Notes: generated from the sequence alone by a model not told the origin. DNA of 64,000 nt from Thermoanaerobaculia bacterium (GCA_044226625.1 JBGAGQ010000016.1:35804-99803); one strand, 5' to 3'; positions 1 to 64,000 are shown, counted from the stretch's first letter. A program made the numbers and translations.

Positions 1-1243
1 GCTCGGTCACCAGTCGGCGCAAGGTTTTAAGGTATGACGCCTCGTCCGGGTCGATCGCGGCGGAGGTCAATCCGCGTCGAAGCGCCCCGGGCCAGTCGGC
101 GCCGACGATCCGGAAATACGGATAGAAGTGTTGCGGCACGCCCCAACCCACGGCGACGCCGGCAAGCCGCGTCGTGCGGTCGAGACCGCTCGGCACGAAA
201 CCGGCCGGTTTCGCCGGCACGGGAAGCGTCGGCGGCGAGGACGCATGCGGCAACGTTCCCTGACCGTCCGCCGGCAACGCCACCGGAACCACGGCCGAGA
301 CCCCGGCGCCGAGATCGGCGACGATCGGCAAGCCGATCGGCCTCGTCCGAGACGACAGCGCGCCCGCCCAACGCCCCGCCGTGGCACCGGAAACGCGCTG
401 GAAGTCGTACTCCGCCCCGAACGGCTCATGCGAGGGGATCCACCCGCGCGGAGATAGACCGGCGAGCCCCTCTTCGAATCCCGGGTTGATCAGTTGGCCG
501 GTGAGATCGAGGCCGTCGGCGCTCATCCGGACGTCGTCGAAGGAAAACCGGCCGGCCCCGGAGAGCTCGAACGAGAGAGTCGCCAGAACCGCTCCGGCCG
601 GGACCTCGGCGAGGAGCTCGATGCGCCGCCACCCCTCGTGGCCGTTGCCTCCGGCGACCGTCTGAGAGAAGACCACGGGGTCTCCCCCGCCGGCCGGAAC
701 GGCGCTCAGCCGGATCGCCGCCTGCCCCGCCGCGTCGTCGAGGCGAGTCGAAACGGAGATGCGCACCCGGTGGCCGCGCAGGCGAAGGACATCCAGCTCC
801 TGGGCGACCGTCGCCGTAGCGCCGTTGGGAAAGCGGCCGACCTCCACGCGCTCGCTCTGGTACGAGGTGAAGGCGACGTGGAGGTCGAGACCTTCATGGC
901 GCCAGGCGATCCAGCGGAGCGTCGCGGAGGCGGGAGCGGTCGCGGTCGAATCGGACACCGCCGGAGTCACCGGAACGGCGTGCGAAGACAGAGGGAACGG
1001 CAGCACCTGGACGGTCGGCGCGATGCCTTCGAACAGGGAGGAGAGCGCGGCGGCGAGCTCGCGCGGATCGCGAGCGCCGAAGTAACGGACATACCCGACC
1101 AGGCGGGAGAGGGCTGTGAGATTCGCGAGACCCCGATCGTCGAGCGGCCGGGGCGGCACGTCGCCCGTCGCCGCGGAAAGGGCGAGGGGCAGAAGGAAAA
1201 GCCATCCGAGAAGGATGGCGAGAAGCAAGGGTCGTCGGTTCAC
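1..1243 (-). CDS. S41-family peptidase, secreted (5' part; runs off the window edge)
   Basis: Not in the ORF track because no stop lies in the window. GTG at 1243 follows AAGGAG. Signal peptide NRRPLLLAILLGWLFLLPLALSA; motifs LANLTALSRLVGYVRYF and TRLAGVAVGWGVPQHFYPYF...DWPGAL...LRRLV, typical of this S41 group, are in the same frame. Confidence 0.75.
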   Translation of the reverse strand, partial: MNRRPLLLAILLGWLFLLPLALSAATGDVPPRPLDDRGLANLTALSRLVGYVRYFGARDPRELAAALSSLFEGIAPTVQVLPFPLSSHAVPVTPAVSDSTATAPASATLRWIAWRHEGLDLHVAFTSYQSERVEVGRFPNGATATVAQELDVLRLRGHRVRISVSTRLDDAAGQAAIRLSAVPAGGGDPVVFSQTVAGGNGHEGWRRIELLAEVPAGAVLATLSFELSGAGRFSFDDVRMSADGLDLTGQLINPGFEEGLAGLSPRGWIPSHEPFGAEYDFQRVSGATAGRWAGALSSRTRPIGLPIVADLGAGVSAVVPVALPADGQGTLPHASSPPTLPVPAKPAGFVPSGLDRTTRLAGVAVGWGVPQHFYPYFRIVGADWPGALRRGLTSAAIDPDEASYLKTLRRLVTE

Positions 1244-1460
1244 GATAGCTCCTTCGAGTCGCGCCCGGCGAGTTTGCCGCGCGCGAAAGGCTCTATCTGT
1301 GAAATCGAAAATGCGGGCGCGAAGACGACAGAGCGTGTATTTCGCGGTCTCGTCTTGGGCCGCAAGAAATCGCCGCGGCTCGCACTCTCACCTCGGCGCC
1401 AACGTTTCGGCCTATTTCTGCTCGCTGATCGGGACGGAGAAGCGAAAGCCGCTAGCCGAC

Positions 1461-1740
1461 CGAGGAAGTCACTTCACGGCTTCGGGGCGCGCTCGCCGGT
1501 CCAGGAAGTCGCTTCCCACGCCAGGAAGTCCCTTCTCGGCGCAGGAAGTCACTTCCCAGCGCAGGAAGTCACTCGCCGGTTCAGGAAGTGACTTCCCAGC
1601 TCAGGAAATGACTTCCCGATTCAGGAAGCGACTTCCCAACGCAGGAAGTCACTCGCCGATTCAGGAAGTGATTTCCCGGCTCAGGCAGTGACTTTACACG
1701 CCAGGAAGTGACTTCCCAGAACAGGAAGTCACTTCCTGTA
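1461..1740. repeat. Tandem array of about 14 x 20-bp units with palindromic core CAGGAAGT(C/G)ACTTCC
   Basis: AGGAAG-type core recurs exactly every 20 bp from 1461 to 1741 (unit 1481 degenerate). The last unit, ACAGGAAGT-C-ACTTCCTGT, is a perfect 19-bp odd palindrome. Confidence 0.95.
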
Positions 1741-1780
1741 CCAGGAGACCGCCTTCGCCAGCATAAGTTCTCTTACGCCT

Positions 1781-2170
1781 TCACCAACACCGCACCCGGA
1801 GCGGGATGCGACACGCGCGATGCGAAAGCCGCGAGCCACAAGCGGATTTCATCGTCGTCGCCCGGAGCGAGGCAGACGTCGCGCGCGCGGCCGACAGCGA
1901 CCGCCAGCCGTACACGGAGACTCCCTCCCGCTCTCCCCCGTACACGAGGGCGGCGGGAGCTTGCGGGACGCCGACCAGGCGCCGCGAGAAGTCGAGCCCC
2001 GCGAAGAAGTCCGAGGCGACGGTCTGGGCGGATTTGCTCTCGACCGCCACGCGGTCGCGCCCCAGGTCCACGACCGCGTCGATTTCATGGCCGGTCGAAT
2101 CCCGCGAACGCCCGAACGTCGGGCTCTTCGAGAGACGCATACGCGTAGCCGGGGAACGCCGCCCGGACCG
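1781..2170 (-). pseudogene. Remnant of AAA_14/DUF4143 ATP-binding protein with a large internal deletion
   Basis: N-terminal piece VRAAFPGYAYASLEEPDVRAFA is joined out of frame near 2105 to the C-terminal PD-(D/E)xK-like piece RDSTGHEIDAVVDLGRDRVAVESKSAQTVASDFFAGL...ALVYGG. Confidence 0.7.
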
Positions 2171-2571
2171 CCCGGTGTCCGACAAGCCTTGCGTCAAGGG
2201 GTAGCCCTGGAATCCGCCGACCGCTTCCCTTCGGTCGCCGCGCTCGCCGAAGCCATCGAGCGAGGTCTCGTCGCGCCCGTCGAGGTCGCGAAGCCAGCTC
2301 TGAGTCGGCGAGCTTCCGCTGAGAAGCCGAAGTCTTCAAAACCGAATCTGCCCCTCCTTCCCTACCTGGAAGCGGAGGTCGCCAAGCTCCCAGAAGAAGA
2401 TCGTCGCGGGGCTGTTCTCGCGGCGATCGAAAGGGCTGCTTGGGAAGTAGTCGAGCGCCCAGGCGACGACGCCGAGGGTTTGGAGGTCGTCCGCGCTGAG
2501 CGGAAGATCCCAGACTCCAGAGATACCGCTACACACGGGGCTCGGTCTCCAGATGTGCGCGCCGAGCGTGT

Positions 2572-5500
2572 TTAACCGCGTGCCTGCGTGAGTTCGCTGT
2601 CGAGCGCCGCCCTTACGGACTCGATGTGACGCTTGTGCCCTTTCTCGACCCCCCAGTTGAGGATTGCAAGCTGATCATCCATACCTCTCGCTTGGATCGG
2701 CGTAACCCCTCGCTCAAAGACCCGCTTGTACTCCTCGACGACCTCTGCCTTCGAAGCGGCTTTGGCGATCTGCCCCTTGAGTAGAGCTTGAAGAAGGCGA
2801 GCGTCGGCAAGATTGATGGAGCTTTCGAAAACCGGCCGTGAATCGCGCAAGCGAGTCGCGCGATCGATCGTTATCTCGAGCCGCCCGAGCAGGTCTTGAT
2901 GAACCGCGCTATCCTTCGCGAGAGGTTGAAAAGCCAAGAATTGGCATAGGGCGTAATTTACCTCGTAGTAGACCACTTCGGGACGCTGCTTAGCTGCTGC
3001 TAGATAGATGCGGCTCGCAGCCTTCAAGGTTTCTCGGTGATCGTTGATGAACGCCAGCCGCTTGAATGCGCTGGCTTGTCGGGAGTAGCGATCGGCGGTA
3101 TCACCCAGCGATTGCAGCTGTTTCAGTCGCCCAAGGGCATTCTGAATCTTAGCGTTGGCCCATTCTCGGGGAGTTTGTCCGGAAGGCGTCTTTCCGAATC
3201 TGAATCGCTCGAAAGCGTCCTGCACGACGGTCCTGACCCACTGCTCCACCGCCTCGATCTCAACTCCTTCCGAGTCGGTCGCGAAGGCCGCGTCATAGAA
3301 TGCGAGGGCGCGCTCGAAGTCTCCAAGCTCCTGATAGACACGGGCCAGAGAGCTCGCCACCATCGGTCTGTGGAGCCAACCGGGCGGGAGCGTGCGTTCC
3401 AAGCGTTCGAGTCGCTCGCGCACACGTCGGCCACCATCGTTCTGCGGCACGCGCAGGTCGGCTACCAGGTTGTCGAGCGCGTTGCGAGCTTCGCCCGGAT
3501 CCACCCAGTGCGGTGCTTCCGACTGAATTTCCTGCGGCCCTCGAAGAGAATAGTAGGGATCGCCGTAGCACTGATAGGCCCCCCAGGTGTTGACTTCCGA
3601 GTGACAGCGATGGACTTCCTCTCTTGCCTGCAACACTGCATCCCCAAAGCAGGCTCCCCCAAGAAAACTCTGATAGAAGCGGGAAGCAAACGTCTTCGCG
3701 GCCTCGTCGTCCACCTCCCAACCTGCTGCGATCACCGCGCGCACGCCCATCCGGATGAGCTCCACTCCGAGGTTGGCTGCCAGCACAACTCGATCGGGTT
3801 GTGGCAACACCGAGGGCTTTCCTTCGTCCATTCGAGCCAGATGGCAAGCGTTGATGAAAACCAGGTTTGGAACCTCTCGTAGCTGCCGAATCTCTGCTGG
3901 CGTCAACAGAAGAAATGAGGGCTTGCCGTCCTCGTCGCCTTGAACTCCGATGACCAGGCCGCTGCGTTTCGAATTCTTCGGGTCGTGGGTGCCATGACCC
4001 GCGAGATGAACGACTTGATACCCGCGGCCCATAAGATGGCTCAGCAACTCAATGGGATCCGTGCTCTGGACATCGCCGACCTCGAACCGCCCCACAGAGG
4101 CGACATCGTATCCCCGCGATCGTAACGCGAGGCGAACTTCCCGTGCCTCCGCACGCGCTCCTGGAAGGGGAGGCAAGGTTGCGCTCGACGCCGGATCCGC
4201 AATCACGAGCGCGCTCGGGCGATCACAACGCAAGACGTGCTCCCGAAAGTCGTCCGTGACCAACTGACGCACCAAGCCGGTCCGAACCGCGAGCGGAGTT
4301 TGCGTTTGCCCACTTTGCGTGTCGGAGTCGTTGCCGCGGTCCACCAACAGCTCCCAAGGGAATTCCGCAGCGCGGTCATTCAGCTGAAACGCCAACCGCT
4401 GCTGCCCCTGGCTCAACCCTTTGAGCACTTCCGGGAGGAGCAGCTCATGCAGGGTCACGCCGATCGCAGGGTCCACTCTCGAAGAGCTGGTCGGCCGCCG
4501 GATCAAATCGCGAATCAGCTCGACCTGCGTCGCCACCAACTTCCGTTCCACCCGTGCCTTGTCGGTGTGCGCTACATAGCTCAGGGTGCCATCCTGGCTA
4601 TATTGGATCTGCAGCTGACGCCACCAACCACCGCGAGACTCTTCAAAGGCGCGACGACGCCCACCAGCCCAGCGCTGGAAGGGCCAACCTCCCTCGCGAA
4701 TCTCGACGTCTCCCGCGTCTGCCAACTCCCTGACGTGATGCGCCGCCCGCAATGCCCGGTCCTCCCACAACTCGATGACTTCGACTTCTTCGACCAGGGA
4801 AACGCCAGGCTCCGCGAGCTTCTCAAGGACTCGGTTCGCCGCGGTGACTCCTTTGAGGATTCCCCGAAGCGAATCCAGAAGCGTGAGCGTGGAACCCTCC
4901 GTCGAGCCGATCAGGAGGGTGCTGAATCGGCGGCCGATACCCTCGGGGAACGCCGGAGTGCGCCTGCGCTCCTTGAGCGCCATGACATAGCGCAAAACAC
5001 CTCGAGCCACGCCGTCGGCGAGGTCACCGGGCGTGAGCTCGCCGATCCTTCCCAGACCGACGACGATGGCTCCCAAATCCTGGCGCCCATCAGGGAATAT
5101 GACTTCGGCGGTGCCCGCAGCTCCCGGATAGAGCCCCACGGCAAGTCTGCGCCTCAATTCCCCGCCCAATCGACGATCGAGATCGGCCTCTGCCGAAAAT
5201 AGGCCATCGCCTTGGTAATGCCCCACAGCGGTGGCTGCCGTCGCATAGACCACATTCCCGTGGATTACGGAGACCTGCAGCAACCGTCGGTCCGCGCCGA
5301 GGGCTACGGCAGGCTCTGCCCCTAAGATGACCCGCTCGAGCTCTTGCGGCGAAGGGAGCGCGCCGACCGGAACGGCGAGATCCTCCAGGTCCACGCTACG
5401 CGCATTGGCTCGCGATGTGGGAGGTTGACTCGATAAACGCTGGGTGGCGCCGTCACGAAGGAGGTCTGCGTAGGCCTCGCCATCTCCAACCAACAAATCG

Positions 5501-7896
5501 CCGTGCACAGATCGCCGATACCAAGTCGGAACCCCCTGAGGGGGCCCGTCTTTCCACAATGAGCGCCCATCTCCATCGCCTTGCATCACTACCCAAGGCT
5601 GCCCCTTCGGGTCGAACCTTACGCGGTCGGGTGTGCCTTCCGACAGACCGGCGACATAGGTCATGCGGCTCGGGTCGACGGGTGCCGATGCCAGTCGCCG
5701 CCTCACTTCCGCGGCGGCCTTCAAGAGATCCTCCGGCGGGCGAACCCAGCCTACCGTTGCGGCATCCTTTTCCAATCGATCCCAGGCGCCAGGAGAGAAG
5801 AAATCCCATTCCGGGGTAGGTGCCGGTAGTAGCTCGAGTACGCCCGGGAAACGCGAGACGGTCTGAAGAATCTCCGCCATCGAGTGCTTGAGATCCATTC
5901 CCGCGAGCAGACGGATCATCCTGTCCTGACCGAGCAACACTGCGACGATACTCCACGATCCGCTGTTCGGAGTCCCCGCCATCACCAGCCTACAACCCGG
6001 TCGCTTTCGAAACTCCTCCCAAAGCTCAGGCCGCTCGGCGAAGGTCAGCCGAGCGACCAGCCCACCCATCGAGTGCGCCAGGATGCGAACAGGACGCTTG
6101 GAATCCGGGCGAAAGCGATCCGCAAGCGCGACGGCGAAATGCGTGGCGGCCTCCGCAAGTGATCTCCGCCAGTCATAGTCGAAGAGCTGCACGAAGTGGC
6201 TGACCGACAAGAAGTCAGCGATGCCCTGGTAGGCATCATGGAGCAAACCATCGGGCTTGGCAGGCTTCGAGCTGCGCAGGTCCAGCATCGAGAATCCGCC
6301 GAAGAGCAAGTTGTCGTAATCCACCCAAATGCGGTCTCCTCCGACGGAAAGGTGGCTCCCCATGATGCCCGGAAGGATGAAGAGGAAGGGTTTGGAACCG
6401 TCATCGGTCGGCTGTGCGAGCTTCACCGCTGGCGCCCGGCTCACGGCGGGTGCGCCCTCTTCAGCAGGAAAATCCTTACCATCGAGCGCATCGATCAGAC
6501 GCTGTCGGGTGCGGGGGTTGGCAAAGTAGTGGAAGTGATCCACTTCTCCCCCCCGATCTAGATATCGCTCGGTGCGCCCTTGTCTCGGTGCGCCGCCTTC
6601 CATGCCGGCGGTCTGCACGACGAGGTCGTGGTCCTCGCGAAAGAAAAGGTCAGCGGCGAGCACCTTGAGAGTGCCGAAGAAGCCGTGCCCCTGACAGTCA
6701 CCAGCGATCACGCTCAGCCGCCCTTCGACGATCACCTTCTGCCGGTTGAGCATGGCCACCAGGGGCGAGCCGGGCATTTGCGCCGCTAAGCCGGGGAGCT
6801 CATCCGGTCGCGTGCGGCGCTTTGCGAAGGCGAGCAGGGTGGACTTGGCGAAGCTGTATACGGGATTGCCCGCGGTTCCCGTGGCCAGACCAATAACGTT
6901 GAGGACAATTGAGAGCCAACGATCTAGTCGTTCAGAAGCCAGGATGGTCCCACGGGCGGTGGCGGCAACTCGGGCGAACCTCTCGATCTGCCACTTCTGT
7001 CGGCGAAAAATCTCGTTAAGACCCCTGAGTGCCTCCGGATCTCGCTCGCGCCACAAAGGGTCCTTGGCCTCCGTGAAGATGCGCAGATCCGACTCGTCGA
7101 AGGCAGGCAGGCCGTCCACACGCTGTGCGCGGCAGAGGAGTTCCCCTACCAGACCGCCCCTTGAGTGCGAAACCAAGTGAAGCTTCGCGTCCTGCGGCAC
7201 GAATGCGGCGAGCCCTTCGGCGAGCTTTAGAGCGGATTCGACCGGGCTCTCCGACAAGGTTCGATGCTCGAATGCGAGGATCCGCTTTCCGTAGCGTCGT
7301 TTGATCTCGGGCCACGCCGCGCCGCCGGCTCCCGCCTCCAGGGTAAGTTTGCCAAAGGCACCTTCGGTGCTCGACAGGGTGCCATGGACCAGGACCAAAA
7401 TCGGGTCGGTACCGGCCAAGAGTTTTGCCGGCTCGAGCTCGCCCGGTTGTTCGCAGGCATAGAGGCCGTCCCCGGGCTGACGTCGACTTTCCAGCTTCTC
7501 AGCCAGCTCCCGTGCTGCGAGGCCGGCGAGCGAATCGTCGACGCGGAAGACCCGCAACCCGGTCAGGATGAGGCTGCCGAGCCCCCTCTGGGCGCCAACA
7601 CGGATCGGTACCGCCGAGGGAATCAGCAGAGTGCCGGTGCTGTCCCGCACCGGCTGTACTTTGAGCTCGGTGGGGATCTCATCGACTCGCATCCACAGCT
7701 TGACTCCGTCCGCGAACTCCACTTCCACGACGTCGTCGTCGGCGGCTTCCAGACGCAGCTTATCGGCTTGGCCATCTCTGGTAGCGGCGATGCGGACCGC
7801 GTCGAGCGCTTGAGCGCCGATCAGGTCTTGCCAGAGCCCAAGGTCTGGTGGTCGGAGGGCTTCCCTCTGGCCGTTGACTTCGAGAATGCGCTGCAT
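2572..7896 (-). CDS. 1774-aa protein with two alpha/beta-hydrolase (lipase/LCAT-like) domains, a CHAT caspase-like protease domain and a C-terminal TPR-like region
   Basis: Lipase 1: LVHGTLSS, VSHSRGG. Lipase 2: LPGIMGS, LAHSMGG, GDGDG, VHGDL. CHAT dyad: HLAGHG and FINACH, plus FPWELL and WGAYQCYGDP. TPR-like LARVYQELGDFERALAFYDAA. GGAGG upstream. Confidence 0.88.
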   Translation of the reverse strand: MQRILEVNGQREALRPPDLGLWQDLIGAQALDAVRIAATRDGQADKLRLEAADDDVVEVEFADGVKLWMRVDEIPTELKVQPVRDSTGTLLIPSAVPIRVGAQRGLGSLILTGLRVFRVDDSLAGLAARELAEKLESRRQPGDGLYACEQPGELEPAKLLAGTDPILVLVHGTLSSTEGAFGKLTLEAGAGGAAWPEIKRRYGKRILAFEHRTLSESPVESALKLAEGLAAFVPQDAKLHLVSHSRGGLVGELLCRAQRVDGLPAFDESDLRIFTEAKDPLWRERDPEALRGLNEIFRRQKWQIERFARVAATARGTILASERLDRWLSIVLNVIGLATGTAGNPVYSFAKSTLLAFAKRRTRPDELPGLAAQMPGSPLVAMLNRQKVIVEGRLSVIAGDCQGHGFFGTLKVLAADLFFREDHDLVVQTAGMEGGAPRQGRTERYLDRGGEVDHFHYFANPRTRQRLIDALDGKDFPAEEGAPAVSRAPAVKLAQPTDDGSKPFLFILPGIMGSHLSVGGDRIWVDYDNLLFGGFSMLDLRSSKPAKPDGLLHDAYQGIADFLSVSHFVQLFDYDWRRSLAEAATHFAVALADRFRPDSKRPVRILAHSMGGLVARLTFAERPELWEEFRKRPGCRLVMAGTPNSGSWSIVAVLLGQDRMIRLLAGMDLKHSMAEILQTVSRFPGVLELLPAPTPEWDFFSPGAWDRLEKDAATVGWVRPPEDLLKAAAEVRRRLASAPVDPSRMTYVAGLSEGTPDRVRFDPKGQPWVVMQGDGDGRSLWKDGPPQGVPTWYRRSVHGDLLVGDGEAYADLLRDGATQRLSSQPPTSRANARSVDLEDLAVPVGALPSPQELERVILGAEPAVALGADRRLLQVSVIHGNVVYATAATAVGHYQGDGLFSAEADLDRRLGGELRRRLAVGLYPGAAGTAEVIFPDGRQDLGAIVVGLGRIGELTPGDLADGVARGVLRYVMALKERRRTPAFPEGIGRRFSTLLIGSTEGSTLTLLDSLRGILKGVTAANRVLEKLAEPGVSLVEEVEVIELWEDRALRAAHHVRELADAGDVEIREGGWPFQRWAGGRRRAFEESRGGWWRQLQIQYSQDGTLSYVAHTDKARVERKLVATQVELIRDLIRRPTSSSRVDPAIGVTLHELLLPEVLKGLSQGQQRLAFQLNDRAAEFPWELLVDRGNDSDTQSGQTQTPLAVRTGLVRQLVTDDFREHVLRCDRPSALVIADPASSATLPPLPGARAEAREVRLALRSRGYDVASVGRFEVGDVQSTDPIELLSHLMGRGYQVVHLAGHGTHDPKNSKRSGLVIGVQGDEDGKPSFLLLTPAEIRQLREVPNLVFINACHLARMDEGKPSVLPQPDRVVLAANLGVELIRMGVRAVIAAGWEVDDEAAKTFASRFYQSFLGGACFGDAVLQAREEVHRCHSEVNTWGAYQCYGDPYYSLRGPQEIQSEAPHWVDPGEARNALDNLVADLRVPQNDGGRRVRERLERLERTLPPGWLHRPMVASSLARVYQELGDFERALAFYDAAFATDSEGVEIEAVEQWVRTVVQDAFERFRFGKTPSGQTPREWANAKIQNALGRLKQLQSLGDTADRYSRQASAFKRLAFINDHRETLKAASRIYLAAAKQRPEVVYYEVNYALCQFLAFQPLAKDSAVHQDLLGRLEITIDRATRLRDSRPVFESSINLADARLLQALLKGQIAKAASKAEVVEEYKRVFERGVTPIQARGMDDQLAILNWGVEKGHKRHIESVRAALDSELTQARG

Positions 7897-8377
7897 CAGC
7901 CATCCCTCCGCGATTCAGTTGCCCGCACAGCAAGGACACTCCTGTTCCTCTTGTGACGGACGCAGCGAGAAAACGAGCCAAAATCGGCCCCGAGCCACCT
8001 CGATGCGCCTGCCAGCGAGATCGCGTTGCCCGGTGACTCCTCCAAAGGCTCCACGACCTCGGACTTCAAGTGGAGGTCAAGATCGCGGCATAACCCATCA
8101 GCTCTAACCCAGGAGGCAGCTTCTTTTTAGGTCGGCAAAGTGCCATACGAAATCCCCTGTTTTCGCTTGCAACAAACCCCGGCCGCCCGGCCGCTGCGAG
8201 ACACCTTTCCAAATTTCTTCGCAAAGCGCTCACCCAGGAGGCATAGGGGGCGCGTAGCTGACGAACGCGGTGTTTCGATCGGCCATGGGAGAAACGCATC
8301 CTAGCGTTCTCACCAATGCGGTACCCTGCATGCGTTACGACAACCGCGATGCGATCGCCGCGATCCGACGGCCGCGA

Positions 8378-9421
8378 CTACAACCCGATCTCGTCGCCGT
8401 CTTCGAGCAGCTTGAATCCGTGCGCCGCAATCTCCCGCCGCTCGGCGTCGCCCGCCCGGAGCGCCAGGTTCGAGTGGTTCAGGTGCGTAAAGCGGACTTC
8501 GAGCTTCCCCGCTTTGACGAGCGGCCCGAGAAGCTCCATCGTGTCGGCGATCAGCGGATGGCCGATCGTCGCGGGATCGCGGTCGGGTAGCTCGGCGCGG
8601 GAGTAGAAGGTGCCGTCGAGCAGCGCGAGGTCGATTCCCTTTGCGGCGATCACGTCGGGGAGCGGCGATTTCCATGCTCGCCAGGAGTCGGTGTCGGGCA
8701 CGTAGAGCACCGTCCTTTTCGCTCCGCGGATGATGAAGCCGTGGGTGTCCGAGAGCTCGTCGCGATGGGGCACCTGGATCGGTTCGATCGAAAGGCCCGA
8801 CTCCAGCTCGAACGGGGCGCCGGAGGCGAATTCGTGGAGGACGACGTTCTTCTGGGCGACGAGTTGGCTCCAGGGTCCGTTCGAGCGGAGATAGGAGGCC
8901 ATCCGCGCGGAGGCCCAGATGGGGATCTCGCGGCTCGACAGGGTCTCGAAGCCGAGCCAGGCAAGGCCGAGGTAGTGGCCGATGTGGGCGTGGGTGAGCA
9001 GGATGCCGTCGACCGGCTGGCGGTCGGTTCGGTCCGTGGGATGAGACCGCCAGCGGTGGATCGCCTCGGTTTGCGCCGGTAGGTCCGGTGTGGCGTCGAT
9101 CAGGTAGGTCTTTCCCGACGGCGCGCGGAGGGCAAGGCTCGCCACCTTGCGGGCGAGCCGGGGATCTCTCCGGGCGAGCTCGCAGCGGTCGCAGGAGCAC
9201 GCGACCTGCGGGTAGCCGCCGTCCTGTGCGGTGCCGAGCGCGATGATCGCCGCGGGTGCGGCGGGCGCGGTCGGCGCGGACGCGGGCTTCGGATCCCCCT
9301 CCCCTACCCTCGGAGCTGGGCCGACCGCGGGCTCGGCTCCCCGAAGGGAGGACGACATCGAGAGGAATAGGACCAGCGCGCCGCCGAGGATTCCGAGCAG
9401 CAGGGCGCGCCCGCGGCTCAT
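8378..9421 (-). CDS. PqqB-like MBL-fold metallo-hydrolase with N-terminal signal/TM segment
   Basis: LGTAQDGGYPQ, CSCDRC, LIDATPD, LTHAHIGHY, VPHRDE, DGTFY, THLNHSN. ATGA overlap with the upstream gene. Confidence 0.8.
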   Translation of the reverse strand: MSRGRALLLGILGGALVLFLSMSSSLRGAEPAVGPAPRVGEGDPKPASAPTAPAAPAAIIALGTAQDGGYPQVACSCDRCELARRDPRLARKVASLALRAPSGKTYLIDATPDLPAQTEAIHRWRSHPTDRTDRQPVDGILLTHAHIGHYLGLAWLGFETLSSREIPIWASARMASYLRSNGPWSQLVAQKNVVLHEFASGAPFELESGLSIEPIQVPHRDELSDTHGFIIRGAKRTVLYVPDTDSWRAWKSPLPDVIAAKGIDLALLDGTFYSRAELPDRDPATIGHPLIADTMELLGPLVKAGKLEVRFTHLNHSNLALRAGDAERREIAAHGFKLLEDGDEIGL

Positions 9422-10461
9422 GGCACCAGCATCACCTTGGTACATCCGTCCACCCGGCGATCGAACAGGTCGTAACCGTGCGGTCCTTCGGAAAGCGGTA
9501 GCCGATGGGAAATCATGCGCGCGAGGTCGCCCGCGCGCCGGGCGGCGATCGGCAGCAGGCGATCCATGTAGGCGCGCGCGGGGCAGCGGCCGGTGCGGTA
9601 GGTGAGGTTCTTGTCGTAGAGCTGGGCCGGGGCGAGCGCGAACGTCGGCTCGTTGTGGACGCCGACCGCCGAGATGGCTCCCCCCGTGCGCACCAGGTCG
9701 TAGGCGAGCTTCAACGCCGCGGGGCTCCCGACCGCCTCGGTCGCGCCGTCCACTCCCTGGCCGCCGGTCGCCTCCTCGATCCGCTCGACCGCGTGGGCGT
9801 CGAGCGGCACCGGCTCGGCGCCGAAACCGGCGGCGAGCGCCAGCCGCTCGGGGATCGAATCGAGCGCGAACACCCGCTCCGCCCCCAGCTCGCGGGCGCC
9901 GAGGATCGCCATCAGGCCGACCGGGCCGCAGCCGACGACGGCGATCGTCGCTCCGGGGGCAGCACCCGCCTGCTCGGCGCCGAAGGCGCCAGTCGCGAGC
10001 ACGTCGCCCGCGAGGACCGCGATCTCGTACGGCAGCTCGTCGGGGATCGGCACGAGGGTCGCGTCGGCGAGCGGCACGCGCACCAGCTCGGCCTGGGCGC
10101 CCGCCAACCCCTCCCCTTCGTGCACCCAGCCGAACAGTTGGCCGCGCTCGCAGCGCGAGGTGAGGCCCCGCTTACAGGGTGGGCAGGCGCCGCAACTGGT
10201 CGAGAACGGGCTCACCACACGGTCGCCCGGCGCGAAGCGCTCGACCGCGGAGCCCACCGCAACCACCTCGCCGGCGAGCTCGTGCCCCATCGGCGTGCCG
10301 GGATCGAGCCCCGGCTCGTGACCGCGGTAGACGTGGAGGTCCGAGCCGCACACCCCCGCCGCACCTACGGCGAGGATCGCATCGGTCGGGGCGAGGATCT
10401 TCGGATCGGCGACCTCGGAGCACGCGAGGTGGCGGACCCCTTCGAAAACGACGGCGCGCAT
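9418..10461 (-). CDS. Zn-dependent alcohol dehydrogenase (MDR family)
   Basis: CGSDLH, GHE, CGACPPC..C structural zinc site, GCGPVG nucleotide-binding motif. Confidence 0.9.
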   Translation of the reverse strand: MRAVVFEGVRHLACSEVADPKILAPTDAILAVGAAGVCGSDLHVYRGHEPGLDPGTPMGHELAGEVVAVGSAVERFAPGDRVVSPFSTSCGACPPCKRGLTSRCERGQLFGWVHEGEGLAGAQAELVRVPLADATLVPIPDELPYEIAVLAGDVLATGAFGAEQAGAAPGATIAVVGCGPVGLMAILGARELGAERVFALDSIPERLALAAGFGAEPVPLDAHAVERIEEATGGQGVDGATEAVGSPAALKLAYDLVRTGGAISAVGVHNEPTFALAPAQLYDKNLTYRTGRCPARAYMDRLLPIAARRAGDLARMISHRLPLSEGPHGYDLFDRRVDGCTKVMLVP

Positions 10462-10490
10462 AAGTGGAGTTGGGCTCGGGGGAAAAGGGG

Positions 10491-10853
10491 CTAGAACAGC
10501 TCGCTCACCAGCTCGGAGCCCGCCGCGAGCAGGCTTGCGCGGGCGCGCGCCACCTGCCCCGGATGGCGCTGCACGAGCGCCAGGCAATAGCCGTCGGGCA
10601 GCGGCAGGACGTGGATGTGCACCTGGCGCTTCTCGATGTGGATCAGCTGCGTCTTGCCCAGATGGTTGAGCGTCATGACCTTCTCGAGGTGCCGCATGTA
10701 GATGCCGAGATAGGCGCCGATCACCTGGAGGTCGTAATGGGCGATGCCGGTCGAGGCGAGATGGACCGTCTCGCCGGTGGGATCCAGGAACAGCACGCCG
10801 ATCGCGTCGTCCTGCGTGGAGAGCAAGCGGGCCAGGGTGTCTTCGAAAGCCAT
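10491..10853 (-). CDS. Roadblock/LC7 (MglB-like) domain protein
   Basis: 120 aa; IGVLFLDPTGETV and YCLALVQ...ARARASL patterns fit the roadblock fold. Confidence 0.65.
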   Translation of the reverse strand: MAFEDTLARLLSTQDDAIGVLFLDPTGETVHLASTGIAHYDLQVIGAYLGIYMRHLEKVMTLNHLGKTQLIHIEKRQVHIHVLPLPDGYCLALVQRHPGQVARARASLLAAGSELVSELF

Positions 10854-10911
10854 GAGAAAACCTCGCGCTGCGAACTCGGGCGAAAAACCTAGGCCAATCG
10901 ACTTCGGCCGA

Positions 10912-12666
10912 CTAACCTCGGGCCACCATCAATTCGAACGGCTGGGGATTGCCTTGGGGACCGGACAGGCGGGCTTCGGCCGGGCGGATCTCCCCGGCGT
11001 CGTAAGCGCGCAGGAACGCGGTGACGACCTTGGCGTCGAAGCGGCTTCCCGCGAGCTTGGTGGTCGTGTCGACCGCGAAGCTCAAATCGTAGGCCTGCTG
11101 ATAGGGACGGTTCGTGGTCACCGCGTCGAAGGTGTCGGCGACCGCGACGATGCGCGCGAACAGCGGAATCTGCTCGCCACGGAGACCGTCCGGATAGCCG
11201 CGGCCGTTCCAGCTCTCGTGGTGCCAGCGGACGGCGGGAAGGACGTCCTTGAGCTGTTCGATCGGCGACAGGATCTCGGCGCCGATCACCGTGTGGAGCT
11301 TCATCTGCTCGTATTCGTCGGGGGTGAGGACCCCCACCTTCTTCAAGATCCGGTCGTCGACGCCGATCTTGCCCACGTCGTGGAGCAGCGCGCCGATCCA
11401 GACCGTCTCGATCTGATCGTCGGTGAAGCCGAGGCGCGACGCGATCGCCCGCGAGAACGTCGCCACCCGCTCGGAGTGGCCGCGCGTATACGGGTCCTTC
11501 GCGTCGATCGCCGCGGCGAAAGCGCGCAAAGAGCCGATGAACAGATCGCGGTTCGCTTTCGCCGCCGTGCGCAGCTGCTCGACCAAGCTTTCGAGCTGAT
11601 CGCTCATGCGGTTGAAGTCTTCCGCGAGGTCGCCGAGCTCGCGCCCGATCCCTTCGGATTCCAGACGCCGCTCGAAATGCCCCTCCGCGATCTCGTGGGT
11701 GCGTAGCGCGAGCGTCTGGATCGGCCGGCTCGCCCGGCGGGCCGAGAGATAGGCGACGGCGAGCGCCATGCCGATCAGGACGAGCGTCGAGGCGATGGTG
11801 TTCCATACCATCTTCCGGACCATCTCGAAGGCGAGCCGCGCGGGCTTCTGGACCACCACGCCCCAGCCGCTCTCGCGCACGCTGCTCACCTGCGCGAGGT
11901 AGCGCTGCGGCTTGCCGCCGGCCGCGACCACGTACTCCTTGGTGAGATCGAGCGGGCGGTTCTTGAAATCGACCAGCACCTTGGAGGCGACGAGCGCGCG
12001 CGTCGTCTCGGGAGTCAGCCCGCGAGACCAGAGGATGCTCCCCGCCTCGTCGATCAGCGCGATCGCGCCGGACCTGCTCGCCTCTTCCCGATAGAGGTTC
12101 GCGGCGGGGGTGAACGCGAACAGGGCGACCATGACGAGGCGCGGCGCGGCCGCCGGCACGGGCACCGCGAGGGCGGCCACCGGGTTCTTCTGCTCGCCGC
12201 GGACGAAGACATAAGTGGGCTTGCGGTGCGAGAGCGCCTTTCGGAACGCGATGTCGACCGCCTCACCCCGCGCCGGCGAGAGCGTCGGGAGCAGCGCGTG
12301 TCCCGAGGGGTCGAGCACGCCGATCACGTCCGCCGCCGAGGTGCGGGTGACGTCGGCGAGGTAGGGCGCGACCCAGGGCTGCTGGAGCCGCGCGAGCGCG
12401 TCGTCCGGGCCGGGGGTCGCGAGCAGCACCTGTCCGACGAGCGTGAGCTCCCGCCGCGTCGCCGCGAGGTCGGCGTCGACCTGCCGCGACAGGGCACCCA
12501 CCTCGCGGATCAGCACGTCGCGCTCGGCGTTCTGGATCAGGCCGCGGTTTTGGAGCAGGAGCAGGGCCCCCGAGAGGACCAAGGGGAGGATGCCAGAGAG
12601 CAGCAGGAGGAAAAAGAAGACCGATCGCAGCGACAGGCGGCGAAATAGGCTGCGAGGAGAGGTCAT
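10912..12666 (-). CDS. Membrane sensor HD-GYP phosphodiesterase (periplasmic Cache-like domain, HAMP, HD-GYP)
   Basis: Two TM segments; HAMP ELGDLAEDFNRM; KDPYTRGHSERV, LLHDVGKIG, HHESWNGRGYPDGL, RPY. Confidence 0.9.
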   Translation of the reverse strand: MTSPRSLFRRLSLRSVFFFLLLLSGILPLVLSGALLLLQNRGLIQNAERDVLIREVGALSRQVDADLAATRRELTLVGQVLLATPGPDDALARLQQPWVAPYLADVTRTSAADVIGVLDPSGHALLPTLSPARGEAVDIAFRKALSHRKPTYVFVRGEQKNPVAALAVPVPAAAPRLVMVALFAFTPAANLYREEASRSGAIALIDEAGSILWSRGLTPETTRALVASKVLVDFKNRPLDLTKEYVVAAGGKPQRYLAQVSSVRESGWGVVVQKPARLAFEMVRKMVWNTIASTLVLIGMALAVAYLSARRASRPIQTLALRTHEIAEGHFERRLESEGIGRELGDLAEDFNRMSDQLESLVEQLRTAAKANRDLFIGSLRAFAAAIDAKDPYTRGHSERVATFSRAIASRLGFTDDQIETVWIGALLHDVGKIGVDDRILKKVGVLTPDEYEQMKLHTVIGAEILSPIEQLKDVLPAVRWHHESWNGRGYPDGLRGEQIPLFARIVAVADTFDAVTTNRPYQQAYDLSFAVDTTTKLAGSRFDAKVVTAFLRAYDAGEIRPAEARLSGPQGNPQPFELMVARG

Positions 12667-12712
12667 GCGCTCAGGCTGCCGGGTTCTTCGTTCCAGTGTT
12701 CCAAAGCACGCA

Positions 12713-13876
12713 TTATAGACGACTTGTCGCCTTCCGGGCGGCCCCCTGCATTCGATCCGCCCTCCCATCGTCGGCCCAGGGCTCGCTCAGGAACGGGGCG
12801 AGCTCCGCCTCGATTTCGGCGGTCTCGATCCGAGGCTCGATCCACCCGTGCCCCAGGCGATCCATGAGAACCCAGGCGAGGCCCCCCTCCACCGCCTTCT
12901 TATCGCGCGCCATGAGCGCGAGCAGCTCCCGGGGCGGCAGTGGCGGCAGCGGCGGCAGATCGAGCCGTGCGAGCAGGGCGCGGAGCCGGCCGGCGTCCTC
13001 GGCAGGGAGGCCGCGCGCTTCCGACAGCCGCAACGCGAAGAGGATGCCGTAGGCGACCGCCTCGCCGTGGCGCAGGGCCGAGAAGCCGAGCGCCGCCTCG
13101 ATCGCGTGACCCAGGGTATGGCCGAAATTGAGCAGCCGGCGGTCCCCCTCCTCGGCCGGATCGCGCTCCACCACCGCGACCTTCGCCGCCGCGGCCGCCG
13201 CGACCACGGGACCGAGCGGCTCCGGACGGCCGGCGAGCAGGTCGGGCAAGCGGCTCTCGATCTGGGTCAGGAGATCGAGATCGAGCGTCGCACCCATCTT
13301 GATCGCCTCGACCAGACCCGAGCGCAGCTCGGCGCGCGGCAGGGTCTGAAGCAAATCCGTGTCGGCGATCACCCGCTCCGGGTGGTGGAACAGGCCGACC
13401 AGATTCTTGCCCTCCGGCAGGTCGATCCCCGTCTTGCCGCCGATCGACGCGTCGACCTGGGCGAGCAGCGTAGTCGGCAGCTGCGCGAAGTCGAGCCCAC
13501 GCAGGAAACAGCCGGCCGCGAAACCCGCGAGGTCGCCGACGCTGCCGCCGCCGAACGCGAGCACGCGGCTGTCCCGCTTGCCTCCGGCAAGCGCCATGCG
13601 GCGCCACAGGCCGTCCAGCACCTCGGTGGATTTGGCCGCTTCGCCGTCGGGGATCTCGAGCACCTCGCAGCGCCGCGCCCGGCCGCAGAGGGGCCCGAGG
13701 CGATGGCCGTGCAGCTCCAACAACGGGCGGCTGGAGACCAGGAAGACGGTCCGCCCTTCGACGAACGGCGCCGCGGACTCGGCCGCTTCGAGCAGCGCCC
13801 CGGGTCCGATCGAGATCGCGGTGACGCCGGAGCCGCCGCGGCCGTGGGCGAGGGTGGATCGAACGATGCGGTTCAT
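12713..13876 (-). CDS. aroB: 3-dehydroquinate synthase
   Basis: GGGSVGDLAGFAA, PTTLLAQVDASIGGKTG, LNFGHTLGHAIE, HGEAVAYG. Start at MNRIVRS inside the longer ORF. Confidence 0.95.
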   Translation of the reverse strand: MNRIVRSTLAHGRGGSGVTAISIGPGALLEAAESAAPFVEGRTVFLVSSRPLLELHGHRLGPLCGRARRCEVLEIPDGEAAKSTEVLDGLWRRMALAGGKRDSRVLAFGGGSVGDLAGFAAGCFLRGLDFAQLPTTLLAQVDASIGGKTGIDLPEGKNLVGLFHHPERVIADTDLLQTLPRAELRSGLVEAIKMGATLDLDLLTQIESRLPDLLAGRPEPLGPVVAAAAAAKVAVVERDPAEEGDRRLLNFGHTLGHAIEAALGFSALRHGEAVAYGILFALRLSEARGLPAEDAGRLRALLARLDLPPLPPLPPRELLALMARDKKAVEGGLAWVLMDRLGHGWIEPRIETAEIEAELAPFLSEPWADDGRADRMQGAARKATSRL

Positions 13877-13887
13877 ATCCGGCGCGC

Positions 13888-15264
13888 TCACGGTTCGAAC
13901 AGGCTCGCCGCCGAGCCGCCCTGTTTGACGTTGACCGGACCGCCGACGCGCGCCGGCTGCAGACGCAGGAACGTGCCGCCGAAGCGCCCGCCCAAGGCGA
14001 ACGGCCCCCAGATCAGGTCGTGCGGCTCGACGCCGGTGGGAGAGAGAGCGAGAAAGCCGCGCGAAGGGACGTACTCCTGGACGATCCAGAGTCCCTTCTC
14101 GAGAGCCGTGTCGATCGCTTCCTTCCAGCGCTCCTCCGTGCTCACGCGGCCGACCACGACGTCCTGGCCGCCGAGCGAACGGCACGACTTGAGCACCAGG
14201 TCCTCGCGTCGCTCGGCGAGCAACTCGAGCAGGTCCCAGTCCCGGCCGTCGAAATGCACCTCGCGTCGCGCGACCAGCCGCGTCCAGGGGAGGTGCCGGC
14301 GAAGCAGCTCGCGCTCCTCGGGGGCGAACCGCTCGGATTCCTGGTTCTCCGACAGCAGGGCGAGGTTGTTCTTGCCCGCGAGGATCGAGCGGATCGGTCC
14401 GTTGAACAGCACCAGCTCCCCCGCCGCGGCGAGCGGATACGCGGCGGGATGCGTCCATTTCGGTGTCATCTCGAGCAGGCCGTGGATTCGCCGGCCGTCG
14501 GCATGGAGCGCTCCATCCTGCTCGTAGAGGTCCTCGATCAGGTTCAGATGGAGCCTGCCGGACGTCGGGACCTCGCGCTCCACGAGCGCTGCCTCGAACT
14601 CGCTTTGGAACAGCTCCCCCAGCCCGTGCTCCAGTCTCTGAACGAGCAGCATCGAGAGATTGAGATAGCCCTCCCCGCCGAGGCCAAGACGCGCCGCCTC
14701 GTCGAGGAAATGGTGGAAGATCTCGCGCGTGGTGTTCCGTTGCGCGGTCCACGGGATCCCTTCGCGCTCGAAAAATGCCCGCAGCTCCGGCACGCGCTCG
14801 TACCGCTCGGCGCGGAATCTCGATTCGCCGCCGCCGATGCGGGCGCCGAAGTTGAACTCCAGGCATTTGAACCCCTGGTCCGACCAGACGAGATCGGCGC
14901 GGCCGAGGGCGGAATCAAGGCCGTTCGGCGGCTCGAGCAGGAGCTCGGCGAACAGCGGGTCGAGATCGTAATGGGCGGCGATCCGCTCCGGATCGTTGTC
15001 GAAGATGCGCTCCGGGATGAGGCGATGGAGCCGCGACAGCCCCATCGTCACCCGCTCGATCTCGGCCAGCGTCTCGGGACCGGCGAAGGACGGCCACGGG
15101 TGGAGGAGTCCCGTGTAGTAGAGCACCGCGGGCTCTTTGAAGCCGCAGCTCATCAGGTAGTCGAGGTCGAGACACCGCGGGTTGGCCATCGCGTAATCGC
15201 GAAAGCGGACGTCGACGGGCGAAAGCTCTGTGTGGTTTGCGAGCAGCTTGTCGGTCCAGGCCAT
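13888..15264 (-). CDS. Circularly permuted ATP-grasp / glutathionylspermidine-synthase-like ligase, paralog 2
   Basis: Start MAWTDKLLAN; RADLVW..GFKCLEFNFG..IGG, LVLKS...GG.DV, WIVQEYV, GPFALGGRFGGTFLR. Confidence 0.7.
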   Translation of the reverse strand: MAWTDKLLANHTELSPVDVRFRDYAMANPRCLDLDYLMSCGFKEPAVLYYTGLLHPWPSFAGPETLAEIERVTMGLSRLHRLIPERIFDNDPERIAAHYDLDPLFAELLLEPPNGLDSALGRADLVWSDQGFKCLEFNFGARIGGGESRFRAERYERVPELRAFFEREGIPWTAQRNTTREIFHHFLDEAARLGLGGEGYLNLSMLLVQRLEHGLGELFQSEFEAALVEREVPTSGRLHLNLIEDLYEQDGALHADGRRIHGLLEMTPKWTHPAAYPLAAAGELVLFNGPIRSILAGKNNLALLSENQESERFAPEERELLRRHLPWTRLVARREVHFDGRDWDLLELLAERREDLVLKSCRSLGGQDVVVGRVSTEERWKEAIDTALEKGLWIVQEYVPSRGFLALSPTGVEPHDLIWGPFALGGRFGGTFLRLQPARVGGPVNVKQGGSAASLFEP

Positions 15265-15275
15265 CGGAGCCCCTC

Positions 15276-16649
15276 TCAAACCTCGTACATGCTCGAGGCC
15301 GATCCGAGCTGGCTGACGTTGATCGCGCCGCCGACGCGGCTCGGCTGGAGACGCAGGAAGTTGCCGCCGAAACGCTTGCCGAACGCGAACGGCCCCCAGA
15401 TCAGATCGTGCGGCTCGACTCCGCGATCGGACAGCGCCAGGTAGCGCTTCGACTCGACGAAGCGCTGGGCGATCCAGAGCCCGCTCGCAAACGCCTTCTC
15501 GATCGTTGCGCGCCACTCCTCCGGCGAACAGGACCGGCCGATCGCGACGTCCTTGCCGCCGATCGATCGGCTCGACTTGAGCACCAGGTCGGCTTGGCGC
15601 TCGACGAGCAGCTCCGCCATGTCCCAGCTCTTGCCGTCGAGCTCGACCTCGGTTCGTTCGACCATCCGCGTCCAGGGCAGGTGGGCTCGAAGCAACGCGC
15701 GCTCCTCCGGCGTGAAGCGGTCGCTCTCCTGGTGCTCCGACAGGAGCGCCAGGTTTTGCTTGCCGGCGAGGATCGAATGGATCGGCCCGTTGAACAGCAC
15801 CAGCTCCCCCGCCGCGGCGAGCGGGTAGGCGGCCGGATGGGTCCCTTGGACCGTCATCTCGACCAGCCCGTGGATGCGCAGGTCGTCGAGCCGCAGGACG
15901 CCGCCGACCTCGCGTAGCTCGTGGGTACGGCAGACGTACAGCCGGCCGGACAGCGGCAGCAGGGAATCGCGGATCGCGGCGTCGTACTCGACCCGGAAGC
16001 GTTCGTCCATTCCGAACAACACATCCCAGTCGACCAGGAGAGCGAGGTTGAGCGTCCCTTCGCGGCCGAGCCCGAGGCGCAGCGCCTCCTCGAAGAAATG
16101 CGCGTACATCTCGCGCACCGGGTCGAGGTTCGCCCAAGCGATCCCCTCGCGAGCGAAGAATTCCCGCAGCTCGGGCACCTGCTGGTACATCTCGGTGCGA
16201 TACCCCGCCTCGGTGCCGCCCAGCCGCGAGCCGAAGTTGAACTCCAGGCACTGCAGCCCTTCCTCGCCCCATACCAGGTCGGCGCGCGACAGCGCGGAGT
16301 CGAGCCCGTTGGGCGGCTCGATCAGCAGCTCGGCGAACAGCGGGTCGAGGTCGTAGTACTCCGCGATCCGCTCCGGGTCGTTGTCGAAGATCCGCTCCGG
16401 GATCAGCCGGTGTAGGCGCGACAGCTCCATCGTCACCCGCTCGAGCTCGGCGCGCGCTTTCGAGCCGACGAAGAAGGGCCAGGGATGGAGGCCGCCGGTG
16501 TAGAAGATCGACTCCGGCTCTTCGAAGCCGAAGCCGCGCAGATACGGCAGGTCGCAGCACTTCGGGTTCGCCAGGGCGAACTCGCGGAAGCGGACGTCGA
16601 CCTCGGACAGATCGGAGTGGTTGGTTCGGAGCTCGTCGGTCCAGGCCAT
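15276..16649 (-). CDS. Circularly permuted ATP-grasp / glutathionylspermidine-synthase-like ligase, paralog 1
   Basis: RADLVW..GLQCLEFNFG..LGG, LVLKS..IGG.DV, WIAQRFV, GPFAFGKRFGGNFLR. Colinear with the downstream paralog. Confidence 0.7.
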   Translation of the reverse strand: MAWTDELRTNHSDLSEVDVRFREFALANPKCCDLPYLRGFGFEEPESIFYTGGLHPWPFFVGSKARAELERVTMELSRLHRLIPERIFDNDPERIAEYYDLDPLFAELLIEPPNGLDSALSRADLVWGEEGLQCLEFNFGSRLGGTEAGYRTEMYQQVPELREFFAREGIAWANLDPVREMYAHFFEEALRLGLGREGTLNLALLVDWDVLFGMDERFRVEYDAAIRDSLLPLSGRLYVCRTHELREVGGVLRLDDLRIHGLVEMTVQGTHPAAYPLAAAGELVLFNGPIHSILAGKQNLALLSEHQESDRFTPEERALLRAHLPWTRMVERTEVELDGKSWDMAELLVERQADLVLKSSRSIGGKDVAIGRSCSPEEWRATIEKAFASGLWIAQRFVESKRYLALSDRGVEPHDLIWGPFAFGKRFGGNFLRLQPSRVGGAINVSQLGSASSMYEV

Positions 16650-16658
16650 CGGGAGCCC

Positions 16659-18452
<1,794 letters not shown>

Positions 18453-18558
18453 CGTAGGGACCTTTCCATGGTCTGAGGCCGTCCGCCGCTTCGCTGCGCT
18501 GGGTTACGGTCGGACGCCATCGAAATGCGATTCGAAGAAAGTCTGTCGGGCTCCAATT

Positions 18559-19113
18559 TTACGCGTCGCCCACCGGGTCGAGCACGCTCGGGGTGGGCGT
18601 GAGCTCCAATCGATAGCGCTCCTTGAGCGCCGCGTAGCGCGCGGCGATGGCCCGGATCTCGTCGCGCTCGGCGTCCGAGAGCGACCGTACGGGCCGGGCG
18701 GGAATGCCGAGCGCGAGCATCCCCGAGGGGATCCGATGCCCGGGGGCCACCACGGCGCCCGCACCGATCTGCGCACCGCTCTCGACCACGGCGCCGTCGA
18801 GGACCCGCGCGCCGATGCCGATCAGAGCGCCGTCTTCGACCGTGCAGCCGTGGACGACCGCCTGGTGGCCGATCACGACATCGGCGCCGATCGACAGGGG
18901 GAACCGCTCCTGGGTCACGTGGAGCACCGCCCCGTCCTGGACGTTGGTGCGTGCGCCGACGCGGATCCAATGGACGTCGCCGCGCGCCACGGTGTGGAAC
19001 CAGAACGAGACGTCGTCGCCCAGCTCCACGTCACCCGCCACGTGGGCCGACGGGGCGAGCCACACGCGCGCGCCGAGGCGCGGCCGGCGCCCCAGGAACG
19101 AATGGATCGGCAT
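18559..19113 (-). CDS. Gamma carbonic anhydrase family (hexapeptide-repeat) protein
   Basis: RGDVHWIRVG..TNVQDGAVLH, IGHQAVVHGC. Confidence 0.9.
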   Translation of the reverse strand: MPIHSFLGRRPRLGARVWLAPSAHVAGDVELGDDVSFWFHTVARGDVHWIRVGARTNVQDGAVLHVTQERFPLSIGADVVIGHQAVVHGCTVEDGALIGIGARVLDGAVVESGAQIGAGAVVAPGHRIPSGMLALGIPARPVRSLSDAERDEIRAIAARYAALKERYRLELTPTPSVLDPVGDA

Positions 19114-19116
19114 GCG

Positions 19117-19725
19117 CTACCGGCCCGGCTTCGGGCTCGGCGCGGGCTTGGCCGCCGGGGCCGCGGGAGCCGGCACCGGCTGGGCCGAGAGCAGGATACG
19201 CTCGTAGAGCGCGCGCTGCTTCGGGAAGTCCGCCTGCTTCGCCTGGCCCACGAAGTCCACGCTGGTCTTCGGCAGCGGCAGCTTGAGCGTCAGGCTCGAT
19301 CGCGCCTCGGCGTCCTTGCCGCGATCGACCTGCACCAACACGCCGCGCACCCCGTGCACGTCGCGCACGGCGACCACGTTCGCCTTCCAGGCGTCGTCCT
19401 TGGCGTCGTTCGCGCGGATCGCCGCCGCGACCGAATCGGGATCGGCGAGCGAGACGGTCGAAATCCGAACGTAGACGAAGCGCGGATCTTCATTCGGCTT
19501 GGCGTCCGCCGGTCCGATCCAAAGCCCCGGATCGTTCGGCACCTGGCGCGCGGTCCAGCCGTCGGGCACCTCGATCGTGTACGGGAACGGAAACTGCGGG
19601 CTCGCGCTCGGCAGGGTCAGGCGATGGAATTTGGCCGGCAGTCCGTCGGCCGCCGTAGCGTTCGAAGCCAGCGCGCACAGGCTCAAACCGGCACAGAGTA
19701 GGAAGGCGGAGGAAACGCGAGACAT
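19117..19725 (-). CDS. Secreted hypothetical protein
   Basis: GAGGAG RBS; signal peptide MSRVSSAFLLCAGLSLCALASNATA; Pro/Ala-rich tail. Confidence 0.65.
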   Translation of the reverse strand: MSRVSSAFLLCAGLSLCALASNATAADGLPAKFHRLTLPSASPQFPFPYTIEVPDGWTARQVPNDPGLWIGPADAKPNEDPRFVYVRISTVSLADPDSVAAAIRANDAKDDAWKANVVAVRDVHGVRGVLVQVDRGKDAEARSSLTLKLPLPKTSVDFVGQAKQADFPKQRALYERILLSAQPVPAPAAPAAKPAPSPKPGR

Positions 19726-19947
19726 GAAGCTCCTCGTTGGGCCTGGGGGCGGATACGTCCGAAATCGAATCGTCCGGCGCCCGCCCCGACCGGGCCGGGT
19801 GTTCCGCGGCCGGAAGGGATCCCGCGGCTCGCGCGAGCATGGCATAAAATCCGGCGCCGTCCAACGCGGCCGGCGTCAGCGCGCGGGGCTCCGAGCAGCC
19901 GGCGCGCGGCCCCAGCCCGGCCCGCGGCGCCATCGAGAACCCACCCG

Positions 19948-20673
19948 ATGAATCTCCCTGCCGCGATCGACGTCGTCATCCCCGCGCTCAACGAAGAGAA
20001 ATCGCTGCCGCGGGTGCTCGCCGCCATTCCACGCCCCCCCGTCCGGCGAGTGGTCGTCGCCGACAACGGCTCCGTCGATCGTACTGCCGCCGTCGCCGCC
20101 GAGGGTGGCGCGATCGTCGTGCCGGCGGTGCGCCGCGGTTACGGCAGCGCCTGCCTGGCGGCGCTCGGCCATCTGAGATCCCACGAACCACCGGACGTCG
20201 TGGTCTTCCTCGACGCCGACTACTCGGACCATCCCGAGGAGCTGCCGGACGTCGTCGCCCCGATTCTCGCCGGACGGGCCGACGTGGTGATCGGCTCGCG
20301 CATCCTCGGCCGGCGCGAGAAAGGGGCCCTTCTCCCCCAGGCGCGCGCCGGCAACCTCGTCGCTTGCTGGATGATCCGCCTGCTCTACGGCCACCGATAC
20401 ACCGACCTCGGACCGTTCCGCGCCGCGCGCTGGGACGCGCTCGAGCGGGTCGCGATGTCCGATCCGAACTTCGGCTGGACCGCCGAGCTGCAGGTCAAAG
20501 CGCTGCGCGCGGGCCTCCGCGTCGTCGAGGTGCCGGTCTCCTACCGCAAGCGCGTCGGCGTCTCGAAGATCACCGGCACCCTGCGAGGGACGATCGGCGC
20601 CGGTGCGAAAATCCTCTGGACCGTCCTCCGCTACAGCCGAGGTCCGTTGGGGCCTCCCCGGCCATCACCATAG
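19948..20673 (+). CDS. GT2 glycosyltransferase (polyprenol-phosphate glycosyltransferase/DPM1-like)
   Basis: VIPALNEE, DNGSVD, FLDADYSD, DLGPFRA, EVPVSYRKR. Confidence 0.9.
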   Translation: MNLPAAIDVVIPALNEEKSLPRVLAAIPRPPVRRVVVADNGSVDRTAAVAAEGGAIVVPAVRRGYGSACLAALGHLRSHEPPDVVVFLDADYSDHPEELPDVVAPILAGRADVVIGSRILGRREKGALLPQARAGNLVACWMIRLLYGHRYTDLGPFRAARWDALERVAMSDPNFGWTAELQVKALRAGLRVVEVPVSYRKRVGVSKITGTLRGTIGAGAKILWTVLRYSRGPLGPPRPSP

Positions 20674-20739
20674 CTTCTCTCGAGACCGCTCCCGATAAAC
20701 TCTCCCCGCTCGGCGCCGTCCGCCCCGGAGATCCACCGC

Positions 20740-21168
20740 ATGCCCGAACCCGTCCGCTCCACGATCGACGTCGAGGTCCGCTATGCCGAGACCGACCAGA
20801 TGGGCGTCGTCCACCACGCCAACTACATCATCTGGTTCGAGCTCGCCCGCACCCGGATCTGCGAAATGTCCGGCTTCCATTACGCCGAGATCGAGCGGAT
20901 GGGCTACTTGCTGATGGTCACCGGCGTCTCGGCCCGCTATCGCCGCTCGGCCCGTTACGGCGACACGGTGCAGGTCACCTGCTGGGGCGAGCATCTCGGA
21001 AGCCGCGGCATCCGTTTCGCGTACGAGGTCCACAAGGGGACGGAGCTGTTGGTCACCGGCACCTCCGAGCACGTCTGGATCGACAAGGCGACCGCCCGCC
21101 CGTGCCGCATGCCGGAGGCGTTCCGGGAATCGTTCGAGCGCCTCGCGGGCAAGCTCGCGGCCGAATAA
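20740..21168 (+). CDS. Acyl-CoA thioesterase (YbgC/4HBT hot-dog fold)
   Basis: VRYAETDQMGVVHHANYIIWFELAR. Confidence 0.9.
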   Translation: MPEPVRSTIDVEVRYAETDQMGVVHHANYIIWFELARTRICEMSGFHYAEIERMGYLLMVTGVSARYRRSARYGDTVQVTCWGEHLGSRGIRFAYEVHKGTELLVTGTSEHVWIDKATARPCRMPEAFRESFERLAGKLAAE

Positions 21169-21221
21169 ATAACGGAATCGTCGACCGAAGCCCGGCTCCC
21201 CCGCCGGAGGACTCGGGCCGG

Positions 21222-22949
21222 TCACGGCGCCGAGGAGAGGCGTCCCATCTCCTCGAGGAGCAACCCCTCGCGCAGGCGCGCCTCCGCGTCGTCGGGGTCG
21301 AGCTCGATCGCCCGGCGGATCGCCGCGAGCGCTCCGGTTCGATCGCCCCGCTCGCGCAACAGCACCGCCTTGTGGCCCCAGAGCACTGGATCGGCGGCGA
21401 AGCGCGCGAGCGCCTCGTCGAGCGTCCTCATCGCTCCGTCGAGGTCTCCCAGGCGCGCCCGCGCGACGACCAGGTTGCGCCAGGCCGGCAAGTAGCCGGG
21501 GTTGCGCGCCACCAGCTCGGCGAGCTCGGCGGCCCCCGCCGCCACCTCGCCTCGCCGCAGCGCGAGCAGGGCGCGACGGAGGCGCGGCAACTGCGCTTGC
21601 GGATCGAGCTCGATCGCGCGCTCGAGCCCCTCGCCCGCGCCCGCGAGGTCGCCCTTCTCCGCAAGGAGGCGGGAGCGCTCGGTCCAGGCCGAAGAGCTGC
21701 CGGGATCGGCGCGGATCGCCGTCTCCCAGAACCTCTCCTCGTCGGCGAAAGGCCGTTGGGCCGCGAGGGTAAGCGCCGCGAAGAGGGCGATCGACGCGCC
21801 CCAGATGGCGACCCGCAACGTGCGTCTCCCCTCTTCGAGCGGCAACAGGAGCGCGAGCAGCCAGCCGAGAGCCAGGCTCGGCAGCAGCAGGTAGCGATCC
21901 ATCACCATCCACTCGGGGTTCACCGCCCAGATCGCGAGGACCGGCGCGATCCAGGCCGCCGCCCAGAGCAGGGGCCGCGCGATCCGTCGACGCCGGCGCG
22001 CGGCGAGGATCGCCAGGACGACGAGCACGACGAGCGCCGCGGTCGAGAGCAGCACCTCCGGCGCGAGCCACGAGCGCGCCGGCCGCGCCGGATGGAGCAA
22101 GAAGAGATCGACCGGCACCAGGAGGTCGCGAAGGTAAGCGACGAGCGCGATCGGCACGCTCGCGAGCGCGAGAGGCAGCGGAGGCGCGGTCGGGAAACGG
22201 TGCGCCACACCGCCGAGCACCTCGGCGCGATAGGCGAGATAGCCCGCCGTGACGAGGGCGAGGACGATCCATTCGGCCCAGGGCCGCCGTGCCGTTTCCC
22301 GGTCTCGCGGCGCGCCGGTCACCGCTTCGAAGCCGGCGAACAGGAGAAGCCCGATCGCCGGCTCTTTGGCGAGCAGGGCGAGCGCGTAGGCGAGAGCGAG
22401 GACCGCCCAGCCGTACGCCGCGGGCCTCTCCCGCTCCACCGAAGCGCGATAGGCGAGGTAGGCGACGAGGCTCGTGACACCGAACAGGAGGTCTTGGAGA
22501 CCCGAGACCCAGGCGGCGCTCTGCGCGTGGGCCGGGTGGAGGGAGAACAGCAGGGAGCCGGCGAGCGCCGAGGCGAGGCCGATCCCTTCCCTGCGCAGCA
22601 GGACGAAGGCGAGGCCGCCGAGCACGGCGTGCAGGGCCACCGCCGCCGCGTGCCAGCCGACCGGCGACGCGCCGAGCAGGCGATGGAGCCCCGCGGCGAG
22701 CACCAGGAAGAGCGGGCGGAGGTAGTTGGTGGTGGGCGCCTCGCTCGTCCGGGCGCGCGGATCGAGGTCGGTGGTGAACAGCTCGGCGACGCTCCGCGGA
22801 GAGCGGACCACCGGATTTTCGATCAGCAGCGGCCGGTCGTCGAAGACGAAGCCGTAGCGCAACGTCGGCAGATAGAGCGCCGCCGGGACGAGCGTCGCGA
22901 CGAGGAGGACGAGCAGCCACGCCCTCCTGGACAGCTCACGCGGCGGCAC
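21222..22949 (-). CDS. GT-C membrane glycosyltransferase with C-terminal TPRs (TMTC-like)
   Basis: GFVFDD luminal motif, YLRPL, LHPAHAQSAAW, LLAKE, DRYLLLPS, about 10 TM segments followed by TPRs. Confidence 0.8.
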   Translation of the reverse strand: MPPRELSRRAWLLVLLVATLVPAALYLPTLRYGFVFDDRPLLIENPVVRSPRSVAELFTTDLDPRARTSEAPTTNYLRPLFLVLAAGLHRLLGASPVGWHAAAVALHAVLGGLAFVLLRREGIGLASALAGSLLFSLHPAHAQSAAWVSGLQDLLFGVTSLVAYLAYRASVERERPAAYGWAVLALAYALALLAKEPAIGLLLFAGFEAVTGAPRDRETARRPWAEWIVLALVTAGYLAYRAEVLGGVAHRFPTAPPLPLALASVPIALVAYLRDLLVPVDLFLLHPARPARSWLAPEVLLSTAALVVLVVLAILAARRRRRIARPLLWAAAWIAPVLAIWAVNPEWMVMDRYLLLPSLALGWLLALLLPLEEGRRTLRVAIWGASIALFAALTLAAQRPFADEERFWETAIRADPGSSSAWTERSRLLAEKGDLAGAGEGLERAIELDPQAQLPRLRRALLALRRGEVAAGAAELAELVARNPGYLPAWRNLVVARARLGDLDGAMRTLDEALARFAADPVLWGHKAVLLRERGDRTGALAAIRRAIELDPDDAEARLREGLLLEEMGRLSSAP

Positions 22950-22959
22950 GGCCGGCGAC

Positions 22960-24411
22960 CTACTCGCGCTCGGGCAGCGGCGGCGCCGGTCGGGTCTCGA
23001 GATCGGAAGCGGCCACGCCGTAGATCACCGCGCTCCAGACCGCGACGACCTGATCGAGATCCTTCGGGTCGATCTTGTCGATCGTGTCGTTGGCGCTGTG
23101 GTGCAGGTCGAAATACGTGGTCCCGTCCTGGTCGAACGAAATCACCGGCACCTCGCCGGCACTCATCGGCGACAGGTCGGCGCCCCCTCCCGCGTCGTTC
23201 GTCGGATCGGCGACGACGCCGAGGGGCGCTACGGTCTCGGCGATCCGCAGGAACGCCGGCACGGCGCTCTGCGCGACGCGCGACTTGACCCGATAGACCT
23301 TGCCCGAGCCGAAATCGGCCTCCGCCGCCGCGACGTGCCGGGGCAGCTCGGCCGCGTGCGCCTCGGCGTAGGCGCGGCCGCCCGAGAGGCCGAACTCCTC
23401 GTTGGCGAACAGGACGACACGGATCGTCCGCCGCGGCCGCTCCGCCGCGGGCAGGGCGCCGATCCGGCGCGCGGTCTCGGTCACGATCGCGCATCCCGCT
23501 CCGTCGTCGATCGCGCCGGTGCCGAGATCCCACGAGTCGAGGTGGGCGCCGAGGACGATGATCTGCTCCTCCGGCGTCCCCGCGGCGCGGCCGGGGATCT
23601 CGCCGATCACGTTCGCCGACTTGGCGTTCGGAAAGCGCTTCGTCTCGAGCTCCAGCCGGAACCGGACCGGCTGGCCCGAAGCGAGCTCGGCTTCGAGCAG
23701 GTCGGAGTCGGGGGCCGAGACCGCCGCGGCGGGCACCGTCGCCACCCCTTCGGCGAGGCGCATGGCGCCGGTGTGCGGCAAGCGGTTCGAGTCGGTGCCG
23801 ACGGAACGGATCAGCAGGCCGACCGCCCCTTTCTTCGCCGCCTCGGCCGGTCCGGCGCCGCGGACGCCGACCGCCGGGCCGTAACCCGAGCCGTCGGGCT
23901 TCCGCTCCATCCGGTTCGAGACGAAAACGATCTTGCCCTTGGCCCTCGCGGGGTCGAGGTTTCGCAAGGCCTCGAGGTTCGCCACCCCGATCACCTCGGC
24001 CTCGAGCCCACCGCTCGGCGTCGGCTCGCTGCCTCCGAGCGCCGTCAAGGCGACCGTCTGAGGCCACGGGGCGAGGATCGAGCCGGCGTTCTTTCCCCGC
24101 TCCCAGTGCGGCACCTCGACGGGCTCGGCGCGCACGTTCTCGAAGCCGAGCGCCTTGAGCTTCTTGACCGCCCAATCGACCGCTCGAGCATCGCCGGCGG
24201 AGCCCGCCGAGCGCGGCCCTACTTCAAAGGTCAGGGAGCGGACGATCTCAAAGGCGCGGGTTCCCGCGAGCGCTTCGGAGCGAAGTTTGCCCGCGACCGA
24301 AGCGATCTCCGGAGCGAGCGGCGGCGCCTCCTCCGCGCCGAGCGCGAGCCGCGCGGACGGCGAGATCGCGAGGAGCGCGAGGGCGATCGAGGCAGGGCGA
24401 AACATGGTCAT
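22960..24411 (-). CDS. M28 peptidase (carboxypeptidase Q-like) with PA domain
   Basis: Signal peptide; GAHLDSWD, AIDDGAG, FANEEFG, YFDLHHS. Confidence 0.9.
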   Translation of the reverse strand: MTMFRPASIALALLAISPSARLALGAEEAPPLAPEIASVAGKLRSEALAGTRAFEIVRSLTFEVGPRSAGSAGDARAVDWAVKKLKALGFENVRAEPVEVPHWERGKNAGSILAPWPQTVALTALGGSEPTPSGGLEAEVIGVANLEALRNLDPARAKGKIVFVSNRMERKPDGSGYGPAVGVRGAGPAEAAKKGAVGLLIRSVGTDSNRLPHTGAMRLAEGVATVPAAAVSAPDSDLLEAELASGQPVRFRLELETKRFPNAKSANVIGEIPGRAAGTPEEQIIVLGAHLDSWDLGTGAIDDGAGCAIVTETARRIGALPAAERPRRTIRVVLFANEEFGLSGGRAYAEAHAAELPRHVAAAEADFGSGKVYRVKSRVAQSAVPAFLRIAETVAPLGVVADPTNDAGGGADLSPMSAGEVPVISFDQDGTTYFDLHHSANDTIDKIDPKDLDQVVAVWSAVIYGVAASDLETRPAPPLPERE

Positions 24412-24496
24412 CGGGGACGATCCTCCTCGGGCGGTTCGAGAGACGGGCGGCGGCGAGGGAACGGATCGAGCGCCGCGACCAAGGGTTCAATCCGAG

Positions 24497-25624
24497 TCAA
24501 TACGAGGGCGCCGGGCTCCGTCCCAGCTCCCGCAGGGCGGAGCGCCAATCGGCCAGCGCGTGCTCGAAGGCCTCGCGCGCCGCGGCCGCGCGGTGCTCGA
24601 GGTCTTCGGCCGCCGCCCGGACCTTCTGCCGCTCCCAACGCAACAGGTCGGAGATCGCCTTGTCGAGGCGCGCGTGCGCCTCGGCGATCCGCCGCTCCTT
24701 CTCGGCGCGGACCGAAGCCACCCGCCGTCCCAGGCGCTCGCGCGCGGCCGCGAGCTGCACGGCGGCCTTCGCGCGCAGGATCTGCAGGTCCGAGGCGCGG
24801 CGCAGCCCCTGCGCGAGGCCGAGCTTCTCGAGCCCCCAGATCAGCCACTTCGCCGGATCGACGTGCCACGCGCGGATGCCGTTGCGATAGTCGAACGGGA
24901 AGCTGTGATGGTAGTTGTGATACCCCTCGCCGAAGGCGAGCACCGCCATCAGGCCGCTGTCGCGCGCCGAGACCTCGCGGCTGTACGGCCGCCGCCCGAG
25001 CATGTGGCACGCGCTGTTGATCAGGAACGTCCCGTGATGCGAGACGACGATGCGCAGGACGACGCCGATGATCATGCAGCCGAGCAGGCGTCCGGTGGCG
25101 AGGCCGACGATCGCGGGAATGCCCACGGCGACCGAGATCGCGATCGTCTTGTACCAGCGCTGCTGCCAGGCGACGAGCTTGTCCGTCGCGAGGTCGCGGA
25201 CGATGCGGTCGATCGTCTCGTCGGTGTCGAAAAAGACCCAGCCGACGTGCGCCCACCAGAAACCCTTCTGGATGTTGTATGGGTCCTCTTCGCGGTCGGT
25301 GTGGTCGTGGTGGAGCCGGTGGTCGGCCGCCCACTCGAGCACCGAGTTCTGAAACGTCGCGGCGCCGAACAGCAGGTAGAACAGCTTGACCGGCCAGACC
25401 GTCTCGTACGTCTTGTGCGACCAGAGCCGGTGGTAGCCGCCGGTGATCGCCATGCCGCCGGCGATCCAGAGGCCGAAGAAGGTGAGCCACTCGGGCCAGC
25501 CGAAGCCGCGGGTGGCCAGATACCAGGGAACCGAAACGAGAGCGGCGAGGAAGGTTCCGACGACGAAGAGGAGGTTGGTCCAGTTGAGTCTGCGGGTCGG
25601 GGCGGTCGAGGACGCTTCCGTCAC
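24497..25624 (-). CDS. Acyl-CoA (delta-9) fatty acid desaturase
   Basis: His boxes HRLWSH, HRLHH, HNYHH; INSACH; C-terminal coiled coil. Start position is approximate. Confidence 0.9.
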   Translation of the reverse strand: MTEASSTAPTRRLNWTNLLFVVGTFLAALVSVPWYLATRGFGWPEWLTFFGLWIAGGMAITGGYHRLWSHKTYETVWPVKLFYLLFGAATFQNSVLEWAADHRLHHDHTDREEDPYNIQKGFWWAHVGWVFFDTDETIDRIVRDLATDKLVAWQQRWYKTIAISVAVGIPAIVGLATGRLLGCMIIGVVLRIVVSHHGTFLINSACHMLGRRPYSREVSARDSGLMAVLAFGEGYHNYHHSFPFDYRNGIRAWHVDPAKWLIWGLEKLGLAQGLRRASDLQILRAKAAVQLAAARERLGRRVASVRAEKERRIAEAHARLDKAISDLLRWERQKVRAAAEDLEHRAAAAREAFEHALADWRSALRELGRSPAPSY

Positions 25625-25758
25625 GAGGTCGGCTCTCCGAAGGCAGTTGAAGGGGGGCTTTGCCGCGGTAACCACCGAGAGGATAACAGGAAAGAGAGCA
25701 TGGTCCAGCTTCGCGGATCGCCGCCTGCGGTGGCCGGAAACCGAATACAGTTCGCGCG

Positions 25759-26703
25759 ATGGCTCCCCCTCCGGTCAGCGCTCCGCCCACGGGGTCGCGC
25801 CTGGCGCTGCTCACCGCGCTCGCGCTCGTCGCCTTCGCCGGCAACTCGCTCCTGTGCCGCGCCGCCCTGGCCGAGCCGGGCTTCGACCCCGGCCTCTTCA
25901 CGCTCCTGCGGCTCGCCTCCGGAGCGCTCGCGCTCGCCTTGATCGTCCGGCCGAAGGGACGCATCCACCGCGGCGCGGGGAGCTGGGTCGCCGGGCTCTC
26001 GCTCTTCTCCTATGCCGCGCTCTTCTCCTGGGCGTATCTGCATCTGACCGCCGGCACCGGCGCGCTCCTCCTCTTCGGCGCGGTCCAGGCGACGATGAAC
26101 CTCGTCGCCTTCCGCCAGGGCGAGCGCCCCGGCGCCCGGGGGCTTCTCGGTCTCGTGTCGGCCCTCGTGGGGCTGATCGTCCTAGTCGCCCCCGGGCTCG
26201 AGGCGCCGTCCCCTGTCGCGGCGCTCTCGATGATCGGCGCCGGCATCGCGTGGGGGATCTATTCGCTCCGCGGCCGCGGGAGCCGCGATCCCCTCGCCGA
26301 GACCGCGACGAACTTCCTCCGCGCCGCCGCCGTGGCCGCAGCCGGCGGAGCGCTCGTCGCGATGGGTGCACGCCTTGGCCTCGTCCAGGGGACGCCGTGG
26401 GCGGCCCTCTCCGCCGCGCCTCGGGCTTCTCTGTACGCCGTGCTCTCCGGCGCGCTCGCCTCGGGCGCCGGGTATGCCGTCTGGTACACGGCGCTCCCGG
26501 GCCTTGCCGCCTCCCGCGCCGCCTTGGTCCAGCTCGCGGTGCCTCCGCTCGCGGCGATCGGCGGCATCCTCCTCCTCGGCGAGCCACCGTCCCTCCGCCT
26601 GCTCGGCGCCTCGCTGCTCGTCCTCGGCGGCATCGCGCTCGGCGTGCTTCGGCGAGGGATCCCAACGGCCGAGCCCGCGACGAAAGGAGCGACGACTCGA
26701 TGA
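25759..26703 (+). CDS. DMT/EamA family transporter
   Basis: About 10 TM segments; AFAGNSLLCR, GYAVWY. Confidence 0.85.
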   Translation: MAPPPVSAPPTGSRLALLTALALVAFAGNSLLCRAALAEPGFDPGLFTLLRLASGALALALIVRPKGRIHRGAGSWVAGLSLFSYAALFSWAYLHLTAGTGALLLFGAVQATMNLVAFRQGERPGARGLLGLVSALVGLIVLVAPGLEAPSPVAALSMIGAGIAWGIYSLRGRGSRDPLAETATNFLRAAAVAAAGGALVAMGARLGLVQGTPWAALSAAPRASLYAVLSGALASGAGYAVWYTALPGLAASRAALVQLAVPPLAAIGGILLLGEPPSLRLLGASLLVLGGIALGVLRRGIPTAEPATKGATTR

Positions 26704-27206
26704 CACGGTCAGGCTTCGGTTTTCTCGCCCTGTGGCTCCTCGGCTCGAGCGTCGTTCACGCCGCCGAGCCCCCCGCGTCTGCGGAACCGGCCGCAGCGGA
26801 CGTAGCGGCCAAGGCCCGCGAGATGGACAAACGGGAGATTGGGGAGGCGGTGCAGTCGTACGCCGCGGCGATCCGCGCGAAGACCGGCCTCGCCGATCTG
26901 TTCACCGAAGACGGCGAGCTGATCAACCCCGGGCTCGATCCGCTCGTCGGCCCGGAGGCGATCCGCTCGTTCCTGGCGCCGCTCGCCAGCCGGGTGCGGA
27001 TCGAGGAGGCGACGATGACCCCGCGGGCGATCGACCTTTACGGCGACGAGGCCTACGTCTGGGGCGACTACAGCCAGCGAGTGGCCGTGGGCGAACGTCC
27101 CCTGTCGACCTTCGCCGGCCGGTTCGTCGCCCAGTGGCACCGCGCCGACGGCCGCTGGAAGGTGCGGCGGATGATGGTCCAGCCGGCGCCCGCCGCCGCG
27201 CCCTGA
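26700..27206 (+). CDS. Secreted NTF2/SnoaL-like (DUF4440) protein
   Basis: AAGGAG then ATG overlapping the upstream stop; signal peptide; LFTEDG, W.RADGRWK. Confidence 0.8.
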   Translation: MTRSGFGFLALWLLGSSVVHAAEPPASAEPAAADVAAKAREMDKREIGEAVQSYAAAIRAKTGLADLFTEDGELINPGLDPLVGPEAIRSFLAPLASRVRIEEATMTPRAIDLYGDEAYVWGDYSQRVAVGERPLSTFAGRFVAQWHRADGRWKVRRMMVQPAPAAAP

Positions 27207-27234
27207 TCTCGACTGCTTTCCGCGGCCGGTCGGA

Positions 27235-29490
27235 CTAGCCCTGGAACGCGTACGAGACCTTGAAGAACGCCTGCCGCGAGACGGGAGCGAGCTCTCCGAC
27301 GTCGTCGAGCGTGCGGGCGTCGCCGATGCCGAGGAACAGCACCGTCTGCCAGTTGAGCTTGTAGCCGAGAAGCGCCGAGGCGGTGCGGACCTTCGAGCGC
27401 TCCTCCCCCACCCCTGGCTCCGGCTGGCGCGCCCGATCGACCGCGGTACGGATCTCCTCGCCGATCAGCCGGAGGAAGGTCCGCGAATTGAAGTTGTAGT
27501 TGGCGCGCAGGCGCCCGACCTCCGCGGTGAGATATCGGCCGCTGTCGACGTCGAGCCAGCGCCGCGTGGCCGAGAGCTGGAGGTCGAGGTGCTGGCCCGG
27601 GCGGAAGATCGAGGTCAGCTTGACCGAGCCTCCCTTGCCGGCTCGCGAGTTGGCGAAATCGACGTCGTCGCCGAGAAATCCGGAGAGCGTGATCTCGCCG
27701 AACTGCCGCGACGGGCTGATCTCGGCGTAATACTCGAGATACTGGCGCGAGAACACCTGCTCGCCCGCACGGACCCGCTCGAATTTGTAGCTGATCTCGC
27801 TGAAGCTGTTCCGGGCGCCGTCGAACAAGAGCTTCGGCACGACGCGGGAGAGGAGCAGACGCCCCCGGGAGTCCTCCGAGTAGCGCGCGGCGATCGCCGG
27901 ACGAAGCGAGCGGAAGAACCCGCTCTTCGGATAGTAGAACCGGGTGTACTGCGACAACGCCTCGCGATAGCCGACCTGCGGCAGGAAGCCGACGTCGGCC
28001 CGGAAATCGTCGCCCAGGTCCTGGTAATAGGAGTAGAGCTCGTAGCTTTTCCGCGTGCGCGAGTACTCGACCCAGCCCGCGTGCGACCGGAGCTGCCGGC
28101 CGTCCCACTCCGCGATGCCGCTCGCCGGATCGTTCGGCGTCCGGGTGTCGTTCCAGAGCAGCTGCCCGGTGATCGAATCGGCGCCGCCGTCCCCCGTCTT
28201 CCGCCACTGGAAGTCGGGCCCGAACACGCGGCTGTGGACGCCGCCGTCCCCCTCGCGCAGGGTGGCGAGGAAGCTCACGAACGACGTGCCGAAGTCGCGG
28301 CGGACGCGGCCGATCCCGACCGTCGACGAGAAGTTCTGATCGGCGAACTGGGAGCCCTGCGGCCCCGGAACGATCACGCTGCCGCCGCCGCGGTCCTCGG
28401 CCACCAGCGCCGTGTAGGCGGTCGAACCGAAGTGGCCGGTCGCCCGCGCGCCCCAACGCGGCGAGGTGATCGTCCGCGTGTAGACCACCTGGAGCGGCGT
28501 CGAGAGGAGGTCGAGACCTTCGAGGAAGAACGGCCGCTTCTCATCGAAGAACAGGGCGAACCGCTCGTTGGCGGTCACCTGCGAAGCGTCGGCCTCGACC
28601 TGCGAGAAATCGGGGTTGATCGTCGCGTCGATCGCGTGGTTCGCATTCGGCAGCCATTTGAAATCGGCGCCGACGTCGTAGTCGAAATCTCCTTTTTCGA
28701 GATCGCTCCCCGCCCCGTCCCGGGCCGACCAGGGCTGGCTCGCCGCGGCGTAAGGCGCCGCCACGTAATGGGATCCCGAAGGGAGCCCGGCGAGCCCGGT
28801 GAGCGGGTTCTCGTTGCAGACGAAGCAGTTCTTGCCGCGCGGGATCGGCGCAGTGAACATCTGATAGCGAAAGTCGCGCGGGTAATTGCGATAGAGGAGG
28901 ATGCCCCAGGTCTGCGGATCGCCGTGGGCGTAGCGGAGCGAGGAGAACGGGATCCGCAGCTCGAGGTTCCAGCCGGTCGCCGTCCGCTTCGCCGCCGAAT
29001 CCCAGAACAGGTCGACCGAAGCGTTCTCCCCCGTCACGTCCGAGTTGATCGAGTCGTACTGGACGTTGTTCGGGTTCGCGACGAACAGGTAGCCGGTCTT
29101 GCCGTCGTGGGTCGAGTCGATCAGGACGCCGCCGTAGTCGGTGTCCTGGGGAACCGCGTCGCGGTCGGAAAAGAACGCCCGGATGCTGTTCGGGTCGGGG
29201 TCGGTGTTTTCGAGCGCGACGTAGAAATAGCGCTCGTCATAGGCGATCCAGCCGACGGTCTTCGCCGGGGGTTCGCCGTTCTCGCTCCGGTTGGTCTCCC
29301 AGAAGCGGTCGATCCGCGTGGCGCCCTGCCAGCCGGCGTCGGAGAGGTCGCCGTCGATCTCGATCTTGCCCTGGAGGCGAACGACGTGGAGCTCGGGGGT
29401 TTCGATCTTCGGTGCGGGGGCGTCCTGCGCCCCACGCGCGATCGCGGAAAATAGCAAAAGACAGCAGGAGATAGGGAGAGCGATTCGCAT
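27235..29490 (-). CDS. CBM9-like + DUF5916 outer-membrane protein
   Basis: Signal peptide; IDGDLSD..W, ELRIPFSSLRY, INPDFSQVEAD, EKRPFFLEG; terminal KVSYAF. Confidence 0.85.
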   Translation of the reverse strand: MRIALPISCCLLLFSAIARGAQDAPAPKIETPELHVVRLQGKIEIDGDLSDAGWQGATRIDRFWETNRSENGEPPAKTVGWIAYDERYFYVALENTDPDPNSIRAFFSDRDAVPQDTDYGGVLIDSTHDGKTGYLFVANPNNVQYDSINSDVTGENASVDLFWDSAAKRTATGWNLELRIPFSSLRYAHGDPQTWGILLYRNYPRDFRYQMFTAPIPRGKNCFVCNENPLTGLAGLPSGSHYVAAPYAAASQPWSARDGAGSDLEKGDFDYDVGADFKWLPNANHAIDATINPDFSQVEADASQVTANERFALFFDEKRPFFLEGLDLLSTPLQVVYTRTITSPRWGARATGHFGSTAYTALVAEDRGGGSVIVPGPQGSQFADQNFSSTVGIGRVRRDFGTSFVSFLATLREGDGGVHSRVFGPDFQWRKTGDGGADSITGQLLWNDTRTPNDPASGIAEWDGRQLRSHAGWVEYSRTRKSYELYSYYQDLGDDFRADVGFLPQVGYREALSQYTRFYYPKSGFFRSLRPAIAARYSEDSRGRLLLSRVVPKLLFDGARNSFSEISYKFERVRAGEQVFSRQYLEYYAEISPSRQFGEITLSGFLGDDVDFANSRAGKGGSVKLTSIFRPGQHLDLQLSATRRWLDVDSGRYLTAEVGRLRANYNFNSRTFLRLIGEEIRTAVDRARQPEPGVGEERSKVRTASALLGYKLNWQTVLFLGIGDARTLDDVGELAPVSRQAFFKVSYAFQG

Positions 29491-29635
29491 GCCGCCCTTC
29501 TACGCGAAGGGTCGGGGAAGGTTGCGCACCGAGGTCCCCCGGGAGCCCGGGAGGGGACCTCGTGGGGAGCGCGATCGTTGCGCCGCCCCCCGACCCTCAT
29601 AGAATGCGCCCGATTCTCCCCGGAGGAACGACCCC

Positions 29636-31396
29636 ATGCCCGACTTCAAAGCCCTGGCGTTCGCCCTGCTCACCCTTCCCGTGGCGACGCTCGCCGCCGC
29701 CCAGGGCACGTCGCTCGCCTCGCCCGTGGCCCCGCCGGATTACGACGTGATCCTGCGCGGCGGCACGATCTACGACGGCAGCGGGCACAAGCCCTATACC
29801 GGCGACGTGGCGCTTCGCGGCGACCGGATCGCGAAGGTCGGCGACCTCAAGAAGGCGACGGCGAAGACCGAGATCGACGCGCGCGGCCTCGCCGTCGCCC
29901 CCGGGTTCGTCAACATGCTCTCCTGGGCGACCGAGTCGCTGCTGGTCGACGGCAGGGCACAGAGCGACCTGCGCCAAGGGGTGACGCTCGAGGTGTTCGG
30001 CGAAGGGTGGTCGATGGGGCCGATCAACGACGCGATGCGCAAGGAGATGCTCGACGATCAGGGCGACCTGAAATTCGACATCCCCTGGACCACGCTCGGC
30101 GACTACCTGGACCATCTGGAAAAGAAGGGGATCGCGGAGAACGTCGCCTCGTTCGTCGGCGCGACGACCGTGCGCATCCACGAGATCGGTTACGCCGACC
30201 GGCCTCCGACCGCCGAGGAGCTCGAGCGGATGAAGGCGCTCGTCCGCCAAGGGATGGAAGAGGGGGCCCTCGGGCTCGGATCGTCGCTCATCTATGCCCC
30301 GGCGTTCTACGCCAAGACCGACGAGCTGGTGGCGCTCGCCCAGGTCGCGGGCTCCTACGGCGGGCGCTACATCTCCCACATGCGGAGCGAGGGGAACCGC
30401 CTGCTCGAAGCCGTCGACGAGCTGATGGAGATCTCCCGCCGCGGCAAGCTCCCGGCCGAGATCTACCACTTGAAGGCGGCCGGCCAGGGCAACTGGCCGA
30501 AGATGGATCAGGTGATCCAGAAGGTCGAAGCGGCGCGGAAGGCCGGCCTCGACATCAGCGCCGACATGTACAACTACACGGCGGGCGCCACCGGCCTCGA
30601 CGCCTCGATGCCGCCGTGGGTGCAGGAGGGCGGCTACGAGGCATGGAAGAAGCGGCTCCAGGATCCGGAGATCCGCGCCAAGGTCTTGAAGGAGATGACC
30701 ACCCCGACGGACGCCTGGGAGAACCTCTTCCTCGGCGCCGGGCCGGACGGCATCCTGCTCGCGGGCTTCAAGAACGACGCGCTCAAGCCGCTCACCGGCA
30801 AGACCCTCGCGGCGGTCGCCAAGGAGCGCGGCAAGTCTCCGGAAGAGACGGCGATAGACCTGGTGATCGAGGACGGCAGCCGCGTCGGCACGATCTACTG
30901 CCTGATGTCGGAAGAGAATGTGAAGAAGCAGATCGCCCTCCCCTGGGTCGCGTTCGGCTCGGACGCCGGCGCCCCCTCGGCCGAGGGGGCGTTCTTGAAA
31001 TCGAACGACCACCCGCGCGCCTACGGCAACGTCGCCCGCCTGCTCGGCCGCTACGTCCGCGACGAGAAGGTGATCCCGCTCGAAGAGGCGGTCCGCAAGC
31101 TCACCTCGCTTCCCACCGAGCGGCTGAAGATCCGCGAGCGCGGGCGCTTGAAGGAGGGCTACTTCGCCGACCTCGCGGTGTTCGACCCGAAGAGCGTCGC
31201 CGACCACGCGACCTACGACAAGCCGCACCAATACGCGACCGGCATGAAGCAGGTCTTCGTCAACGGCGTCCACGTGCTCAAGGACGGCGAGCCGACGGGC
31301 GCCGCCGCCGGCCGCGTCGTCCGCGGGCCCGGCTGGACCGGCTGGAAGGCGCAAACCGACAAGGACGCCGCGAAGGCCGGAAAGGGAGGTCGATGA
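29636..31396 (+). CDS. N-acyl-D-amino-acid deacylase (D-aminoacylase)
   Basis: GGTIYDGSG, APGFVNMLSW, YISHMRSEG, GSDA, HPRAYG. Confidence 0.9.
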   Translation: MPDFKALAFALLTLPVATLAAAQGTSLASPVAPPDYDVILRGGTIYDGSGHKPYTGDVALRGDRIAKVGDLKKATAKTEIDARGLAVAPGFVNMLSWATESLLVDGRAQSDLRQGVTLEVFGEGWSMGPINDAMRKEMLDDQGDLKFDIPWTTLGDYLDHLEKKGIAENVASFVGATTVRIHEIGYADRPPTAEELERMKALVRQGMEEGALGLGSSLIYAPAFYAKTDELVALAQVAGSYGGRYISHMRSEGNRLLEAVDELMEISRRGKLPAEIYHLKAAGQGNWPKMDQVIQKVEAARKAGLDISADMYNYTAGATGLDASMPPWVQEGGYEAWKKRLQDPEIRAKVLKEMTTPTDAWENLFLGAGPDGILLAGFKNDALKPLTGKTLAAVAKERGKSPEETAIDLVIEDGSRVGTIYCLMSEENVKKQIALPWVAFGSDAGAPSAEGAFLKSNDHPRAYGNVARLLGRYVRDEKVIPLEEAVRKLTSLPTERLKIRERGRLKEGYFADLAVFDPKSVADHATYDKPHQYATGMKQVFVNGVHVLKDGEPTGAAAGRVVRGPGWTGWKAQTDKDAAKAGKGGR

Positions 31397-32049
31397 CCGA
31401 GCTGGAATCGCTCTACCGCCATCGCTTCGGCGACGCCGACCGGGAGCGGAAAGATCAGCTCTGGGGGGTCCTCTGCCGGCGATTCCTCCAGCCGCGGATC
31501 GGCGAGGGCAAGACCGTCCTCGACCTCGCCTGCGGCCTCGGCGAGTTCTCGCGCCACGTCCGCGCGGCGAAGAAGTACGCGCTCGACTTGAACCCCGGAG
31601 CCGCCGCCCACCTGCCGCCGGACGTCGAGTTCCACGCCGCCTCGGCCGACCGTCTCGACTTCCTCGCCGACGACAGCGTCGACGCGGTCTTCACCAGCAA
31701 CTTCCTCGAGCACCTGCCGGACAAGGCGACGGTCGACCGCGTCCTCCACGAGATCCGCCGCGTCCTCCGCCCCGGTGGCCGATTCCTCGCGATCCAGCCG
31801 AACATCCGCTTCGCCTACGCCGAGTACTGGGATTTCTGGGATCACTACACCGCGCTCTCCGACCGCTCCGCGACCGAGGCGCTGCTGCTCGCGGGCTTTT
31901 CGATCGACGAAATGATCCCCCGCTTCCTCCCCTTCACCACGAAGACCGCGCTCCCCACCCACCCGGCGCTCCTCGACCTGTACCTACGCCTGCCGTTCGC
32001 TTGGCCGCTGTTCGGAAAGCAGTTCTTCGTCGCGGCGCGGAAAGGCTGA
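31393..32049 (+). CDS. Class I SAM-dependent methyltransferase
   Basis: GGAGG RBS; VLDLACGLGEF, SNFLEHL, RRVLRPGG. Confidence 0.9.
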   Translation: MTELESLYRHRFGDADRERKDQLWGVLCRRFLQPRIGEGKTVLDLACGLGEFSRHVRAAKKYALDLNPGAAAHLPPDVEFHAASADRLDFLADDSVDAVFTSNFLEHLPDKATVDRVLHEIRRVLRPGGRFLAIQPNIRFAYAEYWDFWDHYTALSDRSATEALLLAGFSIDEMIPRFLPFTTKTALPTHPALLDLYLRLPFAWPLFGKQFFVAARKG

Positions 32050-33559
32050 GGCAGAATTTTGAGCGACCTCGGAAAGGAGTGAGACTCTTTCACGCGAGCA
32101 AACCATGAATAAAAGAAACTCAACAATGGATCTCTGATACTATCCAATTAAATGAAACCGCGAACCTTTGTTGCCTCTTCCTCCGAAGCCCTATCAATCG
32201 CCCATGCGGTACAGAAGAACCTTGGGCATCAGGCTGAAGTTACAGTCTGGGACCAGGACTTCTTCCAGCTGTCCCAGACTTCCGTCCAGGTGTTGGCCTC
32301 TAAAAGTGAGGACTTCGACTTCGGCGTTTTCGTCTTCTCTAGTGATGACCTCGTTCTAATCCGTGGCGAGCAACATCAAGTCGCCCGCGACAACGTCATT
32401 TTTGAATTGGGTCTTTTTATCGGCAGACTCGGCCAATCACGCTGTTTCATACTCGCACCGGGTGGCGAGTCAAATCTCCACCTACCCACCGATCTCCTGG
32501 GCATCGCTCCAGCTACCTATGAGGTCGGGCGCTCAGACGGAAACTGGCAGGCCGCCACCGGGCCTGCCTGCACCGACATCAGGCAAGAGATCCAACGTCA
32601 AGGCCCAAGAAGGTCACCTGCAGAGAGGACAGAAGGCACCATACCCACCAAGCCACCTCTCGATTCACCGAATCGATTGCCAGAGGGTACGGCTTCGGAA
32701 GAAAGTCCTCAGAATAATGTTTCAGAATCAATTGAACCGTGCCTAAGCGCATTCATCGATGGCAGGTTGCCAGAAGCCTTGTCTGAGCTGGACAGTCGAA
32801 TCGAAAACGAAACAGAGGCCGACCAAAAGTTTCGCCTCAATATGTTTCGAGCTTTCCTATCCTTTGAACAATCAGTGATCGAAGGCGACAAAGAATACCG
32901 ATCGCTTGCAACAAAGCATCCGGACAAGCCAGATCCATGGACGATGCTCTCCCGTCGCTTACTCATGAGCGGGTTTCCCGAGGAAGCATTGGCAGTTTCA
33001 ACGGAAGGGCTTGAAGCCTTTCCTGCAGCAACGGAACTCTTTTTCGCAAAGCTAGACGCCCTGGATGTACTTCAGCGCTCAGCAGAAGTCGAAGCGGAGC
33101 TTCTTGAGATCCTGCAAACTCCTGGAAGTGACCACGAAGAATGCTTCCGCCGGCTATTTCAAATCCAGTCACAGAACGGGAAGACCAATGAAGCCCTTGG
33201 AACCCTAGAGCGGGGTCTCGCTAAATTTCCGTTCAGCCTACCCCTCCTAGAAGGGAAGGCCAACCTCCTTTTTCTCGCCTACGATTTCTCCAGAAGCATT
33301 GTCACCTACAAGCAGTTAATTAGCCTTAAGCCAGAGGAGCCCCGCTACCACGCCCTTTTAGGCAATTCTCTTCTAGAATTCCGGCTTTACGGCCTAGCGT
33401 TCGATGCTTATCGCAAGGCAGACACTCTAGCGAACTCCGATCAGGGTTGGATCAGAGCAAATATTGGCAATGTGTTGAACAGACGCGGATTTGTCTTGGC
33501 TCGCAGATCAAGTGGACCGGGGTGGTTGAGTTTCGTGTAACTACCCTGGCTGCTGGCCG

Positions 33560-34546
33560 TCAGGCCGGCACGGCCGCTGGGAGGCTCTGTCCCACTTGGA
33601 GCTTTTCGATCTTCTCCTTAGCGGCTTTGGCCCAGCCCTGCCAGGCCGGAAGCTGAATCGGGGTCCTGCCTTCATAGGCTTCGTGCGGCGTGATCGGATC
33701 GCCACCGGTTTCGGGCACCAGCGCCCAGTGCGGCCGGATGCGGTTGTACCGCTCGCGAAACGCGTCGAGCTTCTCCCGGGCTTCTGGCGGCGAACCGTAG
33801 AGATGCCAGTACACCTCTTCGGCCTTGAGCGTCCGATGGAAGCGTTCGAGCAACCCCAGCTGCTCGGGCGTGCGATATCGGGTCCGTACGTGATCCAAGC
33901 TCGGCGCGATGTGGCCCTGGAAGCGTCGCGACAGGAAGCTCGAACCATTGTCCGTCACCAGGACGGGGCGGCGCACGAGGGGACCGTGAAGCCTCTCGGC
34001 TTCGGCTCGGGCCTTCTCGATGCCAACGATCAACGCTGCAGCATCGAAGCTCGGTGACAAGTGGATCGCGAGCAGGTAGCGACTGAAGTAATCGATGACC
34101 GTGACGGCGTACCACCAGCCGTGGCCCGGAATGTGGACATAGGTCACGTCGGCTTGCCAGAGCTGATTCGGGCCCTCGGGCAGCAGCTCGAAGAGACGCG
34201 CCGCCTGATACAGCTCGGCGTCTCTACGGTGCGGCCGGATGAGCAGGCCGGCGTCTCGGAGAACTCGGTAGACAAAGCGGTTGGTGACGGCCACACCCGC
34301 ACGCCGCAGCACGACGGCAAGGCGTTTGTAGCCCCACCAGGGGAACTGCTCAGCGAAGCTGCGGACCACCGCGAAAAGCTCCGGATCGAGCGGACGAGGC
34401 GCCGGCCCTGGCCGACGTCGGCAAGCCACCGGACGCCGGAAGAAGGACGAACACGCCAGGCCCAGCAGGCACACGACCGACTTGAGTCGACTCCTCGGAT
34501 GAGTTTGAACCGCGGTTCGGATCATCGCGCGCAGCTCTTCGCTCAA
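33560..34546 (-). CDS. IS3 transposase OrfB (DDE integrase core)
   Basis: WWGYKRL, WQADVTY, VTDNGSSF, ERFHRTLKAE, YN..RPH. Confidence 0.93.
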   Translation of the reverse strand: MSEELRAMIRTAVQTHPRSRLKSVVCLLGLACSSFFRRPVACRRRPGPAPRPLDPELFAVVRSFAEQFPWWGYKRLAVVLRRAGVAVTNRFVYRVLRDAGLLIRPHRRDAELYQAARLFELLPEGPNQLWQADVTYVHIPGHGWWYAVTVIDYFSRYLLAIHLSPSFDAAALIVGIEKARAEAERLHGPLVRRPVLVTDNGSSFLSRRFQGHIAPSLDHVRTRYRTPEQLGLLERFHRTLKAEEVYWHLYGSPPEAREKLDAFRERYNRIRPHWALVPETGGDPITPHEAYEGRTPIQLPAWQGWAKAAKEKIEKLQVGQSLPAAVPA

Positions 34547-34851
34547 CGCGACCGGGCCTGAAGTTTTTTTAAAATGTCGTTGGCGATCGACAGCTCCCCG
34601 ATGATCTGGGCGCGCTCGGCAAGCTCGCGCTCCAGCTGGGCGATGCGCCGCTGGTCCACCGAATCGGCCGCGGCATCGGGCTTCGACAAACCGGCCTTGC
34701 CCCCGGCAAGGAAAACGTCGCGCCAGCGGTAGATCGTCACCTCGCTCACTCCATACCGACGCGCCAAGGCCGCCGCCGACTCTTCACGGCGCAACAACGA
34801 CAACACCACCTCCGATCGCTCCTCGATCGACAACCCGCTCTTCTTGGGCAT
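34543..34851 (-). CDS. IS3 transposase OrfA (HTH + leucine zipper)
   Basis: LARRYGVSEVTIYRWR. A7 slippery run (TTA AAA AAA C) at 34563-34572, with OrfB in the -1 frame. Confidence 0.92.
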   Translation of the reverse strand: MPKKSGLSIEERSEVVLSLLRREESAAALARRYGVSEVTIYRWRDVFLAGGKAGLSKPDAAADSVDQRRIAQLERELAERAQIIGELSIANDILKKLQARSR

Positions 34852-35424
34852 CTCGCTTCCTCCCTCGGCCGAAGCCGACATTACCCGAGTCCCAGGATCT
34901 GCGAGCTATACAGATTCTACAACTATGCTCTAGAATTTCTTGAAAGCGCCTTAGCTCTTGAACCCGAAAATGTATACGCTCAAGACAGGAAGCTTTCTGC
35001 TATGAAAAACGCTATTTCGGAGCAGGAGCAACTCGATAGGGCAATCAACCATGGCATTCAACCGAAAATTAGAGATACAGATGAGATCTGATAGTGCCCT
35101 ATTTTGTTGTAATTAATCCTTGAGCCTAGTGCCCGTTATCCAAACTCCTGGCGCAAGAACTTGTAGCGCCTCCAGTGGCAGGATCGACTAAATTCCGCAC
35201 CAAGTTCTGGAATACTCCGCCTCCGTGACTTCGGCGGATCCACAAGGCCACAGGATCGTTAGCGGGCCTCATTCAAGGTTATCGGTACGCATAACTCGAA
35301 ATCAAATTATGAGCATACCGGCCGGGCCGAGGCGATCTTCTCAACAGGCCGCGCTCCTCCCCGGGAGGGGCACCCCCCCTGAGACTCGGCGCTGCAGGCA
35401 CACGACGGGAACCGAGGCGCCCTC

Positions 35425-35462
35425 GGAAAACCCCGGGAATCAGGGATCCCAATCCCCGGGGG
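35425..35462 (-). terminator. Rho-independent terminator downstream of the small peptide
   Basis: Minus strand CCCCGGGGATTGGG-ATC-CCTGATTCCCGGGG followed by TTTT. Confidence 0.6.
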
Positions 35463-35472
35463 AAAGACTGGC

Positions 35473-35577
35473 CTACCTCGTCAACAAGTCGATGAGGACA
35501 ACGACATTGGTGACGATGCTGACCACCGCCGAAGCAATGGCCAAGGCCTTCGCAAAATAGCTTCCCCTCTTACGCAC
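35473..35577 (-). CDS. 34-aa hydrophobic peptide MRKRGSYFAKALAIASAVVSIVTNVVVLIDLLTR (type I toxin-like)
   Basis: Below the ORF-track cutoff. GTG 7 nt after AAAGGA; basic N-terminus plus one TM helix; terminator immediately downstream. Confidence 0.6.
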   Translation of the reverse strand: MRKRGSYFAKALAIASAVVSIVTNVVVLIDLLTR

Positions 35578-35857
35578 CTTGAGATCCTTTCTTTGAGGAA
35601 GGGAACTCAGCCCCTATTTCAGGGGCACGTTGGGTGCGTGGTCGCTCATGGCGCACGCAGCCGGTCGGTCTGCTCGCACTCAGATTGCCCGCCGTCTCCT
35701 CGGCGTCTGCCGAGAGCTACCAGGGGTACGAGATGTGAAATTCTAGTCATTTACAGGCGTAATGCAATTCCAAGAGACATGCTGGTGGTTTCCTCTCGTT
35801 CAGGAACGCCAGCTCTGGCGCAGAATTGAAGTCCGATTTCTGAGGGACGAGGTCCAA

Positions 35858-36004
35858 ATCGCCGAGATGATACCCAGCTTCCTCCCTTTCACCACGAAGA
35901 CCGCGACTCCCCACCCACCCGGCGCTCCTCGACCGCCACCTGCGGTTGCCGTACTTCTGGCCGCTCGTCGGGAAGCAGTTCTTCGTCGCGGCGCGAAAAG
36001 TTAA
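35858..36004 (+). repeat. Diverged, frameshifted duplicate of the 3' end of the methyltransferase gene (31903-32049)
   Basis: About 147-bp direct repeat, about 84% identical by hand count, with a 1-bp insertion; encodes ..MIP.FLPFTTKT.. and ..GKQFFVAARK. Confidence 0.9.
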
Positions 36005-36073
36005 GATCCAGCCCGTGAACCGAATCCCTGCCCAACAAGCGAGCCGCCGATTCTCGAAAGGATAGGTCTCGGA

Positions 36074-36397
36074 ATGAGCCCCGTCGAAATGTTCTTCGGA
36101 ATGTCGCTGCTCGTCGTCCCGCTCCTCTTCGCTTCGACGTTCCTCGCCGATCGGTCGTTCCGCCGAGACCTGAGAACACGCCATCCCATGGCCCTGGCCG
36201 CGCTCGATCTTGCCAGGCCGAACGCCCTCCGGAGGACCGACTCTCTCCGGTTCCAGCGCTTTCTTTGGGCCTCCGAATACCGGAAGCTCGAAGACGCCGA
36301 ACTGAACCGACGAGCCGGGTGGCTCAAGGGATTGACGGTGACCTACACCGCATCGTTCTTGCTGGTGCTGATCGTCCTGATGACGCAGGTGCGTTGA
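36074..36397 (+). CDS. Small two-TM membrane protein
   Basis: Hydrophobic N- and C-terminal helices flanking RFQRFLWASEYRKLED. Confidence 0.6.
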   Translation: MSPVEMFFGMSLLVVPLLFASTFLADRSFRRDLRTRHPMALAALDLARPNALRRTDSLRFQRFLWASEYRKLEDAELNRRAGWLKGLTVTYTASFLLVLIVLMTQVR

Positions 36398-36450
36398 GGT
36401 GGCGGATACGGGGTTTCGACGGCAGAAAGCCCGTCTTTAGGAGCCTTCCT

Positions 36451-37581
36451 ATGAGTCGTCGGAATCCCTCCCGGAACGCCTCGGCTGTCGCCTTCGCGCT
36501 CCTCGCCTTCTCCCTGACCGCGGGCTGCCGGTCCACCCGCTTCGTCTGCCCGACGGTCGGAGCTCCTCCCAAGGTCGCCGCGCCCTCCGATTGCCCGCCG
36601 CCGCGCGAGTATCCGTGGAAGAACCTGGTGTTCGAGGGCGGAGGAATCAAGGGGCTCGCTTACGGCGGAGCGCTCGAGGTGCTTGCGCAGCAGGGGATCC
36701 TGTCGAACGTCACGAGCGTCGCCGGGACGTCGGCGGGATCGATCACGGCGATGCTGGTCGCCCTGCGCTACTCGCCGGATCAGGTGCGCGAGCTGCTCAC
36801 GAACCTCGACTTCCGGCAGCTCGAAGACGGCGGCTCGACCGGCGTGTATCGAATCTTCACCCGGTACGGCTTCTTCCGCGGCGATACGTATTTGGAGCTG
36901 ATGCGCTGCCTCGTCAAGGCGAAGACCGGCGACGGGCGCGCGACGTTCCGCGACCTTCACGACAAGGGGTTCCTCGACCTGCGCGTGTTCTCGACCGATC
37001 TGAACCGCGGCAACGTGCGCGAGCTGTCGTACGCGAAGAGCCCAGACTTCGAGGTCGCGCTCGCGGTACGGATGTCGGGATCGTTCCCGCTCTTCTTCGC
37101 CTCGATCGAGGACGAGCGGAAGACCTTCGTCGACGGCGGCGTGGTCCTGAACTACCCGGTGAACGCCTTCGACGTCGACCAGCGGATGAATCCCCAGACG
37201 CTCGGCTTCATCCTGGCGAACACCAGCACTCCCCCGCCGGTGCGGAAGATCGACGACATCCTCACCTACGGCAAGGGGCTGTTCGAGACGCTCCTCTCCG
37301 CCCAAGTCGTGGGCCTCGAGCACGATCCCGCGAACCTCGAACGGACGGTGGTCCTGAACGACCTCGGGATCTCGACGCTCGACTTCAGCCTGACGTCGAA
37401 GCAGAAGCAGGAGCTGATCGACCAAGGAGCGCAGTGCACCTGCAACTACCTGCGCGACTACGCCGCATGGACCGACGCCGGCCGGCATCCGGGCAGGGAG
37501 AAGCTCCTCAACGCCGAGCCCGGCACCGCGTTCGTGGCCGTCCGCCAGACGGGGCATTGCGGCTCGGCGTTTCCGCGGTAG
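36451..37581 (+). CDS. Patatin-like phospholipase, predicted lipoprotein
   Basis: AGGAG RBS; lipobox LTAG-C; GGGIKG, GTSAG, DGG. Confidence 0.88.
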   Translation: MSRRNPSRNASAVAFALLAFSLTAGCRSTRFVCPTVGAPPKVAAPSDCPPPREYPWKNLVFEGGGIKGLAYGGALEVLAQQGILSNVTSVAGTSAGSITAMLVALRYSPDQVRELLTNLDFRQLEDGGSTGVYRIFTRYGFFRGDTYLELMRCLVKAKTGDGRATFRDLHDKGFLDLRVFSTDLNRGNVRELSYAKSPDFEVALAVRMSGSFPLFFASIEDERKTFVDGGVVLNYPVNAFDVDQRMNPQTLGFILANTSTPPPVRKIDDILTYGKGLFETLLSAQVVGLEHDPANLERTVVLNDLGISTLDFSLTSKQKQELIDQGAQCTCNYLRDYAAWTDAGRHPGREKLLNAEPGTAFVAVRQTGHCGSAFPR

Positions 37582-37661
37582 GAACGCCCTCGATCCCCGG
37601 GTGCTCGGGCGCTTGGAGCGCCTGGGTCAGTCTCCCAGCTAATCACACTCAGCAGGTTTCC

Positions 37662-38675
37662 ATGGCACTTGAAAGCGATCTCGAAATGCGGATCTCGGCA
37701 GCGGTCACTAAGTATGCCGCGGCCGCCAACGCAGGCAGACCCGAGAGCATCTCGGAGTTGGCCGAAATCACCTCCTCTCTTCCGATAAGGAACATGGAAG
37801 CTTGGGAGTTGGTCGTTCGGGGAGGGATCGATCGCGCATCGGAGCCCCCCCGCTGGCGTGTTGGATTCAAACCCAAACCGATCGTGACCTGGCTCGACCT
37901 CTGCAGCCGCGACGGGTTCGACCGCGAGTTGGCGTTACGTAGTCTTTCGAGCGCAGCGCCCAATCGATTCTTCCTGGCGATCGCGGTTCGCCGCCTCAAC
38001 GATTGGGTGCCTCAAATTCGAGCCGCCGCCCGAAAGCGCCTTCTGTCGATCGCGATCGCCTCGAACCCCGAGGACGTCGTCGACGTCCTGTGGGCAATCC
38101 TGCCGCATTGGCAGACCTGGACAAGGAACGAACCCGAGACGAGGCAGACGCTCCTGGAGATCGTCGCGCTCAACTCGGTCGCCCATGGGCTCAAGGTTCG
38201 GATCTCGTCCGCCTCCGCGGGCCCCGCGGCGAGGATTTTCACGCAAGCGGCTCGAACCCCTGCCCTGGATCGGCACCTCGTTCAGATCACCGAAGAGGCC
38301 GAGCAACCCTCGGTCCGGGCGAAAGCCTTTAGATTTCTTCTCGAAGGAAAGGCCGTCTGGGTCGCCCATCGAGATCGGATCCTCGTCGCGGGATTCTCGA
38401 TGCCAATTCTCGAGAGTCGAGACCTTACGGTGGAAGTCGATTTCGAACGCACCCTGGTCGCGGCTTCGGAGGACCCCTCGCCAGCCGTGCGACGGATTGC
38501 CGCAGACATGCTTTGTCGACCAGACGTAAGAGCCCCTCGGCACGTCCTCGTCCAGCTGGCTACAAAGCTCGCGTTAGACCGCTTCCCCTCGGTTGCCGAT
38601 CGCGCCAAGTTCGCTCTGCGTGAGCTCTCCGAAGCCTCTTCGGAACCGATACCCGCGCGACTTCGAAGGGGTTAG
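37662..38675 (+). CDS. Hypothetical HEAT/ARM-repeat-like protein
   Basis: DGFDRELAL, RRLNDWVPQIRAAA, EDPSPAVRRIAA, DRFPSVADRA repeats. Confidence 0.65.
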   Translation: MALESDLEMRISAAVTKYAAAANAGRPESISELAEITSSLPIRNMEAWELVVRGGIDRASEPPRWRVGFKPKPIVTWLDLCSRDGFDRELALRSLSSAAPNRFFLAIAVRRLNDWVPQIRAAARKRLLSIAIASNPEDVVDVLWAILPHWQTWTRNEPETRQTLLEIVALNSVAHGLKVRISSASAGPAARIFTQAARTPALDRHLVQITEEAEQPSVRAKAFRFLLEGKAVWVAHRDRILVAGFSMPILESRDLTVEVDFERTLVAASEDPSPAVRRIAADMLCRPDVRAPRHVLVQLATKLALDRFPSVADRAKFALRELSEASSEPIPARLRRG

Positions 38676-38688
38676 GTGTACCGCCTTC

Positions 38689-38940
38689 GATTCTCTCGTC
38701 CCCAACGGAGATTCTCGTGCGCCCGGCGGAGATTCTTGCGGGACGTTTCGAGATTCTCTCGATCCTAACGCCGTCGGGCGCGATCCCGACGCCGATTCTC
38801 TCGTGCCCGACGGAGTTTCTTGTGGACCCGGTGGAAATTCTTGTACGACGGTCCGAGATTCTCTCGACCCCAATGACGTTGGGCTCGATCCCGTCGCCGA
38901 TTCTCTCGTTTCCGGCGGAGATTCTTGTGCGCCCGGACCG
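38689..38940. repeat. Array of 12 x 21-bp units organised as a 105-bp higher-order repeat
   Basis: GATTCT-type core at most 21-bp steps; GATTCTCTCGT block recurs at 38689, 38794 and 38899. Confidence 0.9.
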
Positions 38941-39008
38941 CAGTTTCGTGCGGAATTCGGAAGCTCCCACCGCCACGGCGACGCAGGGCTCGACTCCCGC
39001 CGCGGTTC

Positions 39009-39962
39009 TCAACCTCCCACGAGCCAGCCGATCGCCTGATCCTCTAACCTCGCGGGCAGGCCGTCGCGCAAAGTGAGCTCGAACGGCTCGGGAAATCCGC
39101 AATGCCCGGCGCGGCGAAGCCAGCGGACATCGAGGTTCGGGACGGGGCTCGCGAGCGAAGGCCGGACTGTTGCGGCGGGGACCATCGGGTCTCCTTCCGC
39201 CTGGAGCAGTAAGGTCGGGACGGGGAGCCGGGACAGGTGCGGGCCGACGCTCATCCTCGCGTAATAGTCGGCGCCGCTTGCGAAGCCGTGGCGCGGCGCG
39301 ACCACCCGGTCGTCCCATTCGCGAAGGGAGCGGATGCCGCGCACGGCCTCGAACGGCTGAAGATCGGAGAGGCGGGCGGCGACGGGCGAGTAGATCTCTT
39401 TGAGGTTCCGCAGGAGGTATGACTTGTAGAGCGCGAGCGCCGGCCGGTCGATCGCCGCGGCCGAGAGGGCGAGATCCAGCGGCGCACAGACGGCGGCCAC
39501 GGCCGAAAGGCGCGGCTCCCTTTCGAAGGCCGCAAAGCGAAGCGCGACGTGGCCGCCGAGCGAGTAGCCCATGAGGAGGATGCGCGAAAAGCTGGCGATC
39601 TCCGGGCTTGCGAGCACGGAGGCGAGGTCGGACGTGAGGCCCGCGTGGTAGAAGTCGGTGCCGCTCCGGTCCGAACCGCGGAGGTTGAGCCGCAGCACGG
39701 AGAGGCCCACACGCTCCGCCGCCGCGCCGGTCTGCCGCACGTACCGGCTCTCGCAGCAACCCCCGAGGCCGTGAAGGATCACCAGGAGGTCGCCGCCCGC
39801 GCCCCCCTCTCTTCGGTCGCGGAGGCGGCCGGTGAGTACGACCTCCCCCATCTTCGAATCGTCGATCGAATGACGCCACGGCTTCCCTTCCGGGCAATCG
39901 ATCGAGCGGAACGGCTGCGCGAGGCGAGGCGCGATCGTCCAGAGGTGATGCCGGAGGCCCAT
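39009..39962 (-). CDS. YheT-family alpha/beta hydrolase
   Basis: HGLGG..SRY, RLNLRG, YHAG, GYSLGG, GHCGF. Confidence 0.88.
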   Translation of the reverse strand: MGLRHHLWTIAPRLAQPFRSIDCPEGKPWRHSIDDSKMGEVVLTGRLRDRREGGAGGDLLVILHGLGGCCESRYVRQTGAAAERVGLSVLRLNLRGSDRSGTDFYHAGLTSDLASVLASPEIASFSRILLMGYSLGGHVALRFAAFEREPRLSAVAAVCAPLDLALSAAAIDRPALALYKSYLLRNLKEIYSPVAARLSDLQPFEAVRGIRSLREWDDRVVAPRHGFASGADYYARMSVGPHLSRLPVPTLLLQAEGDPMVPAATVRPSLASPVPNLDVRWLRRAGHCGFPEPFELTLRDGLPARLEDQAIGWLVGG

Positions 39963-40024
39963 GGCGGGCGGATGGTATCGTGTGCGGCCCGGGATGGGAG
40001 GAGAGCGGCAAGCCTTACTGCGGT

Positions 40025-40068
40025 CGGAGCTCAAAACTCGCCCTGCGGGCTCAAACAGTTTCGCTCCG
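40025..40068. repeat. Intergenic nested palindrome (REP-like)
   Basis: CGGAGC..AAACT-CGCCCTGCGGGC-..AGTTT..GCTCCG between divergent genes. Confidence 0.4.
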
Positions 40069-40110
40069 TCCTCGTAAGGGTTTGCCGCTCTCCTTCCCAT
40101 CCCTCCACCC

Positions 40111-40728
40111 ATGATCTTTCGACAGAAGATGGCGCGCGGGAACGTGGCCGATCGCGAGTTGCTCAAGGTGATCGACGACGCCTGGAGCGAGGCCGCTCGA
40201 CGCGCCGGGGATCACCTCGCCTGCCGTGTGGGCTGCACCGCTTGCTGCCACGGACCGTTCCCGATCAGCGCGCTCGACGCTCGTCGCCTCCGACGCGGGC
40301 TGGCGGAGCTGTCCACGAGGGAACCGGAACGGGCCGCCGTCATCTCGCGGCGAGCTCATGCGCAGAACGAGCGGTTCTGCTCCGAGGTTCTCGATGGCGA
40401 GGCGATCGATTCGGCCGAGGAGACCACCGCGATCGAATCGATCTGCGAGCGGCACGGCGACCTCCCGTGCCCGGCGCTCGACGTCGAGAGCGGCCGGTGC
40501 GAGCTGTACGAGCATCGCCCGCTCACCTGCCGGACCTTCGGGCCGCCGACGCGCTTCGGCGACGATCTCCTTCCGCCCTGCGACCTCTGCTTCGTCGGCG
40601 CTTCCGAAGAGGAGATCGAAGCCGCGCGCGTGGAGCCGGATCCGGAGGATCTCGAGGGGAGGATCTTGAGGACCCTGCCCGAGGGCGAACGCGAGACGTT
40701 GATCGCGTTTGCGCTCGGGAGAGATTGA
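40111..40728 (+). CDS. YkgJ-family cysteine-cluster (Zn/Fe-chelating) protein
   Basis: CRVGCTACC, CPALD..GRCELYEHRPLTCRTFG. Confidence 0.88.
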   Translation: MIFRQKMARGNVADRELLKVIDDAWSEAARRAGDHLACRVGCTACCHGPFPISALDARRLRRGLAELSTREPERAAVISRRAHAQNERFCSEVLDGEAIDSAEETTAIESICERHGDLPCPALDVESGRCELYEHRPLTCRTFGPPTRFGDDLLPPCDLCFVGASEEEIEAARVEPDPEDLEGRILRTLPEGERETLIAFALGRD

Positions 40729-40744
40729 CCTCGTTTGACCGCGC

Positions 40745-43624
<2,880 letters not shown>

Positions 43625-43878
43625 GGGGGTCGGTCTCCAGGGGATGGCGATGGAATCGAGCGGGATCGTCGCGCGAATCTTATCGCCCGACGAACGAATC
43701 TCGCCGACGTGCCCCACATTTCCCGTCTCGCAGCACTCTTCCCTTCTGGAAGGCCGTGGCGAGGAGGCCGTCGGATGTCGTCCCGCCATGATACTTTGAC
43801 CGGCTCCCGCACCGGGAAGAAGATTCCAGGCGCGCTGGAACGAAGCCCCCCGGGCGGAATTAGACGAGGATCCCCCAC

Positions 43879-45249
43879 ATGGACGACCAGACCCCCGCAG
43901 AGCCGCAGGAAACCCAACGTGACCCGGCTTCATCCGAACCGCAGGAATCCAGCGAGATTCAAGCCTCGGCCGAGCCGCAGGACCACGTGGCAGACCCGGC
44001 TCCCGAGCCGGAAGGCGCGCGGAGCGCCGATGAGCCCGCGGCGCCCGAAGGATTCGGCGAGATCCTCGCCCAGTTCGAGCAGAACAACGCCCCCGAGCGC
44101 AAGAACGACCCGCAGGTGGGCGGCAAGGTGAGCGGCACCGTGATCTCGATCGGCGAGGACACCACCCTGGTCGACATCGGCACGAAGTCGGAAGCCGTGA
44201 TTCCGACCGCGGACCTGCGCGACAAGGAAGGCAACGTCACCGTGGCGGTCGGCGCGAAGCTCGAGGCGACCGTGGCGGGCCGCGACCCGGAGACCAACGC
44301 GCTGCTGCTCAAGCGCAAGGTCTCCAAGAACGCCGCCCAGGCCGAGGCCGCGGCGGAGATCCGGCGCGCGTTCGAAAACCAGATGACGCTCGAGGGGCGG
44401 ATCACCGGCCTCAACAAAGGCGGCCTCGAGGTCGACGTCGCCGGCGTGCGCTGCTTCTGCCCGATCTCCCAGATCGAGAACCGTTTCGTCGAGGACGCGA
44501 GTCCCTACGTCGGCCAGACGTTGACCTTCCGGGTGCTCCGTTTCGAAGAGCCGACCGGCAACAACCGACGGCCGAACATCGTCCTGTCGCGCCGCTCGCT
44601 CCTCCAGGAGGAGGCCGAAGCGCGCGCGGCCGAGGTGCGCTCGACCCTGTCGATCGGCTCGGTGATCACCGGCCAGGTCACTTCGCTCACCTCGTACGGT
44701 GCGTTCATCGACCTCGGCGGCGTCGAGGGTCTGCTCCACGTCTCGGAGATCGGCCACTCGCGACTCGCCCGGCCGGAGGACGCGCTCGTGGTCGGTCAGG
44801 AGGTGGAGGTCCAGATCATCCGTATCGAGAAGGGCGCGGACCCCAAGCGCGGCGAGCGGATCTCGCTCTCGCGCAAGGCGCTCGAGCGCGACCCCTGGCG
44901 CGACGCCCCGGGCCGCTACCCCGAGCGTTCGATCGTCAACGGCCGGGTGGTCCGTCTCGAGACCTTCGGCGCGTTCGTCGAGCTCGAGCCGGGGCTCGAC
45001 GGCCTGCTCCACATCAGCGAGCTCGGCAGCAGCACGGGCCGTCGCCTGCAGCACGCCCGCGAGGCGCTGTCGGTCGGTCAGGAGCTGTCGGTCCGCGTGC
45101 TCGGGGTCGACACCGCGCGTCACCGCATCTCGCTCGGTCTCGGCGACGGCGGCGATGACCACCACGAGGACGACCTGCCGGAACCGCCGCGCTCGGCGCC
45201 CGCCGGGACGTTCGGCAGCCTCGGCGACTTCTTCAAGGGCCGTCGTTAG
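43879..45249 (+). CDS. Four-S1-domain RNA-binding protein (short ribosomal protein S1 homolog)
   Basis: Acidic N-terminus; LNKGGLEV..CFCPISQI, YGAFIDLGGVEGLLHVSE, FGAFVELEPGLDGLLHISE; tail FGSLGDFF. Confidence 0.85.
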   Translation: MDDQTPAEPQETQRDPASSEPQESSEIQASAEPQDHVADPAPEPEGARSADEPAAPEGFGEILAQFEQNNAPERKNDPQVGGKVSGTVISIGEDTTLVDIGTKSEAVIPTADLRDKEGNVTVAVGAKLEATVAGRDPETNALLLKRKVSKNAAQAEAAAEIRRAFENQMTLEGRITGLNKGGLEVDVAGVRCFCPISQIENRFVEDASPYVGQTLTFRVLRFEEPTGNNRRPNIVLSRRSLLQEEAEARAAEVRSTLSIGSVITGQVTSLTSYGAFIDLGGVEGLLHVSEIGHSRLARPEDALVVGQEVEVQIIRIEKGADPKRGERISLSRKALERDPWRDAPGRYPERSIVNGRVVRLETFGAFVELEPGLDGLLHISELGSSTGRRLQHAREALSVGQELSVRVLGVDTARHRISLGLGDGGDDHHEDDLPEPPRSAPAGTFGSLGDFFKGRR

Positions 45250-45280
45250 AACGCGGTTCGACGACAGCTCGGCGGGTTCG

Positions 45281-45309
45281 AAAGGGTGCGCTTCGGCGCA
45301 CCCTTTTTT
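45281..45309 (+). terminator. Intrinsic terminator, probably bidirectional
   Basis: AAAGGGTGCGC-TTCG-GCGCACCCTTTTTT between convergent genes. Confidence 0.9.
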
Positions 45310-45349
45310 CTTGTGCGCTCGGTCTTGGGCTCGGTGTTCTCGGACGCGG

Positions 45350-45694
45350 CTACGCCGCGAGCGCCCGGTCGGCCTTCGCCGCGAGCACGAAGTCGCTCTC
45401 GGTGAGGCCGTCGATCTTGTGGGTCCAGATCGTGATGCGCACCTTCCCCCAGGTGAGGTAGAGGTCGGGGTGGTGTCCCTCCTCTTCTGCCACCTTTCCC
45501 ACGCGGTTCACGAAAGCGAGCGCGGAGACGAAATCGGGGAAGGAGTATTCCTTCTCGAGGTGGTGCCCGGCGACGACCCGCCAGCCGTTGCCTCCCTCGC
45601 CGAGCCGGGCGAGCAGCGCGGAGGTCTGGGCCTCGCCCAGGGCGGGAACGTCGCCGCGGCACGGAACGCATTTCTGTTGGGCCAGGTCGCTCAT
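45350..45694 (-). CDS. phhB: Pterin-4-alpha-carbinolamine dehydratase
   Basis: AAGGAG RBS; CVPCRG, AEEEGHHPDL, WTHKIDGLTESDF. Confidence 0.92.
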   Translation of the reverse strand: MSDLAQQKCVPCRGDVPALGEAQTSALLARLGEGGNGWRVVAGHHLEKEYSFPDFVSALAFVNRVGKVAEEEGHHPDLYLTWGKVRITIWTHKIDGLTESDFVLAAKADRALAA

Positions 45695-45820
45695 CGCAGG
45701 CTCCTTTCGAAAAATCGGACCGCGCCAAGGGTACCCGCTTCCGGCCGTTCGAGCGAGGGCGAGGTCTCCGAGGGGCGATGATAAAGTTCGAGCAACCGAC
45801 CGATCCTCGCGAGAAGAACC

Positions 45821-46426
45821 ATGGCCTGGCAAAAGACGCTGCAACCCGGAGAGACCGTTCTCTACCGAGCGCACCTGACCCGTTGGGGGCTCGCGCTGCC
45901 GCTCGGGCTGGTCGTCCTCTCGCTCGCGCTGGGAGGCGTAGGGGGGAGCTTTCTCGCGCAGCCGCTCCTCTATCTCCTGGGCGGAGGGCTCGCGCTCGTC
46001 GCCGGCATCTGGGCGGCGGTTCGCTGGATCCAGCTCGCGAGCAACGTCTACGTCTTGACCGACCGCCGGGTGCTGCGCCAAGAAGGCTTGCTCGCCCGCA
46101 GCTCCAAAGACGCCTATCTAGACAAGATCAACAACGTCGAGCACTCACAAACTTTCGCGGGTCGCCTGTTCGGCTACGGCGACCTGGAGATCGACACCGC
46201 GAGCGAGACGGGCGCTTCGTACTTCCACCGGCTCGCGAACCCGCTCGGCTTCAAGAGCGCGATCCTCGCCGCCGCGGACGAGGTGCGCAACCACCGTGCC
46301 CGGCCGGTCGCGGCGGCGCCCACCGGAGCCGACCGGCTGCGCGAGCTCAAACGGCTGCTCGACGAAGGGCTGATCAGCGAGGCCGAGTTCGCGAAGAAGC
46401 GGGCGGAGCTGGTCGAGACGTTGTAG
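45821..46426 (+). CDS. Membrane protein with bacterial PH domain and C-terminal SHOCT
   Basis: Two TM segments; YVLTDRRV, GRLFGYGDL; LRELKRLLDEGLISEAEFAKKRAEL. Confidence 0.85.
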   Translation: MAWQKTLQPGETVLYRAHLTRWGLALPLGLVVLSLALGGVGGSFLAQPLLYLLGGGLALVAGIWAAVRWIQLASNVYVLTDRRVLRQEGLLARSSKDAYLDKINNVEHSQTFAGRLFGYGDLEIDTASETGASYFHRLANPLGFKSAILAAADEVRNHRARPVAAAPTGADRLRELKRLLDEGLISEAEFAKKRAELVETL

Positions 46427-46440
46427 GACTGCAAGCAGCC

Positions 46441-46632
46441 CCCACCTCGGTGCTCCCCCGCAAGCGGGGGAGGAAGATTCTCTTCGATCGCCTTCGTCCT
46501 CCTCCCAAGAGGCCTCACTTGGATGCTCCCCCGCAAGAGGGGGAGGAGGCGCTCGTTCGTTCCGGTTTTCCTCTGCCAGCCCTCGAAGAGTCCCTCCCTC
46601 ACGCGTGCGGGGGGCGGGTTGGGAGCGGGGCG
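46441..46632. repeat. Cluster of REP-like palindromes CTCCCCCGCAAGCGGGGGAG
   Basis: Copies at 46453 and 46526, and a degenerate inverted copy near 46591. Same family as 63052 and 63177. Confidence 0.75.
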
Positions 46633-46817
46633 CCCCAGATCCACCCCGCCCCTTCCAATGGGCACGGGACTACTAAATAGGCCTCGAACAAGGGAAATCT
46701 TCGATCTCACCCCTCCCTTTTCGAAAAACCCTGTGTTACATTTCTGTGCAATCGACGTAGCCGGGCTCGCGACGCGGCCCTCCAAGGCGACAACCCCCGG
46801 ATCGAGGAGTTCCATCG

Positions 46818-48128
46818 ATGCCGAACCGGACCGCATCGCGCCACCGCCGGTGGATTACCCCGCTCGTCCTGCTTTCGCTCACCGCCCTCTCGTTCGACCC
46901 TCTCTCTTCGCAGACCCTGATCGGCTCGCCCGAGTCGATGGACCGCCAGAACCGCCAGGCGGAGCTGCAAGCGTTCACCTACCTCAGGAATCCCGAGGAC
47001 ATCGAGGTCTTCGTCCGCCACGGCCTGCTGGTTTACGTGCCGGGTAACGGCGACTATCAGGTCGACGGCGCGTCGTTTCGTTACGCGCGGCCGGAAGTGA
47101 AGCGCTTCCTCGAGTGGATGGGTCATCTCGAGCGGGCCGGTTGCGGCGAGCCGCTGGTGGCGACCAGCCTGGTGCGGCCGAAGAGCCATCAGCCGCGCAA
47201 CGCTTCGATCCATTCGGTCCATCCGACCGGCATGGCGATGGACCTGCGCCGCAGCTTCCGGACCACCTGCCGGAGCCTGCTCGAGAGCACGCTGCTCGAC
47301 CTCGAAGGGCGCGGCATCCTCGAGGCGACCAAGGAGCGCTTCCCGGCGCACTACCACGTCGCCCTGTTCCCCGAGGCGTTCTCGAACTACCTGCTCGCGA
47401 TCGAAGGCGGTCGCAATCTGCCGCCCATCCAGACCGCCGATCTAGCCGGCCCACCGGTCGACACGATCGCCGAGTCGGCTCCGCCCGCGACTTCGGTCGC
47501 GGGGGCCGCGGGAAGCGTGGCGGCGCGCTCGGCCTCCGCAAGAGCGTCATACCACCGCGTCCGACGCGGCGACACGCTCGTCCGGATCGCCCGGCGCTAC
47601 GGCGTTTCGACCGACTCGCTCCGCCGCGCGAACGGCCTGCGGAGCAGCCGCCTGCTCTCTGGCCAGCGCCTGCGTATCCCGGGATCTTCCTCTTCGTCGT
47701 CCGCCCGCGCGAGCTCGGGCAAGATCTCCGTCCGCTGGTCCAGCTCGAAGAGCGCGGCGACCTCTGCCCGCACCGTGCGCGTCGGCCGCGGCGACACGCT
47801 CTCGACGCTCGCCGCCCGCCACGGCACGACGGTGGCGTCGCTGCGCAAGGCGAACGGCCTGCGCGGCAGCTCGGTGCGCGCCGGTCAGCTGCTCAAGGTC
47901 CCCTCCTCCGGCTCGTCATCGATCGCCGCCAAGAGCGGGAAGAGCGGCAAGTCCACGCGGCACGCCTCGCCCTCTTCGCGGTCCAAGCGCGTGCGCGTCG
48001 GCCGCGGCGAGACGCTCTGGCAGATCGCACAGCGCAACGGCGTGTCGGTCGCGAGCCTCCAGAAGGCGAACGGCCTGCGCGGCGGCAGCGTCAAAGCCGG
48101 CCAGATGCTGTCGATCCCCGAGCGGTAG
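46818..48128 (+). CDS. Secreted DUF5715-like (M15/LAS metallopeptidase-like) protein with 3 LysM domains
   Basis: Signal peptide; TSLVR, SVHPTGMAMDL, HYHV; three V.RG(D/E)TL..(I/L)A.R.G LysM repeats. Confidence 0.85.
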   Translation: MPNRTASRHRRWITPLVLLSLTALSFDPLSSQTLIGSPESMDRQNRQAELQAFTYLRNPEDIEVFVRHGLLVYVPGNGDYQVDGASFRYARPEVKRFLEWMGHLERAGCGEPLVATSLVRPKSHQPRNASIHSVHPTGMAMDLRRSFRTTCRSLLESTLLDLEGRGILEATKERFPAHYHVALFPEAFSNYLLAIEGGRNLPPIQTADLAGPPVDTIAESAPPATSVAGAAGSVAARSASARASYHRVRRGDTLVRIARRYGVSTDSLRRANGLRSSRLLSGQRLRIPGSSSSSSARASSGKISVRWSSSKSAATSARTVRVGRGDTLSTLAARHGTTVASLRKANGLRGSSVRAGQLLKVPSSGSSSIAAKSGKSGKSTRHASPSSRSKRVRVGRGETLWQIAQRNGVSVASLQKANGLRGGSVKAGQMLSIPER

Positions 48129-48244
48129 CCGAGCTCGAACCGCGCGCGAGCCCCCGAGCGCGGCTCGAACCCGAAGACTCGACGAGAGGTTCGGACTAGA
48201 CTTCCGGCGCTGCACTTTCCGTGTACCGTCCTGGAGGTCTCGCC

Positions 48245-49036
48245 ATGGATCACGTCTCGCGCCGCTCCGTCCGCCGTTCTCCGCTCCTCCTCTGCACCGC
48301 GCTCCTGCTCGCCGTACCGGGTGCTTTTACCGCTCCGGCAGCCGCGGCGGCCACCGCCCCGTCGACCCCCGAGCAGCTCGCCCAGCGCGTTCTCGACGCG
48401 ATGGGAGGCCAGAAAGCTTGGGATGGCACGCGATTCCTCCACTTCACGTTCGCCGGCCGCCGCAGCCATTGGTGGGACCGCTACGACGGACGCCATCGGG
48501 TCGAAGGGAAGACGAAAGACGGAAAGTCCTACGTGGTGCTCGAGAACGTCCAGTCCAAAGAAGGGACCGCCTACCTCGACGGCCTGAAGCAGGAGGGCGA
48601 GAGCGCTGCCGAGCTGCTGAAGCTCGCCTACGGCACCTGGGTGAACGATACCTACTGGCTGATCATGCCTTACAAGCTGCGCGACCCCGGAGTCCATCTC
48701 GCCCTGGACGGCGAAGAGACCATCGACGGCACGACCTACGACAAGCTCGCGGTTTCGTTCGATCACGTCGGGCTCACCCCCGGCGACCGCTATTGGGCGT
48801 ACGTCAACCGGACGACGGGCATGATGGACCGCTGGGCGTTCCTGCTCGAGGACGCCAAGCCCGGCGAGGGACCGTCCCCCTGGGCCTGGACGGGGTGGCA
48901 GCGCTACGGCGGCATCCAGCTCTCCCCGCATCGGGTCCAGATCGGCGGCGAGCGCACGCTCGAGCTGGGCGAGATCTCGGTCGCGCCGATCGCCGACGTG
49001 GCGTTCACCTCCCCGGCGCCGGTCGCCGCCCCGTGA
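48245..49036 (+). CDS. Secreted hypothetical protein
   Basis: GGAGG RBS; signal peptide; AMGG..AW, NDTYWLIMPYKLRDPG, GLTPGDRYW. Confidence 0.75.
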   Translation: MDHVSRRSVRRSPLLLCTALLLAVPGAFTAPAAAAATAPSTPEQLAQRVLDAMGGQKAWDGTRFLHFTFAGRRSHWWDRYDGRHRVEGKTKDGKSYVVLENVQSKEGTAYLDGLKQEGESAAELLKLAYGTWVNDTYWLIMPYKLRDPGVHLALDGEETIDGTTYDKLAVSFDHVGLTPGDRYWAYVNRTTGMMDRWAFLLEDAKPGEGPSPWAWTGWQRYGGIQLSPHRVQIGGERTLELGEISVAPIADVAFTSPAPVAAP

Positions 49037-49899
49037 TCCGGAAACGCATCGTCTCGCTGGTCCCCAACGGCACGGAGATCCTCTTCGCCCTCGGCGCGGG
49101 CGAACAGGTCGTCGGAGTGAGCCACGAGTGCGACTTCCCCCCAGAAGCCAGGCGACGGCCGATCCTCACCGGCAGCGCGCTCCCCCAGGACCTAGCGCCC
49201 GCCGAGATCGACCGCGCGGTCTCGGCGCAGGTGGGCCAGTCGCTCAGCCTCTACACGATCGACGACCAGATGCTCGCGCGGCTCGCTCCCGAGATCATCG
49301 TCACCCAGGAGCTCTGCCCCGTCTGCGCCGTGAGCACCGAGCAAGTCGCCGGGGCGGTCGCCCCGCTTCCTCGCTGTCCCGAGGTTCTGTCCCTCGACCC
49401 CCATCGGTTGGCCGACGTGCTCGCGGACATTCGCATCGTCGGCCGGGTGATCGATCGCGAAACCGAAGCCGACGAGCTGGTCGCCGGGCTCGAAGCGCGC
49501 CTCGCCGCGGTGCGATCGAAACCCATCGCGGCGCCCCCAAAAGTCCTAGCCTTCGAATGGCTCGAGCCGCCTTTCGCGGGCGGCCACTGGGTGCCGGAGA
49601 TGATCGCCACGGCGGGAGGTATCGACGTCGTGGCGGCCCCGGGCGACGCGTCGCGAAGGCTCACCTGGCAGGAGGTCGCCGCGCTCGATCCGGATCTCAT
49701 CGTAGTCATGCCCTGCGGCTTCGACGAAGCAGGAGCCCAAGCACAGATCGAGCGGATCGCAGACCTCGAAGAATGGACCTCTCTGCGAGCGGTACGCCAG
49801 GGACGCGTCTTCCCAGTCGACGCAAACGGCTGCTTCAGCCGCCCGGGCCCACGCCTCCTCGACGGAATCGAGCGCCTGGCCGAGATTTTTCGCACCTAG
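49033..49899 (+). CDS. BtuF-like (cobalamin/Fe-siderophore) binding protein, no obvious signal peptide
   Basis: RIVSLVPNGTEILFALG, VSHECDFP, TQELCPVCAV, GHWVPEM, FSRPGPRL. Confidence 0.85.
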   Translation: MIRKRIVSLVPNGTEILFALGAGEQVVGVSHECDFPPEARRRPILTGSALPQDLAPAEIDRAVSAQVGQSLSLYTIDDQMLARLAPEIIVTQELCPVCAVSTEQVAGAVAPLPRCPEVLSLDPHRLADVLADIRIVGRVIDRETEADELVAGLEARLAAVRSKPIAAPPKVLAFEWLEPPFAGGHWVPEMIATAGGIDVVAAPGDASRRLTWQEVAALDPDLIVVMPCGFDEAGAQAQIERIADLEEWTSLRAVRQGRVFPVDANGCFSRPGPRLLDGIERLAEIFRT

Positions 49900-50036
49900 A
49901 AGCTTGCTCCGAGAAGCTCGCCCCCGCAAGCGCCGTTTCGGCAGCCCACCCACGGTAGCGCGCGCGGGAAACCGGCACGGTGGGGCCCGCGAAAGCGACT
50001 GGCAGCGCCGCAGGCGCGCACCCGAAGGAGCCGAGC

Positions 50037-50119
50037 GGGCCCCACCGGGTCGGTCCCCGCGCACGCGGCCTCGCAGGGCCCCAGGTCGGTCCCCGCGCAC
50101 GCGGCCTCGAAGGGCCCCC
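50037..50119. repeat. Intergenic tandem duplication (about 36-39 bp, two copies)
   Basis: GGTCGGTCCCCGCGCACGCGGCCTCG occurs twice, each copy preceded by GGGCCCC. Confidence 0.8.
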
Positions 50120-50167
50120 TCCCCCCGGTAGCGCCCTAAGCGCCGCCCCTGATAGCCTCATCGACAA

Positions 50168-51586
50168 ATGAGAATCTCAGCGCTCGCCCTCGCCGGATGG
50201 CTCGCCCTTGCCCTCCTCGCCGCCCCCGTCTCCCCCCTCGAGGCGCAGGCCCTTCGCGGCGGTCCGCTTCCGACGCCGTTGCCGCTCCTCCCACCCGACA
50301 ACTGGTGGAACGTCGACATATCGGCGGCGCCGGTCGACACGAACAGCGCGGGCTTCATCTCCTTCATCGGCGCCACGCGGGGGCTCCATCCCGACTTCGG
50401 CGGCGACGAGGACCCGACCGACCCGAACAACACCAATATTTACGGCATGGTCTACATCACGGTCCCGGGCAACCAGGCGCTCCAGGGTGTGACCTTCGTC
50501 GAGTTCGGCAGCCAGAGCGACGCGGGCGCGCCCGGCAAGGCGGCCGGATATCCCATCCCGGTCGAGGCGCGCACCCAACCGAGGTGGATCGAAGGGGGAA
50601 CCCCTGGCGGCGGGGCCAGCGGCGACCACCACATGCTGATCGTCGATCGGGACAACCGCTTCCTGTACGAGCTGTACCACGCCCATTGGAACGCGGCCTT
50701 GAGCCGATGGGAGGCGGGCTCCGGCGCGATCTTCAACCTGGACGCGAACGGCCGCCGGCCCGAGGGGTGGACCAGCGCCGACGCGGCGGGGCTCGCGATC
50801 CTTCCCGGCCTCGTGCGCTACGACGAGGCGTTCGGCACGGCGCCGATCAAGCACGCCTTTCGCTTCACCACCCGCGACACGAACGGCCACGTCTACCCGG
50901 CGTCCCACACCGCCTGCAATACCTGCGCGGCGGCGGCCCCGCCGATGGGTACCCGCCTTCGGCTCAAGGCGAGCGTGAACCTCTCGGGCTACACGCCGGA
51001 GGTGCAGCGTATCTTCCAGGCGATGAAGACCTACGGCTTGATCCTCGCGGACAACGGCTCGGACATGTATATCCAGGGCACCTACGACACGCGCTGGAAC
51101 AACGACGTCCTGAACCCGGCGTTCGCGAGCCTCAAGGCCTCCGACTTCGAGGTGATTCAGCGCGGCTGGCGCCCCGTCGTCACCACGACCTCGCCCGCGG
51201 CCAACTTCTACACCATCTCCCCCTGCCGGCTGCTCGACACGCGCGATCCATATGGCGCCTGGGGCGGTCCCTGGCTGGGGCCGAACCAGCAGCGGGTGAT
51301 CCGCACGACCGGACGGTGCGGCATCCCGGCGACCGCGAAGGCGATCTCGGCGAACATCAGCATCGTCACCGCCTCCTTGGGCGGCTATCTCCGCTCGTTC
51401 CCAGGCGACTTCGACACGGATGCGGTACCGAACACTTACCTGATCAACTTCCGCCCGACCCAGACCCGCACCAACAACGCGATTCTCCGGCTCTCCGGCT
51501 CGGGATCCGGCACCTTCGGCCTCCAGCATCTCGGCTCCGGGGCATCCATCCACGTGGTGATCGACGTCAACGGCTGGTTCGAGTAG
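50168..51586 (+). CDS. Secreted hypothetical protein with C-terminal 'PCRLLDTR...DVNGWFE' domain
   Basis: Signal peptide; WTSADAAGL.ILPGLVRYDE, YGLILADNGS; C-terminal YTISPCRLLDTR..CGIP..A.AISAN. Confidence 0.8.
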   Translation: MRISALALAGWLALALLAAPVSPLEAQALRGGPLPTPLPLLPPDNWWNVDISAAPVDTNSAGFISFIGATRGLHPDFGGDEDPTDPNNTNIYGMVYITVPGNQALQGVTFVEFGSQSDAGAPGKAAGYPIPVEARTQPRWIEGGTPGGGASGDHHMLIVDRDNRFLYELYHAHWNAALSRWEAGSGAIFNLDANGRRPEGWTSADAAGLAILPGLVRYDEAFGTAPIKHAFRFTTRDTNGHVYPASHTACNTCAAAAPPMGTRLRLKASVNLSGYTPEVQRIFQAMKTYGLILADNGSDMYIQGTYDTRWNNDVLNPAFASLKASDFEVIQRGWRPVVTTTSPAANFYTISPCRLLDTRDPYGAWGGPWLGPNQQRVIRTTGRCGIPATAKAISANISIVTASLGGYLRSFPGDFDTDAVPNTYLINFRPTQTRTNNAILRLSGSGSGTFGLQHLGSGASIHVVIDVNGWFE

Positions 51587-51685
51587 CGCCCGACCGTAAC
51601 CTTCCATAGCTTCCGCGTCGGCAGGGAGCCGGCGCGCTGCCGCATTGCGTTGTTTCGCCGTGCGCTATGCTCAAACTTCCCCACC

Positions 51686-54406
51686 ATGGCGCCGAGCTCC
51701 CCGGACGGACTCGATTTCGATGGCCGGTATTTCGAGGCCCTCTTCGCCCGGGAAGACCCGTGGGGTTACGGCTCCGACTACGAACAGGTCAAATACGAGC
51801 AGACGCTCGCCCTGCTCGGCGAACGACGCTTCGGAAGCGCCTTGGAGATCGGCTGCGCCGAAGGGCGTTTCACCGAGCGCCTGATCGGACACGCCGACCG
51901 AATCCTCGCGATCGACGTCTCGCCTACGGCGTTGGAGCGAGCCGAGGCGCGGCTCGCGGGGAAGCCCGGTGCCGAAGCCGTTCGCTTCGCCCGCCACGAC
52001 CTTTTCGGCGAGGAGCTGCCGGGCCGGTTCGACCTGATCCTCTGCAGCGAGCTGCTCGGCTACCTCACCCGGCGCCAGGACGTCGAGCGGGTTCTCGCGC
52101 GGGTGCTGCGTGCCCTCGAGCCCGACGGGCTGCTGGTCATGGCGAACGCCCGCGCGGTCACCGACGAGCCCGACCGGCGGGGCTTCGACTGGAACCTCCC
52201 GTTCGGTGCGCGAACGATCGCGGAGGTGACGATCGCTCTCGGCGCAAATCTCCACGAGGAGCTCGCCGCGCCGCTCTACGCCGTCCAGTCGTTCTCCCTT
52301 CGGGAACAGCCGGACGGTCCGCGCACGCGGAGCGTCGCGATGGGCGCGATTCCGGCCGAGCTGGCCGTCGCGGCCCGCGGCCTGCCGCCGCGCTCCCCCC
52401 GGCCGCGCGGCACCTCGATCCCTGTCCTGGCCTATCACCGCATCGCGACCTCGGGTCCGGCGGCGCTCGCTCCCTACCGGATTGCGCCCGACGCGTTCGC
52501 CGAGCAGATGGCGTTCCTCGGTGAGAAAGGCTATACGGCCCTGTCGCTCGCGCAGTTTCGCAACGCGCACGTTCGGGGGCTTTCCGTGCCGGATCGCTCG
52601 GTGCTCCTCACTTTCGATGACGCATACGCCGACTTCGCCGAGCGCGCGCTGCCGGTGCTCGAAAAGAACGGCTTTCCGGCCACGCTGTTCGTGGTCGTCG
52701 ATCGAGTCGGAGGTCGAGCCGACTGGGACGCCGCATACGGCGCGCCCGCTCCGCTCCTCGATTGGGAAGACCTTCGCGAGGTCGCGCGCCGGAATGTCGC
52801 GATTGGCTCGCACACCCGGACGCATCCTCACCTTCCCGAGATCCCCGCCGAGCACGCCATCGCCGAGCTCGCCCGGTCGCGCGCACGCATCCAAGAGGAG
52901 CTCGGCCGCCCGGTCACCGCGCTCGCCTATCCGTTTGGCGAGTCGAGCCCGCTGGTCGCCACCTGGGCCGCGAGCTGCGGCTACGAGTTGGCGTTCACCT
53001 GCCGCGACGACCGCTGCGCGTGGAGCGACGACCGCATGCTCCTGCCGCGGATCCTCGTCTACCCCCAGGCCGACGTGACGTCGTTCGCCGCCCAACTGGT
53101 GGAGATCAGTAGCTCAGGAAGCCCGGTCCGCTCGCCAAACAGCGCCGCGGACGGCCGCAAGGCGGCGAAGGCGCCACACCGCCCATCGGAAGCCCCCGGC
53201 GTCCCTTTTCTTTCGGTCGTGATCCCCACCCGCGACCGCCGCGAGCTCGTGGACGCGCTGCTCCAGTCGCTCGCGGCGAACGACCTCGCCCGCGACCGCT
53301 ACGAGGTCCTGGTCGTCTCCGACGGCTCGCGCGACGGGACGGACCGCCATCTCGAAGACCACTGGGGCGACCGAATCACCCTCCTCCGCCAGGAGTCGTC
53401 CGGCGCCGCGGCGGCGCGCAACCACGGGATCCGGCACGCCCGCGGCGAGGTAATCCTCCTCCTCGACGACGACGTGCTGGTCGACTCCGATGCTCTCGAG
53501 GCGCACCTAACCTTTCACCGCGAATGGCCCGAGGACCACCACGCCTGTCTGGGCTTCATGGCCTGGCCCGCCGCGTCGGCGGACGAGCCGTTCGTGCGCT
53601 ACCTCGCCGAAAGCGACGAGTACCTCGACTGGCGTTGGGTTCGTCAGCGGCCGGCGGACGACGTGGGCTGGCGGGCCTTCTGGACCGGCCACCTCTCGTT
53701 GAAACGCGCCTTCCTCAAACGGTACGGCCTGTTCGACGCCGAACGCTTTCGGGGCCTCCTGGGAGAGGATCTCGAGTTGGGCGAGCGGTTGGAACGAGCG
53801 GGCCTGAAGCTCCATTTTCGCGACTCGATCACCGCCTGGCACCAGAAGGCTCCGTCGTTCTCCGAGTTCGCCCGGCGACACCTGCGCCGCGCACGATCTC
53901 GGGCATGCTTTGACGAGCGCGAGTCGGAGGGGATCTCGCCGTGCGACGCGGCGGGCCTCGCGAGCGAGCGAGGGCTCGACCAAATCGTCCGCGAGGTCGA
54001 GGCAGGACTGACCTCGAGGGGATCGATCGAATCCGACGAGCTGCACCGGAGGGCTGCCGCATACCGCGAAGCACTCCGGTTCGCGGATGCGGCCGGACGA
54101 GCGCCCGCCGACCCGCCCGAGGCCGAGGCGGTCAACGCAACGTTCGCCCTGCTCCAATCGCTCGCGACGTTGAGGGCCTACATGGAGCGGGAGCTGGCCG
54201 CGAAGTCGGCGCAGCTCGCCGAGTCGACCGCAGCCTACTTCGACCTGCAACGGGAGCTGCGGCAGACGCAGGAGGCGCTGCTCGGCGCGCAGGCCGCGCT
54301 CGAAGACGCCGGACGGCGCGCGCGAAATCAGGAGCGCGAGCTCGCGGAATGGGATCGGCGCGCTCGCACCGCGGCCGATCCGCCGCGGAGGCCCCGGCCC
54401 CGATGA
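51686..54406 (+). CDS. Fusion of NodS-like methyltransferase, polysaccharide deacetylase, GT2 and coiled coil
   Basis: EDPWGY..YEQVKY, LEIGCAEG; VLAYH, LTFDDAY, GSHTRTHP, AYPFG; VVIPTRDR, LDDD, GED.ELG; heptad-rich C-terminus. Confidence 0.88.
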   Translation: MAPSSPDGLDFDGRYFEALFAREDPWGYGSDYEQVKYEQTLALLGERRFGSALEIGCAEGRFTERLIGHADRILAIDVSPTALERAEARLAGKPGAEAVRFARHDLFGEELPGRFDLILCSELLGYLTRRQDVERVLARVLRALEPDGLLVMANARAVTDEPDRRGFDWNLPFGARTIAEVTIALGANLHEELAAPLYAVQSFSLREQPDGPRTRSVAMGAIPAELAVAARGLPPRSPRPRGTSIPVLAYHRIATSGPAALAPYRIAPDAFAEQMAFLGEKGYTALSLAQFRNAHVRGLSVPDRSVLLTFDDAYADFAERALPVLEKNGFPATLFVVVDRVGGRADWDAAYGAPAPLLDWEDLREVARRNVAIGSHTRTHPHLPEIPAEHAIAELARSRARIQEELGRPVTALAYPFGESSPLVATWAASCGYELAFTCRDDRCAWSDDRMLLPRILVYPQADVTSFAAQLVEISSSGSPVRSPNSAADGRKAAKAPHRPSEAPGVPFLSVVIPTRDRRELVDALLQSLAANDLARDRYEVLVVSDGSRDGTDRHLEDHWGDRITLLRQESSGAAAARNHGIRHARGEVILLLDDDVLVDSDALEAHLTFHREWPEDHHACLGFMAWPAASADEPFVRYLAESDEYLDWRWVRQRPADDVGWRAFWTGHLSLKRAFLKRYGLFDAERFRGLLGEDLELGERLERAGLKLHFRDSITAWHQKAPSFSEFARRHLRRARSRACFDERESEGISPCDAAGLASERGLDQIVREVEAGLTSRGSIESDELHRRAAAYREALRFADAAGRAPADPPEAEAVNATFALLQSLATLRAYMERELAAKSAQLAESTAAYFDLQRELRQTQEALLGAQAALEDAGRRARNQERELAEWDRRARTAADPPRRPRPR

Positions 54407-57225
54407 GCGATCGCGGACCGGTCCCCCTCTGCACCATCGCCTCGAACAACTACCTCGCCAAAGCGCGGGTGCTGGTCGAGAGCTACCTCGCGGAGCACCC
54501 CGGGGCCGACGCCTACGTCTGCGTGGTCGACGAGCCGGTGCATCCGGCCGCCGCGAAGATTCCGGCCCATGTCGTCGCCGCGGCCGATCTGGGCATCCCC
54601 GGCTTCGCCAACATGGCTTTCCGCTACGACGCGATCGAGCTGAACACGGCGGTCAAGCCGTACTTCCTCGAGTACCTGCGGGATCGGCACGGGTGCTCCC
54701 GGGCCTTCTTCCTCGATCCCGACGTGGTGGTGTTCGACGCGCTCACGGATCTCGCCCGCGCGCTCGACGAGCATCCGATCGTTCTCACGCCGCACATCTC
54801 GCAGCCGCTCGACGAAGGCTTCCGTGCGGGCGAGCGGCAATTCCTGCGCTGCGGCGTCTACAACCTAGGGTTCCTCGGCATCCGCCTCGATGAGCGCACG
54901 CGCGGGTTCCTCACGTGGTGGGGGCGACGTCTCGACCGCTACTGCGTCGACGATCAACCGAGCGGCCTGTTCGTCGACCAGATCTGGGCGAGCTTCGCCT
55001 CCTGCTTCGTCGACGGCGTGCACGTCGCGCGCGATCCGATCTACAACATCAGCTGGTGGAACCTGTCGCAACGCACGCTCGAGGCGCGAGACGGCCGCCC
55101 GGCCATCGACGGCCGGCGGGTCGGCTTCCTCCACTTCAGCGGCTTCGCCGTCGGGTCCGACGATCGCATCACGAAGCACCGGATGGACCTGAGGCTCTCC
55201 GATCGCGAGGACCTGCGCCCCTGGTATCTCGACTACAACCGCCGGACGCTCGCCGCGGGCGACGAGGCGCTCCGCAAGGTCCCCTACGGCTATGCCACGT
55301 TCCGCGGAACGGGGGCGCCGGTGCTCCCCGCGTTCCGCAGGCTGCTCCATCGGCTCGATCCGGCGGGAGTGCGCTGGCCCGACCCTCTCGATTTCGCGGC
55401 GCCCGAGGGTTTCGCGAGCTGGCTCGCCGAACCGCTCGCGTTTCCTGAAGGCACGCTCAACCGGGCGGCACTCGCGCTGTGGGAGCACCGCACCGATCTG
55501 GTCCAGGCGTTTCCGCGGGTGTGCGACGAGGATCTGCCCCGCTATGTCGACTGGCTGGTCCGCTACGGCGAAGGGGCCAAAGAAGGGCTCGACCCGGCGT
55601 TCCTGCGCCCGCTCGAAGCCGGCCCTAGAAAGGAGCGGTTCCTCGTCGGGCGCTTCGAAAGCACGGTGGCACCCCACGCCGCCGACGCCCACCTTTCGCA
55701 CCACGCCCTGCTCGAGACGATCGACCTTGCCGCGCCGGGATCTCTCGCGCGCTGGTTGAACGAGCCCGCCGACGCGAGCGCGCGAACGCCCGTCGTCTCC
55801 CACCTCGCGATGGTGATCCATGCCGCGCGCGGCGACCTTCAGAGGGCCTTTCCCGAACCGCTCGAAGAAGACCGCCAGGCTTTCGCGGAGTGGTTCGCCG
55901 TCCAGGCGCCGCGCGAGTACGCGCTCAGCCCCGATCTCCAGACGCGCCACGGCAAGGCGCCGCCGCTCGAACGCGCGAAGGCCGCGCTCCGGGCCGGGCG
56001 CGCTCGTTGGTCGACCGGTTGGGCGACAGCCCGCCGCCGTCTCGGAGGAACAGGCGCGGAGAGGTCCGCTCTCCCACCTCCAACCGCAGGACCGGCGGGC
56101 CTCAACGTGGCCGGTTACCTCGACGCCCCGAGCGGTGTGGGCGAGCTCGCGCGGGCGTCGCTCGAGCTGCTTGCCGCGCTGGACGTGCCGTTCGCCCGCG
56201 TGCCGCTCGACCAGGACTACGCGGAAAACGTGATCGGCACCCGGATCTTCCATCCCGAGGGGAGCCCGTATTCCCTTTCCCTCGTGCACGCGAACGCAGC
56301 GGACATGCCGGCGGTCCTTGCGACTCTCCCGCAGGCGTTCGTCCAAGGGGGTTACAAGATCGCCTGCTGGGCCTGGGAGATCTCGCACTTTCCCCTCGGC
56401 TGGGCCGACCGCTTCCGCGGCCTCGACGAAATCTGGGCACATTCGCGGTTCTCTCGACAGGCGTTCGAGACCCTGAGCACGGTGCCTGTCCGCTGGGTCG
56501 CGCCGTACGTCCGGGAGCGCCCCGGCAAGGCCGATCGCGGACGGTTCGGCTTGGATGCCAGGCGCTTCTATTTCTTCGCCGCCGCCGATTTCACGAGCGT
56601 GCCTCGGCGGAAGAACGCCCTCGGCGCGGTCGAGGCGTTCGCCCGGCTGATCGCGAAGACCCGGCGCGAGATCGGCCTGGTGGTCAAGATCCAGAACGCG
56701 ACGAGCGATCCCGAAGCGTTCGCCGAGCTGCGCCGGGCGGCGCGCGGGCTCCCGGTCGTCCTGCACACGGGGACGCTTTCGAGTCGCCACGTCGGCGACC
56801 TGCTCGCGAGCTGCGACGCCGTGATCTCCCTCCATCGGTCGGAGGGGCTGGGGCTCGTGCCGATCGAAGCGCTCTACCGCCGAATGCCGGTGGTGGCGAC
56901 CAACTACGGCGGAGTCACCGACTACCTCGACGAGCAGACCGGCTTTCCGGTCGAATGCTCGCTCGTCCGGCTGGAGCGGGAGGAAGGGCCCTACCCGCGC
57001 GGCGCGGTCTGGGCCGAGCCTTCGCTCGAGAGCGCCGTCGAGCAGATGAAGCGGCTGCTCGACGATCCCGCGGAGGCCGCCGCGCGAGCCGCCCGGGGCT
57101 CTCGGCGGGCGTTGGAGATCTACGGCCGGGAGGCGGCCAAGGAGCGCTGGCGGATCGAGCTCGATCGAGCGGCTCAATGCGCAGGATTACGGACCGGTCT
57201 CCGGGACGCGGGCGCTTCGCGGTAA
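54403..57225 (+). CDS. Two-domain glycosyltransferase (N-terminal GT-A-like, C-terminal GT4)
   Basis: ATGA-coupled; ELNTAVKP, FLDPD, GVYNLGF, FVDQ.W, FLHFSG; WAWE, RKN, SLHRSEGLG, ATNYGG. Confidence 0.85.
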   Translation: MSDRGPVPLCTIASNNYLAKARVLVESYLAEHPGADAYVCVVDEPVHPAAAKIPAHVVAAADLGIPGFANMAFRYDAIELNTAVKPYFLEYLRDRHGCSRAFFLDPDVVVFDALTDLARALDEHPIVLTPHISQPLDEGFRAGERQFLRCGVYNLGFLGIRLDERTRGFLTWWGRRLDRYCVDDQPSGLFVDQIWASFASCFVDGVHVARDPIYNISWWNLSQRTLEARDGRPAIDGRRVGFLHFSGFAVGSDDRITKHRMDLRLSDREDLRPWYLDYNRRTLAAGDEALRKVPYGYATFRGTGAPVLPAFRRLLHRLDPAGVRWPDPLDFAAPEGFASWLAEPLAFPEGTLNRAALALWEHRTDLVQAFPRVCDEDLPRYVDWLVRYGEGAKEGLDPAFLRPLEAGPRKERFLVGRFESTVAPHAADAHLSHHALLETIDLAAPGSLARWLNEPADASARTPVVSHLAMVIHAARGDLQRAFPEPLEEDRQAFAEWFAVQAPREYALSPDLQTRHGKAPPLERAKAALRAGRARWSTGWATARRRLGGTGAERSALPPPTAGPAGLNVAGYLDAPSGVGELARASLELLAALDVPFARVPLDQDYAENVIGTRIFHPEGSPYSLSLVHANAADMPAVLATLPQAFVQGGYKIACWAWEISHFPLGWADRFRGLDEIWAHSRFSRQAFETLSTVPVRWVAPYVRERPGKADRGRFGLDARRFYFFAAADFTSVPRRKNALGAVEAFARLIAKTRREIGLVVKIQNATSDPEAFAELRRAARGLPVVLHTGTLSSRHVGDLLASCDAVISLHRSEGLGLVPIEALYRRMPVVATNYGGVTDYLDEQTGFPVECSLVRLEREEGPYPRGAVWAEPSLESAVEQMKRLLDDPAEAAARAARGSRRALEIYGREAAKERWRIELDRAAQCAGLRTGLRDAGASR

Positions 57226-57236
57226 AGTCCGCCGCC

Positions 57237-58712
57237 ATGGATACGAACGGCCACTCCGCCCGCGAACGGCTTCAGTCGATCGCCCACCGGGTCATGCTCG
57301 AACGGGGGCTCGAGCCCGATTTTCCGGGCGAGGCGATGCGTCAGGTCAAGGACCTCCGCGGGCCCGCGAAAGCGGACGGCGACCGGGTACGCGATCTCAC
57401 CGAGAGGCTCTGGTGCTCGATCGACAACGACGACTCGCGCGACCTCGATCAGCTCACGGTGGCCGAACGGCTCGAAGGGGGCAAGACCCGCCTTTACGTC
57501 GCGATCGCGGATGTCGACGCCCTGGTGCCCGCCGGCAGCCCGGTCGACGATCACGCGAAGGCGAACACCACCTCGGTCTACACCGCGGCGCGCATCTTCC
57601 CAATGCTGCCCGAGCGTTTGTCGACCGACCTCACCTCGCTCAACGAGCACGAGGAGCGCCTGGCGATCGTGGTCGAGATCGACCTCGATGCGAACGGCGA
57701 GATCTGCGGCTCCGACCTGTATCGCGCCCGGGTCCTCAACCGCGCCAAGCTCGCTTACAACTCGGTCGCGGCCTGGCTTGAGGGCGCCGGCCCGCTGCCG
57801 GAGGCCGCCGCGGCGGTCGAAGGCCTCGCCGAGAACCTGAAGCTCCAGGAGGCGGCGACCGAAAAGCTGCGCAAACTGCGCGCGCGTAGCGGCGCCCTTT
57901 CGCTCGAGTCGATCGAGGCGAAGCCGGTGTTCGAGAACGATCGCCTGCGCGACCTCGAAGCGCAGGAGAAGAACCGCGCCAAAGAGCTGATTGAGGATTG
58001 CATGATCGCGGCGAACGGCGCCACCGCGCGGTTCCTCGACGCCAAGGGGTACGCGTCGCTTCGGCGCGTGGTGCGGGTGCCGAAGCGCTGGAGCCGTATC
58101 GTCGATCTCGCGCGGGAATTCCACGTCCATCTTCCGGACGAGCCCGACCACCTCGCGCTCGCCAAGTTCCTCGACGAGCGGCGGGTCGCCGATCCCGAGG
58201 GTTTTCCCGAGATCTCGCTTTCGGTGGTGAAGCTCCTCGGGTCCGGAGAGTACGCGGTCGACCTACCCGGGCAAGATCCCCCGGGACACTTCGGCCTCGC
58301 GGTCCGCGATTACGCGCACTCGACCGCGCCGAATCGGCGCTTCCCCGACCTGATCACCCAGCGGCTGCTCAAAGCCGCGTTCGCGGGCGCCCCCGCCCCC
58401 TACTCCGTGCCCGAGCTCGAAGCGCTCGCCCATCAATGCACGGTGAAAGAAGACGACGCGGCGAAGGTCGAGCGGCAGGTCAGGAAATCGGCGGCGGCCC
58501 TGCTGCTCTCCGACCGAATCGGCCAAACATTCGACGCGATCGTCACCGGCGCTTCGGAGAAAGGCACCTGGGTGCGCATCTTCCGCCCCGCCGTCGAGGG
58601 ACGCCTCGAGCGGGGAGCCGCGGGGCTCGACGTGGGCGACCGGCTGCGCGTCCGCCTGCTCGAAACGGACGTCGAGCGAGGCTTCATCGACTTCGCGCGA
58701 AGCGACCGCTGA
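57237..58712 (+). CDS. RNB-domain exoribonuclease (RNase II/R family)
   Basis: SIDNDDSRDLDQ, IEDCMIAAN, HFGLA..YAHSTAPNRRFPDL, C-terminal S1-like domain. Confidence 0.92.
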   Translation: MDTNGHSARERLQSIAHRVMLERGLEPDFPGEAMRQVKDLRGPAKADGDRVRDLTERLWCSIDNDDSRDLDQLTVAERLEGGKTRLYVAIADVDALVPAGSPVDDHAKANTTSVYTAARIFPMLPERLSTDLTSLNEHEERLAIVVEIDLDANGEICGSDLYRARVLNRAKLAYNSVAAWLEGAGPLPEAAAAVEGLAENLKLQEAATEKLRKLRARSGALSLESIEAKPVFENDRLRDLEAQEKNRAKELIEDCMIAANGATARFLDAKGYASLRRVVRVPKRWSRIVDLAREFHVHLPDEPDHLALAKFLDERRVADPEGFPEISLSVVKLLGSGEYAVDLPGQDPPGHFGLAVRDYAHSTAPNRRFPDLITQRLLKAAFAGAPAPYSVPELEALAHQCTVKEDDAAKVERQVRKSAAALLLSDRIGQTFDAIVTGASEKGTWVRIFRPAVEGRLERGAAGLDVGDRLRVRLLETDVERGFIDFARSDR

Positions 58713-58741
58713 GAACCTTCAATTTGTGCGTTGTGCGGGAC

Positions 58742-58769
58742 GCCCCCTTCCGGGCTACCGGAAGGGGGC
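58742..58769. terminator. Hairpin between convergent genes
   Basis: GCCCCCTTCCGG-GCTA-CCGGAAGGGGGC, 12-bp perfect stem. Confidence 0.7.
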
Positions 58770-58785
58770 AAGAGAGCTGCGACGT

Positions 58786-59334
58786 CTAAGCCGCGCCGCG
58801 CGGCTTGCCCGGAGCCTTGACCGGGTAGCCGAGGGCGAGCAGCTGCTCGCAAAGGACCAACTGACAGCGACCGACGACTTTACGAATGCTCGACGGGCGA
58901 TAGTCGAGCTCGGCGGCCACTTCGCCGGGACGCATTCCCATGCCGTAGCGCAGACGCAGGAGATCGCGGCAGCGCGGCGACAACTGGTCGAGCGCGCGGC
59001 CGAGGTCACGACGCAGGGCGATCTTTTCCTGCGGCGGAGCCTGCGGCTCGGAGAGGAGATCGAGGATCGCCGCGTCGACCGACTCGGCGAGCTGGCGGCG
59101 CGCGCCGCGCCAATGCATCACGCAGCGCCATTTCAGGGTTCCGATCAGCCAGGCTTCGGGGCATTCCACCTCGTCCCAACGTTGGAGCAAGATGACCAAC
59201 GAATCCTGGATCAGATCTTCGGCGTCCTGGGCAGAGACTCGATAGCGCCTGAGCACCCGCTCGATCTTCGGGCGCAGCGCCGGAAGGAGGTCGGCAAACG
59301 ATTCCGCGAAGCGAGAACGCGCAAGCTGTGTCAT
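58786..59334 (-). CDS. ECF-type sigma-70 factor
   Basis: GAGGA RBS; region 2 DAEDLIQD..EAWL; region 4 LDQLSPRCRDLLRLRY..EVAAEL. Confidence 0.85.
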   Translation of the reverse strand: MTQLARSRFAESFADLLPALRPKIERVLRRYRVSAQDAEDLIQDSLVILLQRWDEVECPEAWLIGTLKWRCVMHWRGARRQLAESVDAAILDLLSEPQAPPQEKIALRRDLGRALDQLSPRCRDLLRLRYGMGMRPGEVAAELDYRPSSIRKVVGRCQLVLCEQLLALGYPVKAPGKPRGAA

Positions 59335-59679
59335 GCGAGGTCGGTTCCTCCGAGATGTCGGTTCGAGGCCTTGCGGCCCGGGAGGGAGCGCCACCGGCAG
59401 GTCGCCAACGTAAAGTACGATTGAAAAAACGACGACAAGAGAACGGACGTTCGTTCGCCCGTGTACCCGGGGAACGAGGGGTCTGCCAAGCCTGTCTTCA
59501 CGATGGAAGCCTTACTTTGCGGAGCGTACTCCAGGTGACCGGGAGGCGACAATCCAAGACCGGGCACCGATCTCGGTTGTCTGCCACTTCGCGGGGAGAC
59601 CCGAGCTTACGGCTCGAGATTCGATGCCCCGTCCTCGGATGCGGCCGTTGCCACAATCGAAGCAGGAACCAATGATGAC

Positions 59680-59707
59680 AGTCTACTCCAAATTTTTGGC
59701 GATTCAA
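59680..59707 (-). promoter_or_regulatory. Candidate sigma-70 promoter
   Basis: Minus strand TTGAAT-16 nt-TAGACT in an AT-rich patch, about 345 bp upstream of the ECF sigma start. Confidence 0.45.
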
Positions 59708-59777
59708 CCTGCCATTTTTTGTCCCTCCGGCCCCTCCTCGATCCTCCCCCACGATCCCTCCTGATATCCTGCCGGAC

Positions 59778-60962
59778 ATGCTTCGGCGCCTCACGTTCAC
59801 CACCGCCGGTGAGAGCCACGGACCGGGTCTCACGGCCATCCTCGGCGGCCTACCGGCGGGGTTGCCGGTCGACTTCGAAATGCTCGATCGCGAGCTCGCC
59901 CGTCGCCAGCACGGCTTCGGCCGCGGTCGGCGGATGGCGATCGAGCGAGACCGCGCGGAGATTCGCGGCGGGGTCCGCGGCGGCGAGACGATCGGCGCGC
60001 CGGTGGCGCTCTGGATCGAGAACCGCGATTGGGCGAACTGGCAGCAGGTGATGGGCGTGGCCGAGGTCGATCCCCACCGAGCGGAGCTCCGGCGCCTCAA
60101 AAACCCGCGCCCCGGCCACGTCGACCTCCCCGGCGGCCTCAAGTACGACCGGCGCGACCTGCGCGACGTGCTCGAGCGCGCCTCGGCCCGAGAGACGACC
60201 GCCCGCGTCGCCGCGGGCGCCTTCGCCAAGATGCTCCTGCGCGAGCTGGGCGTCGAGATCCGGAGCGGCGTCCGCTCGCTCGGACCGATCGGGATCGATC
60301 GCCCCGTGCCTACCTGGGAAGACCTGCTCGACGTCGACGAAACCTCTCCCCTGCGCGCGATCGACCGCGCGCTCGAGCCCGAGATGGTGCGGCTCGTCGA
60401 GCAGGCGAAAGAGGAGGGCGAGACACTCGGCGGCGCGGTCACCGTAATCGCCCGCGGCGTGCCGGTGGGCCTCGGCTCCTACGTGCAGTGGAGCGACAAG
60501 CTCGACGGACGCCTCGCCCAGGCGGTCCTCTCGGTCCACGCGATCAAGGCGGTCGAGATCGGCGCCGGAGTCGAAGCGAGCCGAGGCTGGGGCAGCCTCG
60601 CCCACGACGCGATCGGCCTCGCCGACGGGAGCTTCGTCCGCCCGACCAACCGTGCCGGCGGTCTCGAAGGGGGCGTCACGAACGGCGAGGACGTCGTGAT
60701 TACGGCCTACAAGAAGCCGATCGCCACCCTACGCAAGGGTCTGCCGTCGGTCGACCTCGACGCGATGGAAGGGGCTCCCTCCCAGTACGAGCGGAGCGAC
60801 GTCACCGCGCTGCCCGCGGCCGGCGTGATCGTTGAAGCGATGGTGGCGCTGGTGCTCGCCGACGCCTCGCTCGAAAAGTTGGGGGGCGACTCGCTCGCCG
60901 AGGTCCAGGCGCATCTCGAAGCGACGAGAGCGCTCCAAAAGCGTTGGCCGCGCAGAAGTTAA
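59778..60962 (+). CDS. aroC: Chorismate synthase
   Basis: TAGESHG, RPGHVD, ERASARETTARVAAG, NRAGGLEGGVTNG, ERSD. Confidence 0.97.
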   Translation: MLRRLTFTTAGESHGPGLTAILGGLPAGLPVDFEMLDRELARRQHGFGRGRRMAIERDRAEIRGGVRGGETIGAPVALWIENRDWANWQQVMGVAEVDPHRAELRRLKNPRPGHVDLPGGLKYDRRDLRDVLERASARETTARVAAGAFAKMLLRELGVEIRSGVRSLGPIGIDRPVPTWEDLLDVDETSPLRAIDRALEPEMVRLVEQAKEEGETLGGAVTVIARGVPVGLGSYVQWSDKLDGRLAQAVLSVHAIKAVEIGAGVEASRGWGSLAHDAIGLADGSFVRPTNRAGGLEGGVTNGEDVVITAYKKPIATLRKGLPSVDLDAMEGAPSQYERSDVTALPAAGVIVEAMVALVLADASLEKLGGDSLAEVQAHLEATRALQKRWPRRS

Positions 60963-61029
60963 CGGGGCCGACTATACTTGCGCGGCCGCTTCCTTTCCGG
61001 GGCGGTCGGGCGTTCGAAAGGAGACGGCC

Positions 61030-61410
61030 ATCGGCGCGAGAGTGTTCGTCGGCAACCTCAGCGACTACACCACCCAGGGCGACCTGACGGAGCTGTTCTC
61101 CCAGGTCGGCAACGTCATCGAAGTTTTCCTGCCCACGGATCGCGCCACGGGCCGGCCCCGAGGGTTCGCGTTCATCGAGCTCGGCGACGAGGAGCAAGCG
61201 GCGGCCGCGATCGAAAAGCTCGAAGGGCACGAGCTCGAAGGGCGCAAGATTCGGGTCACCGAAGCCGAAGATCGCCGGCCGAGCGCCGGGGGCTTCGGAG
61301 GAGGAGGCTTCGGCGGCGGCGGAGGCGGCTTCCGCCCCCCGGCGATGAAGAACCGTCCGAAACCCAAGGGGAGCCGCCGGAACCTCCGCGGCAAGAAGCG
61401 CAGTCTCTAG
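61030..61410 (+). CDS. RRM RNA-binding protein with Gly-rich/basic tail; apparent ATC start
   Basis: RNP2 VFVGNL, RNP1 RGFAFIEL; AAAGGAG 6 nt before ATC at 61030. Confidence 0.88.
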   Translation: MGARVFVGNLSDYTTQGDLTELFSQVGNVIEVFLPTDRATGRPRGFAFIELGDEEQAAAAIEKLEGHELEGRKIRVTEAEDRRPSAGGFGGGGFGGGGGGFRPPAMKNRPKPKGSRRNLRGKKRSL

Positions 61411-61498
61411 ACTAGCCCGAGCGTTCGAACAGGCCGGGGCGAGATTGCCCCGCGCGGCCCCGCACCGCCGCCCCGGCTTTCCCAAGGGTCTCCGCCGT

Positions 61499-62419
61499 TT
61501 ACTGAGGCATCTGCGACTTGCCGGAATCGGCACCGGCGCCGGTCGGCGCCAGCCGGAGCAGCGCGCCGACGCCGTACAACCCGGCCGCCACTCCGGCCGC
61601 CGCGCCCGCGACGAGAATCGAGAGTCCCCAGAGGATCGCCGCCGTGGCCGTCCAAACGCTCAGCCAGAGCGCCCACCAGACCAAGGCGAGGACGGCAAGC
61701 GGCAGCAGGGCGACTACGGCGAGCAGCAGCATCGGCCGGCGCCTGGGCGTCTCGTTCCAGCCGCGTCCAAGCGCCGCGCCCCACCGGCCGAGCGGGGCGA
61801 GCCCTGCGCTGCGGCCCGATTTCCTCCAGAACTCGATGCCGCTCGTCGCCACCACCAGGTCGTCCGCTCGGCCGAAGAGCGCGGAGGTTGAGAACTCCTC
61901 CCCCGCTTCGGAGCAGGCGCGGCACGAACGGTCGAACCGGCTCGCCCGCCGGCCCGCGTGGAGATAGGCGTCCGTCTCGATCGGATGCCCGTCGTAGCCG
62001 AATCCGTTCGCCGCCGCGCAGGCGAGATAGAGGACCGGGAACGGCCGCACCAGCCCGAGCCCCCAACCGCCGAGCATCTCCTGGATCTGGAGCGCGTGAT
62101 ACGCCTCGTGCACGAGGATGCCGAGCCCCTCGACCTCGTCTGTCCGGAAAGATCGGGGCCGCACATAGATCCCCACCCGCCGAACACCGAACGCCTCCGG
62201 AAGCGTGATCGCCTCGTACGGACCGAGCCGCAAGACGTGCGGCATTCCCAAACGGAAATCGACCCGCGACAGATCGAGCCGCGGATACACCGCGGCGAGG
62301 AGCGAGGCCAACCCGGGGGGAGTCTCGACCCGAGGCGGAAACGCCCAGTGCCAAACCGAGCGGCCGGCCTCGCACAGCCGATCGCCGAGGGTCTTGACCG
62401 ACACCAGGAGCCGGGACAC
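61499..62419 (-). CDS. Membrane-anchored HExxH protein (DUF4157-like)
   Basis: DLSRV, AITL, LVHEAYHALQ, PIETDAY; C-terminal TM segments. Confidence 0.6.
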   Translation of the reverse strand: MSRLLVSVKTLGDRLCEAGRSVWHWAFPPRVETPPGLASLLAAVYPRLDLSRVDFRLGMPHVLRLGPYEAITLPEAFGVRRVGIYVRPRSFRTDEVEGLGILVHEAYHALQIQEMLGGWGLGLVRPFPVLYLACAAANGFGYDGHPIETDAYLHAGRRASRFDRSCRACSEAGEEFSTSALFGRADDLVVATSGIEFWRKSGRSAGLAPLGRWGAALGRGWNETPRRRPMLLLAVVALLPLAVLALVWWALWLSVWTATAAILWGLSILVAGAAAGVAAGLYGVGALLRLAPTGAGADSGKSQMPQ

Positions 62420-62445
62420 GGGGTCGACGATATCCTAGGGACCAC

Positions 62446-63004
62446 ATGGCATTTCTCGGAGTCTCCGACCACGGCGGATGGGCGATCCTGGTAACCGCCG
62501 CAAGCGACGGAACCCTCCTCGACCGCCGCCGAGTCGAGCTGGTCGACGCCGAGCTGCCGAAGATTCCCCATCACAGCGAGGGAAAGTGGCTACCGATCGA
62601 AGAGGCCGTGGCGCTCTTCGAGCGCGTCCTCCGCCGAGCGGCACGCGCGTCTCGCTCTCGAAGCGGTCGCCGGCACGGTTCAGGTTCGGATCCTCGGGAT
62701 CGCGCTCCGGCGCCGACCGCCGCTCTCTTCGACGATCGAGGAGCGAATCCGGGACTACAAGTCGAGCAACGTCGCGGATTGGGCGATGTACCGCCAAGCC
62801 CTCGCCGACGCGGCCCTCGAACGAGGCTGGGGCGTCCACGAGTACGACACGAAAACCGTCCTCGATTCCGCCCGCCAAGCGTTGGGAATCGACGACCTCG
62901 ACGCCTACTTCCTCACTCTTCGGAAGTCCATCGGACCGCCCTGGGACAAAGACCACAAGCTCGCCCTGGCCGCGGCGATCGAGGCCGGAGGTCGCCTGCC
63001 GTAG
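62446..63004 (+). pseudogene. Conserved hypothetical protein with a frameshift near 62628
   Basis: MAFLGVSDHGGWAILV...ALFERV continues in another frame as SAERHARLALEAVA...WAMYRQALA...GPPWDKDHKLA. Confidence 0.6.
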
Positions 63005-63039
63005 TAGCTCGGCGGGGAGTGAACGCGCGCAGCGGAAGC

Positions 63040-63211
63040 CCCCCTCCTGACCTCCCCTCGCAAGCGGGGGGAGGGACGTTGCGCTGAGACGTCGGTGAGA
63101 CCTCGGAACTGAGGCCCCCAGAAAAATCTCAAAGTCCGAGCACCTTGAATCAAGCACTCCTCGCCGCAGGAGCCTCCTCCCCCGCTTGCGGGGGAGGATC
63201 GAGGTGGGGGC
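63040..63211. repeat. Inverted pair of REP-like palindromes
   Basis: CTCCCCTCGCAAGCGGGGGGAG at 63052 and CTCCCCCGCTTGCGGGGGAG at 63177, between convergent genes. Confidence 0.75.
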
Positions 63212-63223
63212 GCTTCGTCCGCC

Positions 63224-64000
63224 TCACTCGGTCGGGACGAAGGTGGCGTGGAAGCAGAGGTGCTGCGGCTCGGGGAAGCGCATTCGGGCGATGGGGCCGG
63301 CGGCGACGTCGAGGGCGTCGAAGAGCGCGAGGTCGGTCGCCCCACGCTCGGCGTCGTAGAGGGGGCAGAGGAGGGTCCCTCCGCTCTCCCGCTCAGGGTC
63401 GGGGACCATCACCGGTTCGGCGCAGGGGTAGATGCCGGACGGGGCGGTCCAGAGGTCGGATACGCCAACTGAATCGCTATCCGAACCCCAACTCAAATGG
63501 GCGACGCGGTCGAAGAACTTCGGGCCGCGTTGGCCGCAGTGAGAGATGCCGAGCATCCAAAAGTCGTCCGTCGCGCTGGCGAACCGACGCGGGTCGATCG
63601 CCGGGAAATCGGGCGAATCCTCATACGGATGGTCGCGGCGCGAGACGACGGCTCCACGATCGAGGTCGAGCTCGAATCGGACGAGCCGGCCGGGCGCCAC
63701 CGTGTCGAACAGCCGGGGTAACGGCTGGTACTGCTCGTAGGCCGGCTGGTCCAGCTCCAGGAGGTCGACGGTCAGATGCTCGCCTTCCCAGACGTTCGCA
63801 ATATGGAGGCAGTGGCCGCCGGGGAGCTGGATCGTCGCGACCTCGTCGCCCGTCTCGCGGGAGACGACGACCAGACGGCTCTGCATCTCCTCTCGCCAGA
63901 CCAGGCAGTCGTAGAGCGACTTGCCCGCGGTGAGCAGCGGCGCGACGTCGATCACGTAAGGCGAGAGGTGGAATACGCAGAAGCGCTCGGAGACACCGAA
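63224..64000 (-). CDS. Carotenoid oxygenase (RPE65/CCD) family, C-terminal part
   Basis: CLHIANVWE, DFPAID, AEPVMVP, GPIAR...HLCFHATF. Start lies beyond the window. Confidence 0.85.
   Translation of the reverse strand, partial: FGVSERFCVFHLSPYVIDVAPLLTAGKSLYDCLVWREEMQSRLVVVSRETGDEVATIQLPGGHCLHIANVWEGEHLTVDLLELDQPAYEQYQPLPRLFDTVAPGRLVRFELDLDRGAVVSRRDHPYEDSPDFPAIDPRRFASATDDFWMLGISHCGQRGPKFFDRVAHLSWGSDSDSVGVSDLWTAPSGIYPCAEPVMVPDPERESGGTLLCPLYDAERGATDLALFDALDVAAGPIARMRFPEPQHLCFHATFVPTE

Follow-up and report, generated by a model that had tools for sequence, protein, structure and literature searches.

The gene at positions 32152-35091 (+ strand) of the window, the 64,000-nucleotide stretch of Thermoanaerobaculia DNA that was analysed, is probably best explained as an insertion-inactivated member of a family of stand-alone TIR NADase sensor-effectors with a putative anti-phage role. 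Once the insertion sequence (IS) is read out, the gene encodes a 504-aa protein in which an N-terminal TIR domain is joined to C-terminal tetratricopeptide repeats (TPRs).

An IS-interrupted gene for a TIR-TPR protein

As it stands, the locus contains a 462-aa ORF (32152..33540, +) in which the 5′ part of the gene runs into the IS. According to the ORF list, the junction sequence and a frame check, the 5′ part (32152..33491, +) holds codons 1-446 and the first two bases of codon 447; the 3′ part (34917..35091, +) holds the last base of that codon, codons 448-504 and the TGA stop at 35089-35091, and by alignment with intact homologues codes for the final portion of the last TPR together with a long C-terminal helix. 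Excision of 33492-34916 in silico left a reading frame of 504 aa uninterrupted by stops, the length that an earlier reading, made from the sequence alone, had given for the IS-free ORF.

The reconstructed protein begins with a TIR domain of the PF10137 type (CAP12-PCTIR_TIR; residues 5-123, 32164..32520, +; Pfam E value 6.5e-30), which in the PDB matched PycTIR 8jsj (5.1e-23) and Cap12 9lmq (5.6e-21) and 7un8 (8.8e-18). The translated RDNVIFELG motif (residues 79-87, 32386-32412, +) aligns with the RDNV.FE.G of these same structures, and its glutamate, conserved Glu85 in the family alignment (codon 32404-32406, +), we take to be the catalytic residue, as in the Cap12 class. The best PADLOC matches, to the CBASS TIR effector (4.6e-46) and PycTIR (2.4e-35), covered the TIR part only, residues 1-154. 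The linker that follows (residues ~150-195, 32599..32736, +) is Pro-rich in the translation and poorly conserved, with a column conservation of 0.16-0.42 and low occupancy in the family alignment, and it is disordered (pLDDT <50, residues 156-193) in the model of P0002, the closest full-length homologue. The TPR solenoid occupies residues ~196-446 upstream of the IS (32737..33489, +; Pfam TPR_14/16/19), with TPR_14 (34.2 bits) and TPR_19 (26.1 bits) both above their cut-offs at residues 260-404. In the AF2 model of P0002, residues 196-504 form 17 helices with pLDDT >90, and Foldseek (E about 1e-9) likened the solenoid to an 8-repeat consensus TPR and to the TPR domain of OGT; the reconstructed 504-aa protein contains about eight TPRs. 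This agrees with the TPR hallmark of helix-turn-helix units of ~34 residues, arranged in tandem and wound into a superhelix. Pfam and PADLOC gave no match to an ATPase family (AAA/NB-ARC) in the protein. The architecture proposed by the sequence-only reading, namely a CAP12/PycTIR-class TIR with RDNVIFELG, a Pro-rich linker and some 300 aa of TPR-like helices in place of a nucleotide sensor, is thereby borne out.

The IS and the state of this copy

The interrupting element (33492..34912, − strand; 1421 bp) was assigned from its sequence and from Pfam matches of its two ORFs, orfA (34881..34543, −; 112 aa) with an HTH (HTH_28/HTH_Tnp_1) and orfB (34546..33560, −; 328 aa) with a DDE transposase (rve, rve_3, HTH_21). 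It is flanked by a target-site duplication, GATT (33488-33491 and 34913-34916), and its imperfect terminal inverted repeats, TGTCTTGGCTCGCAGATC and, reverse-complemented, TGTATAGCTCGCAGATC, start with TG and finish with CA. The IS3 family is recognised by overlapping HTH and rve/DDE ORFs, TG..CA ends, imperfect inverted repeats, a short duplication and a length of ~1.4 kb; all these hallmarks are present, and the element has nothing unusual about it. The assembly holds a single full copy, and both of its junctions are spanned by contigs of read run X1. No contig joining 33491 to 34917 was found in four read runs, which does not imply absence of the uninterrupted form, as contigs drop rare variants. 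The single RNA run gave coverage on the IS alone (33841-34910) and none on the TIR-TPR frame, which likewise does not imply absence.

The IS cuts the gene at codon 447, within the most conserved C-terminal segment, and everything from about P0002 residue 449 onward is dropped. Since the cut falls inside this conserved module, the locus most likely makes no functional protein, and the copy in the window is probably a dead gene, a point that the sequence-only reading did not emphasise. Two positions that are near-invariant in the family are also altered in it (G36D and W197C), and with these substitutions added to the disruption the locus itself is uninformative on activity. Promoter and terminator scans of 31900-35400 yielded no more than shuffled sequence did, and an Rfam scan of 31800-36400 gave nothing at E<=0.1. 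An inverted repeat at 35029-35043/35095-35109 was considered as a terminator and rejected, as its loop measures 51 nt.

A low-GC insert at a variable site

The gene, the IS and a 766-bp tail together make up an inserted island (32045..35857) that is absent at the same site in a congener (G001), where the methyltransferase and patatin genes lie 222 bp apart, versus 4466 bp here. GC content is 0.50-0.56 over 32000-33400 and 0.65-0.70 in the flanks, in agreement with the earlier statement that the gene is AT-richer than its surroundings. Repeat searches found a direct repeat on either side of the insert: the left one (31903..32044, +) is the 3′ end of the gene for the methyltransferase (31393-32049; Pfam methyltransferase), and the right one (35858..36000, +), at the far edge, is a duplicated, frame-shifted remnant of that 3′ end, which differs from the left copy by a 1-base indel and shares 85-90% identity with it. 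The left repeat is 84-86% identical to the sequence of three congeners and the right one 78-79%; the latter is a decaying remnant, and its lower identity does not fix which copy is native. A 1089-nt contig of run X1 departs from the window sequence directly after 32050. In another congener (G003) the same site carries an RHS-repeat toxin-like gene, and the interval between the methyltransferase and patatin genes is variable within the genus as far as the sequences compared go. We consider it fairly likely that the TIR-TPR gene reached this genome by horizontal acquisition in a low-GC insert of ~4 kb. The insert would have arrived first, and the IS3-type element would then have cut the gene. 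For this genome, the picture is one of ordinary genome dynamics: a variable site has received a small island of foreign DNA, and a costly-looking gene has been lost to an IS.

The tail of the island (35092-35857) contains a 111-aa ORF without a Pfam or PADLOC match, shows no similarity among the 150 loci compared and has no second copy in the genome. Among the ORFs scanned, covering about 16.6-49.9 kb of the window, there was no cyclase, STING, SAVED or STAND NTPase, as the sequence-only reading had stated for the vicinity of the gene. Elsewhere, the same genome encodes two further PF10137 proteins, and a PDC-S35-like protein is found on another contig (C81; 3e-59). The two-domain gene (PF10137 plus TPR) was detected in none of 30 relatives, nor in any of a further 300 genomes that sample the phylum.

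A large family of fixed architecture

Searches returned 596 clusters at E<=1e-3 among 8000 candidates scored, and 904 representatives at E<=1e-30. Nearly all of the matches listed are 480-540 aa long and combine PF10137 with TPRs; in the Atlas, two clusters with 111 and 61 members have PF10137 in 100% and TPR_14 in 88-92%. Longer fused forms (889-2535 aa) include none with a TIR, which is weak evidence. For the family alignment, 295 proteins out of 386 were picked for their length and for having both RDN[VIL] and N[IVLM][GA]N, and these two motifs are conserved in it because they served to select the sequences. Glu85, present in 295/295 aligned members, is conserved independently of the selection motifs, and the same holds for the likewise conserved W433, N405, Y467 and R471. 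The N-terminal half of the TPR region is the least conserved part (0.35-0.39) and the C-terminal block, with W..NIGN...SEYAH, is conserved; variable N-terminal TPRs next to an invariant C-terminal dimer module (see below) suggest a division of labour.

Neither PADLOC 2.0.0 nor NCBIfam contains a full-length model, both matching the TIR part only, so the family has not been nominated there from defence-island statistics, and a match to a system already named, which the sequence-only reading had listed as refuting, was not seen in these two collections. A literature search found no experiment on any family member. On the whole, the family is large, widespread and single-gene, with a fixed architecture, and it is probably horizontally mobile.

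Predicted dimer and proposed mechanism

Folding two copies of P0002 together gave an ipSAE of 0.59 (0.60, 0.55 and 0.59 in separate runs) versus 0.00 for the best control. Of proteins solved as same-chain pairs, 20 of 30 attain the mark used, against 1 of 23 single-chain structures, counts that hold only roughly here since our own alignment was used for the fold. The runs share at least 97% of contacts, with a partner pLDDT of at least 74, and the predicted interface (P0002 residues 375-386, 409-423, 447-452 and 481-496) maps onto the conserved block at the C-terminus, exactly where the IS cuts. The conserved C-terminal TPRs are thus predicted to form a homodimer interface. The sequence-only reading had suggested that a ligand oligomerises the TIR NADase; with a TPR dimer predicted, oligomerisation of monomers may need to become rearrangement or clustering of pre-formed dimers. 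A constitutive dimer by itself does not explain how the TIR stays off.

From these elements a mechanism can be sketched. The TIR, a predicted NAD+ glycohydrolase of the CAP12/PycTIR class, would be tethered by the flexible linker to a solenoid of ~8 TPRs, of which the last three, conserved ones, together with the C-terminal helix, are predicted to hold two chains as a dimer. The poorly conserved N-terminal TPRs could provide a surface that senses a ligand of phage origin, for which a protein is the most plausible candidate, and binding of this ligand would free or cluster the TIR domains into an active assembly. By analogy with the characterised members of this TIR class, such an assembly would degrade NAD+ and the infection would be aborted, presumably with neither a second-messenger cyclase nor a STAND ATPase taking part. 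A more specific version, which we put forward tentatively, is that of a distinct, STAND-less pattern-recognition immune receptor, in which an invariant TPR module at the C-terminus keeps a dimer pre-formed, a phage protein that is multimeric binds to the hypervariable N-terminal TPRs, and the clustered TIRs destroy NAD+ without a nucleotide signal or an ATPase. If this is true, an effector domain of CBASS and Pycsar has been rewired from second-messenger to direct protein sensing. Should intact members protect, a compact (~1.5 kb) and very widespread single-gene anti-phage system would be gained, the Cap12/PycTIR effector domain would prove drivable by a repeat protein instead of a cyclic-nucleotide sensor, and a simple model would be at hand for the switching of TIR NADases between off and on states.

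Genomic context and alternative explanations

Family members sit beside no conserved neighbour: within four genes on either side of 18 full-length loci, 129 ORFs yielded a single cross-locus similarity pair, in keeping with the one-gene system that had been proposed. Defence or mobile-element genes adjoin 8 of the 18 loci, a raw count without a matched background rate and hence no measure of enrichment, and the neighbours of the other 10 are of housekeeping type or unannotated; we regard the apparent defence-island association as moderate, not overwhelming. The eight comprise two loci with toxin-antitoxin genes and one each with SNF2 plus an Mrr nuclease, an NDT/TIR-like protein, a TIR_2 protein, DUF4145/PD-T7-4, SIR2_2 plus an integrase fragment, and a P2-like prophage. 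In the prophage the gene lies between gpA and a portal/terminase ORF, an interval of P2-like prophages that has been described as a hotspot (PMC9122126). Full-length copies were found at 7 of 29 IMG/VR loci, one of them in the same P2-like prophage, and integrases or a tape-measure gene lie near three of the other six. A full-length copy is carried by one of 33 matching PLSDB plasmids (Leptospira interrogans), and tblastn against the 50,697 phage records of INPHARED gave no match. Among these loci, members often lie in prophages, in islands or at variable hotspots. Taken as a whole, the sequence-only reading is partly supported, with NADase activity, phage protection and ligand binding by the TPRs as the parts that we infer.

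Other explanations for such a protein have to be weighed. Effectors that depend on a signal are normally encoded beside the producer of that signal, and the lack of a conserved neighbour in 18 loci, together with the lack of any cyclase, STING or SAVED up to about 15 kb away from the present gene, speaks against an effector acting in trans, in which the TPRs would bind a nucleotide messenger (cADPR-like or cyclic) made by an unlinked TIR or cyclase and thereby switch on the NADase. The low conservation of the presumed sensing half is also not what one would expect of a pocket that binds an invariant small molecule. Such an effector would nevertheless suit a TIR class otherwise known from the signal-activated Cap12 and PycTIR, the two further PF10137 proteins of this genome could be taken in its favour, and the TPR domain of the Thoeris effector ThsI has been proposed to perceive cADPR (10.64898/2025.12.03.692087); we consider it quite unlikely. 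The converse arrangement, in which the TPRs sense the phage and the TIR, like ThsB, makes an ADPR-derived messenger for an effector elsewhere, has a precedent in the sensor-plus-TIR proteins that are reported to make signals in Thoeris (same source), and TIR_2, NDT-like or SIR2 genes do occur near 3 of the 18 loci (L005, L011 and L014). These neighbours are not conserved, however, and PF10137 resembles NAD+-depleting effectors and not ThsB, the best PADLOC matches being the CBASS effector and PycTIR, which leaves this arrangement hardly probable.

A role outside immunity, as a selfish addiction or stress module or as a regulator of NAD+ or nucleotide pools that travels on mobile elements and contacts host proteins through its TPRs, would fit the 10 of 18 loci in housekeeping or unannotated surroundings and the many cellular roles that TPR proteins fill. 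It fits poorly with the patchy distribution and foreign GC content, with copies in prophage hotspots and viral contigs, with an RHS conflict gene at the same variable site in a sister genome and with the tie of this TIR class to abortive infection, and we hold it to be very unlikely. The family might also be one that has been validated already, namely TIR-II of E. coli, which has the same two-domain logic in a single protein, is reported as its study's most abundant and most widespread system (PMC11350192), and whose accession sheet contains Vibrio fluvialis, Aeromonas dhakensis and Colwellia sp., in which the TIR-TPR family occurs too. Yet the 392 rows of the TIR-II sheet (Supplementary Data 2 of PMC11350192) contain none of 18 accessions of the TIR-TPR family, the named matches listed for the family include no E. 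coli protein, and a blastn search with a gene from Aeromonas gave no match in 5,426 complete E. coli genomes. TIR-II is moreover reported in Caudoviricetes, against the empty phage search mentioned above, and ~30% of TIR-II is reported to carry an ATPase, whereas the search for longer fused relatives of the TIR-TPR family came up empty; separate TIR_2+TPR clusters in the Atlas are a lead only. Identity with TIR-II is thus unlikely, and the relation, judged by accessions, species, database searches and description, is probably distant. We retain the stand-alone sensor-effector as the preferred reading.

Comparison with known systems

The TIR effectors of CBASS and Pycsar deplete NAD+ and lead to abortive infection, as reported in PMC9122126. 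The TIR-TPR family shares with Cap12 and PycTIR the TIR class (PF10137, RDNV.FE.G with its conserved Glu), and the expected chemistry would be NAD+ hydrolysis after assembly. However, Cap12 lies beside a CD-NTase cyclase and carries a STING or SAVED sensor where the present family has a TPR solenoid, and PycTIR has a cNMP-binding domain N-terminal to its TIR and an adjacent PycC cyclase, whereas the window protein has its TIR at the N-terminus and neither of these features. The NCBIfam Cap12 equivalog scored 118 bits against a cut-off of 450, over positions 1-126 only, and the PADLOC PycTIR model was matched only at its positions 151-288, which are its TIR part. Identity with either was rejected, since the match is confined to the TIR and there is no nucleotide sensor or cyclase. 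The PADLOC candidate PDC-S35 likewise has a PF10137-type TIR; it differs in domain order and in partner domain, and it matches the window protein weakly (8.4e-13) in the TIR core only. Thoeris places a TIR protein beside a signal-activated effector (ThsA or another), in contrast to the family studied here, which has no conserved adjacent gene.

Similar in architecture is TIR-II, which also combines TIR and TPR in one polypeptide that acts alone, and whose protection is reported to depend on the TIR active site (PMC11350192; Nat Commun 2024). According to the same report its variants often include an ATPase or are divided between two genes, whereas the TIR-TPR family is uniform at 480-540 aa. 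The validated TIR-II establishes the concept of a TIR+TPR single-protein system, be it homologous or otherwise. BcTir/Tpr, described in bioRxiv 10.1101/2023.05.26.542521 as a glycosidase-TPR enzymatic subunit with a separate TIR protein, was set aside as a different architecture.

The TIR-NLR/Avs receptors of the STAND class also have an N-terminal TIR and C-terminal TPRs, the latter proposed to sense phage, and they are carried at hotspots of prophages and satellites (Rousset et al. 2022, PMC9122126). STAND receptors carry a central NACHT or NB-ARC NTPase, for which a 504-aa protein leaves no room; the TIR-TPR protein instead has a disordered linker of ~40 residues between TIR and TPRs, so that assembly would be ATP-independent, with the predicted TPR-mediated dimer in place of the NTPase. 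In logic, the family comes near to SpbK, a single-protein TIR sensor that is activated by the phage structural protein YonE (PMC12847820), and to TIR-V and TIR-IX of E. coli, which are reported to recognise portal proteins (PMC11350192). These, too, are stand-alone abortive-infection genes that join a TIR NADase to a non-enzymatic recognition domain, and both the recognition domains and the TIR subclass differ from those of the TIR-TPR family.

The interrupted gene and its product

The gene at 32152–35091 (forward strand) is an insertion-inactivated member of a large, unnamed family of single-gene CAP12-type TIR–TPR proteins, whose genomic contexts are mobile and partly defence-associated. What the sequence-only reading had observed at this position was confirmed, and the function it inferred, that of a stand-alone anti-phage sensor-effector, is reasonable but unproven. 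The 5′ part of the gene is an ORF of 462 aa (32152..33540, + strand), the last 15 residues of which come from foreign DNA, namely an IS3-type element of 1421 bp (33492–34912, junctions located in the sequence). Directly 3′ of this ORF, the element carries on the reverse strand an HTH protein of 112 aa (34881..34543) and an rve/DDE transposase of 328 aa (34546..33560), both assigned by Pfam and overlapping in the pattern typical of IS3-type elements. It has imperfect inverted ends (TGTCTTGGCTCGCAGATC and, reverse-complemented, TGTATAGCTCGCAGATC), is flanked on both sides by a duplicated GATT (4 bp), and occurs as one full copy in the assembly. Since both junctions are bridged without mismatch by contigs of the probable source sequencing run, the insertion is no assembly artefact. 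Removal of the element and one GATT copy yields a stop-free frame of 504 aa ending with TGA at 35089–35091, exactly the length that had been predicted. Contigs of a metatranscriptome run from another study match the IS alone (33841–34910, two to three differences each); a near-identical element is present in another community and possibly transcribed there.

The protein proved to have the domains that had been read from its sequence. PF10137 (CAP12/Pycsar TIR) matches residues 5–123 (Pfam, E 6.5e-30), and the PADLOC models for CBASS TIR effectors (4.6e-46) and PycTIR (2.4e-35) cover the TIR part only. Among solved structures, PycTIR 8jsj (5.1e-23) and Cap12 9lmq and 7un8 are nearest in sequence; the RDNVIFELG motif aligns with RDNV.FE.G in all three, and its Glu is the catalytic residue. 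TPR families match residues 260–428 (Pfam). An AlphaFold2 model made with a 30-sequence alignment for P0002, the closest full-length homologue (52% identical, 507 aa; mean pLDDT 86.3, pTM 0.58), predicts a TIR fold (1–150), a disordered linker (156–193) and 17 helices (196–504), the last being a long C-terminal one, and the helical part resembles 8-repeat consensus TPRs and the OGT TPR superhelix (Foldseek, E about 1e-9).

Family size and conservation

The TIR–TPR architecture is not a one-off. Among 8000 candidates examined, 596 clusters at 90% identity matched at E≤1e-3, and nearly all of the matches listed are 480–540 aa long with PF10137 plus TPR families. An exhaustive HMMER pass gave 904 representatives (50% identity) at E≤1e-30, TIR-only relatives counted in. 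Members with a named source belong to Vibrio, Aeromonas, Marinobacter, Leptospira, Chryseobacterium, Chryseolinea, Pyrinomonadaceae, Bipolaricaulota and others. The IS-free ORF was aligned with 294 homologues from a store of 386 proteins; length and the presence of two motifs served to select them, so that the conservation of these motifs is built in. Across the 295 aligned sequences, conservation is high in the TIR (mean top-residue frequency 0.63–0.81) but not in the linker; it is weak in roughly the first five TPRs (0.35–0.39) and rises again (0.56–0.65) in the last three TPRs and where the terminal helix starts, with N405, W433, N437, G439, N440, Y467 and R471 (window numbering) near-invariant in this last block. 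Glu85 is found in all 295 sequences.

The window's ORF agrees with the family at all but two of the 52 positions conserved at ≥95%. The exceptions are G36D in the TVWDQG motif (codon 32257–32259, + strand), a site that is Gly in 96% of the family, and W197C (codon 32740–32742, + strand), where 97% has Trp in the first TPR helix; both may be signs of relaxed constraint. The IS sits inside the conserved C-terminal block, between ...NIGNVLNRRGF and YNYALEFLE... in the alignment with homologues, so that residues 447–504, including part of a predicted interface and the Y467/R471 motif, are replaced by 15 unrelated residues. Given this loss and the two substitutions at near-invariant sites, the window's copy is very likely non-functional. 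Knock-out by an IS would be an unsurprising fate for a potentially self-toxic NADase, whether selected for or not. The family is of moderate interest, whereas as a functioning locus in the source genome the gene is of low interest.

Recent arrival at a variable site

The gene is a recent horizontal arrival, as indicated by its patchy distribution, its low GC and the empty or variable nature of its site. Its GC content is 0.50–0.56 vs 0.65–0.70 for the genome, in agreement with the AT-richness remarked earlier. A segment of about 145 bp at the end of the methyltransferase gene lying upstream (3′ end, 31903–32044) is repeated at 35858–36000 with 85–90% identity and a 1-base indel, and this duplication brackets the TIR–TPR gene, the IS and a 766-bp tail; no integrase is found at the site between the methyltransferase and patatin genes. 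In the congener G001, the methyltransferase orthologue (91% protein identity) is followed by the patatin orthologue after 222 bp, compared with 4466 bp in the window, which indicates an empty site there. The interval in G003 contains a 7.3-kb insert whose ORFs include one of 1639 aa with RHS repeats and one with HEAT repeats, and G004 shows a differing synteny with an MFS transporter; the interval is a variable site in the genus. The family profile had no match of any kind in 7 congeners and no full-length match in 30 relatives. A sample of 301 genomes from the phylum contained 20 with a match at E≤1e-20; 11 of these matched in the TIR only, 8 in the TPRs only and the source genome alone in both domains.

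The absence of a cyclase, STING, SAVED or STAND NTPase was upheld among the ORFs scanned within about 15 kb on each side, which are ordinary metabolic and envelope genes. The 766-bp tail (35092–35857) is of intermediate GC; it matched nothing in Rfam, resembles none of 150 stored loci and occurs once in the genome, and its 111-aa ORF (35225–35560) has no family match. Just beyond the island lies a patatin-like phospholipase gene (36265–37581; PF01734, 5.2e-32), followed by a 327-aa ORF without family match (37692–38675). Being 80% nucleotide-identical in G001 and G003, the patatin gene seems to be part of the core genome and not cargo of the island, and its weak PADLOC and CBASS-lipase matches probably reflect generic patatin similarity. 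One contig of 1089 nt, assembled from the probable source run at lower depth (6.7 vs 17.6), shares 32013–32050 and diverges beyond that point, which hints at a co-existing strain differing after the methyltransferase gene, with an empty site or other cargo. A 575-aa TPR protein of high GC3 encoded 9 kb upstream (21222–22949, − strand) is unrelated and appears to be a native gene without link to the TIR–TPR gene. PF10137 also occurs in two further proteins of the source genome, where its partner domains differ. The first, of 332 aa (locus L085, contig C81, ORF 943–1941), has a C-terminal TIR and a clear match to PADLOC PDC-S35 (3e-59); the second, of 324 aa (L087, contig C9, ORF 1860–886), has an N-terminal TIR and a C-terminal half of about 180 aa without assignment.

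Genomic contexts of the homologues

A one-genome-per-species scan found 591 relatives, and among the best 80 of these, which were kept, 18 were full length. All-against-all BLASTP of the 129 ORFs within four genes of these 18 loci showed similarity between loci only once, for two MqsA-like antitoxins, so the TIR–TPR gene has no conserved partner gene. The defence context to be expected from the sequence-only reading is suggested at some of the loci. By PADLOC and Pfam, 8 of the 18 loci have defence or mobile-element neighbours: an SNF2+Mrr nuclease (L001), an NDT/TIR-like protein (L005), MqsA (L006), a TIR_2 protein (L011), DUF4145/PD-T7-4 (L012), an integrase fragment and SIR2_2 (L014), RelE/MqsA (L019) and a P2-like prophage (L020). 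In the other 10, neighbours are housekeeping-type or unannotated. PADLOC at E≤1e-5 marked 6 ORFs in 5 loci among 99 ORFs within three genes, two of them (MotB and ClpB) housekeeping-like. The association with defence genes is suggestive, being a count of loci rather than an enrichment measured against a matched background.

In the prophage locus, from Aeromonas lusitana, a patch of low GC separates the gpA replication gene from a portal/terminase ORF and contains the TIR–TPR gene, which adjoins an Ogr/Delta regulator; the gpA–gpQ interval is an anti-phage hotspot of P2 (Rousset et al., PMC9122126). The patch also carries a 420-aa ORF without family match. A single-frame ORF of 716 aa (5193–7343 of locus L020) matches terminase large subunit (residues 16–385) and portal (381–710), suggesting that the packaging region is deleted or fused and probably defective. 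Relatives occur in 29 IMG/VR loci, full length in 7, one of which is the same Aeromonas prophage; in the other six, an integrase lies within four ORFs twice and a tape-measure gene once, and the neighbours in the remaining ones are PHROG families of unknown function. INPHARED phage records gave no family match, and the plasmid search a full-length copy on one plasmid only.

Predicted dimer and possible mode of action

Two copies of P0002 (residues 1–500, with alignment) are predicted to form a symmetric dimer, with an ipSAE of 0.59, whereas the best of three controls scored 0.00; three runs gave 0.60, 0.55 and 0.59, with contact agreement ≥97% and partner pLDDT ≥74. The mark for a dimer is reached by 20 of 30 same-chain-pair structures and 1 of 23 single-chain ones, counts that hold only roughly because the alignment was supplied by the analyst. 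Predicted contacts fall at P0002 residues 375–386, 409–423, 447–452 and 481–496, in the conserved C-terminal TPRs and terminal helix. Several invariant residues (N407, W435, N439, N442, Y469 and R473, numbered as in P0002) do not appear in the list of contacts and may have another role, such as ligand binding or TIR docking.

The family has these domain classes, a conserved Glu, a fixed single-gene architecture and evident mobility. In its probable mode of action, a phage component would be sensed by the variable N-terminal TPRs, upon which the tethered TIR domains would assemble and hydrolyse NAD+, leading to abortive infection. For the TIR effectors of CBASS and Pycsar, abortive infection via NAD+ loss is an established outcome (PMC9122126), and precedents for such triggering are SpbK–YonE, a single-protein TIR system triggered by a phage structural protein, and TIR-V/IX, triggered by portal proteins (PMC11350192).

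Relation to known systems

As far as PADLOC, which covers the TIR part only, and the NCBIfam Cap12 equivalogs go (118 bits vs a cut-off of 450), the protein does not belong to an already named system. It resembles Cap12 and PycTIR at its catalytic end, but has no nucleotide-sensor domain and no neighbouring cyclase, and scores far below the equivalog cut-offs. It shares with TIR-NLR/Avs receptors the logic of an effector joined to TPRs, but has no STAND ATPase. Full-text literature searches turned up no publication on a PF10137-TIR-TPR protein; supplements of bioRxiv preprints might list one among TIR clusters, and PF10137 is part of the scan in 10.64898/2025.12.03.692087.

The nearest published concept is TIR-II of E. 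coli, a single TIR+TPR protein giving TIR-dependent protection (PMC11350192), and the two might be one and the same, as three species names common to both would allow. However, none of 18 accessions of the TIR–TPR family is shared with TIR-II and no E. coli match to the family was found. TIR-II occurs in Caudoviricetes, whereas the phage records hold no TIR–TPR match, and about 30% of TIR-II proteins have an ATPase, whereas no ATPase-bearing TIR–TPR relatives were seen. Separate TIR_2+TPR clusters in Atlas provide a further lead only. This indirect evidence, from accession lists, database matches and the published description, leans against identity.
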